A stretch of 62,792 nt of DNA, the filler included, from Hausera hauseri (lineage: Eukaryota), in the NCBI GenBank assembly GCA_046269625.1. It is 12 parts of 12 records of this genome, joined end to end, with 100 filler letters (N's around TTAATTAATTAA, not from the genome) between each part and the next. Parts side by side here need not be neighbours in the genome. Positions count along the whole stretch, not along the records: positions 32,740 to 39,364 come from JBJURY010080547.1; 11 more parts are not named here. One strand, 5' to 3'. Made by a program: the position numbers and the translations under genes. How positions within the stretch are numbered: position 1 is the stretch's first letter; the number at the start of each line of letters is the position of its first letter. Positions 1 through 62,792 of the stretch are shown piece after piece. Under the pieces are notes generated by a model. It made no database searches. It was not told the origin of the DNA and saw only the letters and a list, made by a program, of their open reading frames with translations.

Positions 1-402
1 TCTAAAATCATCCTCTAAAATCTATAGTTAAGACTAGAGTTTTGTAATTCACACATTCACTGCACGTAGTACCTGCAAGTTAAAATAGTGCAAACATTCT
101 AACGAGAACGTTAGAACTTATCTGCTCTTTTAAAACTATTTTAATTTGAAATTTATTCATTGTCATAGTTGGGTGTTGGATAGGGTCCACATTCAACTGC
201 TAACACTTGTTAGTAGCGTCTAACATGAACTATATCTGTAAATTAGAGAACAATTGTAGCTTGGTCAGTAATCTGTTTGAATCAGCTTCTCGTTTCTTTC
301 TTTAATCATTATTTTTATTAATTTTTAATTAATTTTGATTAATATTATTATCATATTTTCTCAGTGACGTGAGCAGGATTATCCCAAAGAGGGTTACGTA
401 AC
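1..402 (+). repeat. Possible 3' part of an LTR
   Basis: Ends in ...GGTTACGTAACA, a typical LTR terminus. No partner copy in the window. Confidence 0.25.
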
Positions 403-2860
403 AAGTATTACACTACATTAAATTACTTTGCTGGAATTTTATTCCTTAAAAAATATAATGTGACCATTAATAAAAAACAATATTAATTAGTGTTGAGTAT
501 GCAGTAAAATGCTAACTTCCTGGGTCATTTGCTTGACGCATTTATTTCCAACTTCAATGGCTGATCAGATGGTGTTTGTCAACCAAATTAGAAACATTTT
601 CACCAATTTTATTTCTAAATCAATTTATTTGCACTCATTTTTAATTGAATTTATTTACACGATTTACTCGCAATAACTTCAAAAACAATATAAAGAAAAT
701 TATATAATCATGCAAATTATTGCTCAATTTCCCATCATTCATCAGCATAATTTTTTTTTGTTTCATTTGAATAATTTTTCATTGTGAATTGGAAAACTCG
801 ATTTAATCTTGTTATTTCAAATTTTAGGAATCATTTAAAATAAAACTGCATTCGAGTACACGACGACTCTTGCATGCTCTTCTCAGCGGTACTCGGTGTG
901 GCATTGCTGTTGTATTTTAGCGGATACGATCCACTCTCAATTGCACTGCAGAATCAATTGTTCCATTTACGTGTTTTCTCTTTCTTTTGGTAAGCTGCTT
1001 CTTCAAGTGGGTTAGATTTCTTTTGTACTGCATAAACCCAGAGAAAAATTACTGATAAAAAAACAGAAACGACTTCAGGAAATTTATTTGGTTTATGCTT
1101 CATGTACATTTTGAATGTTTAAAAAATTTGTTAATAAAATGAAATTTGAGTTCAGTGTTATTTGCGAATTGTTTAAATAAATTTTTGTGAGTAGAAACGG
1201 TAACAATACACCGTAATTTTTCATTGAGTAATCGATGAGACATCCGTATTTGTGTTGCTGACAGTGTCAGTTTATTGGTCGTTGTCGTAAATTGATTGCT
1301 GACTGGTTTCAGATCATGAACGTCGTCAATACGTTGAATGCAGTAAATGTGAAAATTGTCGAAACATTGTTACACGCACATTTAGATACCGATAAGCCAA
1401 ATTTTATAAGTCCAACATTAAAAGCTGATTGGGAAAATGTATTATTTATTAAATTTCAAAATTATTTTACAAATACAAACTGAGTAAAGAAATCAAATCC
1501 GCTTATTTATGTAAATATAACTTTTGAGAATTTCAAGTTTTAATAATTTATTTACCTTTGTAATGTTAAATGGTGATCAATGATTAGGCATCATATTATT
1601 ATGTGCGCAATAATTTCATATCCATAATCAGACTGTAGCGCATCTAGAGAAAAAACATTCATACACTAAGCATACAAATCATAGTCTGACAATTTGTTGA
1701 TAATTTAAAATTTCACTCTTCTTATTTCAATACTTATGACAAATTTTCAAATCAAAAAAGCCCAATTAAACCCTCTAAATAAAATTCATCCAACCAAAAA
1801 GAAAATTATTCATTAAAATGCTATATGACTATGTAAAATTATTCACAAACTTTAACACATTTCAGAAAATTATCAACATTTTTCAAACTTCTTAATTTTA
1901 CATAAATTTTCTTATGAATACGGAATGATATGAATTCTAATTTGCGACGTCATTCAATATCTTAATACGATTTTGTCCAATTCATTTGTTGACTGTATGA
2001 CATGTCACAACGATATGTTGCGCAACACGCCATTTGAAGAAGCAGTCACACGATTATAAATCGGACGACGAAACAGAAAATTATTTGTTATGTAATCTTG
2101 TACTGCAAAATTATTTATTTTTTCAAACATTTACATCCACCACTAATTTGCGGACTTTGTTTATATGATCCAAAAATAGTTTTGAATGTTGATGAACTCA
2201 GTCGTGCTCTTACTGAGAGTTTGATGAAGCTAATATTTTACATAATTTCGTTTTTCTATTATTTATACACGTAGCCATTTGTTAATTTCATGAATATATA
2301 TTTCTACAGAATGATCTATGTTTACTCAGATTAATTCGAACGAAAATCCAATATCACAAATGTAGCATTAAATTTCGTTTTCCGGAAAAATGAACTTATT
2401 ATTCAACATGATACATTATTTGTTAGCATAACTTGAGATAAATCAATAAATAGATTTGTTTTGCATGGCTTTTGTATCATTTTGGTAATATAGTTAATGC
2501 AAATGATTCGGACCTAAAATATTTGGCAGCATTTTTATTCCACATTGCGTATTAATGTTATTTTAATATTCAATTTTTATTTCCTTGATGTTCTGTCAAT
2601 CTAAAATGTGTTAGTTTAATTCACGATAGCATATTCCATCGTGTATAAATTTTGACTATTCACATGACTGACCACAGACTATATTCGACGAATATTTTTT
2701 TATTTCGTCAGAACAGGGGAAACGTTATAAATCGATTATTAAAAGAGTATTAACTCGAGAAAAGTAAAGAAAAAATTCTGAACCTAGTGGGAAAATTGAA
2801 CAATGCAAAAATTTCACACCTTTCCGAGTTATGGGTAATTTTTACACGTACCTAAAAACC

Positions 2861-3015
2861 ATGCAGTACATGTGCTTCTGTGTATCCACTTAGTGACTGC
2901 GTGTCTCCTATATCCGCCCTATGATTCGTGTATGTGTGTACCGTTTTTTCTACCCCATGACTCATCCGCGAACCAAATCTTTTCTCTTTCCCTGGGGGGG
3001 AGGGTAGAGTCTGAT
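2861..3015 (-). repeat. Diverged inverted repeat, left copy (partner 4152-4305)
   Basis: About 150 bp align by eye to the reverse complement of 4152-4305, sharing GTGTCTCCTA and TTTTTCTACsCCATGACTCATCCG. Confidence 0.8.
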
Positions 3016-3038
3016 CTGGTGTCCACTGAACCGGTTCA

Positions 3039-4133
3039 TCACGAAACCACCGAGGATCGGCAAACCAAGACCGGGGAGAAAGGAATGACGATCAAACGGT
3101 GCTGAAAACCAGAACAAATGCGAGATTGTGGTTGCGGGACATGCTGTTTCACTGTGTATTGATGTGACTTTGACGTGTCAGTAGGTTGAGAACTGGTCTG
3201 TATGTCATTTAGTGTCCTTTCTTGAGTTGATGTTGGTTTTAGAGAAGCAGGTTGAAGTGTAGGTAAATTGCAAGAAGAATTGAAGGAGTCAAGAAAGTTT
3301 GATGTAAACTCAACCGGGGAATCCGGCGTGTCGTTCATGAAGAATGCGGGTTTTACGTTTGTTATGTGCACGTTTTGTTCTTTGTCGTTTTTGAGTATTG
3401 TAACCGTGTGTGAAGTAATATTGAGAACTTTAAAGGGTCCTAAATAGTTCAGTTGGAATCCGGACGGTGAAGGAGTTTTTAACCACACGAACTTTGCATT
3501 AAATAGTGAGTCAGGTAAATATGTTTTTTCACCATGAATTATTTTGCAGAAGGAGTCCTGACTTAACTGGACAAAATGATTTTGTGCAGACCTAATGGTG
3601 TCGTCAGTCGGTGTGTTCGATTAGCTCGAAAAGTGCACTAATTGTAGTGCCGAAAAGTGCTTCAGCAGGTGCGCAACCGGTCATAGTAGACGGTGTGTTG
3701 CGCCACCAAAGTAATACGAAAGAAAGGATGGTGGTCTAGTTCGTATGAGTTTCGGCTAAAATTTTTATGGACATTTAAAGTGTGCGATGAAAACGTTCAC
3801 ATAAGCCTTTCGACTGGAGTGATATGGAGTTGTGTGTATAAGATTTATGCCCAGTCGATTGACTAAAGATTTGTATAGGTTCGATTCAAATTGAGGACCT
3901 TGGTCTGTAATTATATAACGTGGTGAACCAAACCAGCTAATCCAAATCCTTATGAAGGCATAGGCTATGAAGTCTGTGTTGATGAAGTGCAAAGAAACAG
4001 TTTCAGGCCAACTAGAAGCGCGGTCCATCATTGTTAAGATAAATTGGTTGCCGTTATTGGAAGGTAATGGGTCAAGGATATCTCAATGAACTGATTCAAG
4101 GCGGGACGTACAGGGGAAATGAAACAATGGTGG
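3039..4133 (-). pseudogene. pol: Ty3/gypsy (CsRn1-like) integrase fragment, decayed
   Basis: LTMMDRASSWPET, WISWFGSPRYIITDQGPQFES, HTTPYH, YLGPFKV, VHITNVKPAF. Same family as C8 and C12. Confidence 0.9.
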
Positions 4134-4151
4134 AATAGATGGAAGTGAGGA

Positions 4152-4305
4152 CATCAGGCCAACCCCCCGCCCCGCGGCGAAAGCATTAATGTGCTTCACG
4201 GATGAGTCATGGCGTAGAAAAAGGATACACACGTGCACGGTTAATATGGTGTAAATAGGAGACACACAGTCATGAAAGTGATACACACAAACACGCGTCT
4301 TGCAT
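4152..4305 (+). repeat. Diverged inverted repeat, right copy
   Basis: See 2861-3015. Contains an AP-1-like TGAGTCA and a TAAATA..CAGT promoter-like arrangement. Confidence 0.8.
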
Positions 4306-4384
4306 TGATTGTAGGTGGACTTCAAATTTTGAATTTCACGACAAAAATTTATTTGTTTTAATTTCACAAAGTTTTTGTATTATT

Positions 4385-4706
4385 GTGAACAAATTATTTC
4401 AATCAATAGTAATGGAAATAAATGATCAATTGAAGCAATTACAAAATTTTGATGTACTGACAATTTCTGAATTGAGAAGATGGTGGAAAATACATAAGAA
4501 TGATTTAGTTGTAAAAGCCAGGGATTCAGGTTTTCATGCAGGTCTAGCATCAATAACACTGATGACAACAGTAGAGTGTGAATCATTTGAAAAGCTAGTT
4601 AGTGTGCTATATCAAATAAATATATTCCGATTGTCTGATACAAATTATTTTCATACTGTTAAAACGATACGTGCTGAATTAAAGAGTTTGAAAAAGAAAA
4701 TAAAGA
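4385..4706 (+). CDS. Hypothetical protein, truncated by contig end (likely ATG at 4412)
   Basis: Open for more than 100 codons in very AT-rich DNA. No recognisable motif. Confidence 0.4.
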
Positions 4707-4806
4707 NNNNNNNNNNNNNNNNNNNNNNNNNNNNNNNNNNNNNNNNNNNNTTAATTAATTAANNNNNNNNNNNNNNNNNNNNNNNNNNNNNNNNNNNNNN
4801 NNNNNN
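4707..4806. other. Artificial contig linker (first of 11; others at 8829-8928, 13816-13915, 18817-18916, 23728-23827, 27847-27946, 32640-32739, 39365-39464, 48990-49089, 54427-54526, 58674-58773)
   Basis: Identical 44N-TTAATTAATTAA-44N spacer, giving stops in all six frames. Separate plain N gaps occur at 18534-18543 and 19956-20055. Confidence 0.98.
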
Positions 4807-4995
4807 TTAAATAGGTGCTTTGTATTACGGGAGAATTATGCACAAGAGCAATAAGGTCAAATGTATAAAATTCTGCTAAAAGTCATTTAAATAATGTATT
4901 TAAACAAAGAAAATATGCAGAAATCTATCAAAAAATCTCAGAATACTGGATAGTCTGCAAAAGAAATTCGATTTTGTAGACAGTCGCGGTACCGT

Positions 4996-5201
4996 CACCA
5001 GGAACATGGAGCGGGATTGTAACTATGACAACCATATCGATCAATTTAGGTGGCTACCGTTGCCTCGGCCCCTTACCATAGAAACCTGTGAAATCACAAA
5101 ACCACTACTGTTCCTATGGTAACGGTCCCTCGGTAACGGTACACATCTAGATTAATTGAAACGGTTGCCATGTTTACGATTCTGCTCCGCGTTCTTGGTG
5201 A
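4996..5201. mobile_element. Palindromic MITE-like element
   Basis: Imperfect long inverted arms (TCACCAGGAAC...TTACCATAG / CTATGGTAA...GTTCTTGGTGA). Confidence 0.65.
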
Positions 5202-5325
5202 TGCTGCAGGGTTATGGAGGTAGGCCAGAACATACATTTAACTTCTACTATTATAATTTACCAAAATTGTAAAAGATAAACAACTGAAGAATAAAACATT
5301 TTATTAAATAGATTAAAAAGATATT

Positions 5326-5860
5326 TTAAATAAATTGAATATTGTTAAACCCGTCATCTGACAAAGACAAAACTTTTGATTTAATTCTCTTCGCAAAACC
5401 TTTACAATTGTGCGCTTCTTTATAAACATCGTAAGCAATTTTCACTTCCTCCAAACCGATATATTCCATTACAAAATCAAAAGGTGTCTGACAACTAATG
5501 GATTCGATTTCGTTTTTCGAAGGAACAAGCTCCAGATTTTTAATATCATCGGACTTTTGAATAATAATTGCTGTTTCATTTTTCTCTACAAGGTAATAAA
5601 ACTTTTCTCTATTCAAATTATTATTGATTATGTAAGACACTTCAGTTTCGAACAGTAAATAATCGTGAATAAAAACTGCACCAAAAGCTGTTTTAACATC
5701 TATGAAATAATAAAACAGCCAAAAAAAATTTTTCCATTTTACTCTTATTTTGACTCAAAGACGCACTAGATGTACTAAAAGGAAAAAGCTTAGGATCAAT
5801 TGGCCGTTGACGATGCCACACTTTAATAATAGTTTCGTTTTTTACCATTTTCCGCATCTC
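5326..5860 (-). CDS. Multi-exon gene, permuted papain-like (PPPDE/LRAT-type) peptidase-fold protein, 3' exons
   Basis: A 43-nt GT-AG intron at 5700-5742 joins ...SLSQNK to NVKTAFGAVFIHDYLLFETE in frame. Motifs HDYLLFET..YLVEKN..IIIQ and YDVYKEAHNCKGFA put His before Cys. Confidence 0.5.
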
Positions 5861-6287
5861 CTTATATCCATACTTATCGCCATACTCGTCAATATACTCG
5901 ATTCTGATAACGGCTTCTTCCTATAAAAATTATGCATTGAAATGTTTACGGTTACGCATGCGGCAATTCCGAGTGAGATGTCCCATGTCAAATAGTTGTA
6001 AAATTACATAAAATATTTTAATTAAAGAATGACAAATGTTCAGGAAGGTAAGAAAACAATGAAGAAAAACATTAAAAAATTTATCACATAAATCTCTCGT
6101 TTAGGTTTCTTTTGTACATCGAAAAAGATTTCATATTTAAATTTGGCGTAAATTGTTACCTTACAATACGGTAAATGTTCTTTGTAAATAGACAAATATA
6201 ATCTGCACTGAATTTCGGAATTCATTACTGATTGTATAAAGGCAAAATCCAATAAAACATCCACGTCACACTACAATTTCTTAACTA

Positions 6288-6507
6288 CAGGATGGCTGTA
6301 AATTAACACCCGCAAGAAAATAAAAAATTTAAATTTATACGTGTATTTCATTAAATCCAGTTGCAATCAGTTATGTTATTGTAAAATAGAATGGCCCACA
6401 GATATTCTACTTTGCAACAACGGAACTTATGTCAACTGTATTTAATAAAATTCAAGTATAAATTTAAATTTTTATTTTCCCGCGGGCGTTAATTTACAGT
6501 CACCCTG
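6288..6507. mobile_element. Tc1/mariner-type MITE
   Basis: TA|CAGGATGGCTGTAAATTAAC...GTTAATTTACAGTCACCCTG. Almost the whole element is an imperfect palindrome. Confidence 0.75.
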
Positions 6508-6566
6508 TTCTATAATGACGTTTAGAAAAGTCTTGTTTCTTAAACCGTATCTCAGACGTACTAATT

Positions 6567-6804
6567 CAGTGGCGTACGTATGGGGGATTAGTTAGATAAA
6601 TTTAGTTAGATAAAATTCAAATTATTTAGCAGAGTCACTTAATAATTATCGATAGAGCAAATATGATGGTAACTGTTTTTAATCTCATTTTCGTTGAATA
6701 TTAATAATATTAATTATATAATAAAATTAATATTATTCCTGCAATAATTCGTTACGATTTGTAAAATAATCCTCTCCCGAAATAATTTTCTGTGTACGCT
6801 ACTG
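6567..6804. mobile_element. hAT-like MITE
   Basis: Short TIRs CAGTGGCGTAC / GTACGCTACTG. No clear TSD. Confidence 0.45.
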
Positions 6805-7393
6805 ATATTAATAGAATCTAAATGCCACTTCGATCCATTTTCGACGTTTTCCTTATGGGCATTCTTCTCATTTCAATCTTGTTTCTTTATGGTATTACAT
6901 CAAAGTCAAATTTATTTTAATTTAATATTCTGATTTGCGATTTAAAACGTTAAATTCCTCTTCAATTTCATGAGCAGACAGATTTTTGTGGTTACTAGCT
7001 CCTACAGATTTTGACGATCTCTTGGTTTCGTAATTTTCCATTGTCCAATTTCTTTACCACTAAAGGTTCCACTGTTACCATTAAGAAACATTGAAATACA
7101 AGCCTTGCAAACGTCGATTTTGGATTCATTCATATCGTCCAGAAAATAAATTTTCGCACTTTCGAAACATTACAAAATGCACAATTTTGTTTGATGACTG
7201 TGAGGATGAATTCAGGTAATAATTTAATAAATACTAAATTATGCAAAATTTCAAATTGTATTTGTTTGGTTGGTGAAAGTGCGATGTATTTTAAAATTTA
7301 TCAAAATAAGCGAAAAATAAACGTGCATGAAAGTTTGTTTGAAAATTTTGGGGTTTCGAGAACAGAATTGAGAATTGCTCCCTGCTTCGTCTG

Positions 7394-7567
7394 CAACTCG
7401 TGCCATTCACAATTCGTGAAGCTATTTATTAAATACATTTGAAAAGGATTTAGAAACAACATTAACCCTAATATTAACCAATAATTGGTTTCTAAATAAC
7501 TTTAAAACATGTTGAATAAATGACTGGACGAGCTGTGAATAGCATGAATCGTGATTGGCACGAGTTG
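7394..7567. mobile_element. MITE-like inverted repeat
   Basis: CAACTCGTGCCA...TTTAGAAAC / GTTTCTAAA...TGGCACGAGTTG. Confidence 0.5.
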
Positions 7568-7816
7568 GGAGGGTTCCTTACTCCTTAAATTTTGGATATT
7601 CTCATTTATAAAAGGTTTTTGGTGTTTTTCAATACTAATAATGACTGTAAAGATCATTCTTAGTAAACGAACTCATAGTCGAGTACTGGAATGATCGTTT
7701 GAGATACTATTGCAGTAAATACTGATTGAGTAGATTGGGATTGTGGAACAAATATTTTAAGCATAGTAAATCAGTTTATAAGATTCAAAAATCGAATCAA
7801 AACAATAAAGCATACA

Positions 7817-7929
7817 CTTTCTCTAACGGGTGATTTATAATGAGCATGTCCAGAAGCGGCTACTCCAACACTAGCAAGTATACCAATACCAGCGGCTACT
7901 GCAATACCAGAAGTTATTTTCTCAGCCAT
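7817..7929 (-). CDS. Probable first exon encoding a hydrophobic Gly/Ala-rich segment (may belong to the 5326-5860 gene)
   Basis: MAEKITSGIAVAAGIGILASVGVAASGH followed by a GT donor. Splicing phase to the downstream exons not resolved. Confidence 0.3.
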
Positions 7930-9287
7930 CTGAAATATTTTCATTATATTAAATGACAAATAAAACCCCGAAGATACACACTGTGTGGCAATTATGTTCG
8001 TGGACTGAATTTCATTTTGTTTATGCGCACATTAGTCATAAACAGATACAACACAATCACTACTACTGAATACAGCTTGTCAATGCGATTGATTGGACAG
8101 TGTAGCTCGGGCAATTCAACTTCATCTCGAGATTTCATTAAATATGATAAATGCCAGTCTAATGGCGCCACGTGGCAAATATTTTCTGACAAATTATGTG
8201 TGTGGTCTAGTGCATGGGTGGCATTTCACCAATATAAAAATTTACACATTTTTATGAGAGAGAAACTTTTGAATTGTAAATTTTGCACTATCAAATAAAT
8301 GAGTAAGCATTATTCTTTGTATTTATTTAATTTTGAGGATCTTCTGCAATTAAGTAAACCAAGCCTCGTGTTCTGACAGTTGGAGCTATTAGAGTTATTT
8401 AGTATAAAAGTTTTGTCCTTCTGGCATTACTTACTAATATCAGAATTAAACGTTCGCAATAAAGGTTTTGTTCTTGTAGCATTACCTACTAAATTTTGAT
8501 TTGTAATCTAGTTTTCAGTACTTGAAGTTGAGTAGCCCCTACTGTCAGATTGCGTTTGTAAGTAAATAAAATTTTTGGTTCTCACGCCTTATCCTTGTGA
8601 TATTACCTGAAGACGGGTTGTCAAGTCGATTCTTGGCGACTCAGCAAAATCTCTGACCCCGAATAATTTCACGAATAATAGAAATAATCTACATAGTTCG
8701 TGTTTCGAGCTCGCATCGCCTTCCCGATATCAATTGTACATAGATAAATCATTTTTTGATAATAGAATCGTTGATTATTGTTCGTGTATCACCAGTTTTG
8801 AAATCGAACTCACTATAAGGCTAAGACTNNNNNNNNNNNNNNNNNNNNNNNNNNNNNNNNNNNNNNNNNNNNTTAATTAATTAANNNNNNNNNNNNNNNN
8901 NNNNNNNNNNNNNNNNNNNNNNNNNNNNCACCCGGTCTCGAGCCCCAAAGATCGATTTTTGAAAACTCGAAAATCCAATATTATTGATTTTTGCACACTT
9001 GCACAAGTGCTGCACACTTGCACTGTGCACCAATCGATGCGCCTTGATGTGCTCTATCGATTAGCACTTTGTCCCGGTCGATTCGATCAATACTGCACTG
9101 TGTAGCGATCAATAAATGAAAAGTGCAAAAGTGTCCTTAGCAACGGTGCCTAGCGGCACCGTTGCCAGGCACTTTATGGATCGATTGTACACAGTGTGCA
9201 CTATCGATCGGCACATGTGCAAAATCGATTTATCGATTACCCCCTCCACGGGGTGGGCTAGAACTGCAATTTTCCCCCTACTAATAT

Positions 9288-9551
9288 ATGTCCAACAATG
9301 GCAACAGGATGCATCTTCAATTTGAAGATCGAATGCACGCCGTCTTTGCTCAATCGCGTAACGGACGTATTTTGAACGGTAACCTCATGATCGGTGTTAA
9401 GCCGTGCGACGATCCGAATTTTGGCGTTGATCATTGTGACATATCCTCATCAGGTACACCGACAAGCGGCAATGAATCAATGTCACCAAAGCATTCCTTC
9501 GGTGATATAAGAACCATCGTGGACCCAGATCAGACCTCTTCACAACAAAAG
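9288..9551 (+). CDS. NUP35: Nucleoporin NUP35/Nup53 exon (C-terminal half of the MPPN RRM domain)
   Basis: MSNNGNRMHLQF..RNGRILNGNLMIGVKPC resembles NUP35 MSNTGNWMHIRY..KDGRIFGESIMIGVKPC. GT donor at 9552. May be a pseudogenised copy (W>R change, no clear acceptor). Confidence 0.75.
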
Positions 9552-9966
9552 GTAAACATATCAGCTAATCACAGTATAAAGCTATTTATAGGGAAATTTT
9601 GATGAATTCAATTCCCTTTACGATGTAGAAAATTTACTTGTAAATAAAGTAATGAGTACTCATTCGTAACAAAAAATTACAGATGTTATCAAATCAACTA
9701 ATTAATGTTTTGTTAAGGTTTGTTAAAATTTTCGACCGAAATGACAATTAAAAATACTGAAATTTTAAAGATTTTACAAAATAACAAAAACTGCAGAACA
9801 AAAATTGTTTTACACAAACAAAATTTTCAATTCTTACGTACATATAAAAGTCATAAAAATGTCCAACAATTCGACAGAAAAATGAAATATTTGAAAATAG
9901 CAACTTAATCTTCTCCAACAGTTTGATCCAACAATTCGAAAGAGGAAATGAAATAAACTGTGATAT

Positions 9967-10682
9967 TGTCATGATATAGCTTCATGATATAACGGTTATT
10001 GAATATAGCTTCATGATACAACAATTATCGGGTGAAAAAGAAATTAATTGAATATGAGAGAATCGACAGCTTATGTAGTATCTATCGATATATTTGTATA
10101 GAATGTAGCAAATTAATTATCGAATTATAATAGAATATATTGAATCAAATACGATTTGATGATTGTAAATAGAAATGAAAGTGCAAAAAAGAGAAAACTA
10201 ATTGTGTATAATTCAAACAAAAGGCAAACCATAGACGAAGTAAACTATATAATGGGAGAAGATTGAGCAGTAAAGAGAAGAGTGAACTGAGAGAAATTCA
10301 GACGATTTGAATGAGACAAATTGACAATTCATAGACTGATATTGATTCATTGCATTGATCTTCGAAAATTGTACCGTTGTGAAGTTATTAAAGCTTGGTA
10401 AATTTTATTGTTTTCTAAAATACTCGATAATTTCCTTCGCCCCTTAAGGGTGATTTGACCACATTAAGGATAACTTGAAACTTAAACTCTACAGTTAAGA
10501 GATAACATTTAAATTATCGGCACAGGATCGCAAACAATTACAGGCATAGCAATTTTTAAAATCGTTAAGGTACATTCTGTCTATTCAATTACGATAGGCC
10601 GAACCGCATAAGATATCGAATTTTCAAGTGAAAATATTTTTATATAGTGGGAGTTGAATAAGGGCCACCCCAATATATAACA
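9967..10682 (+). repeat. 5' LTR of a Ty3/gypsy element
   Basis: TG...CA ends, TATA-like TATATAA near 10246, directly followed by a PBS. The start position is inferred. Confidence 0.6.
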
Positions 10683-10685
10683 TTT

Positions 10686-10703
10686 TGGCGACCCTAGCAG
10701 GAC
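10686..10703 (+). promoter_or_regulatory. Primer-binding site (probably tRNA-Arg)
   Basis: TGGCGACCCTAGCAGGAC, 3 nt after the LTR CA. Identical 18-mer at 20555. Confidence 0.85.
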
Positions 10704-11076
10704 AGTCTGTACCTCGCTAGCCTTACTATTGAGTTAATTAAAGACATACCGGCGAACAGCGCCATTACACCAAATAAATCGTTATTGTTGAAATCAAAAA
10801 TCAAATTGGGTATATAAGTCTATTTTACGGGGATAAGTAAAGCAAAATTTAATCGAGAACAAGCATTGACAACTCAAAAGCAAACTGTATATTAAACGAT
10901 AATTCACCTATACGTGAGACACGTCGAAACATACAAATACACAAAAAATAGATAAACGTTCAAATTCAGAGAATAGAACCAAATTAGACGCCACTGAGCA
11001 AAATAAGCAATTTAAATTTTCACTTGAGAAGCATAGAAAAACTAAAGCAAATTTAAAACTAAATAACGTAAATAAT

Positions 11077-13815
11077 ATGGCAGCAGATAAACCACCAGTA
11101 GCGCAGAAACTGGACATCTTCACTTTTGATTCTCTAAACCTGCCGGCATATGATGGTGACCCAGATGGGCTTAATGAATTCTTGAGAACCTATAAATTTC
11201 ACGCAGAAGGTGCTAGCCTTACTCCTGAAGTAATGATTAAACGCTTGTCGTTATATTTGAAAAACGTAGCCGCTGAAGCTTATAGTGAGCTCACTAATGA
11301 TGAGAAGAAATCTTGGTCCTCCATGGTAGGAGCATTAAATCGTAAATTCTTGCCAACAGTAACACAACAGCAGAACCTCATGGCATTTCAGAATAGAGTA
11401 CAACTAAAGGGTGAATCGGCAATCCAATTCGCTTTTGCGTTGAAGAAACTTGCGAATAGTTGCATTAGTACACTGAGGATAGCTAACGTAGCTAAAGCCA
11501 AGCGGATGCATAACGCGACGCCGCAGAGAAGGCATCACCACCACATTTAGATGTTATGATGACGACACAACTAATAAATGGTATTTGGTCACAAAATTTG
11601 ATTAAACAATTATTTTTGGCTAGGCCTGAAAACTTTGAAGGAACTCTACAGTTGGCTCAAGATTTATAAATGGCGCTTGATAGATATATCCGACATAATA
11701 ATAGGAACAATAGAAATAATGACCGGAATGATCGCAACGACAGAAATCGCAACGACAATCGTGGAAGAGATGACAGACGATTTACGAGTAACAAAAATTA
11801 CGGAAATAGAAATAATAATGGCGGTTATAGAAATGGCCGAGGTAATTATGCTAATACGAACAGATCGAATTCTAATTGGGATAGAAATAGAGGAAATTAT
11901 AAAGGCTCGAATTACTCAAACCAGAACGGCGTGAACCGAAATAATGATAATCGAAGAAATATGGATAATGTTGAAAGCTTGTGAAACCAGTATAATAAAA
12001 CTGCAAATAGATCTAAATCACCCGTAAACGAAGACGGTCGACAGAGAGTCGGTAGAAACGGGAATTTAGTTTGTTTTACTTGCGGTAAAGGACAAATTTT
12101 AAGATCATGTCTAAACTCACGTAGTGTTTCACTTACTGAGCCAAATAAGACTAGTATGATCAGAATGAACAAAAACTTAGAAGCAAAGTATGGCATTTGT
12201 GGAGATACAGGCACTATCATCGATATACAATACTTGCGGAAATACCCAGACGCTTAGCAAAAATCCAATAATCCACAAATTCTGGCGGCTAGAAAAGAGT
12301 ACAGAGATAAACTAAGACTATTAGAAGTATACCATGGTTTAGTAGAACGCGAAACTGAATATGAGCATGCGATAGCACCAAATCGAAGCGATATGACACG
12401 GAAAAAGAGTGTTCCGATAAGTAATAAACCATTTGAGAAACCAGGCACATCGACAGAAGTCGACTTAGATGTAACACCTGAGTTTACAGTTAAAAAAGTG
12501 GCTAAGTCTACTGATGACGATATAGAAAAGAAAAGAATTTATGGACCCATTAATACTGAAAATTACAAAAAATAGAGACCGTAGCCCCTCCTTAAAAACA
12601 AAACGTAGAAGTCTCTCACGCTCAAAAATAACTAAAGAGAAAATTAAAGATTCAGAAAATCCGAACATCGTTGTAGAAGGCGATATGGATCATAGTTTGA
12701 ATACACTAGAAATTGGTTCACTCACACCTTCGGAGTAGTGGAGTATATAGAGTCAATTAATGAAATTAACGAGATCTGTCCACTTCCCATTAGTGAGGAA
12801 GAAAGGAAAAATACGGATGATTTCGATCCAAATAAATGGAAAGTTCGACGTTCGTGGGAAAACGCCGATGAATTAAAGGAAATGAGAATTAGATCCCACG
12901 ACTCGGAAATACTACAGCGGAACTTACAAAGGATCAAGCAGATTAGCGAACAGGTCGATATATCCGGAAAGAAGCAATAATATGCTGAGAGGTTATATAA
13001 AAGTTTGAAAATAAATAGCGAAGAAAAACTTGTTGAAGCAATCGACGTAACACAACCTGAAGAGGTATCCCTGAAACATTGTTAAAATGGAAGCATAAAT
13101 TAAAATCATGGATTAAAAGTAGAACCGAATTTTCGGAAGGATGGAGTAAAAATAAAGGTAGTGTCGACGCAAAACTCACTAAAGCTCAGACGTTGTTGTC
13201 AAGCTTAGAAGAAAACCCAAAATTGAAGAGAGCGGTTCGAAGCTTAGAACGTATGGTGGATGAAATTCGTCACGTTGTGATCAACCGGCTTAGGGAAACC
13301 GGTTAACCAACGCAGTAATATAGATTTAGAAATATTGGGTATAGAACCGTTGGATATTCCTCCCCTAACGGAGATGATAAAAGTCGCATTTGCTACGCCA
13401 AAACAATATACAAACCTAAAAAATCGAATTAAGACAGAAAATGAAAAGCGAGCACAGATTTATAGCTTGAGGAATTGAATCATGTCCTCTAATCACGAAG
13501 AAACTCAATATGTAATAAAAGCTTGTATCGTAGAGTTGGATGAGTACAAGAACAAGTTTAGTTATGTCGACCGGATTATGGATTTCCTAAGAGAACCGGA
13601 CGATGAGTTAAAAGATGCATATAACATGCTAGATAAGGCTATACTGGCCAAGTCAGTTATCGCAAATCAATTGTCGGAATGGTCCAAACTAGTAACGCGA
13701 TTAAGCAGACTGGAAGAAGACCGGAAAAAGGAATTTCCGCAAAGCGAGCCAATGGTAAAGAACCAATTAAAAGAAATTGCACATGATTTAGGCACAATGT
13801 GAATAGAAATATACA
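11077..13815 (+). pseudogene. gag: Ty3/gypsy gag (capsid, Asn/Arg-rich linker, degenerate CCHC) plus a long uncharacterised extension
   Basis: LPAYDGDP..F, LYLKNVAAEAY, RVQLKGESAIQFAFALKKLA, VCFTCGKGQILRSC. About 550 further codons with stops and frameshifts and no protease motif seen. Confidence 0.85.
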
Positions 13816-14308
13816 NNNNNNNNNNNNNNNNNNNNNNNNNNNNNNNNNNNNNNNNNNNNTTAATTAATTAANNNNNNNNNNNNNNNNNNNNNNNNNNNNN
13901 NNNNNNNNNNNNNNNTTTATATTGTTAATTGTGTGTGTGATCCGGTTAAAAAAAGAGGAGTTTGATTGGAAAATGTAAATATATGTGAAATGCAAAATTG
14001 AATTATGTTATGTAATCGTGACGCAACCCCTGTAGACGTTCATGGAGACGGACAGGGAAGAGAGATGTATATGGACATTTATGTACGTATGGTGTGTATG
14101 CACATGCATATAAAGGGAAAAGAAAGAAATAATAATAATAAAAAATATATATTGTATATTGATCACAATTAATGATAAATAGAAAATTTGAAATTTGAAA
14201 TTTTCTGATACCTTGATAAAAAGTTATAAGATGAATTATATATCTGATCAGAATTTCAAGGCGTTTTTCTGTAATTTCCAATAAAAAGGAAGCAAATGCA
14301 TAAAAAGT

Positions 14309-15625
14309 TTGTGGAAACTGAAGATAAATCTACATAGGATCGATTCACGAATGATGGAGAGGAAAATGTTCTATTTAATGCTAGAAAAATGGTTAACTTC
14401 GGAATTATTTCACCATATTAATGAAGATGTTAAACCACAGATCTTTTATGCTAATGATGAAAATGATTATTTGAAAATTGTTGAGGAGTTGAATGATGTT
14501 GACGAACAGACTGATGCGTTGTCCAAGTCAAGCAGTGGATTCGGAACAAACAATATTAAACTAGTCAATTTTTGAAATATAAGTATACTGACCGATTTAT
14601 GGGTCTTACATGGTGAGGCTCACGTGCCGTTCTTCGATAACATTAGTAATAATTTAACGAATTATCTGACCACGGTAAACTACGAAGATAGTGGTGTTCG
14701 ATTCATCTCTCAGAAGTGTCTGCACGCTCTCCTTATCAAATTCGATGAAGATAACTCGATAAACACAACCGTCTTGAACCGCACCTTGTGCAATTTTCGA
14801 TGGATAACGTTGGTTTGGTTGAAAGAATTTCGACTTACCGACTTTTCTGCTAAAACGCATAATTGTGTAGATATTGCTGGAGACTGTAAAGATGAACGAA
14901 AAATGATAAATGGAGTTGAAGGTATTGTTTATTATACTGTTCATCATTGTTATTACTTGTCTTATCTTTTAGATGTTGGCAGGGGTTGTGAACAGGGTGG
15001 TGAAGTGTATATGTTTACGTTAATGATTGATGGGGGTTGCACGGTTGTGACGGGACTTAAATTTGAGGTTAAGAATGGAGTTAGGTATGTTCGTCGGTTG
15101 GAGTCGGGTGGGATACAATGTAACATCGTAGGCGAAAGGCAATCGATTTGGAATGATAAGAGTTATGGTCCCGGCTTAGTGGAATTCGTGTGTGATGGTG
15201 GAATAATTGTAGGTTTTACGTGTCTGGATAAGAACACCGGTTTGAACGATAATAAATGTTACATTTACACGAATTCATTATGCAAATGTAATAAAGATTT
15301 TCCATTTCTTGGTAGCAGAGCGTGGTATGTGCTCTTCTCCGTGATTCGCAGGCATAGAACACGTGAATCATTGGTCTTTCGAAGTATCCATTTCTGTCTT
15401 CTTGTTTTTGGAACTTATTCCTTCCGTTGGAATGTAAAAATAAATGAGGAAACTTTATGTAAAATATACACGATAAGAAAATACGGTGAAGTGAATAAAA
15501 TGAAACATCGTGACTATGTCACAGAGCCGACGCAAAATTCAGAAGTTGTAATATCTTGCGCCAAGAGCGATAAATATTTAAAAAGAAAAGATGAAAATGT
15601 CTGTTTCAAAAATCGCAGAGAATAG
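14309..15625 (+). CDS. Hypothetical ORF (14309-14575 and 14624-15625 share a frame, separated by one stop)
   Basis: 333 open codons in AT-rich DNA. Gly/Cys/beta-rich middle portion. Overlaps the start of the BEL gag ORF. Confidence 0.35.
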
Positions 15626-15947
15626 ACACCGACTGGCAGAATCAGTGGTAACCGTCTGGAGAGGCGAATACGTCAGAAGGTCCTTGTTCGAGGCGAGTAA
15701 CCTTAAGAAAATAAATGGATCACAGGAATTCAAAAGAGATTCGAAGTTTAAAATTGCTGAACCTCGAGTTAAAAGGATCTGTCAAGAATCAAATACCAAC
15801 GGTGTAAAGTGGGAAAAGATATTAGAGGATTGCATACTGGAAGGAAATAAGTCACAAAATTTGCAGGAGTCGTCTAAGGCGGATGAAAGAGAAGAACTCG
15901 GCTTTAAGGATTTTGTGCAAGGAACAACAAAGACAGAGAAAAGGAAA

Positions 15948-16175
15948 TTGACGGTATTTCTTGAGACAATATCAGGAAAAATAATTGCGATATTAGTCAA
16001 AATGTCGGATAAAGTGGAGGAACTGAAGTCGATTGCCGAGGAAAGAGAGGGAATCCCAACAAACCAACAATGGTTAATTTACAATGGAAAACTACTAAAG
16101 GATTCTCGGAAACTTAGTGAATATTATATTCAAAAGGATTCAACTGTTCATTTGCAGTCGCGGTTAAAATGTGGG
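15948..16175 (+). other. Ubiquitin domain within BEL/Pao Gag ORF
   Basis: Exactly 76 aa. 36/76 identities to ubiquitin by ungapped manual alignment. C-terminus LQSRLKCG. Confidence 0.92.
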
Positions 16176-17281
16176 AGTGAATTAACTGCAGACGAACTGG
16201 AAGATGGGATATCTGAGCGACTTAAGTACATCAACGACCTTTCAGCGATTCGGAGGAAGTTAATGGATGTAAACGTGAATGATCATGAATACGAAATGTA
16301 TAATAAAAAGTACGACAAGTCGTTTACCGAGCTTCAAGGGGAGTTGAGTAAACTAGCCACCGCGGCAAGAAAGTTGAGAAAAAAGGAAAACTTCACTTTG
16401 TTAAAGAATGACATGGAGAAACTGGACGATCAGAATGAAAAAATCAACGCGATCATCTATGAGAGAAGCTCAATAGATAATAAGATGATGATCACCAAAG
16501 AAAGTTCTGAAAAGGAGAAAAGGGAAAGAGTAATATTATCAAAGTTTCAAAAATTAAAGTTGCCGAAGTTTGGCGGGCTAGTTACGAATACGATAAATGG
16601 AAAAGGACGTTTGACACATGTATCCACAAAACCTCAATGTCGGGAATATACAAGCAACTACAGCTGAATCAAAGCTTGTATGGCGAGCCAAAAAAGCTGA
16701 TTGAAAATTTCAACCTATCAGAAGAAGAGTATAAAGCGTCCTTGGATTAATTAGATTCCTATTATGGAGGTGAACAACATTGTTATGCAGCGTTTATGAC
16801 CGAAGTTATAAGATTTGTGCTAATAGAGGAGGAAAATATTAAAGGGCTAGATAAATTCGTTGCGTTGCTAGAAGGAATAATTGTAAGATTGAGAAATCTA
16901 GGGAAAACGGAAGAACTTAGTGGAGGGCTATTGTATCACAGCCTCGTGGAAAAGCATCCTGAATCACTTGTGCTTCTATAGGAAAGGCATGTGATCGAGA
17001 AAAAGTTGGATAGGACAGTCATAAAATTAAAGAATTGGATCGAGATAGAAGCGATGGTTAGGAAAAATACTGTAGAGAGAATAAGGGGAATCGAAACCTT
17101 AAATCCAAGTTAAGATGGTCAATACACATCAATAGGAGATGGAAGGTCGTACTTTGCAAAAGGATAGCAGGCTGAAAAAAGGAAATATGAAAACACGAAG
17201 TCAAAAATAAGAGATCGAGAATTTAAAAGGGAAGTACAATCTAGCCACTACAATATACAGCGAGAAGATCAATCCCAGAGA

Positions 17282-17428
17282 TGCTGGAATTTTGATAAAA
17301 ATGGGCAGTGTAAATTCGGAAAGAACTGCAAATACTTGCATCAATCTAACAAGGACGATCAAAGAAGGTTATGTTGGTACTTCGAAAAAGGGGAATGTAA
17401 GTATTGGAATAATTGTAGGTTTCTACAT
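17282..17428 (+). other. Two CCCH zinc fingers at the BEL Gag nucleocapsid position
   Basis: CWNFDKNGQCKFGKNCKYLH (C-x8-C-x5-C-x3-H) and CWYFEKGECKYWNNCRFLH (C-x7-C-x5-C-x3-H), in the same frame as the protease. Confidence 0.9.
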
Positions 17429-18916
17429 GGAAAAATGGATAACAAGGAAAAGGTCAAAAATATTTGTGACAAAGAGGAAGTAGAGAGAAAAATTGAAAGT
17501 TCTCAGGAAAACATAGCATGTAGGACAGAAGAAGATTCACTGCCACGGGCGGCAGAATATGAAAAAGGAAAAGGGACATTGAATAAGAAAAAAGGTTTTA
17601 GTGCCTCTGTGACACAAGGTTCTCAAGAGGGAAACGAAAAAGAAGAGATGGTAGCACTGAAAAGAATGGAGGTGTGGTTACAAAATGGGACAAGAATGAA
17701 GAAAGCAATACTGCTACTAAACGATGCTAGTACCGAAAGCTTCGTTGATTCAAAGTTATGCGAAGAGTTAGGGGTTAATAAGAAAACGGAAAGGTTAACA
17801 ATAACGGTTGTCGGAGAAAAAAAGACTGAGATGTCTATTGACCGGGTAAAATTGGTATTGATGAACATAGACCGATCACTGGACGTACAATTTGAAGCGC
17901 TGGCTATGAGAAATCCAACTGAAGGGATAAGGGCAGTAAATTGGTTCATAGAAAGACAAAGATAGCTAAATCTGAAAGATTTAAAGTTCCCCAAGATGTC
18001 ACACAGATTGGAAGTGGATGGTATCATTGGGGCGAATTTTATAGAATTACACAGGTCAATCAAAAAGGTATACGGTAAAAGGGGTGCACCGGTAACGCGA
18101 TTAACCCCGTTAGGTTGGACCTGTGTCGGATAAATAAAAAAGGGAAGGAAAATCATAAATAGCAATTTTGGAAGGGCCTTTTGGACAAGGACAAGAGAAA
18201 TTTAAAAAGACTTCAGCCGATTATGGGAGGGCGAGTTTAACATGATGTAAAAGAGTCTGAGAGGTCCGAACAAGACAAGAAAACAGTGAAGGGTATACTA
18301 GATAAAACGACTTACGAGGAAAATAGATACTATGTGCCATTGCCGTGGAAGGGAAGGAGACAACCTGAAATGGAAATCAACGAATGGATGGCACGAAAAA
18401 TGTTGAAAACCTTAAAGAGAAAGCTGGACAAGGATGAGACGACAAAGGCAGCATACGAAAAAGTGATAAAAGCACACGCCAAGGAAGGGAAGAGGAGCAA
18501 GAAGAACAAGAGATAGCTTGGCTGTTACTGCACNNNNNNNNNNTATTACGAATGAGAAAACGACCATGAGTTGTCATATGCGATATCCAGTAAATGTTCT
18601 TACAGATTAAGGTCAAACAAGAGGATAAGAGATATCTAAGATTTCTGTGGTATAAGGACGGGAAACTCAGAACATACGAGTTAAATTGGTTGATATTTGG
18701 ATTGAACTCCTCTCCGTCTCCGGCGCAATTGATATCAAGACACAACGCCGAAAAATCCAAAATAAAATTCCCCAGAGCCGTAAAAACAATAGAGAATTCT
18801 ACGTACATGGACGATTNNNNNNNNNNNNNNNNNNNNNNNNNNNNNNNNNNNNNNNNNNNNTTAATTAATTAANNNNNNNNNNNNNNNNNNNNNNNNNNNN
18901 NNNNNNNNNNNNNNNN

Positions 18917-19130
18917 CCTAGTCCTCCAGGCTGTACTGCAATGTCTGGGCTCCTAGTGATCCATCAGTCAACTGGGGACCTTGGTCAATCTTTGCATCGT
19001 TGGCCAGAATTGCTTGGTTCCAGGGCACAATGCGAGGAAGTGATGCAAGGTCTTGGCAAGTATGTTGTTCCTGGCCCTTACAAGGACCGCAAAGCGGTCG
19101 CTGCTGTCTCCGTGCCCATAGGGCTGGCAT
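18917..19130 (-). pseudogene. Possible decayed non-LTR retrotransposon fragment (RLE-endonuclease-like)
   Basis: About 60 bp homologous to 58600-58670 (GTGATCCA.CA.TCAACTGGGGAC). PDIAV / PNIAI..LLDTTV motifs. Confidence 0.25.
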
Positions 19131-19256
19131 GTCAAATGATATACTGTATTCCTTCTTCATTGTCTAGCTTAACTCTAAAGTCCATAGCGACACTGTAGTT
19201 CATTGGTATCATAACAGCTCAATCAGAATTTTGTTTCTTATTTAATTAAGACTTAT

Positions 19257-19620
19257 TTATGATGCTTCTCTTCTGCAATGGGTGGGCGGTAATTTTGCTA
19301 AGAGTTCTCCAGACTTTTCATTTGGCTGTTTTGGTTTCATTCTAGTGAATATTTTCAATACAGCATGTTTTTGGTCTTCTATGTATTTTATGTGGATCTC
19401 TCTTTTTTTCTTACAAACAACAGGTTTAAGCAATAAAGCGATTAGCCGTAGGTGCTTTTGCATGAGCTGTGTCCTTCATCCATCGATATTATATACTACT
19501 TTCTGAAACTCATTTCATACTCAGGTTTAGTTAGATTCCTCTTCCTTTCTCATCACTGGCCATTTAGTATGTTATAACACATTTTAAATAGAGTTCCAGA
19601 AGGTGAATAGTGCACCATAA
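19257..19620 (-). pseudogene. Highly decayed Tc1-like transposase remnant
   Basis: Frame-broken similarity to the Tc1 KKPLL..KRL..W.DETK..KVWR region. Confidence 0.3.
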
Positions 19621-19832
19621 TTTTTTCACTAATTTTATTAACAGTATTCTTAATATGCCATTTTAAAAGAATATCTGAAGCTACAAGAGTCAAGGGACAA
19701 ATATTACTTTATGTCATTTAATCTATTTAAGCTATTAAACAATACATGCTACTTAAGGTCACCAATTTACTGCTTGATAAAATGTTCAGTGATACGCATT
19801 TTCTGAATCAACAATTGACTAAAAATAATCAA

Positions 19833-20550
19833 TTAAAAGTGCAGGTTAATTAATGATACAAACACCCCTGCAAAAAATAATCATTAATGATACAAACACC
19901 CCTGCAAACACAATCATTTTAGATACAAAACACCCCCAGAAGTTTGAGAATTACCNNNNNNNNNNNNNNNNNNNNNNNNNNNNNNNNNNNNNNNNNNNNN
20001 NNNNNNNNNNNNNNNNNNNNNNNNNNNNNNNNNNNNNNNNNNNNNNNNNNNNNNNTCGATTTACAGGTGACTTAATAATTTGTTTTCGTTACATTTATTT
20101 TCCACCTTTGTTTTCAATAATTTAAATTATTTCCCGCTAAATAAAGCGTACGCAGCCGAAAAGCACAGTAGGCTACGCGTAACCCTTAAATAATTAAAAT
20201 CAACAATAAGAAATTAATTCTTTCTTACTTTTCAGTAACTATTCATATAGGACTGGAACATTTAAAAAGTTTAACAAAAAGAGTAAGGAATATTTTCCAA
20301 GTAAAAATAGTAGAAGTTAAATTAGATTATTTCTACGGAGTCTGGAAAGCAGACACTTTTGAAGAATTTAGAAAAATACATAACGAGGAAGAAGACAAAC
20401 AGCTTCTTCTCTTTTGTAAAACAAAATATATATTCAAAACAAAACTTAAATTTAACCCAAACTGTCCACAAATATTGGATAAGTACATAGAAGAACAGAA
20501 ATCCATAAATTTAACTAAAAAGTGAAATTGATTGGATCAGCGAACCAACA
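19833..20550 (+). repeat. 5' LTR of a gag-only element (contains an N gap)
   Basis: Direct repeat of 22042-22724. Ends in CA 4 nt before the PBS. Confidence 0.8.
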
Positions 20551-20554
20551 TTTC

Positions 20555-20572
20555 TGGCGACCCTAGCAGGAC
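20555..20572 (+). promoter_or_regulatory. Primer-binding site (probably tRNA-Arg)
   Basis: TGGCGACCCTAGCAGGAC, identical to 10686-10703. Confidence 0.85.
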
Positions 20573-20617
20573 TGTTCTTGAATCATAGAAACTAGAAAAT
20601 CAAAACTTAAACAAGGC

Positions 20618-21931
20618 TTGGCCGTCAACTCCACACAAAGTCCACGGTTTAATTTGAAAGATTTAACAATCGAAATCGAACCATTAAATATTGAATTATT
20701 AGAAAACAATAACAATATGGCACAGCCTATCAACCTAACTGTCTTTGAACCACTCAATATACCTAAATATAATGGTGACCCTGCAGGTTTACTAAAATTC
20801 CTAAAAACATACAAGCTCTTGAGTGAGGGATTAGGTGTTGAACCACCAGCTTACATTCGTAGAATGCCACTCTATCTAGATGAAGTTGCTCTAGATGTTT
20901 TCCAAGAGTTAACAGTCGAAGAGAAAGGCGACTGGGATAAGCTAACTTCAGTTTTAATTAAAAGGTTAATGTCAACTGTAACCCCAACAGCTCAACTAGC
21001 TATTTTGCAAAGACGATTCCAACAAACTGGAGAAACCGTCACCCAATACTCATACGCTTTATCTGAGCTAGTAAAAAATTATGCCAACACTGTAAAAACT
21101 CAAATTTTAATTAAAAAGCCAACAGCCAAAGAAGCTGAATTGGAAGTAGAAACCGATATACATTTGCTAACGCAGTTTTTAAAAGGTGTTAGAAAAGATG
21201 TCAAAACAGACATTTTAAAAAGAAATTGTCTAACGTTTAAAGAAGCAGTAAGAGAGGCGCAAAACCTGGAAGCCTATATGGGTCCTTTTAAAGATGATCG
21301 ATCATCAAAACCCAACCAAAAATTTGGTAATAATCAGCAAAACCAGCAGCAAAATCAAAATAGACCACAAGATACTGCTAATACACAACAGTACAATCAA
21401 AATAAATCTCAACAAAATAATAATTCAAGCAAACCACAAGGCAATTATAACAATTCAAATAATTCCTATCAAAAGGATAATAATCAAGGTAAAAAACCCT
21501 ACAATAAAAATACTAATTACTCATCTAATCAATATCAACAAAAAGGACGTATTGATTTAAACAAAACTGGTACAGCTATAGTTTGTAAACGATGCCAGCT
21601 AACAGGCCATAACTCAATAAATTGCATGACCCCTGTTGATCAGCTTCCAAGAATAAAACAAGAAAAAAGCGTAACTCTATCTTCTGTTCATGAAACATTA
21701 GAAGATGTAAAATTAAAATTGGATAAACTCCCACCAACAATTAAAGAACAATTTATTAATCAAGCTGCTAATGAAAGCAGAGAAGTGGATGAAATGTTGA
21801 AGCGTTATAACGCAGGAAAATATAAATCCCACATCTCATCCATGTTGGAAGAAGATGATTATACTGATGAATTTGTTACAAACAGTATAATCTTAACAAC
21901 CAGAAAAAGGGCAGTAGATAAGATCTTGTAA
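20618..21931 (+). CDS. gag: Intact Ty3/gypsy Gag (likely ATG at 20717)
   Basis: IPKYNGDP..FLKTY, LYLDEVALDVF, RFQQTGETVTQYSYALSEL, Q/N-rich linker, CCHC CKRCQLTGHNSINC. Homologous to the C3 Gag. Confidence 0.9.
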   Translation: MAVNSTQSPRFNLKDLTIEIEPLNIELLENNNNMAQPINLTVFEPLNIPKYNGDPAGLLKFLKTYKLLSEGLGVEPPAYIRRMPLYLDEVALDVFQELTVEEKGDWDKLTSVLIKRLMSTVTPTAQLAILQRRFQQTGETVTQYSYALSELVKNYANTVKTQILIKKPTAKEAELEVETDIHLLTQFLKGVRKDVKTDILKRNCLTFKEAVREAQNLEAYMGPFKDDRSSKPNQKFGNNQQNQQQNQNRPQDTANTQQYNQNKSQQNNNSSKPQGNYNNSNNSYQKDNNQGKKPYNKNTNYSSNQYQQKGRIDLNKTGTAIVCKRCQLTGHNSINCMTPVDQLPRIKQEKSVTLSSVHETLEDVKLKLDKLPPTIKEQFINQAANESREVDEMLKRYNAGKYKSHISSMLEEDDYTDEFVTNSIILTTRKRAVDKIL

Positions 21932-22041
21932 GGAATGTCTTTGACACCGGCAGAAGATTTGTTGCTTAAAGCAATGCCCATAGGCCCTGAATCAAAATTT
22001 GATAGTTTTGATTACAATGAAAATAATAATTACGAAATCAC

Positions 22042-22724
22042 TTAAAAGTGCAGGTTAATTAATGATACAAACACCCCTGCAAAAAACAATCATTCTAGAT
22101 ACAGACACCCCTGCAAAAAACAATCATTCTAGATACAGACACCCCTGCAAACACAATCATTAATGATACAAACACCCCTGCAAACACAATCATTTTAGAT
22201 ACAAAACACCCCCAGAAGTTTGAGAATTACCAGCAATTTATTGAAAAGAAAATTAGTAAAACACCCCCAGTTGTGAATTATGAATAACAATTCATCGTCA
22301 ATAAAAAACACCCCCTAGAAATTAGGCTAGTATAAATACTGAGACCAATTTCAACATTAACAACAAAAATTTTAGACTTATAGTCTAGCATTAAGAAACA
22401 AAAAAGTTTTCTTATTTACACGAAACCAGGTAGACCAACCTGATTTCTTTTTCAAGCATTCAATAACGAAAGCTTCCTGATAACCATTTCTTTTGGTTAT
22501 ACTCATTTCTTTTGAGTGATTTTTGGATACTGGTTCAGTGTTGTTCATTTCTTTTGGACAAGCCCGCTGCTGTACCTGTTCTCAAATAAATTTTGAGTTG
22601 ATTCCAGAAATTCAGTTTTGATTTACAGAAAACCGGTTTTGATTTTTTCGATTTACAGGTGACTTAATAATTTGTTTTCGTTACATTTATTTTCCACCTT
22701 TGTTTTCAATAATTTAAATTATTT
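22042..22724 (+). repeat. 3' LTR copy, truncated before the end of U5
   Basis: Matches 19833-20132. Contains 33-34-bp CACCCC tandem units (22063-22215), TATAAATA at 22331 and AATAAA at 22585. Confidence 0.8.
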
Positions 22725-23132
22725 TTCCATGAGTTGCTCATTAGTGGACCCTCTACTTTGAAACACCATGTTGTAGATGCATCTTGTCAGATTTAATTTT
22801 ATTTTTGCCATTATGTCTAAATGTTTAAAACTGTGAAAGTCAGGTGTTCCCCCTTTCCAAAAACAGAGATGATTTATTTGTAAGAATTAATTATTTAGGC
22901 CATAACTGAGACATAAAAGGTTGTAATAAGTAGTCACAAGGTTTGAGGCTTAGCAGCTGAGCAGTGAAGCACATTTGTATGGATGAAAGGACCAGCTGAT
23001 GCTGGAATGTCATGTGATTTCTCTGTTTTCCTGGAGTTTTAGTTGCACTGGAAGCTTTGTAACTTTAACACGGTTTGGAATTTTAGTTTACTTTCTTGAC
23101 TTTTCTCAAATTTGTGTTCATGTTTTTCTCAG

Positions 23133-23286
23133 ATGATCCTCCTGCACCCATGTGTCCTGATAAGGTGCAGAGTGTAGATGATTTTGTACCAGATGAAAGA
23201 CTGGACAGAAGTTTCCTAGAGGACAGCATTCCCTCAAAGAGTAAGGTTACCCAACTCGCACCCGCTCCAGCTGCAGACAGCGACAG
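23133..23286 (+). CDS. RABL6: RABL6 internal exon, vertebrate/teleost-like
   Basis: AG/GT boundaries. KVQSVDDFVPDERLDRSFLED..DSDS resembles the vertebrate RABL6 segment SVEDFVPDDRLDRSFLED..DSDS. Confidence 0.75.
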
Positions 23287-23827
23287 GTGAGCTCTTAACT
23301 TCTTTATTACTTGTTTATGTCAAACAGTTCACATTAGCTAATATAGTTGTAACATTTTATGAAATGTAAAACTGCAGCCAAATCAGCTGTGAAAATGTCT
23401 TGGGTCATTTCTTGTTCCTTGTGGACTTAAAGTCTAAACATTCAGTTTTGTTGCATGCTGTTCGACAACAGTGATTCCATAATGGAGTTCACATCGTCTT
23501 TATGCCATAGAATAACTGACGAAGACCTTGTCAAATGCCTTGGCAAGTGTGATCCCGTCTTCCATGAGCTAAAAGTCAATTAACATTTTTTTGATCGCAT
23601 CATCGATACAAGCTCAGCCACGGCGCCCTCTCCGGGTCAGAGCATGTTCCGCCTTACCGACCCATGGATTCTTATTACTAAAGGTAAGTTCTCCTAATAA
23701 TTTAGTTCAATTTAATTTAGTTTAGTCNNNNNNNNNNNNNNNNNNNNNNNNNNNNNNNNNNNNNNNNNNNNTTAATTAATTAANNNNNNNNNNNNNNNNN
23801 NNNNNNNNNNNNNNNNNNNNNNNNNNN

Positions 23828-23867
23828 GTTGTGTTGTGTTGTGTTGTGTTGTGTTGTGTTGTGTTGT
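23828..23867. repeat. (GTTGT)n microsatellite
   Basis: Perfect pentamer run at the contig start. Confidence 0.95.
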
Positions 23868-24106
23868 GAAAAGTAATTGAGATTTTGAGTAATATGAAAT
23901 TTTTCTTTTCGACAACTCAACTTAAGCCTCATTTTCTTATTATAAAACAGAAGGCAAAAACTAGTGTATAAATACGTTATTGATCACATGTACAGCAGAT
24001 GAATGTAAAACAAACAAATATCACAAATGTCAATGACCTGGCTGGTCTGAATTGCATCTTTGTACTGACTGAACTGTTTTGTTACTGACTGAATAATGAA
24101 CGTGTG

Positions 24107-27100
24107 TTATCTCAAACGCCAATGTCCGTAAGCCCAATTTTTATTTCGCCCCACCCACTTTCGCTTGTCATCGTTGCATGACAAAGCAACCTTTCTATTT
24201 GTGATGATCTACAGCTGGTGCTCAATCGATTGTATAATCGTTTGAAACACAACAACCTTTTCTCTTTCTCTGTCTTCCCGTCTTCTTGTCCATCATAGAC
24301 ACGGCAACAATCACAGTGATTTATTTCCGTCTGTTTCAGCTGGATGCCTTTTGCCCGCATTTTCGGCCCACAGTCTGTCAGAAGACTGTATCACTTTGGG
24401 CGCAAAAATATCCATTCACTGTATTGAACCCGGCCTTCATTTTTGTCCTTGAAGCAGCCGATTCTGTTTGTTATCACGCTGCTGTACAGTGGATGGACCC
24501 GTGGGTAGTTAGACGTGTCCAGTAGTTTATCTGACATCATTTGTCGGAGCAACTGGTTTCAATTGATGTTTTTCAGCTCAAGGAAGAAGCTGTCTGTGTC
24601 ACCGGCAACGATACTGATTTCACAGCCGCCGCCGCCGCCGCTGAACATTTGCCAGTAACGTGTCAAGTCGCGATATTGGAGCTCGTACATTCGCAACTTG
24701 TTCAGGTCCAATACCACTTGTCCAATGTAGTTTGGCCGGTCCAATACAACTTATTCCCGGTTTAGAAGCACGGCCACCAATCCATCGGCAATATGCATTG
24801 ACCGCCTGAACTGAGCCTTGATGGTGTACGTAACCATTCGTTTTTCGTTGTTGCACAGGCGCACATTGAGCCACTTCTTCAGATTTTCCACTGCTTTTCC
24901 GTACAGGGAATTGTTTTTGAGCTTGTAATAATCCTTTTTGAACTTTGTACAAGCTGTAGCACGTTTTCCGGAATTCCCATCAGTGTACGCCTTAAATATC
25001 GGCGCCTGATTGAAGCAGATTGAACGATGCAGTTGTGTGACGCGTACACCGAGCTGCATGTAAAACTGCAGCAGACGCCAATGAATCACGTAATTCGATT
25101 TGGGTTCATGTGTCATAAGCAGTTTCTTTACTTTTGAGCCACTGGGTGGACATTGGCTAATTGGTGCGACCGGCAGTTCATTTAGAAAGTCATGCAGCTC
25201 ATCCGGTACCACGAGATCAACTTCCATCAGGTAGCCGACTGAGCTGCTTTCTGTCGTGTTTGCTGCTGACAGACTGTCCAGCAATGTGTCCAGTTCTTGT
25301 TTGTCTATTATCCATTCAAATGAACCGTACGGCAAGGGTTGCGAAAGCGCCCAGCTGTACAGGTTATTAATATCGATGTACAACATTGACGTTGTATCAT
25401 CATCGTCATCACTGGTTAAATGATGCTTGTTGACAAATGTCATGCCGCTACGAATACCAACATCAAATAGTTTGTACATTTCCGGGTTTTGCAACAGCTC
25501 AAAATCCCTGTCCAGCGACATTAGTGCCGATGCCCAACTCATTCCCGGTATGGAGTAAAAGTTTAGCGGCTCCAGCCTATCTTCCGCCAACGTCTTAGCA
25601 CGAAATGTCTGAAACACATCGGATAACAAGTACACGTCCAATTTAAGATACTGGAGCATGTAATCCAACATGTTTCTGAAGCCGAGCTCTGTCCATGTTT
25701 CCTGTGCTCTCCTATATTCATCTTCCGTGATGCCTGTCCATCGAGGCGGCAATTCATCTGTTGTCTGAAGCTGCTTGTACGACACAGCAAAGTCATATGG
25801 GAATATGCCTTTGCTGCGTGAAATGTGTGGGGAACTGAGTCAATGTTAGCGGAACATCCTGCCAGGCATTTACGAGCTTTGCTAGAGACTCGTTGAGAAA
25901 TTGCAAGGAGTCAAGGAAGCGTACCTGGAACCGGTTTATGCGTGCTGAAAGGGACAGGTACTTCTCCATTGTTGGGATTATGGACAGTTCCCAGTGCGGA
26001 AATCCGTTGATGTCCCATTTTAGAATATGGTGACAATCATAACCTCGGAAATTATGAAAGATCACCGGCAGGAATGGCCGCACACGCCTTGCCAAATTGC
26101 ACGAATTGCATGTTGTTCCCAAATATCGACCGGTGAAATGATCATGGCCCGGTACAAGCCGTTCCAGTGCATCAAAAGGCAATATTTTGTGGCACAGGTA
26201 ACATTGATCGGTCGCAGCGAACATCAGCGGTTCATATTAATCTGTCCAAATCAGTGGTTTAGTGGAATTATTGCGATACCACGGCTCGATTTCCGTTTCC
26301 ACTATCGTTTCCAAACACTGCAGGAAATTACGTACACAGTTCCAGCCGTGAAAGGCGTAATACTGCGGCTGACCGACCGCTTTTATTGGGATAATCAACA
26401 TACCAACGGCGATTGGAACGTGCTTTTGATGATACACGTGCCGTGGTAGAATTGCCTCAATATCGGCATATACCACATGCCGGACTGTCCGTTTTCGACC
26501 AGTCACTGAATCCGAGCTCCTTTTTGAGTCGCATGACGTACATGGTTGTTCCCGTTGAATTCAGCTTGCACAGCGCCACATGTTTCTCCTATGTTGTTTT
26601 TGACCTGAAATCATGCAGACACACAGGACACCATTTACATTGTATACGCTTTTGGACAAACTGACGGTGATCCATGTTTAACAGTCTGTCCAAATTGGTT
26701 ATTGCCACGTAGTGAAATTTATCTGCTTGCTCCAACAGCAAAAAATTTACCGAGCATCCATTCGGGTTTCGACTGCGATAAATTATCCACGTGTGGGTTT
26801 TTGTATCTCTTTGTCTTCTGGTATTTCTACGATTATGTTGTACCGGAAAACGTTGATTGCCAGAGTAGTATTACGCCGTTCAAATGTTGGGGTGGATTTC
26901 AGTTTCATCGGCATCCAGCTTTCATCGAATTCCAATTCGGAAAAATATTGCCGATACTGCTTTGTACGATTTGCATGTTTTCTAACCACTTCGTCGTATT
27001 TTAATATAGCCAGAATACTGTAGATAAAACAGTATTCGTCGTCGGTATTTTTTACATTCACTACCTACAGAGACTGCTTTAGAGCTGCAGATGTCGGTAT

Positions 27101-27705
27101 GAATGATCGTCCAGACAAATATATCATATCACTCGACTTCGTTACAATAAAGCCGAGTGTGACAATTCGTATAATTCGCCATCCACTACCCTTTTCCGCG
27201 TAGTTGGCGATTTTTTTTATCCAGCTTTTCGCCTATATCGGCGATGAAATCTTCCGAATACACTACAGCTCGATGTGATGGGTACCATTGTTTCCTGTCA
27301 CCTTGTACGTTTTCAAATTCTGCAAGTGCATAATACTTCACTTTGCAGTGTTTGAATTTCCGCACTTCAGCTTCCAGTCGGTTTCGCACACTTGACGGGA
27401 CATGGCTCAATTGCTTTATTCTGTTCGCGGACGTTTCCACCTTCATGTCCACGTACGATCTGTTTATGTCTTACTTGATGGTAATGTGTGGTTCCTCCTC
27501 CTCCCGCTGTTGCTCCTGTTGTTGTTGCTGCTGCTTACTGCTGCTGCTTTGCGCGTATTCGTCAATGCTTGTGAATGCTTGACGTTTCCTTGTTGTTGCT
27601 GCTGAGGGGATGTTGTTGCTGTTGCTTTTTGTTGCATCTACGAGTGTTTTTTCAACCGCTTAAACTGGTTCAAGTGGTCCTTGTTCTTATTATAGAATTG
27701 TTCAT
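24107..27705 (-). pseudogene. polB: Polinton/Maverick-type protein-primed DNA polymerase B, frameshifted
   Basis: NVKNTDDEYCFIYSILA; YADIEAIL; HDHFTGRYLG..C..CN; FHNFRGYD; FLDSLQF; YLKLDVYLL; YIDINNLY; KLKNNSLYGK; GDTDS; AKGI; KVALSCNDDKR..AYGH. Confidence 0.93.
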
Positions 27706-27946
27706 AGTTGATTTGATCATCATCAACTATAGAACAATCGGGACAAACATAAGCCCGTTTACCTTGCAGCGTTGTGGTTGTGCTATAGTACTGCTCCATT
27801 GCACTATGGCAACCATCAACGTTGTGCCCTTTACTTGTACAGTACCNNNNNNNNNNNNNNNNNNNNNNNNNNNNNNNNNNNNNNNNNNNNTTAATTAATT
27901 AANNNNNNNNNNNNNNNNNNNNNNNNNNNNNNNNNNNNNNNNNNNN

Positions 27947-28200
27947 TACAAGTCATGTTGATCTTCATCTGCCGGATTCCCGTCCTCCTCTGTTTTACTT
28001 TCCTCTTCATCCGGGATCACCACTACAGTGGTTCCCAAACACTGATAAGATGTCATTTTTCTCCTACAAAACGGGCACGACTGATTTTTCGCCAGCCATC
28101 TGTCCGCACAATGGGTGCACATTATATGAGTGCATCTCAATAATGTGTACTTCCTCCCTAGTGGTCCAAAACATATATCACATGGTGTTGTTCCATTTCG
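27947..28200 (-). CDS. RING-HC zinc-finger protein fragment
   Basis: CDIC..CTHIMCTHC..W..CPFCR followed by an acidic tail. Truncated at the contig end. Confidence 0.8.
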
Positions 28201-30954
28201 ATTACCTGAAATTATCTGGAATAAGAAATTTATCATTGTTCCAAGTATATTTCGCAATAAAGTAAAATTTCTTTATTCGAATATTCATTAATCAAAGGTA
28301 TATCCTTATGTTTAAACCTGTGTTCTTCTTGTTCTTCACATTGCTCTGCTCCACACTCGGGGTACCAGTTTATATGTTGTTCCCTTTAGAGAAAAATTAG
28401 AATTGTATTTATTCGAGTACTTCGTTATTCGGGGCAACATATAAATGTTCTTGAAGAAAAACCTAAAGGGCAAGTTCGAGGGCGGTTCGGTATGTAAAAT
28501 ACCTGCGCCTTTGATTATTGGGGTCATAATAAAATCTGTATGATCCTTTTGCTAATACATATCCTCGGTATAACTGTATTTCCTTCACCTCTGGTTTTTA
28601 AAAGAAATCGAATATACAATAATTTCAGAATAATGTATGGTATAAATTTCAATTCCGACTAAATATATACATCTACACACTAGATCATGTCCCAAAATTT
28701 TAAGCATTTGAATTATTGTTTTCTCGGAACCGTATGATAGCACTGCGTCTATAATTCAGTGAATACGTTCATGGCTTTCTCCCACGGACGATGATGAGAA
28801 TAAATTTCACGTTTTAATACGTTTGCGCTTCAAATAATTACAATTGTTTAAGTCTTACGAAACACGTCTTATTTTAAATACATATTTCAATCAAAATAAT
28901 TTCGGTCAGATGCTTACGGATATCTCAATCTGCACGTTCAGTACCTCGTCAATTTTGTGTAGGCACACACGCCGGTCCATCCCTAGTTCACCAAACCATA
29001 TTTTCCATTCAGACCCATCCTTGTAACTTCATATAATTACACACAATTTCTAGAATTTTACTTCCATTCAATCTGTCATCATTCATATACAAATCAATTG
29101 TAAATTGATGATGTGTAAAGTCTTTGTCATGGAGGGTTCTACACTACAGTTGATCGAATGAACTCCATAACTATGACGTCGACCTCTATCAATTCTACCA
29201 GCTCTAGCGACTACCATCTATCATGCAAACTTCTACAAAACCGGGGCACCGAAATTCCTACGAGTACTCCATCAATTTTTACACAAAGGGTTAAAGTGTT
29301 CTTTTTCCAAACTGAACAATCATTACATTGATACACCAAATATGCAGAATATTTAATAAATTGAAATTCACAGGATTATATTCTAACACGTAAGGTTTAA
29401 ATTAAATTCAAGTTTACAAATATATTTATTAAGTTCCAAATGTAAATCGGTGGAAAACGTCTATGAAGGAGGTATAATGACTATTGTTAATTCCATCACT
29501 CAATCCGAGTCGGTCAAAAGGTTGGACAATAAAAGAAAGTAATATTGCATTATCAAAATGTTCGATATTCAAACTTGGAAATACACTGGGGAGACAGTTG
29601 GTTCGCATCCGTTATAGTTTTACAACGTATATTACTTATATATATATATACAGAGTCAAGGTTAAATATTACCAATAAAGGTCTTTAAAATAATCATTCA
29701 AATATATATACGCATTTCACGTTAAGCCCCATCGAACAGGTTAATTCTCGAAAAACAACAGGGTGAAGAATCAAATGTAATCGACAACTAGACTATTACT
29801 GGTCCAAACTGGGTGTAGTTAACATTAATCCCACAATTCCAGTTACTCGGCCGGACATACTTCATTGTTTCACACATTTCGTATTTCATTATTCGACTAT
29901 TACCAATTATAAATATACGTTCTGAGGTCTGGAATAGGACTTTTCATCAATTTCATTTCTCAAGTTTCATTAATATATCCCGGTCTATTTTCGTCATCAT
30001 AGGGGCTTTCATTCCTTGGATTTTCCACTTTTCCAGCTCCATTCTTCTCATTCGAGTACATAACATGTCTCCGTACTCATATCAAACCGTGAGTGATAAT
30101 CGTCTAAATTTGAATTACCCTATGTTCGAAAATTAATATTCAATTAACATGGAATCGCAGATCAAAGTCAACAGGAAGATATCATTTTAGTATTTCAACA
30201 GTTATACTATTTTTAAATACCCCAAGGCCATAATAAATAGAATCATCGTAATACCCCAACGGTCATTCAATCATACTCGTGAAAGGAACTACTATTCCAG
30301 TAATTATTTAACTCTACAACACTATAATTCGGACAATCAAAGGTCTCTCGACGCAACATATTCACGGATTCCATCTCCTTTTTCCAAATCGACGTGGGAG
30401 AATCATAAATTTCTCTTTCATTTATCATTGTCAAAATCATCGACGACCGTATGCCGTAAGAATGTCCCGTCAATCTGTATACGGTACGCAAGGCTGACCA
30501 ATGTCATTTCGGATGTTGAGCCACCACGCCTGACCACGGTTTGACCGAATGTCTCCGTACATTGTCTGATACTAACTCACAAACTACATCCATTTCTCAA
30601 TTTACAATTCAAAACTTTATTGATCACAAATTATGTAAAAAATGATAATAAAATTACAACGAGATGAGGCTAAACATATACCAATAAAATTTTTACCGTT
30701 TCCTTGGCCATGGGTACTAGAGAAGGAATTGTTTCCAGCAGAAGTATTCATTATGAATTGATTAGTCTTTACTCAATGTCTAGATTTTATTAATCTGAAT
30801 ACAACGTTTACTAAACCTACCAGATACTTTCACAAGTAGGTAATTGTTTTCGAAGTGTTTCGCGTCTGTATATCGTGCGTTATATTGAGTTGCGTTTTTT
30901 GTGTGTTGTGTTATTAAAATGCTTCGCGTATTTATACTTAATCCAAGTTTATGC

Positions 30955-31193
30955 AATGACGTTAATGATTTTTAGATTCAATTCGTAAATTCACACAATG
31001 ACGTCAATCTGACGAACTTTGATTTTTGAATTCAATTTTCAGATTCACACAATAACGTCAGTCTGACGAACTTTAGTTTCTGACTAAAATCAGTGACTAT
31101 TGTACTTTGATTTTTAAATTCATTTTGCAAATTTACAATGACGTCAATCTGACGATCTTTGGCTTCTGACTAAAATCAGTGACTATTGTACTT
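30955..31193. repeat. Short tandem array with repeated TGACGT(CA) cores
   Basis: Four CAATrACGTyA units. Longer duplicated blocks CTGACGAACTTT and TTCTGACTAAAATCAGTGACTATTGTACTT. Confidence 0.8.
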
Positions 31194-31487
31194 AATGTAC
31201 TAAATAAGTTTGCAAAACAAGCGACCCAACAATTTTATTTTCAAAATATTACAACTGACAAAATTGAATAGTTTATATTTTTCCACAATTGAACAATCTG
31301 CATTTTTGAAATAACTCATCTCCCGGTGGACGCAACTATACAACAAGGAAAAAGGGGTCACAAATAACTCATAACCAACAGTAGATAAAAACGCCCATCA
31401 TGGAGGCTCAACAATACACATGCAAGAACCTGAAGGTATGTTTCAACAAGGGGTCAATAATCTTTCACAATGTTTAACTGTTTTCGA

Positions 31488-31580
31488 TCAAAATATCTGT
31501 TCGATCAACATCTCTGTCAATAATTGTCGATAAATCAAAATATCTGTTCGATCAACATCTCTGTCAATAATTGTCGATAA
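31488..31580. repeat. Tandem duplication of about 46 bp
   Basis: ATCAAAATATCTGTTCGATCAACATCTCTGTCAATAATTGTCGATAA twice. Confidence 0.9.
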
Positions 31581-32375
31581 TGTGTTAGTGTTTCCACGAT
31601 AGTTTATATGTTTCCAGGGGTTGCCGGTAATCAACCCTAACAACTGCCATCATGGAATTGGCTTGAACAGAGGAGAGCCACATCGTAGAAATCGTAAAAT
31701 GACATTATGGATAGTTCTGGACGGCGCACCGTGAGTCAGAAAATTTGGAACAGTCATTTTACGATCTTCTCCATTCTTCAGAAAAAATTGAATATCGAAT
31801 GGTCCTTGAATTGGTTTTGCTGCCGGATCATGGTTGCCTAAAACGTGATTGATTTGACAGTTAAAGAAACGTAGCTAATACACTTTCAAACAAATTGTAA
31901 ATTTGAACTGTAACTATTAAATAACGTGCACAATAGCTGTTTAAATTTTGTGTCTCTACTTCTTGCTCAGTTATTATATTTTGATAATACCAAAAATTTT
32001 AAAAACTTTTGCGAGGTAGAATTTCAACTCTAAGCAAATGCATTTTTGTCCAGAATAATGCCGACTGTCTGCATGGACAGTTTAGCGAATATTGAAAGAA
32101 ATCTATATTACAACATATGGGCTATGTAAATCCCCTTTGTGACCAAATAAATGGGAGGGGGATTAAGTAAGATTCATCATTCTGTCAACAAACAAATTTT
32201 CGTGTTATAAACCACCAATTTGTGCAAAATTACTGCTATTTATGGGATTATTTATAGTCTCTGATAATGATGTATATTTTCATCAAAAATGGCAAATATC
32301 ATTTCATGAAAAATATATTAATGGCACAGAAAACGTAATCTTTAACGAAAAATATTTGTTATAGAAATGACATAT

Positions 32376-32639
32376 AAGTGGTGCGTCCATTAAGTAATTA
32401 GATTCGACAAGAAATTAACAACCAATTTTATTCAAACTTTCAACAACAAACAAGCAACAAGTCTAGGTTTATTTCTCAATGTAGGTTCCACCAAATTCCA
32501 CGCATTTTCTCCATCGTGACACCAGTTCCAAAAAGCCCTTTTCATAGAAGGTTTTCGGGTATGAAGTTAGCAAATCTGTGACATACTGGTGCAGATCACT
32601 AGCACAATTTTACCTCGAAGAATTTTTCTCGAAAATCCT
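32376..32639 (-). mobile_element. mariner transposon 3' end
   Basis: Minus-strand FYEKGFLELVSRWRKCVEFGGTYIEK* is the mariner transposase C-terminus. TIR-like end near 32376. Confidence 0.8.
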
Positions 32640-33708
32640 NNNNNNNNNNNNNNNNNNNNNNNNNNNNNNNNNNNNNNNNNNNNTTAATTAATTAANNNNN
32701 NNNNNNNNNNNNNNNNNNNNNNNNNNNNNNNNNNNNNNNCGTAGATTACGTTGGGAAATGGAAAGTTTCTATAAACAATATCTGTGAGAATGGGAAAAAC
32801 TACCATAAATTTAGTGAGCTGAAATTTCTGGAGGGTTTGAGTAATGATCCGAATGTTATTTTGGAAGATAGTGGTGCAAACAAATTTTCTTCTAATAATA
32901 AATCATGACAAAATAAATATCACGGTGATAACCGCGGATGTACATCTCGATCTAACCAATATCAATGTGCTACGGACAGATACAATGTGTCAACACTACT
33001 ACACTCAAAATTAGCGTCTTATATTTTCATCTCAGACAGTTGCAACAGTACATGTATTCTGACTGATTTGAAACGAATCCATAAAATAAAAAATGTAAAT
33101 CGACTTATTAGTTGGGCCCCTCTCAGTGGAAAGCGGCCGCGAAAGTTACACTACGTCGCATTTCATCTAATCGAAAATAATCAGGAAAATGAGTTAGTCT
33201 TACAATGCCTGGCCAATTTCAATTTTCTGTCCCATATTCAATTTTTCGGAATTCAGGAATTAATCATTTGGTTGAAATTGTCTTCAAAACGTTATCCATC
33301 AAATCAAATAATTGATATTATTAAGAGTTGTGTAGTGTTTATTGAATCATGGTTAGATTTCGATGGTTTGCAATCCCTAAGACAACAAATTTTGAAGGAT
33401 ATAATTTTTTATATAATCCACTTGAAGTTATGGCAGGACTGAGACATTCTGACCATAACAAAAATGAAACAGTACAATACTTAAATTGTACGAAACAGCC
33501 TGGAGGTTCGATCAAATATTTCATTAACAATAATACTGAAAGTCGTTGTCGAATGCCAATTTTGAAAAGTTTATTCAAAGATGATGAGGGTAACTCTGTG
33601 ACAACTCAGACCTCACAGTCCATTGGAATTTTTCAAAGTAATTTTATAATTGGATATCTTTCTACATTTACGGCGCATTTGATAAACTTTATAGCTTAGG
33701 GACCGAGC

Positions 33709-36700
33709 TTGCTCGATCCCGCTGCACTGCATCCCCTTTCTCTTATTTTTTCTAATAATAAACATTTGTATAAACTGAGTGCTGCATGCAAACATACGGC
33801 ACACATTCTTTATTATGCATTTTCTTCCTTTTTAGGCTCCTCCGATTTTTATTCCATGCACAATGGCCTGACTCTGTTATCTTCCGACTCTCTGTCATCT
33901 TTTGCATTCGAAAAACATTCAATGATTCTCACTATTCTTCTTCGTATCCGTGGTGGATCAAACTCTGACCCTTCTGCCGAAAACTTAACCAAAACTAGAT
34001 CTCGTCGTCGTCCTGCCGACCCTACATTAAACCCATCTCCAAATCTCCGTTGCAAGGATTTTTTTTTCTCGACAAAACAAATTCTTGCCGTACCAAGTTA
34101 CAATTTCAATTGCAAGGGCTTAAAGCCAATTATATCACAGACTTTTTTTGCGGGCGAACATATTGCTGCTACTACTTCCGGCTAATATCAAGCAGCAAAT
34201 CAATAATCTTGCCGACATACTAACCTCTTCAAATCTATATGATATGCTTTATGAATTAGTTCTGCACATTATCGACCCTTCCCTTGACAGAATAATTCAT
34301 AAATACTTTAATGAACATTCCATCGGAAATTAAAAATCATCGGATTTCCTTATAACTGCAATATCCCAACTGAGTTCTTTAGGAGTCAGTCCTATAAACA
34401 ATGCCGATCTTCGTCGATATTTTCTTTCATCCTTGCCAACCTCCATCAGAGCGCTGCTCACGGTAGTAGACGACTCAACGGCCCATGAAAAGCTCACCTT
34501 ATTGGCAGACAAAAAGTTTAACATTTTGCAATCTAATAGTCAACAACCAGTAGCTTTAGCAACCGCTGACACACCTTCACACACAGATAACACTTCATTT
34601 TTACAAAAATCGCAAATGATGCATCAACTGTTTGACGAGTTACAGCCGCCAATTTTGGCCATTATTACCAAACTAAATAATCTTAATGGGCCTCGACAAA
34701 GTGAAACCAGACCTTCAAGGGAGAGAAGCATTTCCAGACACTCAACTCGATCTATTTCACCTGACGGACGCATGATTTGTCTCTATCACACGCGATTTTG
34801 AAGGGATGCTAGCAAATGTTTTTTGGGTTGTCGGTTCTACAGCAAACAATACGCTGTGGACAACCCCATTTGCGTCTATCACAATAAGTTTCTGTCACGG
34901 GCTACATCATGTGTGCCTGGCTGTAAATATTACAACGATAAATTTCCTCGCTTTTCCTTCTCCTATTCGTTTTCTCCAAAACCTTCAAAAAAGTAATAAT
35001 GACGCCAGATTTTACGCCACATTCTGGCTCAGGCAATATCGCTCAATCGTCTGGCCGTTTTAACACCACCTCTGCAGTCTTTCTATTGAAAGCTGTACTG
35101 TTATGCAGAGATACTTTACATATCGACTTCCTTAGAGACTCAGGAGCTGCCTTTTCGCTCCTTGCCTTGTCTTTCGTTCCTACATCGACTATGATTTCCT
35201 GTCCACCCCTTTTTACTGCCAGTGGTCAACTGATGCATGTTGCAGGAACCATAGAATTAACTTTCACATTCGCCAACTTGCCGGATAAATTTGTCTGGAA
35301 GTTCCATGTGGTCAACATTAAATCTCACATAATAGGCTCAGATTTTCTCACCGCACATGATCTATTGGTATATTGCAAATACAGCTGTCTTTTAAGCAGG
35401 AACTCAATTGCAACTCCAAACATGTGTCTTGTGGACAACTTAGCGAGCAATTCACTGCACTCATCTATTAACCTGTTGAACGCTTCGTCATCTATAAAAA
35501 ACTTCCGATAAAGCCGCCAATATTTCCATTATGAACGACAATCATAAGTCTATCCTAAAACAAAAATCCAAATTAGGCGTCAACAGTATCGATGCCAGTA
35601 GCTTTTCGTCAATCATTGAAGCTGTTCTCTCTAATGATATGCCTCATTCATTCTTGTTTCTAGACTCCAATCTTAAATCATACATCATAACGTCTTGCTT
35701 TCGCATAGTTAAAAGGGACATCAACTTCAAGCCTCCATCCACAACTTATCATTACATAGTAACAGAGCGTCATAGGCCGATCAAACAAAAGGTCAAACCT
35801 TTGTCGCCACGCAAACGTAAAACTGTGGAACAGGAATTTAATGAACTGGAAAGGTCTGGCATCATTCAAAGATTGAATTTACCGTGGGCGTCTCCTCTTC
35901 ATGTAGTGGAAAAGAAAGATAGTACCTATAGGCCATGTGGCGAATATCGACAATTAAACAATCTAACTATTACTGATGCCTATCCACTACCACTCATTAA
36001 AGATATTCTTCATGGCCTTAATAACAACAATACCTATTTTATCATTGATCTGCACAATGCCTACCATCAAATTCTTGTTACCCCTGATGACATTCCAAAA
36101 ACTGCTGTCATCACACCATTTGGCCTTTACAAATACATCTTCATGCCTTTCGGCCTATACAGTGTTCTCAGACCTTTCAGCGCCACATTGACACTGTTCT
36201 TTATGGTCTTGATTTTGCTCACACATACATAGATGACATATTAGTCGCTTCCAGCTCCATCAAACAACAACATGAGTACCTTAGAATTATCTTCCACAAA
36301 TTGCATCAAAGCAACCTGCAAATTAATTTCGACAAATGAAATTTCTTCCAGAAGCGCGCCAACTTCTTAGGCCACATAATTACTCCCAAAGGGCATTCGC
36401 CCCAGCTTAACCGCTTACAACAATTAAAAAATGTGACGTTGTCAACTACTACTACCGATATGAGGAGTTTTTTAAGGACATTGCATTTCTTACACAAATA
36501 CGTGCCACACTGCTCCGAACTAACAGGACGTTTCACAAACATCTCATCTGGGAAGAAAAGACAATTAATCCATTGGACTCACGATCTAGTAAACCAATTT
36601 GATCGCCTTCGTGAAGGTCTGAAAACTGTGGAAATCTTGGCCTTTCCAAAACCAAACGCTGAACTCATATTAACTGCCAATGCCTCAACCACAGCAACTG

Positions 36701-38880
36701 GTGCAATATTACACCAAATATACAATGGCGTCGATGAACCATTAGAAGTTTATTCCTGAAAGCTCACGCAACCGGAAAGCTAATACTCAACATTTGATCG
36801 TAAACTCTTGGCTGTAGTTCTAGCGGTAAAGCATTTCAAGCACTTGCTTCTTTCACGTCAATTTACCATCGAAACCGACCGTAAGCCTCTACTTCACATA
36901 ATGACTTTGAAACAGCCCTCACCCAGACAAAAACGTTAGATATCATACTTGTAAAAGTTTAGTTTTTACATGAAATATATTTCAGGCACCGAAAATTTAA
37001 TAGCGGACTTTCTTTCGCAGTCGGTTAACTCAATTACCTTTCAGCCAATTTTCTCCCCTGAGATCCTGAGAAACAATCAGCCATTATCTGATAATCTTCA
37101 AGCTTTTATATCTGTTAAAATCATCGATGGCATTGCTTATGACACTTCTAACTCGACCAACAAGAAAATCATTCTTGCTCCATTGCTACAAAAGACAGCT
37201 TTCAATCACTTTCACTCTCTTCATCATTTGGGTTCAAAAGCCACATTTCGACTACTGCAACGCCACGGTGTATGGCCAACTATGCATACCAATGTACAGA
37301 TCTGGGTCAAGGAATGTGCAGCATGTCAACAATACAAGGTTCATAAACATCTCAAACCACTACTCTATCACTTCCCTGACACTTCTCGTTTTGAAACCGT
37401 GCATTTAGATCTTGTGGGTTCTCTACTTACCGATAACTGCTATCAATATATTTTATCCATGATGGGTTGAGCTTCGCGCTGGCTAAAAGCCGTTTCGCTT
37501 CGATCAACCAAAATTGACTCAGTAGCAGATGCATTTATCAAGATATAAGTCAGCCGTTTTGGTTTATCACGTTACATCATAACGGTCCAAGGTCCACAAT
37601 ATGAAGCTGATCTTTTCCAATCGCTTGTGAAGCACTTGAGGATAGCCCATCTCCATACGACGCCGTACCATCTCCAAGCAAATGGTTTTCTCGAGAAATT
37701 TCATCGCACCATGAAGATTTCATTAAAAATCCTGGCAAGGAACAATCATAACTGGACCTCAATTCTTCCTCTTGTCCTACTCGGTTGAAGCAATAGGCCA
37801 TATACCACCACAGGCTGCGCTCCAGCTAAGGCTCACTTTGAGACACCAGTTCGTGCACTATTTGAGCTTTCGAATCTCGATGAAACTCCGTCAGATAAAA
37901 TTATTCTTGTGGCACAGTCCCACTTTGCTATTGTCAACTCGAATGCCTTCTGTCGTCTTATAAATAAAGAAAAATCTTATATTCCAGAGGACTTATACTG
38001 AGCCAAGTTTGTATGGCTGAAGGATCCGTCACCTTCTGGTTTTTGGCCTCAATACGTTGGACTTTACAAACTACTCAATCACTCTTCACACACTGCTACT
38101 ATTTTACGCAAGTACAAACCCTATAATGTATACATTTCTAATCTTAAGCCAGCCTTCTTCCTTGACGATGACCAGGATAACAGCCCTGTTGCAAATCCCA
38201 ACTTTAACTTCTCTACTCTCGAGCCATCATATAATTTCCTTGATGATTTTAATCCTTCGCAGCATTCACTCTCGCGTCACAATCAGCTCTCTTCACTTCC
38301 GTCATCATCCACTGCTTCCTCACTATCTGCCTCTCCGTCATTGCCTGAACATTCACTACTCATTTCACATTTATCTCGCGATTCACTGCCATCTCCAGTT
38401 TCGTCTTCTTTACGTGATCCTTTTATTTTTTCAGCTTCTTCTCCATTTTTATCTCATCATGAGGCATCCTCCCAGAACACCACAAAACCCACGTATTCTC
38501 TAGCTCAAACAACTTCACAAGCTCCAGTAACATCTAACAGGTCACACCAAGTGACATTTAGCACTTACAGCAGGGAAAAGTTCATAGATGGGGTCCAACG
38601 CCTAACACGGACCAAAACCGAAGAGGTACAAGTTCTTCTTCTTTCTACTATAATCTTCATTTATTCTTCTCTTTATAGTCTTAATATGGCCACGGAGGCA
38701 ATGATGTGGTACCGTGGTCACCGGCATAGCTCGTTTCCTCAGAGGCGAAAGTTAAACTTCAAGCGGAAATTTCAATCTCTTAGACTCGTTCATGATCGTC
38801 TATCAAATCGTTTATCAAATCAAACAATGAAGGACTATTGTAAGGTTCCACCTTACAAAAAAGGGGAAAAAAGGAAATAA
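33709..38880 (+). mobile_element. Ty3/gypsy CsRn1-like element: UBL-gag-PR-RT-RH-IN, decayed, with start of the 3' LTR near 38705
   Basis: Gag CHCC motifs, protease FLRDSGAAFS, RT WASPLHVV..YRPCGEYR..MPFGL..YIDD, RNase H LTANAST, integrase H..H..C..C, VHLDLVG, VGLYKL..ISNLKPAF. Confidence 0.9.
33730..33957 (+). other. Putative ubiquitin-like domain ending LRIRGG, N-terminal to Gag
   Basis: HNGLTLLSSDSLSSFAFEKHSMILTILLRIRGG aligns with ubiquitin [32 protein letters not shown]. The N-terminal half is divergent. Confidence 0.6.
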
Positions 38881-39464
38881 AAATAAATCATACCAAACAT
38901 GTTAAATAAATTCCGACACTAACAACAAAATTTAAAATAAAATTTAAAATCCACACACCCAATAAAATTTACAAAACAATAATATCACTCCATTTTTACT
39001 GTTTCCATATTTCATTAATTACTTGATAAATGCTGATCATAAATATCACAAAAAATGCTAACGAAAAATTAAACTTTTAATTAAGCAAGCAAACAACACT
39101 TCAGATGAATAACAAAAATCGGGTAACCTGAAAATAACAATATAAAATCACGAGTTCGCTAAACATCAAAAAAAAATTTTATTAAATTTCCCACACGAAA
39201 AATAAAAGCGAAAAGGGGAATTGCAAGTGCTAGGGCAATCAGCACTTGTAGCCAACGAAAAAATCACAAAATAAAATCTGTGGATTTAAACTCATTTGTT
39301 TAAATCCACAGTTTAAAAGTAGGGAGAAATTATTCAAAAAGAAAACTCTTCAAAAAAAGAAACTNNNNNNNNNNNNNNNNNNNNNNNNNNNNNNNNNNNN
39401 NNNNNNNNTTAATTAATTAANNNNNNNNNNNNNNNNNNNNNNNNNNNNNNNNNNNNNNNNNNNN

Positions 39465-40230
39465 ATAGATATTGGAATTATTCCGGAGGAATCAAATCGA
39501 ATAGTAACTATAATTACCGACGAACAAACAAAAGACGAGGCTGTAAGGAAAGCGAGAGCTGAACATTGCGTAGGACGCATTATGGGAATCCGAGACTCTG
39601 TCATGCATTTTGACTACCTCCAAAGTCAGGAAGATAAGGAACAATACGATAAGAATCTAGTACCGACTAGCGAAGCAATACCAACTGAGCCGAAACAGAA
39701 ACGTGCAGTTGGAAGGCCGAGGAAAATAAGAGATGATATTGACCAAAGTGTAGCCCTGATACGAGAACTAAGACAACTATCCATGCCCGCGATTAACTCC
39801 GATAGCGAAGAATTAAACGAGCTGCTGAGAAACATTATAAAAAAAGTGAACTATTCGGGGCCAAGAAACGAGATGTTAAATGAAGAAGAAAGGGCAATTT
39901 ACGACGCAGCAAGGATAATGAGAACATTTCGGTTCAAAATGAACAAAAGCAACTTACCTGACGAAGTTTTAATCGAGAAAATTATGGTAGGGAACACTAA
40001 GGAAGAATTAAGGAAAGTAATATTATACTTGGCAATAAAAACAAATCCCCTAAAGGAAAATTAATTCAATAGAACCATTAGATTGATCAGAAAAGCTGCT
40101 AGGAAGATACGTAGAGAGATAAATTGGCCAAAGCTATTTGACAACAAAGATCGAAACAGACCGACCGCTAGAATTGAAGATGTGGTAAGAAATTTAATAA
40201 CAACTAACTCAGCGCGAGATAGTGAATCGA
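39465..40230 (+). pseudogene. N-terminal part of C9 ORF1, unknown helical region with an AT-hook (GRPRK)
   Basis: Same frame as the downstream glycoprotein, with one stop at 40062. 5' end cut by the contig edge. Confidence 0.6.
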
Positions 40231-42152
40231 ATTGGGTGATTAAATTAATAACACTTATAATGTTAATAAGACAACTCGGTACAATCACGGTATATGACTG
40301 TGATAAGTTTAAAATAGGTCAAAAATATTCCCTGATGGACCTGGAGTTGTTTGAGGATGCCAGACCCCACAAGTTAATAACCATTGAGAAAAAGTATTTC
40401 TTGTATCAACAACGCGAACTAATCTCAATAGATGGGATAGAATGTATGTTACGACGATCGCGAAGCATTTTTCACTGTGGAAATATGCACGGGTGTTCGT
40501 CAGTAGTAAAACCAACGACATCGCTAATTCCTATGGATTTAGATCGCCAACAATGCAAACAAGCCAGGGAAACAGGAAGATTGAGATGGGATGGGATGGA
40601 GTTAGAAGCCCAACCAGGAAAGATAATTCGAGTATATAAAGTAGCAATTGGGAAATTAGATATTCCCACCGGATACTGTAAAAGGGGTGAGTATGATACA
40701 GGAAAAAGAAGAGAAGCAGGAATAGTAGTGGTCGATTTCTATGAGACAGAAATGAGGAACTAAAAGGTGATGTTCCATAGTGTTACAAAAACATATACCG
40801 AGAACCAGAAATATCATATTCAAGATGGTGCCTGTACTTTCCGAAATTCGATAGTTATTTGCACCCCATCACCTATGAACGATTGTAACTTTATTAAAAT
40901 ACAAGAAATAAATTTTAATGAAACAATAGGAAAAAGATATGTAGAAACAACTGACAATAATGCCAGATCAAGGAAGGACGTAGCTGAACAGTCCACACCC
41001 ACGATATTGATCTCCGAGGATCACGGGTTAAAGTTCATTAAGAAGCAAATGCTTTCTCGATGTAATGTAGTAATGTATGCCACCAATTATGAAGCATTCG
41101 TCGTAGCAGAAGCTGCAATAACTACTTTTGTCCTGGAAACACAAGTTTTAAGAATAGATTACTTAAAGAATAGAGATGATTACTTCTATTATAAAGGGCA
41201 AATTGGACTAGCAGAATTATATCACAAGGTGATCGCAAATGACTGTAAATTGGGTATGGAAATCATGAGGACCAATCTATCCTTAATATACTCAAATCCA
41301 AAACTAGCATCGCCCGTAATTCCAATGAAAGAAGGCATTTTCGGAAGAGTTACCGGGGAAGTATTGTTGACCTATGAATGTGAAAAACGGGACGTGTCCA
41401 TAAACGTAGAGGAAAACCGTTGTATTCAAGAATTGCCAGTCATATATCAGAACGTACCTCGATTGGCTATGCAGTTTACAAGAGTTTTGCTAGAAAACCC
41501 GACACAGTCAACAATTTTGAAAGAATGCAAATCAGGTTTAGGGGAACCTACGTTTAATAGAAGTGAGACAGATTGGATAAGTCTGACAAATGGAAGAATA
41601 ATAGTTACACTTGGCAGATTTATCAGAACAAATTCACTAAGGGGAATAACAGACGATAAGTTCGCCGACACTGCAGGTAAAGGGATTTAAAGACCAAAGG
41701 AAATTGAAGCTTTCAGTCAATTCCTAGCCTTCCCTCGACAGCGTACACATGAGCTAAATAGATCCATGTCAACGGTGATGGATGACACTCGCTACCAAGC
41801 AAAATGTGAATCCCTACTCGGCGTTAATCATTATTAAAGAGTCACTACAGAAATACTATGTAAAATCTGGGGATGATTTTTAATTTTCGAACAAGCTGCA
41901 TCAGGATTTTTAGCCATCTACTTCTTGGTACAACTCGTAAAAGGTATAATTCAATCTATTATAAATGGCTATGAAATGTTTACCCTGACCGGATTTTTAT
42001 GCAAAATTTTGACCGCAATCACAACGCAGTTTGGAAAATTTTTTGAAGGCCTACGAAGAAAACAAATGGAAAAGCGACGTGGAGACACGTTGGTTAATAT
42101 AATCGAAAACAAAAGGGAAAACATATATTTTTTATGGGACAAAGAAACATAA
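40231..42152 (+). pseudogene. env: Chuvirus/herpes-gB-like class III envelope glycoprotein (in-frame stops only)
   Basis: Signal peptide then VYDC; C..HCG.MH..SVV; C..ARETG; GEVLLTYEC; CIQELPVIY.N..TRVL; GI*RPKEIEAF..FP; KIWG*FLIF..SGFLAIYFLVQLVKGII..IINGY (TM region). Confidence 0.85.
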
Positions 42153-45100
42153 AATTTCGAAAAAACGATTCGAATGATGATGAGCCTAAGGGAGCAGACG
42201 CGATCTCCAAGATACACAATCGCAAGACGTTTACGCCGTCTTTTCCCATGTTGCCCCCTTCGGCGCCGCAATACGAAGACAGCAATAAGAGATCTATTAA
42301 CTCATACAGTTCGGAAATTTATCGAAAGCCTTTCAGTTACGAAGATCCCTATGATGGGGCAAAACAATACGGTGTGTTACGAAAGATGTACCGAATTAAA
42401 GAAAGATCTGAATCATGCCGCCAGCTGGGAGATGATCACAAAATGATATACTCCCCAAGGATTTCACGGAATATAGAAACTAAATCATCAAATTGGGATA
42501 ATCCACGAATGCCATCTTTCCATAGTACAAACAATCGAGAATCGTTAATTAATACACAAGAACGGGATAACGAGAACGGCATAAATAATGGATTATATCC
42601 CATTGAAGAACTAAGGCAAGTAGTCGAAAATACGGTACCCGAAAATAGTATAAATGGGTACATGATATCCGTCGTTAGACAACCTAAGATAAAAGAAGAT
42701 AGACCTTTCACCAAAATTAGTATCGACGATTGGGAAGTATATGCACTAGTAGATACCGGATCGGAAAAATCATTCATAAAGAACGGATCGATACCAAAAG
42801 CACTACCGAATCAGCTACGTCTACCACTAGCAACTGATCCCTGAAGTGTAGGAGCTTTCGGACAAGAATTGAGACCAAAATTTAAATGGAACCTTAATCT
42901 TAAGATAATGGGACAAACTATCCAACACGATATATTGCGAGGTTTACCAAATATTGCATTAGATTTGAATACCTCAAAGTTAATCGAGCTTGAACCCATA
43001 AGAGTGACCAAGATTAATAAAGAAAGAGAATCCGGAGAAGTATGGATTCCGGTCGACGAGAACAATCCGCCTAGAACGGAATTTTTGATATTCGCGCAAA
43101 TCTGTCAAGACGATGATTTGCCAGTATAATTTGAGACGAAGGAAACGCTAAATCCAAGTATAATATTGAGCAACGTACTGACCCGAGTAGTATCCGGTCG
43201 AATACCCGTAAGAATAGTAAATAATTCTCAAATTCCAGTAAGGTTATAATCTAACACTACTCTAGGGCATACCTGCAAGGTATCAGCAATAACGGTTGAA
43301 GAGAAACCGTATAAATACCCTGAATTTCCAACACACGTCGATAGTAAATTTTCACCAGAGGCTTATTGTCAATTTTACGAATTGTTATGTCGATATATAT
43401 CAATTATTGCGAAAGACGAAGAAGACATTGGCCGAGCAAAGGCATTAAAGTTAACTATATCGCTTAAGAAAAAGCCTTGTTCCAACGACGAGATCGATCT
43501 CGAAGAGCAGGAAATGCCGAAATGGTATCCGCCGCCACATTCCTTCAAACCAGAGATAACCAAGGAGGTAGAACGAATGCTCAAAGCAGATATAATCCGA
43601 CCAAGTTTCAGATCATGGTATTCACCTCTCTTTTTGGTTAAAAAGAAGGGTACCATGAAACATCGAGTTTGTATCGATTATAGTGTTAAATACTCTCATG
43701 ATGAAAGATTCTTTTCCCTTACCATCTTTGAAAGAGGCTCCGGATAGGCTCTCCGGAGCAAAATGGTTCACCACCCTGGACTTGCAATCCGGATATTGGC
43801 AAGTAGATTGAGGATGAAGATCGTTATAAAACAGGGTTTAAAACTCATGATGGCGTATATGAATTTAACGTTATGCCATTTCGAATTACCAATGGACCAG
43901 CCATATTTATTAGTATGATGAATAAAATGCTAACGGGACTTAACCATGCATTTGCGTACTTAGATGACGCAATGATTGCATCAAAAGACGAAAAAGGGCA
44001 TCTGAAGGATATTGAGGACACTCTTATAAAATTAGAACAGGCCGGGTTGAAACTGAACCCAAAGAAATATAAATGGGCTCAAAACGCCGTATCCTGCCTT
44101 GGCCATATAGTTGGTGACGGAGGATCAAAACCCGGCAAATCATAATTGAATAAAATTTCAGACTGTGTGGAACCTCAGAACCAAAAAGAACTGATACATT
44201 AGTTAGGTCTACGTGGATATTATGCTATCTACGTACGGATAACTCAAACATCAATGCGCCATTATACCGATTATTAAAAAAGGGAAGGAAATGGAGATGG
44301 ACCGATGTTGAACAAAAGGCGTTCGACGAAATAAAGATAGTAACTAGCAAGCCGGTACTGAGATATCTGACTTTAACTTACCGTTTATTATTAAAATAGA
44401 CGCAAGTAAAGAAGGTATCGGATATGAATTGGCACAGAAACGCGAAAACGAAGAACTAGAACACCCAATTGCTTATTGAGGACGCTCTATGAAGAAGGCA
44501 GAGAAAAACTATTCAGTGACAGAACTAGAAATGTTAGCAGTAAAAGAATCCTTAAGGCATTTTAATGTTTGCGTATATCAACAGAAGATAATAATAGTAC
44601 CGCTCACAAGGCAGTTAAAACTTTAAAGGGACGAGCAAACAACCCTACGTGTAGGCTGAATAGATGGATTGAAGAGATCTCTAGGTATAATATTGAATTC
44701 CAATATAAACCTGGTGCGAAGCACGTTGATGCAGATGCGTTGTCATGATTAAAAAGGAAAACAAGTGCTATCATGACAATGAAGAAGAACCAGCTCGAAG
44801 AATTAGTAGACCGACAACGGATTTTAGCGCCAGACGGAGAAATGAGAATTTCGAGCGAACAAAAGAAGGATCGAGTTATCCAACAAATCATGGAATAAGT
44901 TCAAACAGACGTAATGCCAAAAGAGCGCCAGTTAAGGAAACATTTACAACGACAGGGACAAAAATATTGTGTCTCCGAGAACAAGAACAATGAAAAAGTG
45001 CTGTATTTCGAATGAAAAGGAAGATAATTAGTAGTCATACCCAAAATTCTACAAACTGAAGTTTTAGTAACCGAACGCGATTCGTATTTGGCAAGACACA

Positions 45101-46334
45101 TGTCCTGGAAGAAGACGTTCGATAGGGCGTTAAACAAATAGTATTGGCCTAGTATATATATTGATGTGAAAAATTGCGTAAGGGCTTGCGAAGTAGGCGC
45201 AACTAAGCAGAGGAAAATGAGGAATTACATAGCAGAGCTGAAACGGATAACTATGCCGGTCAGGTCGATGCAAGCTATGTCATTGGATATCGTAGGACCA
45301 CTTCCCACGACGCACAGAAATAACAGATATAAGCTAACATGCGTCGACCGTTTAACTGACTTCGTGGAGTTAGTAGCGCTATATGATCAGAAAGCAGAAA
45401 CATTAGCCGAAGCCGTGGTAAGGAAAATTATCTGTAGATATGGAGCGCCTGATCAGATACTAACTGATCGAGGGAGAAACTTCACCAGCAAACTATTCCA
45501 TAAAATTACGAAAATATTCGAAATCGAGAGGTTAATTACGACAGCTTACCATCCCCAATGTAAAGGAATGGCTGAGTGTATGAATGCTACTGTAATACGA
45601 ATATTGTCAACCGTAGTCGCGAAAGATCAAAGGATTGGGACGAATTCTTAGAAGGTACACAATTTGTCAACAATACGACACCACACCCCGCGACAGGATT
45701 TACACCATTCTTCGTGATGTATGGACGAGAAGCAGCATTACCTACGGACTTAGGAATAATTGCGTATGAAGCATATCTCGAAGAATTAGAACCAAATTTT
45801 GTAAAAGTTCTACAAATTAGACTGCAAAAATGTTGGGAGATAGCGAAGACGCTATCCTTAGAATACCAAGAAAGATTCAAAAGACAATATGACAAGAAAG
45901 CAAAACAGCACGATTTAAGAAACGGAGATTGGGTCTATGTGTATTACCCCGTAGCTAAAAAGGGTCCATCGTTACAACTCACGCGTGCTGGAAGAAGACC
46001 TTACAAAGTTATCAGAATAACACCCACTACAGTTTATGTTAATAAAAACGGAACGGAAGAAGTCGTGTCAATACAACAAGTAGTGAAAACAGAGATAAAA
46101 CCAAGTAAACAACATCGATTACGTGTAAAAGATACAAAAGCGAACCAGAAAACGAATCACAGGAAAGCCAAGACCTCGTCTATAGTTACCAGACCCATGT
46201 CTTACATACAGATAGTCTTAGCACTATCACTGATAGCTTCATATATTCCGAAAACCACGGCTCAAGGAGGATTGATTCGACAACTAAACAAATGGATGAA
46301 GGATGAATTGATAAGAACAAAAAGAAACGACTAG
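42134..46334 (+). pseudogene. pol: Ty3/gypsy pol (PR, dUTPase-like spacer, RT, RNase H, IN), decayed
   Basis: ALVDTGSEKS; SPLFLVKKK..RVCIDY; FTTLDLQSGYWQV; MPF..YLDD; IDAS; NYSVTELEMLAV; LDIVGPLP; TDRGRNF; TTAYHPQ; RPYKV. Confidence 0.93.
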
Positions 46335-48989
46335 AGCACCTAGAATCGATTCAAGGTCCAAAGTATAGATCCAAGACGAGACCGTGTGCTATTTAATACT
46401 GACGGAGCCGTGAGAAAATCAGTGAACTACCCAGTAGTTCTATGGAACGCGAATAAACGAGTAATGGCCCATTGCGATTTTCCGTATGGAGCTCGAGAAA
46501 GATGTATCATAGATTACGGAAACATTTATACCTTCACAATACGAATGTACTATAAACCTACGAACACAAACAAGGTGCGATAAGACCGCAAGTAAAACTA
46601 GTAATACCCGTCAAAGAACAGATCAATGCAACAGAGCTCGGTGACATAGTACCGTCAACCGACCCAATTAGATGGTATTTCCAAAGATAAGAAAAACAAG
46701 TGTATCCAAATAGATACAAAGGGAAGATTGCCAAACAACCAGGAGATCTCAATTCAATTTACTAAAATAAACGAGTTAAGTCCAGCTCCCAATTACTGTA
46801 GCATCAAGTACAAAGATCTTAGAATCTGTTGTAAAATCTCAGAAGGTTATGAATATAGGATTCATTTTGACCTCTATGGAATTCATATAAATAAACCGAG
46901 CACTTATTTAGGAAGATATTATCCGGACAGTAGAATCTGAAAAATTGTGGTTGGAACAATGACGACGAGACGAACTGTTCTAGTAAGCACTACTGTTAGG
47001 TTTAATACTAAAAAGAGGAGCAAAAAGAAATTACTTAAGATCTCTGTAAAGTGCTGGGCACAGCAACGCAAAATAATATTTTCAGTGGAAGAAAAGCTCA
47101 ACTCTAATATCGAAATAAATTGCCGTACGATGTATAAGAATGTAAAAACGACTTTATTGAAAGGCATATACCACACCGAATGCAACTCATTAGTACCAAA
47201 GACAGAATAATAATACCAATGCATGCAAAAGACCTGCAGAGCCGAACCTTCGCAATACAAACCCTAGAAGAAATACAAAATGCAACATATATAGACAAAA
47301 ACAAGACAAGAAATCACTACAGAGATAACGACTACCAAACCCGAAGGGTTGACTACATTACCCTTAGTAATGATCGTAAGCCTGTCAACCCTTGTACTTA
47401 TAATATGTATCGCGATATTTCGTTTAGTTGCCATAAATTGCCAAACTAAACGCCCTAAAATCATAGAACGGGAATTAAGGGTATTGGGACGCCATGAATA
47501 CGTCTATGATAAAATAACCTGACGATTACAGATCGGGTTATTCTGTCATCAAACAAAGAATTGGTTTTGGTTCAAAACCACACTTATTCATAAGATTAAC
47601 CCTTACTCTTTATTTTTTAGACTCGTGAGTAAAGAGAGAAATACAAAAACAGATACCGGACGACCTAGGATCGACGGATCACGACCTATCCAAGAACAAG
47701 AACAATGTAATATCGATAAATCACCAAAACGCCGACTTAATATTGACGAGTTCTTGCAGAATTACGCTATCATTCTCCGCCCAAATTCGAAATCAATATA
47801 TAGAGAAATGCATAATGAATTGCACGAGAAAACCTTCGTGAAATATGATCAGAACCGTAAAATTCCAAACAATTTAAAAGGTATTACGGAATGAAATAGG
47901 ATTGTTTACCTTTACGCCATGAGAGAAGACAAAGATGCCCGAGCATATTCACTCAAACAGATGATCACGTACGGGAACCGACAAAATATTTCTATCCACC
48001 TGGCAGACGGTGAGATATACTGTCGGTTCAAAGACCAAGAATGGAGCACAAACAACAGAAGACAATATAGATTCAATACTCTTAGCTTACATAGCCAAAA
48101 TTTACAGCATTATGAAATAGAATTCAGAGTAGCCGCCCTTCCCGTAAAATTAATGTTCGAAGTAGTGTACGACGATTACCCCTATATCAAACTGCCACTT
48201 TGAAATTCTGTCAACAATCGTCAGAAAAGGCCTTGGACACATTCGTACAATCGTGTCGACTAGTGGAAGATGCTAGAAATACCAGAATCATAGCAATCAA
48301 TTGTGGAGAAGGAGATGGTGCACAAAGGATCCCAATGGAAGTCTCAGTTCGAGAAACGAACGGAACCGAAGTATATTATATGATTATCAGCCCGAGAAAA
48401 CGCGTTCGCGAGACATACTATGATACGATAGGAATTCGGAAGGAAACACTCTCGAGAGGTAGAGACATAAAAATTGTTCAGGCCGAGTTAGAACATTGTT
48501 TATATTGATATATTATAACTGAATATCTCATCGATAGCATTGTCGAAGTCTTAGAAATACCCATGTCAAGTATCTTAGGAATGCATGAAATAGGGACGCA
48601 CCCAATAGTCGCCGAACAAAGTAAACGAATATTGCGAGAAAGGAATTACCCCGCACCAAAATTTATGGACGCCTATTTCAAATTAATGGTTGATGTCATG
48701 AACAGCGAACATTTTAAAATTAGCAAACTGTTAACCGCAAGTCAACGTACTCACTGCTTGCGCGATATTGACGTAGCTTTAAAGTGGGACCATGAGTGGA
48801 CACCCAATAACCCAGAACAAAATTTACGAAGTACATCCGACCCGGAAACTATAAACAAAAAGCATCGAAAGCAGTATCGTCCGTATTCCCCGTATAGAGT
48901 CGTGGAACCCATGGGACAGGATAATATCAAAATAACTATTCGCAAATCAGATCAATCGTACACCGCTCTGCCAAGCACCAGTTATGGTT
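46198..48989 (+). pseudogene. Post-integrase cargo: signal-peptide-led Cys-containing region, unknown domains and a DEDDh-like exonuclease fold
   Basis: Most ORF fragments (46386, 46728, 46947, 47625, 47919) share the integrase C-terminal frame. MSYIQIVLALSLIASYIPKTTAQ. ISG20/REX4-like segment at 48284-48787. Confidence 0.55.
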
Positions 48990-49334
48990 NNNNNNNNNNN
49001 NNNNNNNNNNNNNNNNNNNNNNNNNNNNNNNNNTTAATTAATTAANNNNNNNNNNNNNNNNNNNNNNNNNNNNNNNNNNNNNNNNNNNNCCTTCAGGCTT
49101 CCTTATTATGACCTCTCCTTTTTAAAAAGATAAATTTCTCCTAGAAATATCTTTTTCATACTATAGTATTAACTTGTAGCTTTACTTTTAATGTATCCAT
49201 ATGTATACAACAACGTACTGCTAAGTCTATGTGTCCTCAGTCTTTACATATAATCTATTTATAAAACTCTATAAGTTATTTTCTGTCTTAATCAATATTA
49301 GGTACTATATTTGGAAATTTGTAATACATAGGAT

Positions 49335-49377
49335 ACTTAAACTTTCTCATACTAATTTAGTATGAGAAAGTTTAAGT
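49335..49377. repeat. Perfect palindrome with 21-bp arms and a 1-nt centre
   Basis: ACTTAAACTTTCTCATACTAA-T-TTAGTATGAGAAAGTTTAAGT. Confidence 0.95.
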
Positions 49378-49928
49378 TTAACAATTTTCTTTAAGGACTT
49401 CTCGCTTATCAATTTCGATATTAAGAACCTTATACTTAAATGTGTTTTCATGTCAAATGAAATTTCCTTTTGAGTTTGCTTTCATGTCAAATTAGATTTC
49501 CTTTTAAGGGGAACATTACCAATCCTATTTGATTTTGTATATGTCTCTACGGTTTTATCTCTTTTGTTAGCGAATCATTTTTCCTTGTTGCCTTACTGCT
49601 ACAATCATTGACTACTATTCCTTCCGTTTTCTATAATCACTTCTGCTTCCTCTCGCATGTGACTATTTAGTATTTACAACTCGTCTGTATTCATCTGACG
49701 CAACTCTCTGAAGTCATTTCAAAAGCTATCTGGTACCGTGTTTTGAGACCGGCAAACATTCTACTTAATTGCAACTTTACGTGGCTGCATTCTGTCCGTA
49801 GACTGCATTGTCTGTTTAAGGTCGGCTGTATGACTTCTTCTTTGTGACTATGAACTCTCCGCTTTGCAATGTTTTCGCCACGTTGAATGACAGTCTTTAT
49901 GCTGTTTCACTAAGCCTTGTGGACCGGT

Positions 49929-52900
49929 ATGTACTTTGTCAGATCTCACGATACCACAGTAATCATAAACATGTCTCATCATTCCGGAATTATGCATTAC
50001 TGTCCCTGGTTATGTGATGACACGTCTCGCGATATCTGAATAAATTATAATTTCTGTGAGGACAGATCTTATGGTACAATGAGTATTGCACTATATCCTG
50101 GGACGACAGTTCCGGAGTTTCAGGAAAATGTATGATAATCTGAGATTAGTGATATAACGATTACCGAGTTATGAACTCCATTCTGGAATTAACATGCCTC
50201 ACGATTCCCGCTTGACATTCTGGGATGACAGATCTCATGAACTTGAATTTGAGTCACGACTTTCTGGTGATGACAGAACTTACTGCAATCAACTAATGCA
50301 TACCGACATCTCGCTTCATTCCGGACTAATGCTCGATATTCTGGGATAACAGATCTCATGATATCGCATTCCTGGCACGTTCTGGAATAATAAATATTGC
50401 GGTGACGTTGCATTTCACAACGTTGTGGAATACCATATCTCATATTCCTGAATAATATTTGAAGAAATACATCTGGATATCTGAATAAATCAGGACGATC
50501 TAGGATGAGAGTTTACTGTAAACACGTAATGCACGACGTTCAGTTTTGACAGGTCTCAAATTTCACGAATAATACACAAAATTCTGGGATGACTGATTCC
50601 TAAAAATAAACAGTATTCTACAATAACACATCTCATGATTCCTGATTACTGTCCAAATATGTACTTTGTCAGATCTCACGATACCACAGTAATGAGAAAC
50701 ATATCTCATCGTTCCCGAATTTTGCATTGCTTGTCCCTGGTTATGCGATGGCAGGTCTCGCGATATCTGAATAAATCTTAATTTCTGTGAGGACAGATCT
50801 TATGGTACACTGAGTATTGCACCACATCCTGCGACGACAGTTCTTGAGATTCAGGAAAATGTATGAGATTCTGAGATGAGTGTGGAAAAATAAATATAAT
50901 GATTCCTAATTAGTTCTCTAGGTTCTGGCATGACAGATTTCATGAACTTTAATTCAGTCACGAATTTCTGGGGATGACAGGACTTACTGCAGCCGACTAA
51001 TGCACAGTGATATCTCGCTTTCATTCCGGTAAGAAGTCGCGACATTTGAATAAACGTCTATCATTAACCAGTAATAATGGTAATTGACATTCCAAAATAT
51101 CACTAATATCGTTATTCCTGATTAATGCTCAAGTGTCTGGGATGACAGATCTCGTTATATATGAATATGTCATACCGTTCTGGGATGATTTCTGAGTAAT
51201 GCCAGATTCTCTGGAATGATGATCTTGTAATATCTGAGTAATGCATCATGACGTTCTGGAAAAGGAAATGCTAAAATTTTGGAATGACATGTCTCTTGAT
51301 TGCTGGTTAAATCTGTGAGATTATGGAATGATTGATCTGATGATATTTTAATATTGAAACCTTAATCATCGATCATGCTATTTCCTATCTTTGAATAGCC
51401 TGTATTATTCAGTAATTGTGAGTACTCTTATAACAGAATCTCGCGTGTTAATCGGGTATGTGAAGAACTGTTATTCCAGAATGTTGTTCATTTCTTAAGC
51501 TTCATTGAATCTTCCATGCCAGAATATATGATATCATTTGGGTACATAAGACCTCTCAGATATAATGAGATTTGTCAACCCAGGAATCAAGAATCATGAG
51601 TTATTTGATGTGGAATGTTTTGTGCATTATCCAGATACAATAAGATCCCAGAACCTCGAGCGTTACTCGGGTATCGTGAGAGATGTTATTCCATAATGTT
51701 GTGTATTACTCGGATTCCATGAGATCTCTCATCACAGAACGTCATGAATTTTTTCATATATAATGCGATTTTCTTTGAGGTTTTCGTACGTACTCTGGTA
51801 TATTTGGGGCTATCTCGAACATTTCTAGAATCTTATTAGATCTCTTATGTCAGAAGATTACTCCGGAATCGTTAGATCGCTCATAACATTATCTCGTGTA
51901 TACGACATTCTGGAATGACATATCTCATGAACTGTAATTTAGTCACGACTTTCTGGGGATGAGAGAACTTACTGCAGCCGACTAATGCACAGGGACAACT
52001 CGCTTCATTCCGGAGTAATGTTCGATATTCTGGGATAACAGATCTCATGATATCGTATTCCTGGCACGTTCTGGAATAATAAATATTGCGGTGACGTTGC
52101 AATTCACAACGTTTTGGAAAACCATATCTCATTTTGCTGAATAATATTTGAGGTTTTGAGAGGACATACATCTGGATATCTGAATAAATCAGGACTTTCT
52201 AGGATGAGAGTTTACTGTAAACACGTAACGCACGACGTTCAGTTTTGACAAGTCTAAAAATTCCCGACTATACAAAATTCTGGGATTACTGATTCCTTAG
52301 AAATAAACAGTATTCTACAAAACAAATCTCATCATTCCTGATTACTGTCCAAATATGTCTCATCGTTCTGAAATTATGCATCCATTAATGTCCATGGTTA
52401 AGTGATGACAGGTCTCGCAAATTCTGAATAAATCATAATTTCAGTGAAGACAGATCTTATGGTACAATGAGTATTGCACTACATCCTGGGACGACAGTTG
52501 TCGAGATTCAGGAAAATGTATGAGAATCTGAGATGAGTGATATCACGATTCCCGAGTTATGAACTCCATTCTGGAATTAACATGTCTCATGATTCCTGAG
52601 TAGTGCTCGACATTCTAGGATGAGACATCACGTTGTACCGGAATACATTTCCATGTGGAAAAATATATATCATGATAAATGATTAGTTCTCTACGTTCTG
52701 GCATGACAGATCTCATGAACTTTAATTGAGTCACGAATTTCTGGGGATGACAGAACTTACTGCAAGCGACTAATGCACAGCGACAACTCGCTTCATTCCG
52801 GAGTAATGCCCGATATTCTGGGATAACAGATCTCATGATATGGCATTCCTGGCAAGTTCTGGAATAATAAATATTACGGTGACGTTGCATTTCACAACGT

Positions 52901-52996
52901 TTTGGAATACCATATCTCATATTTCTAAATAATATTTGAGGTTCTGAGAAGACGTACATCTGGATATCTGAATAAATCAGGACGTTCTAAGATGAG
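49929..52996. repeat. Complex satellite: ~40-bp subunits in a ~730-bp higher-order unit, with an inverted block
   Basis: Unit restarts at 49929 and 50659. Recurring TTCTGGGATGACAGATCTCATGA. The reverse-complement form appears at about 51430-51860. Confidence 0.85.
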
Positions 52997-54426
52997 TGTC
53001 TTTCACTAAATATCTTAATTTGGGCGCCTGTGTCTACGATAATTCTGACGCGTACCTTTTCAAAATATATGATGCAGGAACTTGGGTCCGAAGGTAACAT
53101 TAATCTCATACGTTCGTTTCTTCTGATTCCGTAATGAATGTTCTGGAACACTATTTCGTTGTTCGAATGCAGCATTTGGTTGAGAGGAATCGTAATTGAG
53201 ACCTGATGTGCTCTGATCAATCTTCTTATTTCGAGACTGTGGGCTGTTCTGGAAACTAGCTGGGCGGGTGGGAAATCTATGGAAGGACTGGCCATGGGAT
53301 TGTGTGCTTCGGGACTCATGAGGACTGGGTGGGGCGATTCTTCTTGTAGCGTTCATCGGGATAGATGGGCCATCATGTAACTCCACTCGGTGTAACCGTG
53401 GTGGACTCTCCTATATCCATGGACTCTTCGTCTGGTCTCACATTCGCATTTCTCTTCAGCTCTCCATGTGGGCTTCCTACATTATCGTTCACCTTCAATC
53501 GCTTATTGGCCTTCGCTTTCTTAGAACACGGAAAACCTGGCTGCTTTTTGCTAACAAATCGATTCTGCTTGACCTTTACTGACTTATTTCCTTGTGAAAA
53601 TCTGCTTACATTCCTCTTTTGACTCTTTTTCTGTCGAAAACTAACATTTCGTTTCGGAAAGCCTGCCTCCTTTTGTGTCCCTAACCGCCGGAGGTTTATT
53701 TCGGAAAGGGTCTCTCGTTTTCCAAATTCGACTGTTGTCTATTTTCCTCAGTTAGTGTCCCATTTTCCTTCTTGGAAAACTTTGCAAAATGCCCAACTTT
53801 GCCACACCGAAAACAATTTTTCGTTTGTGCAACATCTCTGTCAGCTTCTTTGGGGAATTCTCTTCCAGTTCTACAATCTCTAATCTTGTGACCAAACTGA
53901 CCACATTTAAAACATTGTATGTGACTCAGCATTTCCTGAACTAGCTTCTGACTAGGCCGTGTATACTCTTCGTAACTGCCTCGTTTCACTGTTCTATCAA
54001 TCCTCCTGTGCCTTAACTGGTCAACTTCCATAGGATCCTGTCTGTCAACTACACTCTCTCTGCCAAATCTCATATCTACTCGCTTTGAGAAGTTTGCCTC
54101 ATCGACTGCAATCTGGATAGCCTCATATATAGAAGAGGGTTCATCCTTCATTAGCTTAATACGTGTGCGCTTGCACCGGAGACCATCCGTAAAAATAGGT
54201 ACCAGTGTCTTGCTGATAGTCTCTGACGAAAGATGCAATGTATCGTACGCAGATTCCTTCATATTTAATAATCTTCTCCGTACATCTGCGGAAGCTCGTC
54301 TTTGTCCTGGCGGATACGTCGTTAAGCCGTAATTGCACACTGCATGTCGGTAACTTCTGCATATCTACTAGCTAATGTTTTCTTCAGTTCTTCCCATGTC
54401 TCATTCGGATGTGACTGCAATCTTCT
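52997..54426 (-). pseudogene. gag: Ty3/gypsy gag with two CCHC knuckles plus the protease start, cut by the satellite
   Basis: FTDGL, PMEVD, CFKCGQFGHKIRDC, CFRCGKVGHFAKFS (last C lost), RIIVDTGAQI. Confidence 0.85.
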
Positions 54427-54526
54427 NNNNNNNNNNNNNNNNNNNNNNNNNNNNNNNNNNNNNNNNNNNNTTAATTAATTAANNNNNNNNNNNNNNNNNN
54501 NNNNNNNNNNNNNNNNNNNNNNNNNN

Positions 54527-54745
54527 ATCCTAAAACTATATCGGTGCACTATTTAGAAATAATAAATTCGGCTAGTGTACGAAAAATAAAGAATTATTTT
54601 TTAATTATTATCACAAATTACCTTTTCGTTATATAAAGTCTTATGATAAATATTTGTCATAATAATTAAAAAATAATTCTTTATTTTTCGTACACTGTAG
54701 CCGAATTTATCATTTCTAAATAGTGCACCGATATAGTTTTAGGAT
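54527..54745. mobile_element. Fold-back/MITE with ~85-bp inverted arms (left end cut by the contig edge)
   Basis: ATCCTAAAACTATATCGGTGCACTATTTAGAAAT... versus ...ATTTCTAAATAGTGCACCGATATAGTTTTAGGAT. Confidence 0.8.
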
Positions 54746-55095
54746 ACTAATCAAGATACACACCGCCAAATCATCTGCGAACCAGTGATTACTTTTATTT
54801 TTTTACATTTTTACTTCTGTTTGGTGAGTCTTAATGAAATATAATAAATTTAGTAAAGATATTTCCAACAAAACTGCTAATTTATGTTCAGAGCTACTAA
54901 AATGTAATTATTTTTATTTATTTTATGTCTTTTTATTTAGGCACTCAATAAAATGTTAAAACTAACAAGTTGAAAATTTCGAAAACTGCTTTATTTTTCA
55001 CAAATTATTAGCATTCAAGAAAGTGTTTGTTTTTGTTATTTTTAACGTTTTCCAGAATTTAGTTTAATCAACTCGAAAATTGCCAGCCGAAACGA

Positions 55096-55580
55096 CGAAA
55101 TACGTTACAAAAGTCTCTGAAAATTATTTGGTGCTGTAGAAAAAGGATCTAATTCAGAAAGTACGAATTAAAAAAATTAATGGAGATAAAGAATATGGAA
55201 TTGTTGCATTACAAAAAATTGACGTAGTTTATTTTGGGGTTAATTTGTGTTTACATAAATGAAATTAGAAGTACGAAAATATCATTAGAATTCCAGACAA
55301 ACTCGTGATTACTGAATGTGAAGCATATAATTCGTTTTTGGAAAAGTTTTTAAATGCAAATATCTTGACAAAGTCATTACGCAACTTGGGACTTGCGTTA
55401 TACGTTATCAATGAATGTCACAATGAGAAATCGGTTCATCAGAACTATATTGGTTTGGTTTATTATAGTTTTGATGAAATAAATAGTGTATTTTGTAGAC
55501 TGTTTGCCGTTAGTTATGAATACCGTTGTTTATTTGACACAGGTGTATATTAAACTTTTGCAGCATTCCCAATATTTCGG
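55096..55580 (+). pseudogene. SETD3: SETD3-like SET-domain methyltransferase exons, probably disabled
   Basis: EYGIVALQKI..IIRIPDKLVITECEAYNSFL..NLGLALYVINE..SVHQNYI..CLP..NTVVY resembles SETD3 GFGLRATRDI..VPRKLLMTVESAKNSVL..NIALAFHLLCE..SFWQPYI.TLP. Introns about 45 nt. In-frame stop upstream. Confidence 0.6.
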
Positions 55581-56701
55581 TGAGTACGTTGTGTGTGTGT
55601 GTGTGTTTCGATATTTGTTCCATCATTTGAAATGGATGGGTTTGTTTTTACATGTGCCGATTTGTGTTCCGTGTTTGGTTTTGAAAGAAATGCGGGACCT
55701 TTGATAGTGTGTTTATTAAATATTGATACATTAATTGGCACTTGCTCTGTATTCACCCGTGAATATAATCACAGTAGATTTTTATATATCCTAAAATTGC
55801 TTTTCATTTTTTGATGAGTTTATTCTTTGGCTTATGTGTCACCATTTATGTACCATTGATGTCTCATCTAATTCAAAAGTAAAGTTGTTAGTTTTGCACA
55901 AGAGCCAAGATTTTACAGTCTATATGTTACTTAAACATTTATAAGATCATTGCGGTGGTCTTTATGTGTTTTGCGTGTTCATTTCTGTATGATCCCAAAT
56001 CTCTACTCGCATTGTTCTCAAAGTTGTGTCGTTGATATCACTGTATGCATTGACAAAATTTACGAAAAGTAGAGGAGAAACCAATTTGATTGGCGTCGAT
56101 TAATAGAGTTCTCACAAATCAATGAGTGTATATTTATAATGTATAGTCTATGTTTAAATATTAAAGTCAGGAACAATAAAATCTTGATAAAATACGGAGG
56201 AGGGATCATTTCTAACTGTCACACTGGTTTTTTTATAACAAATAGTCAGAGAGGTGCAAAATATAATGCAGAGTAATAATATGAAAAAACGCCGAGAAAG
56301 CCAAAATAGTGCAACTGGAGCCTTTAAATGTAACAGCATTTCGCACTTGGTCAAATCCCCAAATACGTTTATAATAAGATTGTGTGTAATGCAATTATTA
56401 ATGTGTGTATGGCTGTTGTAATTACGTATTCATGCCCAAAACACACATTAATAATTGCATTACATACAATCTTACTATAAGAAATATAAAGAACAATGTC
56501 AACTATAAACGAACTGAATTTCACTAGTACATTTTTATTTGCTTTGTCATTCATTCGTATTTTTATTTTTAGCTTCATTCTGAAATTCTAATAACTTCTC
56601 ATGTTATCTGATTCTATTAATAATAATGAAAATCCAGATACTTCACAGTGTCATGGTATATCTAACGTTCTGTGTAATTAAATTAGATATATTTTTATTA
56701 G

Positions 56702-57390
56702 ATTTAGATGGTTCTAGTGACAGTAATAATCATAAAGTGACACATGATTTAGATGCGGATGAACAGTCGCTTTTGAAGGGTAGTTCGATAAATAATAAAC
56801 GTAAACGTGGCAGAACCGCTAAATTAACAAAACAAAAGAATATGTCGAATGGTACTGATAGTGCTAGAAAACGTGGCAGACCGAAAAAAAATTGTTGCAA
56901 ATGACGGTGAAAATCAAGAGGGTTCGCTTAATGGTGATGAAACTGACAAGAATCACGATGGAGTGGTGAGTAATGATATTCAAAATTTTGAAATTAATAA
57001 TATAAAGAAAAGAAGCGTGGAAGACCGTCGAAAATAAGTCGAATCGACGAGTCCAACAACAGAGCCAAATCGCCATTTGATTCCGTAACACCGATAAAAC
57101 GTGGCATGCCGAAAATGGACAATAACCAAACAGAAGACTCCAATGACGATGTTGAATCCGAAAGCGATCTGAAAAGCCCAACAAAGCAACACAAACCACC
57201 ACGAGTTTCAGTTATTTCGGACAGTGAAACTCCGAAGAAAGTCGATCGACCAAAGATGACATCAACTGTCCGTTTGACAGACCGGCCGAAGTTGCTGACA
57301 GGACATTTATCTAGTCCTCGGAAAAGAGGACGACCGCGATGAGATAAATCTCAAAGGAGTAGCAGTGTATCAGTCAGTGAACGGGAATAA
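56702..57390 (+). pseudogene. Multi-AT-hook acidic/basic exon, frameshifted
   Basis: KRGRTAK, KRGRPKK, KRGRPSK, KRGMPK and KRGRPR motifs spread over shifting frames. Confidence 0.65.
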
Positions 57391-58773
57391 TCTTGGTGCA
57401 TAAAATGAATGGCGATTGACGTTGTTTCTTATTGTGAATTGCTTTTGTGTAAATTGTATCTTCTATCTTTATTGAATTGTGTGCAATTTTTTTCTCGATA
57501 TTAAATTTATGTATTATTGTTATTGCGATGTAGTTATTGGAGATCGTTCGCTATTTCTGACTAATTTATTCAACGATTTGAATTATAATCCGTTCTTCTA
57601 TATTGATTCTGTTGCACTTAACACAATGATACCCATTGAAAAGATTTATGATCTGTTGGAAACTTTTATTGCAACTACAACACTGGCATTTGCCTGACAT
57701 TTCTTTAAAATTTGGCGTTTATACTATATTTTCCACGATTATCACACTTTTCATTTGCCCGCGTGCATTTGCTGTTTTATGGAATTACAACGTAATGTAA
57801 ATCATATGAAATATATTCCATTTTGCCATTAACGACAAAACAGTGACTGCGTACTAGTCGTCAAAAAGGTACAAAAGACAACTGCTAAGAAGTAATACAA
57901 TTGTTTATATTATTGTTCATACATAACAACAAACACTTTTCTCAACAATATGATCAGAGCACCCTTTTTTTCAGATATAACAAGACAAAACAGGTTTATT
58001 TTTTGCAATTAAAATCACTGATTTTGTGGTTCTACTTTAGAAATTTTTGCAAGGACGTTTGTGATATTTTTCCTTTGTAAACTCCTGGTTGTTTTTAAAT
58101 CAAACACTTAAGTATTTTTACTTAAAACCCAAGTTTAAAATTCTAGAGACTGAGCACATTCATTTCCACATTAAATTAGGATTTTGGAGATATTTATATA
58201 CTATAGCACATGGTGAATTGAAAACAATCTACTGAGGTAATAATATCTCCCTAAATACAAACAATTAATCTGAAGCTCATCATTCCCGTATTTCTGCATG
58301 CAGGCAAAAAAAAAAAAAAAATGAAATTAACTGGCAAGCTACAAATAAAAGTAGAAATAAATGAAGCACAGTTCTACAGAAAGATCATTGGAATATCATA
58401 CATGGATCGTGTTACAAATATGAAGTAAATTACGTTATAAAAGATCTACAACAGCAATGTTGTTGTTGGTTGATCCCTACATTACCGAGAGTCAGCTCTT
58501 CTGGATGAGCCATGTGAAGGGCTGTTGCATACCTAAGAAGAGCTATGAAGGAGGGTAGGTGAGATTTCCATCTGTCACGGTGGTGTCCAGGAGGTGGACC
58601 GAGGTCCTCCGAGCTTTATTGCGATGTTTGGACTTGTAGAAGTGATCCACCACTCAACTGGGGACATTCTCGANNNNNNNNNNNNNNNNNNNNNNNNNNN
58701 NNNNNNNNNNNNNNNNNTTAATTAATTAANNNNNNNNNNNNNNNNNNNNNNNNNNNNNNNNNNNNNNNNNNNN

Positions 58774-61163
58774 CTCCTCAACCAGACATGGGTTAAAGCT
58801 CTTAAGAATATCCAGCTACCACGTACGACCACTGAAATGCGCAGCTTTTTTGGTACACTACACTTTGTACATAAATATGTACCATATTTCTCTAAATTGA
58901 CAGCACCATTTGCACACTTAAGCGGTGACAAAAAACATCAGCCAATCCATTGGACACCTGAGTTCGTTGTCAAGTTTGATAAGCTACGCGAAAAAATTAA
59001 TACCGTCGACATTCTCGCCTTCCCCAAGCCTGATGCAGAATTCATCCTTACTACATACGCTTCAACCACTGCAGTAGGTGCTGTACTTCACCAAATCCAC
59101 AAAGATGAAAATCAACCACTAGAATTTTTCTCTTGCAAGCTAACATCCCCTGAAACTAGATATTTAACGTTCGATCGAGAATTATTGGCAATCGTTCTTG
59201 CTTTAAAGCATTTCTCCCACCTACTTGTCGCTCGCCACTTTACTATACAGGCCGATCACAAACCCTTACTTAACATCATGAATATGAAATATCCTTCCGT
59301 ACGCCAAGAATGACAGATATAATATTTGTCGACATTTAACTTCGACATAAAACAAATTAACGGGGTTAATAATTTGGTTGCCGATTTTTTATCTAGGTTC
59401 GTTAGTGTGATTAATTTCTCACCGATTTTTATGCTAGCTCAACTTCAACAGAATCAGCCACCTCAAAACATGCTTAATTCTTTCAAGTCTTGAATAGTCG
59501 TTGACGGCGTGGCTTTAGACACTTCCAAAACAGGTAATTCCTTAATAATCCTTGCACTACCGTTGCAAAGGCAAGCATTTAATAGTGTTTATTCGCTACA
59601 TTACCCTGGTGCTAAAGCCACTTTTCGTTTACTCCACCGACAAGTAATTTGGCCGTCAGTGCGTTCCGATGTGCAGGCATGGGTTAAGGAGTGTGTAGCG
59701 TGCCAAAAATACAAAACAACTAAACATCTAAAGCTACCTCTATTCCAATTCCCCTGAACATCGCGTTTTGAATCCGTACATATTGACATCGTTGGCCCTC
59801 TTTCTCCAGACAACGGTCATCAATTCATTCACACTATGATGGACCATTCCTCGCGATGACCAGAAGCCATCCCTCTGCGGAGCACATGTAACGATACTAT
59901 AGCTGACGTTTTCATCCGTACATGGATTAGCAGGTTTGGATCACCTCGCTTCATCATCACGGACCAGGGTCCACAGTTTGAATCCAACCTTTATAAATCC
60001 CTCGTTAACCGATTGGGGATCCACCACATACATACTACGCCTTATCACCCTCAATCGAATGGCCTTTAAGAACGTTTCCACGGAACATTGAAAACGTCAC
60101 TAAGAATTCTGGCAGAGTCCAACACTAGTTGGACGAATCCTCTTCCGTTTGTTCTACTCGGCTGGCGGAACACTCCGTCCACATCTACAGGATGCTCACC
60201 TACTGAAGCCTTATTCGAAGGTCCTGTACGATCATTATTCGAACTAACTGCCCTGGATGACACTCCTATAAATGAAATGATACGGGCGGCACAAAATCAC
60301 TTTGTTACGGTCAGCAAAGATTCGTTCTGCAGGTTATTTCATAAAAACAAAACATATTTACCGAAGATTTGTATTCGGCAAAATTCGTATGGCTAAAAAA
60401 TTAAACAGTGCGGGATTTAGCCGCGGTATCTGGAGCCCAATAAACTGATGCAAATGCATTCACATAACGCTATTATTTCTAAATACGGCAAAGAACTTAC
60501 AGTGCATATCACCAACTTAAAGCCCGCCTTCTTTTGTCGACGACATTTCACCAATAGACACGTCAACCTCTTTTCTCACTCCCATACTTCCTGTTATTCC
60601 TATATCTATTGCTACATCCGTTTCACCTCCTCCTTCTGCTCCTAGTTTTGCATCATCATTTTCTACACCTTCTACTTCTATTCCTATCTCTTCCTATCTC
60701 TACCCTCTTTCCGTTTTATTTTCTACTTCTACTCTTTCGCGTAATACAATTTCAACCTCTACTCCAATTTTCATCTCTCCTCCTTCATTCGCCATTACAC
60801 CTTTTATCACTCTTTCGCTTTCTAACACTCTCTTGAATACATGTAACTATTCGTCTCCACCAATCTCTGTTGCTTCTTTACCTTCTCCTTCTCTTCATTC
60901 TGACTCGTCTTTGCATGACACAACACTTATAACAAAATACGACAATTTTTTTCCACAACTTCAAACTCTGAAAACAAACACACCGCATACAAACAAACCA
61001 CGCAGAGTCACATTTAGCATGTATAGCAGTGAAAAATCAATAAAAGGCACCGAACGTCTTGTTCACACTAAAACCAACTGACAGACACTTTTTCGTTTGG
61101 TGTTTTTTTTCTTTCTGTACCTTTTACTCTTAATAGTTTTAACTTTGCCACAGGAGAGGGTGA
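58774..61163 (+). pseudogene. pol: Ty3/gypsy CsRn1-like pol 3' part (RT end, RNase H, IN, long S/P-rich tail, PPT)
   Basis: FDRELLAIVLALKHF, DHKPL, HYPGAKAT..C..C, VHIDIVGP, TDQGPQFES, TTPYHPQSNG. Purine-rich tract AGGAGAGGGTGA before TGTGG at 61164. Confidence 0.9.
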
Positions 61164-62792
61164 TGTGGCGCCCATCGCGGCCGGTGCGCTCTGGCCTATT
61201 TGGTTAAGCACGGCCGGGCGTCCGCTGTGGCCGTGTCGGATCAATAGTCGGACCCGATTCCTCGTATTAAGAATTAAATACAGTTGCAAGTCCGTTTATC
61301 AGAATGAGTATTCATAAATAAACTCTAGTAAAATGACAGGAGTCCAATAGGTTTTGCAATTTAACTCTGTCTAATTCAAGCAGGTGGTCTGGTCTGATTG
61401 TCAGACAAACTTCAATATCACCAGATGACTCGTGGTTTTATTCATACGACTTTTGTTACCCTTTGTTCGTCATGGCTAGTCGGACGTTTAGCCACCCCTG
61501 ATCGGGATCTTTACATTTCTTGTACGGTACACATGGACGTATCCGATAAACCACATAATAATTTTCACGATGCACATCACTGACTTTCGTAACATTTAAA
61601 CTTAAGAAGGTTACCTGACTCCTTATTTTCAACATTCGAACGGTCCATATCACTTACCTTATCAAAATGCACACCAGTTTTAAGTTCAACCGTGTGCTTC
61701 AAATTTCAACAACTTCCAAAAAACTCGGAATCAAACCGCACCACCGAAACAGATTACAATACAGATGTAGTCTACGAATAACTATATCGCTGGTCAAGTA
61801 CCACTACCGAACTCCACTGACTTACTAACAAACTCTAAGTTCCAATACGATAACATCAATCGCCCAATACTCATTAAAATACAACTACTGAAGCGAAAAA
61901 TGCTGTTAACGTTTCTACCACATCAAACAATCTCTCTCCTACTCAGTCAGTTCAATTCCAAGACATATCAACATCACAGCCAATTGGTTTTGTCCATTCA
62001 GTGCCACCTCAATTGTCTTCGCTGTTTTCATTCCAGCTAATATTCATTTCACCGTCAATATATAATCCACGAACAAAGGATACAATATTTCTATTGACTG
62101 CAAACATTTCCAATTCCGGTCAAACGATCTCAGCAACTCAATCACCGAAATTGGTATTATTCTGTCCAACAGCTTCCAACAATCAGAACCTCACGAATAC
62201 ATCAAATATCATTAATCAAAATCAGAAATATCTCAGATAAAGTTTATCAGAAACTGGTCTATTACCAGTAGCAATGAACCAAATGGAAATTGTTTTCATT
62301 GTCTAACTTTTCTCAAAATCACACAACGCAAGGTCCTGATTTGAAAGCAATTCGTTCCCTAATGACTCTGCCAAATCAAATACTCGCTGGTGCGTCTTAC
62401 AATATATTTGGCCTATTTTCTACATGAATTTTTACAGCAGTCTAAATCGATTTTCAGCCACACTGTTTCGTGGATCGGTTACAACATCGTCATTGTTTCT
62501 TCATAACAAACTTCTGATTCTTGGAAATAATGTCGGTCACATTGGTCTTTGGTACTGAATTGCAGAATTCTATTTTTTTAAGAAAATATTCTATACATTG
62601 TGCGTATATGTCTGTAATTGTTGTTTTGTAGATTTCCTTATTTCTGGTCAAGTTTTATCCCTTTATTTCTGTGACTAACTGATTTTCTATTTTAAAGAAT
62701 TGATTTGTACGGTCAATTTCAACAAATCCTTTTGTCGGTCCGGTTCCAATGAAACACTATTCATATAGACGTTTTCTTCTGCCGGATTTACG

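Follow-up and report, generated by a model that had tools for sequence, protein, structure and literature searches.

A ubiquitin domain in frame before the Gag of a BEL/Pao-type retrotransposon lineage: a candidate signal for the release of Gag by host deubiquitinases

The window that we analysed is a stretch of 62,792 nucleotides (filler included) from Hausera hauseri. It is made of 12 small scaffolds joined by spacers, and most of the scaffolds carry retroelement remains. One of them, at 13,916-18,816, is occupied by an element with a ubiquitin domain in its first open reading frame (ORF1). The scaffold end falls inside the reverse transcriptase; RNase H, integrase, and the second long terminal repeat (LTR) would lie beyond 18,816. 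The features of the element, with the evidence for each, are as follows (P numbers denote related proteins from other assemblies, described below).

14,231-15,625, + strand: long upstream reading frame, with a 349-aa stop-free part at 14,576-15,625 (stop counts, shuffles)
15,372-15,382, + strand: motif like a primer-binding site (PBS), just after CA, at the putative 3' boundary of the 5' LTR (motif match; depth spike)
15,582-16,667 (ATG at 15,591), + strand: ORF1, comprising a leader, ubiquitin, a helical region, and the capsid start LPKFGG
15,591-15,947, + strand: N-terminal leader of ORF1, without a known domain (Pfam)
15,948-16,175, + strand: ubiquitin domain (36/76 identical to ubiquitin; Pfam PF00240)
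16,176-16,562, + strand: Gag N-terminal three-helix region (54-57% identity to P0002 and P0003)
16,563-16,975, + strand: Gag capsid domain DUF1759 (Pfam PF03564, tblastn frames), with a frameshift near 16,585 and a stop
17,279-17,428, + strand: two CCCH zinc fingers in the nucleocapsid position (Pfam PF00642 and PF18044)
17,651-18,139, + strand: Pao-type aspartic protease region, decayed (matched in tblastn by P0073, P0009, and P0019; motifs)
18,546-18,815, + strand: reverse transcriptase fragment, which meets the end of the scaffold at YMDD (39-43% identical to Pao-type relatives, tblastn)

A preliminary description of this locus had reported a 76-residue ubiquitin, in frame within 15,591-16,667, and the domain is indeed there: it matches PF00240 with 71.2 bits (E 6e-20; cut-off 25.4), and the identity of 36/76 is a hand count on the match line against solved ubiquitin. 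Its in-frame neighbours are the leader, the helical region, and the first capsid residues (LPKFGG). Host ubiquitin genes are near-invariant and encode polyubiquitin or a ribosomal fusion, and this diverged domain is fused to Gag instead. As was also reported, the domain ends in RLKCG|S, that is, Cys-Gly followed by serine. The reported in-frame fusion of ubiquitin to DUF1759 is found uninterrupted in relatives, while in the window the DUF1759 match (43.9 bits to PF03564; cut-off 25.4) lies in another frame, behind the frameshift. That frame, running on through the CCCH fingers and the protease, contains 6 stops in 541 codons. Because of the frameshift early in the capsid domain and the six later stops, the window copy of the element is dead. 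The reverse transcriptase fragment matches Pfam's RVT_1 with E 0.005, below the cut-off.

We read other copies of the element from the contigs of one DNA run, which may be the window's own sample. Contigs matching the element number 1,250: 90 at 99% identity or more, 156 at 95-99%, 410 at 90-95%, and 594 below 90%. This spread implies a multi-copy family. The region around the ubiquitin domain (15,930-16,290) is covered by 79 contigs. All 7 contigs that cover ubiquitin position 75 differ from the window there, and all 7 encode glycine, so the Cys-Gly is private to the window copy and the di-glycine that the preliminary description asked about is intact in its sisters. Among 8 listed of the 79 contigs, at least two bridge the junction between ubiquitin and Gag, with 8-12% of letters differing. 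Over 15,930-16,290 there is no indel at a share of 25% or more, and none is listed in the bridging contigs. With other copies bridging the junction and carrying the di-glycine, the domain is not confined to the window copy.

The variation among the copies gives a modest sign of selection. Considering sites at a share of 25% or more, 14 sites vary among copies inside ubiquitin, and 9 of them are third positions (p 0.017). The preliminary description had raised the question of a low dN/dS; the excess at third positions is in line with it, and the share of silent changes (7 of the 14; p 0.07 against 28% expected) is weaker. We take this as a modest sign that the family is under purifying selection. 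Of 23 differences listed over 15,930-16,290, 7 have at least 94% of the depth against the window and so are private to its copy; 6 of these are replacements and 1 is silent, a modest sign that the window copy itself is decaying neutrally. The window copy would have lost its di-glycine after insertion.

The relatives from elsewhere are records from ENA, JGI, and MetaClust, each a single gene call known from its protein alone. A search of longer proteins gave 2 matches among 6,720 candidates. One of these, P0002, begins MAFKLKGG|S, that is, inside the ubiquitin domain; the other, P0003, has a 160-residue leader and then a diverged domain ending in LKGG|S. With part of P0003 as the query, 1.84 billion representatives were then searched, and we used the best 150 of 2,060 matches. 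When we made a ubiquitin profile from four relatives, it gave 6 significant rows among 152 proteins, namely those four plus P0017 and P0016; like P0002, P0016 starts inside the domain. The survey for PF00240 together with DUF1759 that the preliminary description had proposed found the two domains together in 5 of 16 proteins that we scanned with Pfam (P0006, P0007, P0009, P0015, and P0017). Altogether, 8 relatives carry a ubiquitin domain or its tail in the same place, and 7 of the 8 end in Gly-Gly, with a small bias toward GG matches because the search query contained P0003's GG. The exception, P0017, ends in EG and looks decayed from its protein sequence. In the 7 GG relatives, the di-glycine sits 125-134 residues before the capsid-motif proline; the stretch is shorter in P0017. 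Thus, homologues do not lack the in-frame fusion, as they might have: distant relatives have it without interruption.

Further searches, for loci with DNA context, yielded none in viral contigs (with an X-read Gag) or in metagenome contigs (with an alignment query), and a degenerate GG-to-capsid pattern matched 2 viral and 22 metagenome sequences, 0 of 24 being related by tblastn.

The fusion marks a subset of these Gags, because 40 of the 142 other rows in our first tree have at least 200 upstream residues and no ubiquitin. In a tree of the capsid region, which places the window among DUF1759 Gags, a branch with support of 69/88, obtained after leaving out P0128 and P0130, separates the rows with ubiquitin (9) and those cut at the N-terminus (4) from 37 ubiquitin-free rows. 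With these two kept, the 37 ubiquitin-free rows plus P0130 split off at 94/93. The trees allow a single origin of the ubiquitin-Gag fusion.

One might ask if the domain is a neutral passenger, from a ubiquitin mRNA captured by chance in one copy or family and without a role. Pieces of mRNA are often captured by LTR elements (PMC5131818), and a single origin of the fusion has no more than moderate support (69/88). However, position, frame, and tail are the same across families whose Gag helices are 12-29% alike. Furthermore, ubiquitin is better conserved than the adjoining Gag: P0006 and P0015 share 51 of 76 residues in ubiquitin and 19 of 124 in Gag. This alignment evidence largely refutes the passenger reading, which we regard as extremely improbable. 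Judging from sequence, the ubiquitin before a BEL/Pao-type Gag is a real, lineage-level feature.

The DUF1759 capsid, the protease, and the reverse transcriptase, in this order, fit Belpaoviridae (BEL/Pao). The protease (17,651-18,139) and then the reverse transcriptase (18,546-18,815) lie downstream of Gag, as placed by tblastn with Pao-type relatives, although they are decayed in the window copy. The element shares with BEL/Pao elements a DUF1759 Gag, a Pao-type protease, and a reverse transcriptase in the same order, and it may share a PBS. It is unlike the usual BEL/Pao element in that it has ubiquitin before Gag, CCCH fingers where the triple Cys-His box would be, and an open frame across the PBS-like motif. 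Its nucleocapsid has two CCCH fingers instead of the three CCHC-type knuckles of typical Pao-like elements, so we do not file the element in the triple Cys-His box subgroup. Tas, an example listed by ICTV, also lacks that box (PMC554778). The window forms one subgroup (100/99) with P0002, P0153, P0003, and P0004: P0002 has two CCCH fingers and P0153 at least one, while P0003 and P0004 end before that region. P0009, which bears ubiquitin, keeps CCHC boxes. One literature search listed no description of CCCH fingers in a BEL/Pao nucleocapsid.

We compared the ubiquitin domains of the window and the 8 relatives (9 rows), with residues placed in groups that we take to represent the core, the tail, and the binding surfaces. 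Of 108 cells in the hydrophobic core, 104 are conserved. In the tail, L73, G75, and G76 are kept in 25 of 27 cells, the exceptions being in the window and P0017; L73 is present in all 9 rows and position 74 is arginine or lysine in 8 of 9. In contrast, the surface residues (L8/R42/I44/H68/V70/R72) are canonical in 17 of 45 cells, and the lysines in 30 of 48. The residue following the di-glycine is serine, glycine, or methionine in the 7 GG rows and never proline; in the window it is serine. Outside the window's subgroup, identity between families is 12-29% for the Gag helices and 20-44% for DUF1759. The predicted ubiquitin fold of P0006 (about 79% identity) superposes on ubiquitin at about 1 Å rmsd, and in the same model the ubiquitin fold is connected to three long helices by the tail (151-154), which is modelled with low confidence. 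Models of the relatives likewise suggest three long helices for the N-terminal region of Gag. Wide structure searches returned ubiquitin or generic helical bundles. Retention of the fold and the tail while the binding surfaces drift is the pattern expected for a protease substrate, and so the conservation favours, at the level of sequence, a processing signal over a decoy.

The decoy that this pattern disfavours would be a domain that stays attached to Gag and, as a decoy or docking module, binds ubiquitin receptors, the proteasome, or chaperones in the manner of the ubiquitin-like (UBL) domains of Rad23, Dsk2, and BAG1. Some rows are indeed near ubiquitin (P0006), and the window keeps I44, K48, and H68. 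The layout of a UBL plus three helices also resembles AtBAG1 (Z 14.6, but with an rmsd of 14 Å and 10% identity). Nevertheless, it is the tail and not the patch that has been kept, and integral UBL domains generally have no di-glycine. Furthermore, cleavage is the normal fate of a GG that is exposed on a folded ubiquitin (PMC4522658). Attachment as a decoy seems unlikely to us; a chaperone role for the domain would be compatible with the sequences.

Cleavage would also expose a free GG on the leader-ubiquitin, which host E1 might then charge and conjugate, so that it would tag host proteins or poison chains. Two relatives, P0006 and P0007, have the full LRLRGG motif, and 5 of the 9 rows retain R72. 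But R42, R72, and the I44 patch, which are needed for use by E1 and E2, vary, and R72 is absent from P0003, P0009, and P0015, which makes conjugation quite improbable. We consider it very improbable that the Gly-Gly is a flexible linker or a site for the element's own protease, with ubiquitin as a mere aid to folding or solubility. The tail is flexible in the model and the element does encode a protease; however, a linker would need neither the invariant L73 nor a basic residue at 74, and retroviral-type aspartic proteases are not known to read LxGG.

The fusion occurs in several copies and in distant families, with the conservation pattern described above. In our reading, this BEL/Pao-type lineage carries a host-derived ubiquitin in frame directly before Gag, and it is likely that host deubiquitinases cut after Gly-Gly and release Gag. 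An ancestor would have captured a piece of ubiquitin mRNA by template switching, and the product would be leader-ubiquitin-Gag(-Pol). Enzymes of the USP or UCH type would cut this polyprotein as they cut host ubiquitin precursors. Gag would thus gain a fixed N-terminus, with the three-helix region (16,176-16,562) at its start. Selection would keep the fold and the L-x-G-G tail and let the binding surfaces drift. The layout of a processing signal (a folded ubiquitin, a GG, and the same frame) is found in 7 of 7 contigs of sister copies and in 7 of 8 relatives; the window copy is without it.

The usual view is that LTR retrotransposons process their polyproteins with a protease that they encode themselves. 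If our proposal is true, the first cut has been handed to host deubiquitinases, and the element depends on a host enzyme through which its activity could be controlled from tissue to tissue. The domains, which range from about 79% identity to ones that can hardly be recognised, also form a natural survey of deubiquitinase requirements. In cells, engineered fusions to ubiquitin are cleaved rapidly, and a proline that follows the GG hinders this (PMC4522658). Divergence from ubiquitin does not exclude cleavage, because USP36 and USP16 cut Fubi, whose identity to ubiquitin is 36% (PMC10611586).

Cytopathic pestiviruses (BVDV Osloss, CP1, and CP Rit) have likewise taken up ubiquitin from their host, in frame and ahead of a viral protein. 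In cytopathic BVDV, cellular ubiquitin C-terminal hydrolases cut the insert to give the authentic N-terminus of NS3 (PMC8310069 and PMC13517609), while here the cleavage is predicted from sequence. The pestivirus insertions are recent, independent, and found in single strains; the element's ubiquitin stands before the capsid in many families. If we are right, the element carries an old, kept version of a trick known from sporadic pestivirus insertions. The host precursors UBA52, UBA80/S27a, and Fubi-eS30 also place a ubiquitin fold and a GG before a cargo and have them removed by deubiquitinases (PMC4522658 and PMC10611586). Those precursors are products of host genes and start with ubiquitin, whereas in this selfish element it is internal, behind a variable leader. 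LTR-mediated retroposition (Tan et al. 2016, PMC5131818), which fuses pieces of mRNA, often in frame, with LTR elements, is a plausible route of capture; its retrocopies interrupt the element, whereas here the domain is a kept part of Gag.

In the literature we found no description of a retrotransposon Gag capped by ubiquitin, although annotation in Repbase, Dfam, or GyDB is possible. The word "ubiquitin" is absent from the main text of a BEL/Pao survey (PMC3118150) and of PMC554778, and the ICTV profile of Belpaoviridae (PMC8742986) names no ubiquitin domain. The available portion of a review of giant transposons (PMC6431247) mentions ubiquitination-related domains of Burro only.

The most diverged domain is that of P0003. 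It has no sequence match in Pfam or PDB, the HHalign probability is 3%, and its shuffle z scores against four ubiquitin domains are 4.4, 3.4, 1.8, and -0.1. A structural model, made with no homologous rows over the domain, has the beta-grasp order of elements at a pLDDT of about 40, and has only weak ubiquitin-like structure matches (E 0.15-0.57). From the model, we consider it probable that this is a ubiquitin domain; it is so diverged that a host deubiquitinase may fail to recognise it. An Atlas search with residues 155-330 of P0003 gave no match. The model of its capsid matches the PNMA2 and Copia capsids weakly.

Upstream of ORF1, the frame at 14,231-15,625 has 2 stops in 464 codons, as compared to 40 and 54 in the other forward frames, and its 349 stop-free codons were reached by 0 of 1000 shuffles. 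It is present in other copies (contigs of the one run), runs across the PBS-like motif, and at its end overlaps with the beginning of ORF1. The motif at 15,372-15,382, a putative primer-binding site, is the sole exact match in the window; allowing up to 1 mismatch, there are 4 matches in the window versus 1.96 expected. This position is probably the 3' boundary of the 5' LTR. In Belpaoviridae, the PBS is complementary to tRNA-Arg or tRNA-Gly (ICTV profile, PMC8742986). The 349-aa part has no match in our protein collection, in Pfam (six frames), in the Atlas, or in PDB, and the last part of the frame is weakly similar to the beginning of P0003 (E 0.004). The Gag ORF may in truth begin with the upstream frame, or the frame may be an accessory ORF of its own. 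Frame arithmetic rules out a -1 ribosomal slip from it into ORF1, which lies in its +1 frame. No frame-joining indel at the overlap is among the 12 of 44 indels listed, and each of two diverged contigs covering this stretch shows 2 gaps.

The relatives differ in the leader that precedes ubiquitin, and these leaders cannot be aligned with one another. In P0015, residues 76-141 are a fragment of HSP90 (44.8 bits), in frame before ubiquitin and Gag in a single gene call. We tentatively suggest that ubiquitin might be a cleavable socket: translation would start far upstream, in the LTR, and read through the PBS and a changeable leader, possibly with captured host pieces, and deubiquitinases would free Gag. 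In P0002, Gag and protease run at residues 700-1016 into a host CFAP58 coiled coil, which may be a captured mRNA or a join made in gene calling. This tail shows that gene calls can include host sequence, which counts against the socket, as does P0015 being a single call. If the socket exists, the lineage could express arbitrary N-terminal cargo without harming the capsid, and the cargo-ubiquitin would be released with a free Gly-Gly.

Elsewhere in the window, an LLRIRGG|S motif at 33,940-33,963 lies in an open frame shortly before a gypsy-type Gag. It resembles a ubiquitin tail weakly (tblastn E 0.008), with about 0.6 such motifs expected by chance (a rough estimate), and we did not count it as a second ubiquitin-Gag fusion as its HMM score is 0.4 bits (E 2.3). 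At 39,465-48,989 there is a decayed gypsy-type element, with ORFs that by eye are like envelope glycoproteins before gag-pol. On the minus strand at 24,751-25,839 is a type B DNA polymerase of the organellar or viral kind (PF03175), on a scaffold with higher GC (44%), which is probably a Polinton-like remnant. Finally, a gag-only ORF (20,582-21,931) lies between terminal repeats (19,827-19,955 and 22,036-22,231) that contain a tandem unit of 33-34 nt.

Follow-up and report, generated by a model that had tools for sequence, protein, structure and literature searches.

The window, that is, the whole stretch of DNA analysed (62,792 nucleotides), is composed of 12 contigs of Hausera hauseri with N-linkers between them and is rich in eukaryotic mobile elements. 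The fusion of a ubiquitin-like domain (UBL) to Gag considered in this work was found in contig C8 (32740-39364; JBJURY010080547.1), which is a decayed CsRn1-like copy of a Ty3/gypsy retrotransposon from an env-less clade with a double CHCC motif in Gag (Table 1). The copy itself is dead; the trait is strong across the family. The frame 33700-34182 contained no stops and held the 76-codon UBL segment, a Ser, a linker of around 28 residues and then PNLRCKDFF, in agreement with the first-pass annotation, which had read the segment ending in LLRIRGG on into this peptide. The open frame upstream ended at a single TAG (33697-33699), displayed no Pfam match, and possibly corresponds to the remnant of a leader initiated in the long terminal repeat (LTR), or else to unrelated flanking DNA. 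The Gag core shifted frame at T-runs near 34059 and 34143 and presented in-frame stops at 34331 and 34799. In pol, Pfam matches were obtained for RVT_1 (E 6.5e-8), RT_RNaseH_2 (E 1.9e-9), and Integrase_H2C2 (E 7e-13), and the match to the protease (RVP) was weak (E 0.11). The arrangement of polypurine tract (PPT) and 3' LTR recurred in contig C12 and in relatives of the element.

Table 1. Features of the C8 element and of the BEL-like element used for comparison (window coordinates).
Feature	Position	Strand	Evidence
Comparison: near-canonical ubiquitin domain, BEL-like ORF in C4	15954..16178	+	PF00240 E 6e-20
Open frame upstream of UBL, same frame, 117 codons	33346..33696	+	Frame reading
Diverged ubiquitin-like (beta-grasp) domain ending LLRIRGG	33730..33957	+	P0191 match, family profile, AlphaFold/Foldseek/VIA
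Gly-Gly/Ser, putative cleavage site	33952..33960	+	GG in 34/34 rows of A4
Low-confidence linker; would be mature Gag N-terminus	33958..34050	+	Block pLDDT drop from 76 to 58
DUF7041/CsRn1-like Gag core, broken	34051..34990	+	phmmer, PF23055 in homologs, three-frame tblastn
Two tandem CHCC (CX2HX9CX3C) motifs	34778-34831, 34871-34924	+	Frame reading; stop interrupts first
Broken pol, Ty3/gypsy order protease, RT, RNase H, integrase	35119..37341	+	Pfam
Probable polypurine tract and 3' LTR start (TGTGG)	38694..38709	+	Inspection only

Contigs C1 and C12 had been taken as further copies of the family, a proposal that did not hold, as they matched C8 in pol alone (63-65% nucleotide identity) and without gag; they are distant relatives. 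In run X1, possibly the source sample of the window, 9,844 contig pieces fell on C8, mostly at 80-99% identity, a depth that is not equal to copy number. Length variants at the two T-runs appeared in four and six contigs, and all the contigs listed at position 33697 (8/8) differed from C8 there and were without the TAG. These observations fit a large family in which the breaks of C8 are not common to all copies.

The C8 UBL segment gave no direct ubiquitin match in Pfam or among PDB sequences, no match in the Atlas or in a search of longer homologs, and no BLASTP match to the ubiquitin domain of the BEL element in C4. Despite this, the initial suggestion that the segment is ubiquitin-like was borne out by an unbroken relative and by a family profile. 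Thus, P0191, the closest unbroken relative, with UBL, linker and Gag all in one frame, aligned with the UBL plus linker of C8 at 42% identity (E 3e-19), and by tblastn it covered three consecutive frames of C8 (33724-34068, 34062-34148, and 34145-34957), switching at the two T-runs; gag therefore goes on past the frameshifts, as had been read initially. Since unbroken relatives have the UBL and gag in a single frame, the segment is not mere LTR or untranslated sequence. A UBL profile was built from relatives, omitting the window, P0003 and P0004 (two of its closest relatives) and the near-canonical P0031. Among the 1081 six-frame segments of the window, only two passed the inclusion threshold with this profile: the ubiquitin domain of the BEL element, at E 1e-11, and the frame 33700-34182, at E 1.5e-5. 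A segment of C12 (61771-62037) gave E 0.004, but 0.12 with a control profile and without GG, and was rejected.

The beta-grasp fold proposed initially was predicted by AlphaFold. With an alignment of 34 rows, the model of the C8 UBL displayed the order strand-strand-helix-strand-strand-strand, which is that of ubiquitin, with block pLDDT values of 83-94 across residues 21-80. In Foldseek searches this model matched ISG15, ubiquitin, and SUMO with E values of 1e-5, 398 matches in all reaching E ≤ 0.001, and VIA-align gave a Z of 10.7 and an rmsd of 1.5 over 71 residues. This alignment contained near-canonical ubiquitins; in a control of 28 rows, without these and without the Pfam-matching members then known, the topology was unchanged and the listed Foldseek rows all belonged to the ubiquitin family, the best E being only 0.04. 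For the family, the predicted ubiquitin fold can be taken as firm; for the C8 copy by itself, the case is a little weaker. The C8 domain does not count as ubiquitin proper (PF00240), having no match and a Met at the Ile44 position, whereas some relatives do (P0031, P0155, L012, P0098, and P0111).

Relatives of the C8 Gag were collected with phmmer, the query carrying X at the two stops and the target comprising 1.84 billion representatives, and 620 proteins were obtained at E ≤ 0.001. Among the best 150 of these 620, two CHCC motifs were present in 45 proteins, one in 103 and none in 2. A UBL-type GG end, defined as a hydrophobic pattern plus GG and requiring the aligned Gag Trp anchor with at least 60 residues upstream, appeared in 29/29 double-CHCC Gags vs. 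2/32 single-CHCC Gags of the same best 150, a count in which P0004, which ends after the first CHCC motif, is included among the 29, and from which 28 proteins without the Trp anchor, the 2 without CHCC and others short upstream were left out. In double-CHCC relatives the GG was located 24-60 residues ahead of the first conserved Gag Trp. Four of them (P0010, P0022, P0026, and P0034) started at a Met within the linker, which reflects either truncated gene calls or a real loss of the UBL. Pfam matched ubiquitin in 8/30 scanned homologs, above the cut-off only in P0031 (E 4e-23), and PF23055 in 24/30, mostly under its curated cut-off; the Gag pieces of C8 itself gave no PF23055 match. Quick Gag trees placed the double-CHCC group apart from the single-CHCC Gags (SH-aLRT 100), and a search of viral contigs and prokaryote genome contigs retrieved no relatives. 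Two single-CHCC Gags, P0098 and P0111, also carried ubiquitin plus GG; their grouping with the double-CHCC Gags as one clade was not rejected (p-AU 0.46), so that a separate acquisition of the UBL by these two Gags was unsupported.

Conservation along the UBL was very uneven. Median pairwise identity was 18%, while in alignment A4, in ubiquitin numbering, G75 and G76 were retained in 34/34 rows, L/I73 in 32/34 and R/K72 in 29/34, R74 in 9/34, and I44 and R42 in 2/34 each. A di-Gly kept at the C-terminus is a feature of type I (processed) ubiquitin-like precursors. These counts point to a domain in which the cleavage tail is retained and the Ile44 receptor-binding patch is lost, and which would require no more than its fold and an R-L-x-G-G tail, leaving the remainder free to drift. 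The residue after GG in 44 members was S in 19, G and T in 5 each, M and N in 4 each, A in 3, and D, Q, K, and V in one each; Pro, before which deubiquitinases (DUBs) cut poorly, was never found. A shared Ser after the di-Gly, claimed at first for the C8 and BEL elements, is therefore not a family character (only 19/44, the three closest relatives of C8 having Thr, Met, and Ser). The ratio dN/dS was 0.31-0.46 for the UBL vs. 0.03-0.12 for Gag, each computable in 5/8 pairs and with dS saturated in most of them; in the one unsaturated pair, values were 0.82 for the LTR part, 0.29 for the leader, 0.44 for the UBL, and 0.09 for Gag.

The DNA ahead of the UBL was analysed in 21 loci found by the Gag-core patterns of one sub-clade, that of A3 and not the sub-family closest to the window, in a way blind to the upstream DNA. 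These relatives presented PPT-TGT...PBS, in assemblies that had collapsed into circles with a single LTR, no locus covering both element ends plus flanking DNA, and they had overlapping gag and pol in a -1 shift; the pol of L014 contained reverse transcriptase, RNase H, and integrase by Pfam, which detected no DUB in it. The primer-binding site (PBS) motif TGGTGTCAGAAG, of the tRNA-Leu type, occurred in 15/21 loci. Both this motif and the UBL were present in 13 of the 21 (12 in the main frame analysis); as these came from three assemblies and included near-pairs (L001/L007, L004/L016, and L009/L021), they do not amount to 13 independent tests. Within this sub-clade, the open frame begins at an ATG of the 5' LTR, traverses the PBS and an AT-rich leader, and reaches the UBL. 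Thus, the span from PBS to UBL (123-486 nt, 70-81% AT) lacked stops in the gag frame in 10/12 loci, whereas the other frames of these 10 loci had stops in 18/20; under a first-order Markov model, the probability of such an open frame by chance ranged from <0.0005 to 0.06 per locus. In all 10 the gag frame remained open 111-387 nt further into the LTR, with an ATG there (10/10). L021 was an eleventh open locus, from the LTR ATG through to GG (11/13 in all), and the two exceptions, L016 and L018, were open from the LTR ATG past the PBS up to one frame break. The PBS lay in phase 0, 2, and 1 relative to the gag frame in 7, 2, and 1 loci, respectively; its presence in all three phases indicates that it is an open frame that is kept, and not a peptide. 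In 9/11 loci having a known frame and a TATA-like LTR motif, which was defined after inspection, the first ATG to follow the motif was in the gag frame, L006 violating this rule. As for the remaining 8 loci, L002, L010, and L013 were open to the contig edge, and in five no UBL was seen. Outside the sub-clade, a PBS-like peptide was found upstream of the UBL in 20/40 proteins, again in all three phases, these being gene calls that may contain introns.

In C8, neither the PBS motif at up to two mismatches nor a recognisable 5' LTR was found, the upstream region giving no match to the 3' LTR; the leader would accordingly be attributed to this element from its relatives, and the 117-codon open stretch before its UBL is compatible with that model. 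A sequence near 33503, TGGAGGTTC, resembles a tRNA-Gln site and would be a candidate PBS; its distance to the UBL is similar to that of the PBS-like peptide in P0191. The open leader initiated in the LTR had been overlooked in the first-pass annotation, and it gives the fusion a likely purpose.

Within the sub-clade, near-canonical ubiquitin was present in P0031, P0155, L008, L012, and L018. By their UBL these five form one group, with 57% mean identity among them vs. 22% to diverged UBLs, whereas by Gag they interleave with members having diverged UBLs; L018 and P0159, for example, were alike in Gag (72% identity) but not in the UBL (17%). A single Gag clade for the five was weakly rejected (p-AU 0.025, with a simple model and a group chosen after viewing the tree). 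All five fell within one 9-row subgroup, where the diverged UBLs resembled diverged UBLs found outside it. The simplest reading is that host ubiquitin was recaptured once or more and swapped between elements.

Contig C4 provided the comparison with a BEL-like element, a type of retrotransposon (BEL/Pao) that is metazoan, so its presence in the window points to an animal host. Its ubiquitin domain (15954-16175) started around 125 codons into the ORF, followed by weak DUF1759 matches (E 0.002 and 0.017), which indicates a leader, ubiquitin, Gag layout there too. The claim of a ubiquitin ahead of a DUF1759-like Gag was thus upheld for this element; the di-Gly attributed to it was not found, the domain ending in Cys-Gly before Ser. 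No relatives of the C4 ORF were retrieved, and the Atlas was blank. As read from sequence, a ubiquitin-Gag fusion is present in two superfamilies.

Taken together, the UBL fold, the in-frame fusion and the invariant di-Gly, with the open leader of one sub-clade, indicate that the ORF1 of the clade has the arrangement leader-UBL-GG-Gag. As to its function, we consider it rather probable that translation starts at an AUG in the LTR and that Gag is set free by a host DUB. Initiation would take place at the first cap-proximal AUG, inside the LTR, and the ribosome would translate through RNA that doubles as R/U5, PBS and packaging leader; a host deubiquitinase would then cleave after GG, so that Gag and the frameshifted Gag-Pol would have a constant N-terminus irrespective of the coding content of the leader. 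The UBL would serve as a processing signal taken from the host and now and then renewed from its ubiquitin, comparable to the ubiquitin of ribosomal protein precursors and of cytopathic pestiviruses. Recognition of many of these UBLs by host DUBs is not certain given their divergence. The DUB-dependent processing of Gag put forward at the outset fits the invariant GG of the clade; its generality was unsupported, as 30/32 ordinary CsRn1-type Gags had no UBL-type GG end. A broader version, for which the chances are in our opinion slightly below even, is that an old clade of animal elements outsources its Gag N-terminus to host DUBs, reading through LTR, primer site and packaging RNA and removing that leader by means of captured ubiquitin, and recaptures and swaps ubiquitin, with a BEL/Pao lineage, and perhaps a single-CHCC one, having separately arrived at this design.

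Several other explanations were weighed. The cut may be real, with its point being the released leader-UBL-GG, which would act as a modifier or decoy for host E1, E2 or DUB and weaken the restriction that the host exerts on the element through ubiquitin. In its favour, the free GG end is retained together with R/K72 (29/34), an E1 determinant, five members have near-canonical ubiquitin (Pfam E 1e-23 to 1e-24 in the three scanned), and the leader is somewhat constrained (dN/dS 0.29 in the sole unsaturated pair); yet Ile44 and Arg42 are each kept in only 2/34 rows and Arg74 in 9/34, leader length and reading phase vary, and UBL surfaces differ even in close elements (Gag 72-76% and UBL 17-28% identical), all of which makes this unlikely in our view. 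Quite unlikely, too, is a device for dosage or stability, in which the UBL boosts Gag yield and folding, the residue after GG sets the half-life through the N-degron, and the open leader is a side effect. Ubiquitin fusion raises yield in expression technology, and S, G, T, M, A or V, which are stabilising N-terminal residues, follow GG in 37/44 members; the other 7/44 (N, D, Q, and K) are destabilising under N-degron rules, and the LTR-internal open frame of 11/13 loci is left unexplained.

Alternatively, the UBL might stay on as an integral N-terminal domain of Gag, matrix-like or serving as adaptor for ESCRT, proteasome or chromatin factors. Purifying selection along the length of the UBL, the CG in place of GG in the BEL copy of C4 and the integral UBL domains among the top structural neighbours would suit such a role, which we nevertheless judge decidedly improbable, because integral UBLs usually lose GG, here invariant despite 18% median identity, and because an uncut Gag would bear a hydrophobic leader of 100-260 residues, different in each element. 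Cutting at or near GG by the aspartic protease of the element itself, host machinery being uninvolved, has very little to recommend it: the elements do encode this enzyme, which usually matures Gag in Ty3/gypsy, but retropepsins favour hydrophobic residues at the cut and would have no need of a folded UBL ending in R-L-x-G-G. Finally, a chance resemblance to ubiquitin of a motif in non-coding leader DNA, which might be thought of given the missing direct Pfam, PDB-sequence and Atlas matches of the C8 segment and the scarcity of Met codons near the UBL start, has a negligible probability and was refuted by the in-frame homologs, the UBL being conserved and several members having near-canonical ubiquitin at the same position.

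The favoured reading, start in the LTR and release of Gag by a host DUB, has partial parallels in known systems. Host precursors of ubiquitin or FUBI with ribosomal proteins, and the ubiquitin fusion technique, rely on host DUBs cutting UBL-GG before a residue X other than Pro; these host genes start at the Met of ubiquitin, whereas the UBL of this clade stands behind a long variable leader. The gag of yeast Ty1 begins in the LTR and contains the PBS, and the ORF1 of the relatives studied here likewise starts within the LTR and reads through the PBS; Ty1, in contrast, is copia-type and has no UBL, and there the region belongs to Gag and its phase is constant. The CsRn1 clade (CsRn1, PwRn1, and AgCR) is described in PMC2582038 as having a CX2HX9CX3C Gag motif and a tRNA-Trp PBS. 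The present clade shares with it the CHCC motif, a Gag N-domain of the DUF7041 type, the order PR-RT-RH-IN and the -1 overlap of gag and pol. It differs in having two CHCC motifs instead of one, and in its relatives the PBS is TGGTGTCAGAAG and not the tRNA-Trp motif of that paper (PMC2582038). Its ORF1 also starts in the LTR, as seen in relatives, and carries UBL-GG; the word ubiquitin had 0 occurrences in PMC2582038. Since the tRNA-Trp PBS was missing and the motif was doubled, we have called the clade CsRn1-like and not a member. In cytopathic pestiviruses (BVDV Osloss, CP1, and CP Rit), according to PMC8310069, the polyprotein carries captured ubiquitin behind an unrelated peptide, as here, and cellular hydrolases cut after it to give the authentic N-terminus of NS3. 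The pestivirus ubiquitin of that account is recent, near-identical and confined to single strains, whereas the UBL of this clade is old, clade-fixed, at ~18% identity and followed by a capsid protein; cleavage has been demonstrated for the former and is predicted for the latter. Ginger DNA transposons, which carry OTU or Ulp1 proteases (PMC2836005), are also mobile elements with a part of the ubiquitin/SUMO system; Ginger has the protease and this clade the substrate.

A term search for ubiquitin in PMC6338049, on accessory domains, gave no occurrence, and titles and abstract starts of the retrotransposon literature, a scope outside which Repbase, GyDB and most subscription journals fall, mentioned no ubiquitin-Gag fusion, so the leader-UBL-GG-Gag arrangement appears to be undescribed. 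In the usual view, Gag is matured by the protease of the element itself and mostly starts after the primer site. The retention of the GG site while the UBL drifts to ~18% identity would imply a host-protease step in the life cycle, and if the broader version held, which we regard as slightly less likely than not, retrotransposition would depend on host DUBs at a step open to targeting. The design suggests that RNA signals (LTR, PBS, and packaging) can be fitted in a translated frame without constraining the protein. Members of the clade grade from near-canonical ubiquitin to barely recognisable domains, which may offer a natural series for minimal DUB needs. For annotation, it should be considered that Pfam is blind to most of these UBLs and that gene callers join them to unrelated host exons.

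The order leader-ubiquitin-Gag of the decayed CsRn1-like Ty3/gypsy element on contig C8 was common to the BEL-like open reading frame on contig C4. Ubiquitin followed by GG was also found immediately N-terminal to Gag in P0098 and P0111, two DUF7041 Gags with a single CHCC motif.

In loci of relatives (L001-L013), an A-AAA-AAC heptamer was conserved, abutting the gag stop on its 5' side, and pol overlapped the end of gag in the -1 frame. Short tandem repeats within the translated part of the LTR or the leader of four loci left the frame open. At the other end of pol, the integrase tails of C8, C12 and L002-L018 were closed by a common basic-V-(T/S)-F motif, with the polypurine tract soon after; in C8 the frame of this tail continued beyond the probable LTR start. 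The 177-codon frame of C8 gave no match in a Pfam search, and it was covered by several variant contigs of sequencing run X1.

With regard to other mobile elements, gypsy-like protease, RT and integrase pieces were located downstream of the fusion glycoprotein pieces in C9, and we infer that the DNA polymerase B region of C6 is Polinton-like. The repeats of C1, C2, C10 and C11 were MITE-like or satellite-like.

Positions of features in the window and in loci of relatives
Feature	Location	Strand	Remarks
Long inverted or nested repeats	C1 2850-2978, 4189-4316; also C2, C10, C11		
BEL-like ORF	15582-16664 (C4)		~125 codons, then near-canonical ubiquitin with Cys-Gly|Ser end
Two CCCH fingers	17168-17962 (C4)		Downstream of ubiquitin in BEL-like element
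Organellar/viral-type DNA polymerase B	24754-25839 (C6)	minus	PF03175, E 6e-15
Open frame, 177 codons	32909-33439 (C8)		Other frame, upstream of element
Ser/Pro-rich integrase tail	38002-38877 (C8); 60521-61078 (C12); pol ends of L002-L018		
Monjiviricetes-type fusion glycoprotein gene, pieces	40065-41687 (C9)		PF24664, E 1e-12
Short tandem repeats	L005 450-640; L008 1300-1480; L012 1120-1220; L006 2315-2488		Translated LTR part or leader

Follow-up and report, generated by a model that had tools for sequence, protein, structure and literature searches.

A decayed Ty3/gypsy copy in Hausera hauseri with a class III envelope gene before pol and a likely place in the Burro-like group

The genome assembly of Hausera hauseri (GCA_046269625.1) harbors a retroelement sequence in which an envelope (env) frame precedes the polymerase (pol) domains. 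This locus raises the question of whether such an order is a genuine architecture or an accident of recombination or assembly, and how an element so arranged would bring its enzymes into a particle. The window analyzed, 62,792 nucleotides in length with filler included, consists of 12 contigs with N-spacers between them, and the locus at 39465–48989 is one entire contig (JBJURY010348823.1) of a repeat-rich assembly. Pfam profiles revealed, in this order, a class III fusion glycoprotein, a protease (PR), a reverse transcriptase (RT), an RNase H (RH), and an integrase (IN) (Table 1); the PR-RT-RH-IN order of Ty3/gypsy pol was thus present and colinear with that of the relatives described below. 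The contig is very probably a decayed Ty3/gypsy copy with env before pol, truncated at both ends, and a likely member of the Burro-like group, in which Gag, Env, and Pol share one frame. The homology-guided path from env to integrase contained 16 stops and seven frame changes, and hence this copy is dead. From env to integrase, the contig spans a compact core of about 1,940 codons. It carries neither end of the element, so that Gag, LTR, and primer site are deduced from relatives. The initial annotation had noted that neither an LTR nor a capsid was visible, which agrees with our results: the repeats listed for the contig did not exceed 31 bases, hence none was of LTR length, and a Gag-capsid profile had no match in its six frames. 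No tRNA genes were found in the whole 12-contig window. As for the reading frames first proposed, the env frame stood, with few stops, while pol did not prove to be a single frame, owing to the frame changes between env and integrase.

Table 1. Features of the contig at positions 39465–48989 of the window
Feature	Positions	Strand	Basis and remarks
Linker between gag (missing) and env, open at contig start	39465..40229	+	AT-hook-like GRPRK at 39711–39725, then helical stretch; stop at 40062
Predicted internal signal peptide of Env	40230..40283	+	Hydrophobic stretch (about 40236–40290) directly 5' of the YDC ectodomain start, as in relatives
Ectodomain of the class III fusion glycoprotein, of chuvirus-G/gB type	40284..41867	+	PF24664, E 2.3e-44; stops at 40761, 41688, 41835
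Membrane anchor of Env and beginning of its cytosolic tail	41868..42152	+	Hydropathy, segment from about 41870; stop at 41874; frame end 42150
Rest of Env tail/linker to protease, in the other frame in the contig copy	42098..42694	+	Open frame
Aspartic protease	42695..42980	+	PF00077, E 3e-4; DTGS at 42752; stop at 42842
Probable dUTPase-like spacer	43034..43297	+	Aligns with the equivalent spacer in relatives
Reverse transcriptase and connection	43520..44350	+	PF00078, E 6e-17, at 43807–44142; YLDD at 43957; frame changes; colinear with relatives
RNase H	44366..44620	+	PF17919, E 8e-23; PF17917, E 7e-22
Integrase (zinc finger, core, C-terminal domain)	45037..46043	+	PF17921, E 9e-10; PF00665, E 3e-11; PF18697, E 0.055
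Predicted second membrane protein, broken	46200..47520	+	Hydropathy: signal-like stretch at about 46212, ectodomain, anchor at 47364–47420
Further decayed coding-like sequence, to contig end	47523..48989	+	Long open stretches; covered by other copies in X1

The env frame (39465–42149) contained five stops in 895 codons, as against 101 and 68 stops in the other two frames. Residues 258–870 of this frame matched the Monjiviricetes_fusion family (PF24664) with an E value of 2.3e-44. The ectodomain was modeled with stops read as X (pLDDT 88). Among solved structures (PDB), the model was best matched by herpesvirus gB (E 3e-12, TM about 0.4), and among viral models by chuvirus G (E 3e-31, TM up to 0.69). 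This is in agreement with the initial annotation, which had proposed a class III envelope and expected a chuvirus G or herpesvirus gB fold. Twelve of the 14 conserved cysteines were retained. The contig Env is therefore similar to chuvirus G and herpesvirus gB in its class III fold and cysteine pattern, while it differs from them in showing only 10–20% identity and in being embedded in a retroelement polyprotein. A PDB sequence search with the env frame gave no match, nor did a word-indexed search at near length. We infer that the signal is cleaved before the Env ectodomain. The anchor region could be aligned to the anchors of relatives as far as about 42040–42140.

To find relatives, env alone was searched against 1.84 billion representatives, and the best matches were long polyproteins at about 30% identity. 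Twenty env matches, the top 17 and three others, were scanned for domains. Protease followed env in one chain in 11 of the 20, five of which also contained RT; RT or integrase preceded env in none of the 20, and the remaining nine had env without pol domains. A second search yielded five new proteins, all with env and then protease, four of them reaching integrase. The same order in one chain was found in P0153 (4,844 aa) and at the locus L002, a single frame of 2,693 codons encoding capsid, zinc knuckle, env, PR, RT, RH, and IN; sequence near the start of the L002 frame is, we presume, primer-site-like. In total, there were 18 unbroken env–protease chains, 10 of which ran through integrase, some being near-copies. 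No loci were obtained from scans of IMG/VR and GTDB. One relative, P0004, is labeled Flavobacteriaceae by its source, and we infer that it is animal DNA in a bacterial bin. In the sequencing run X1, which may be the source sample, 11,391 contigs mapped over all 30 bins of the stretch, mostly at less than 95% likeness. This coverage shows that the contig represents a family that is multicopy along its full length, and none of the X1 contigs listed spans the entire env–protease junction. With about 30% env identity to its best-matching relatives, the contig copy is a divergent member of their family or of a sister lineage.

At the junction itself, the protease lies in another frame, open from 42098, which shares 52 bases with the env frame at an offset of −1. 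The proposal that env lies before pol was thus confirmed, with the env frame at 39465–42149, the protease frame from 42098, and then RT-RH-IN. In the contig copy, env is not in frame with pol, this break being one of the seven frame changes, and the two are in frame in the 18 relatives. The −1 offset, the 52-base overlap, and an in-phase U UUU UUA heptamer at 42128–42134 would be compatible with a member of the same family that makes Pol from the env frame by programmed −1 ribosomal frameshifting, yielding much Env and little Env-Pol. However, slippery heptamers are common on the contig (28 in all), no stable structure was predicted downstream of this one (z −0.45 to −1.49), and six further frame changes fall within pol. 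Moreover, env and protease share a single frame in 18 of 18 relatives, and other X1 copies show small indels in the env tail relative to the contig copy. Programmed frameshifting is hence considered quite unlikely.

The broken frame at the junction could also be taken to indicate a single recombination event, a nested insertion, or an assembly error that fused env to an unrelated gypsy pol, the more so as pol was not firmly placed in trees. In a FastTree phylogeny that retained 96 of 105 rows, the contig env fell within the group of retroelement envs (0.997). A phylogeny of RT was supportive in part. In scores against the contig RT piece, each of the 12 family RTs outranked every one of the 113 other gypsy RTs matched, and in FastTree the contig RT and the 12 family RTs formed an exclusive group (0.91). 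With IQ-TREE on 614 pol columns and the 22 nearest background pols, 11 relatives grouped at 90/86, and the contig joined them in 52% of bootstrap trees; with RT alone it was likewise not firmly placed. In scores of the contig integrase, family and non-family proteins were intermixed. Against a one-off fusion, Env and RT both point to the same relatives, and colinearity with P0004 runs on through the linker from 42455. The spacing from the Env anchor to the (first) protease, 296 codons on the contig, falls inside the family range, which is 146–389 residues across 16 relatives, and in X1 many copies cover every bin. Such a fusion or misassembly is, therefore, very unlikely, and the initial view that the junction is no isolated event was upheld by the 18 relatives that keep the env-to-protease order in one chain. 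The spacer between protease and RT gave a weak best PDB match to dCTP deaminase (E 0.15) when searched as a profile, without a Pfam match.

The next question was whether gag is absent from the element or only from the contig. The capsid profile used above was built from four relatives and matched in 10 of 22 relatives, of which four were the seeds, one match was partial, and one had a stop before env. Capsid and env were found in one chain in eight relatives, and a zinc knuckle also lay upstream in relatives. The distance from the capsid end to the env signal was at least 270 residues in all eight one-chain relatives, and the contig has only about 255 codons there. As the capsid position in relatives lies beyond the reach of the contig, gag was most likely cut off and not replaced. 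Judged from sequence comparison, the capsid gene is likely to lie just beyond the truncated contig end, and the initial reading, in which the absence of gag was meaningful, was not retained. It had further been proposed that Pol could be packaged via Env rather than via Gag, which is not needed since the relatives retain capsid and zinc knuckle. An element devoid of Gag, packaging Pol and RNA through the envelope protein alone, would accord with the lack of a capsid on the contig and in the predicted protein of 12 of the 22 relatives. However, the capsid position is out of the contig's reach, and in P0004 the zinc knuckle comes first and no capsid precedes it, an indication that the predicted proteins of some relatives start internally. 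In addition, the same window includes two contigs in which a matching gag comes after a primer site of L002 type. A Gag-less element is thus most unlikely, and a gag lost by truncation is the preferred reading.

The linker itself showed further points of likeness to the relatives. A GRP[KR][KR] motif was present upstream of env in six of 18 relatives as well as in the contig. The helical part of the contig linker sits where some relatives carry a Bcl-2-like domain. A profile from the pre-env segments of five relatives, picked partly by a GGW motif and hence not a blind test, matched Bcl-xL (E 1e-4). For the modeled pre-env segment of the relative L001 (pLDDT 67.5), Bcl-2 proteins were the top matches (Z 11.7), and the first 34 rows all had the Bcl-2 fold; Foldseek with the same model gave only E 0.01. 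In the contig's own linker, the likeness to Bcl-2 was weak, ranking 24th of 2001 against its shuffles, and without a Pfam match.

Downstream of integrase, hydropathy predicted a second, broken membrane protein, which gave no family match. At least two hydrophobic segments in a signal-plus-anchor layout followed integrase in eight of nine full-length relatives, and any hydrophobic segment after integrase was seen in only two of 99 ordinary pols, these being limited to 2,000 residues. Homology between the post-integrase ectodomains of the contig and the relatives was not detectable (best E 0.04). The remaining sequence to the contig end had no Pfam match below E 0.028, and no 3' LTR was reached.

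Sacco et al. are said to have reported in 2022 nematode elements with env before pol. The initial annotation had regarded this order as undescribed, and this view has to be abandoned, as the parts of PMC6431247 and PMC13524379 drawn on here already describe it. The planarian element Burro has an in-frame gag-env-pol arrangement with Gag, Ubi/SUMO, BCL2, an in-frame mononegavirus-type Env, PR, a dUTPase-like domain, RT, RH, and IN (PMC6431247, in part), and GAG-ENV-POL elements with a gB-type Env are reported from Platyhelminthes, Nematoda, and Bryozoa (PMC13524379, in part). Compared by description, the contig is similar to Burro/GYPSM1 in its mononegavirus-type Env, set between a possibly BCL2-like linker and the protease, and in the order PR, probable dUTPase-like spacer, RT, RH, and IN; in L001, env is likewise preceded by ubiquitin-like and Bcl-2-like domains, and P0153, with its ankyrin repeats, is near in size to the Burro1 ORF of 4,873 aa (PMC6431247, same portion). 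By the same description, the contig differs from Burro in being compact, decayed, and truncated, with one protease and no ankyrin repeats seen; Burro in the strict sense has an ORF near 4,900 aa in an element of over 30 kb, in contrast to the core of the contig. A second membrane protein after integrase, as predicted here, is not mentioned for Burro in section 7 of PMC6431247. The contig also resembles, by its class III env and by the order of its genes, the 'ancient errantiviruses', especially Smed_errantivirus_1-6, as presented in part of PMC13524379. Judged by eye, the six Schmidtea env rows in the supplement of that source have the motif pattern of the contig family, and its nematode C2 and bryozoan env rows apparently represent another subtype. 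Unlike the contig, the elements described in that part are intact and often multicopy.

No Pao-specific Pfam family was listed on the contig at E values up to 1, and the nearest pols were of gypsy type. The env of Anakin is located 3' of pol. From the portion of PMC7642597 considered, Anakin is comparable to the contig in having a chuvirus-type glycoprotein within an LTR retroelement and is distinguished by its BEL/Pao pol, since the contig pol matches gypsy-type profiles and proteins. Troyka (PMC12440569) and Cer1 (PMC10309623), weighed as matches for the contig element on the parts of these sources at hand, do not fit. The contig is a new, divergent, dead member of an already published group of elements.

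How an intact member would work can be outlined from hydropathy together with general knowledge of ER translocation. A single polyprotein would be threaded through the ER, with Gag and the linker remaining cytosolic, while the internal signal, itself cleaved afterwards, would direct the class III ectodomain to the lumenal side. The Env anchor would halt transfer, so that PR-RT-RH-IN would be made as the cytosolic tail of Env; past integrase, translocation would begin anew at a second signal and give a further membrane protein. Cleavage of the signal that lies between Gag and Env would detach Pol from Gag, leaving Env to bring Pol to the budding site. From this predicted topology, it is likely that the enzymes are made attached to the Env cytosolic tail; alternatively, gag-pol might come from a spliced RNA, or Pol might be packaged in free form through the RNA. 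With the Env-tethered Pol, Gag would assemble the capsid on the same membrane, and Pol would arrive there to be freed by the element's own protease. Env would then mediate fusion of budded particles with their target cells, which are likely stem or germ cells. In planarians, BURRO1 RNA was increased after smedwi-2 knockdown (PMC8532177, in part). The contig copy is incapable of any step of this proposed cycle. In the texts covered, neither a description of an Env-borne Pol nor one of the post-integrase membrane protein was found.

As a tentative and rather doubtful wider proposal, the Burro-like elements might be flavivirus-like enveloped retroviruses, in which an ER polyprotein is split by signal peptidase into Gag and Env-Pol, and Pol travels on the Env tail and not as Gag-Pol. 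The fast-changing post-integrase protein might then be the receptor-binding partner of the gB-like fusogen, and the contig a deep-branching compact lineage.

As a sequence, the contig is a divergent and dead addition to a group whose descriptions date from 2019 and 2026. Its relatives sharpen the question of how Pol enters the capsid when a single gag-env-pol chain crosses a membrane midway. They also sharpen a second one, namely, what helps a lone gB-type fusogen to enter cells, entry being called unknown in the part of PMC13524379 drawn on here. Both questions become testable in planarians through the topology predicted here and through the second membrane protein that recurs in the relatives.

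The primer-site-like 17-mer pattern of the relative locus L002 was also found to open two other contigs of the window, each with a gag recognized by a capsid profile built from four relatives of the env-before-pol family. No DNA overlap was observed between either contig and that of the Ty3/gypsy element (39465-48989). These two contigs may be the 5′ ends of elements related to it. A long degenerate repeat, with several copies 80-90% alike, occupies 49900-53000 and is adjoined by a minus-strand gag (53699-54364).

Features in the window and in relative locus L001
Feature	Location	Strand	Evidence
gag after primer-site-like 17-mer	10686-13815		family capsid profile, E 4e-23
gag after primer-site-like 17-mer	20555-21928		family capsid profile, E 3e-28
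Other gypsy family, decayed copy	34334-38000		DNA comparison
Other gypsy family, decayed copy	58774-60345		DNA comparison
Other gypsy family, decayed copy	3042-4180	-	DNA comparison
Retroelement-like frame, ubiquitin domain and tandem CCCH zinc fingers	14576-18816		ubiquitin, E 6e-20
Decayed protein-primed type B DNA polymerase and endonuclease VII-like zinc region	24754-26236	-	
gag-env linker: ubiquitin-like domain, AT-hook-like motif, Bcl-2-fold domain	L001 1801-3057		ubiquitin-like, E 3e-4

The three decayed copies of the other gypsy family showed 63-65% DNA likeness among themselves, and no env was seen in them. The retroelement-like ubiquitin/CCCH frame, which by eye appears BEL/Pao-like, is preceded by a cysteine-rich frame of 349 codons with no Pfam match. 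Polinton-like elements likewise combine a protein-primed type B DNA polymerase and a zinc region of endonuclease VII-like type.

In L001, a single stop lies immediately upstream of the env signal. The relatives P0153, P0155, P0156, P0157, P0006, and P0007 carry two to six protease-like domains, located after env and after integrase; C2H2 fingers or ankyrin repeats are present in some of them. The element at 39465-48989 has one such protease domain.
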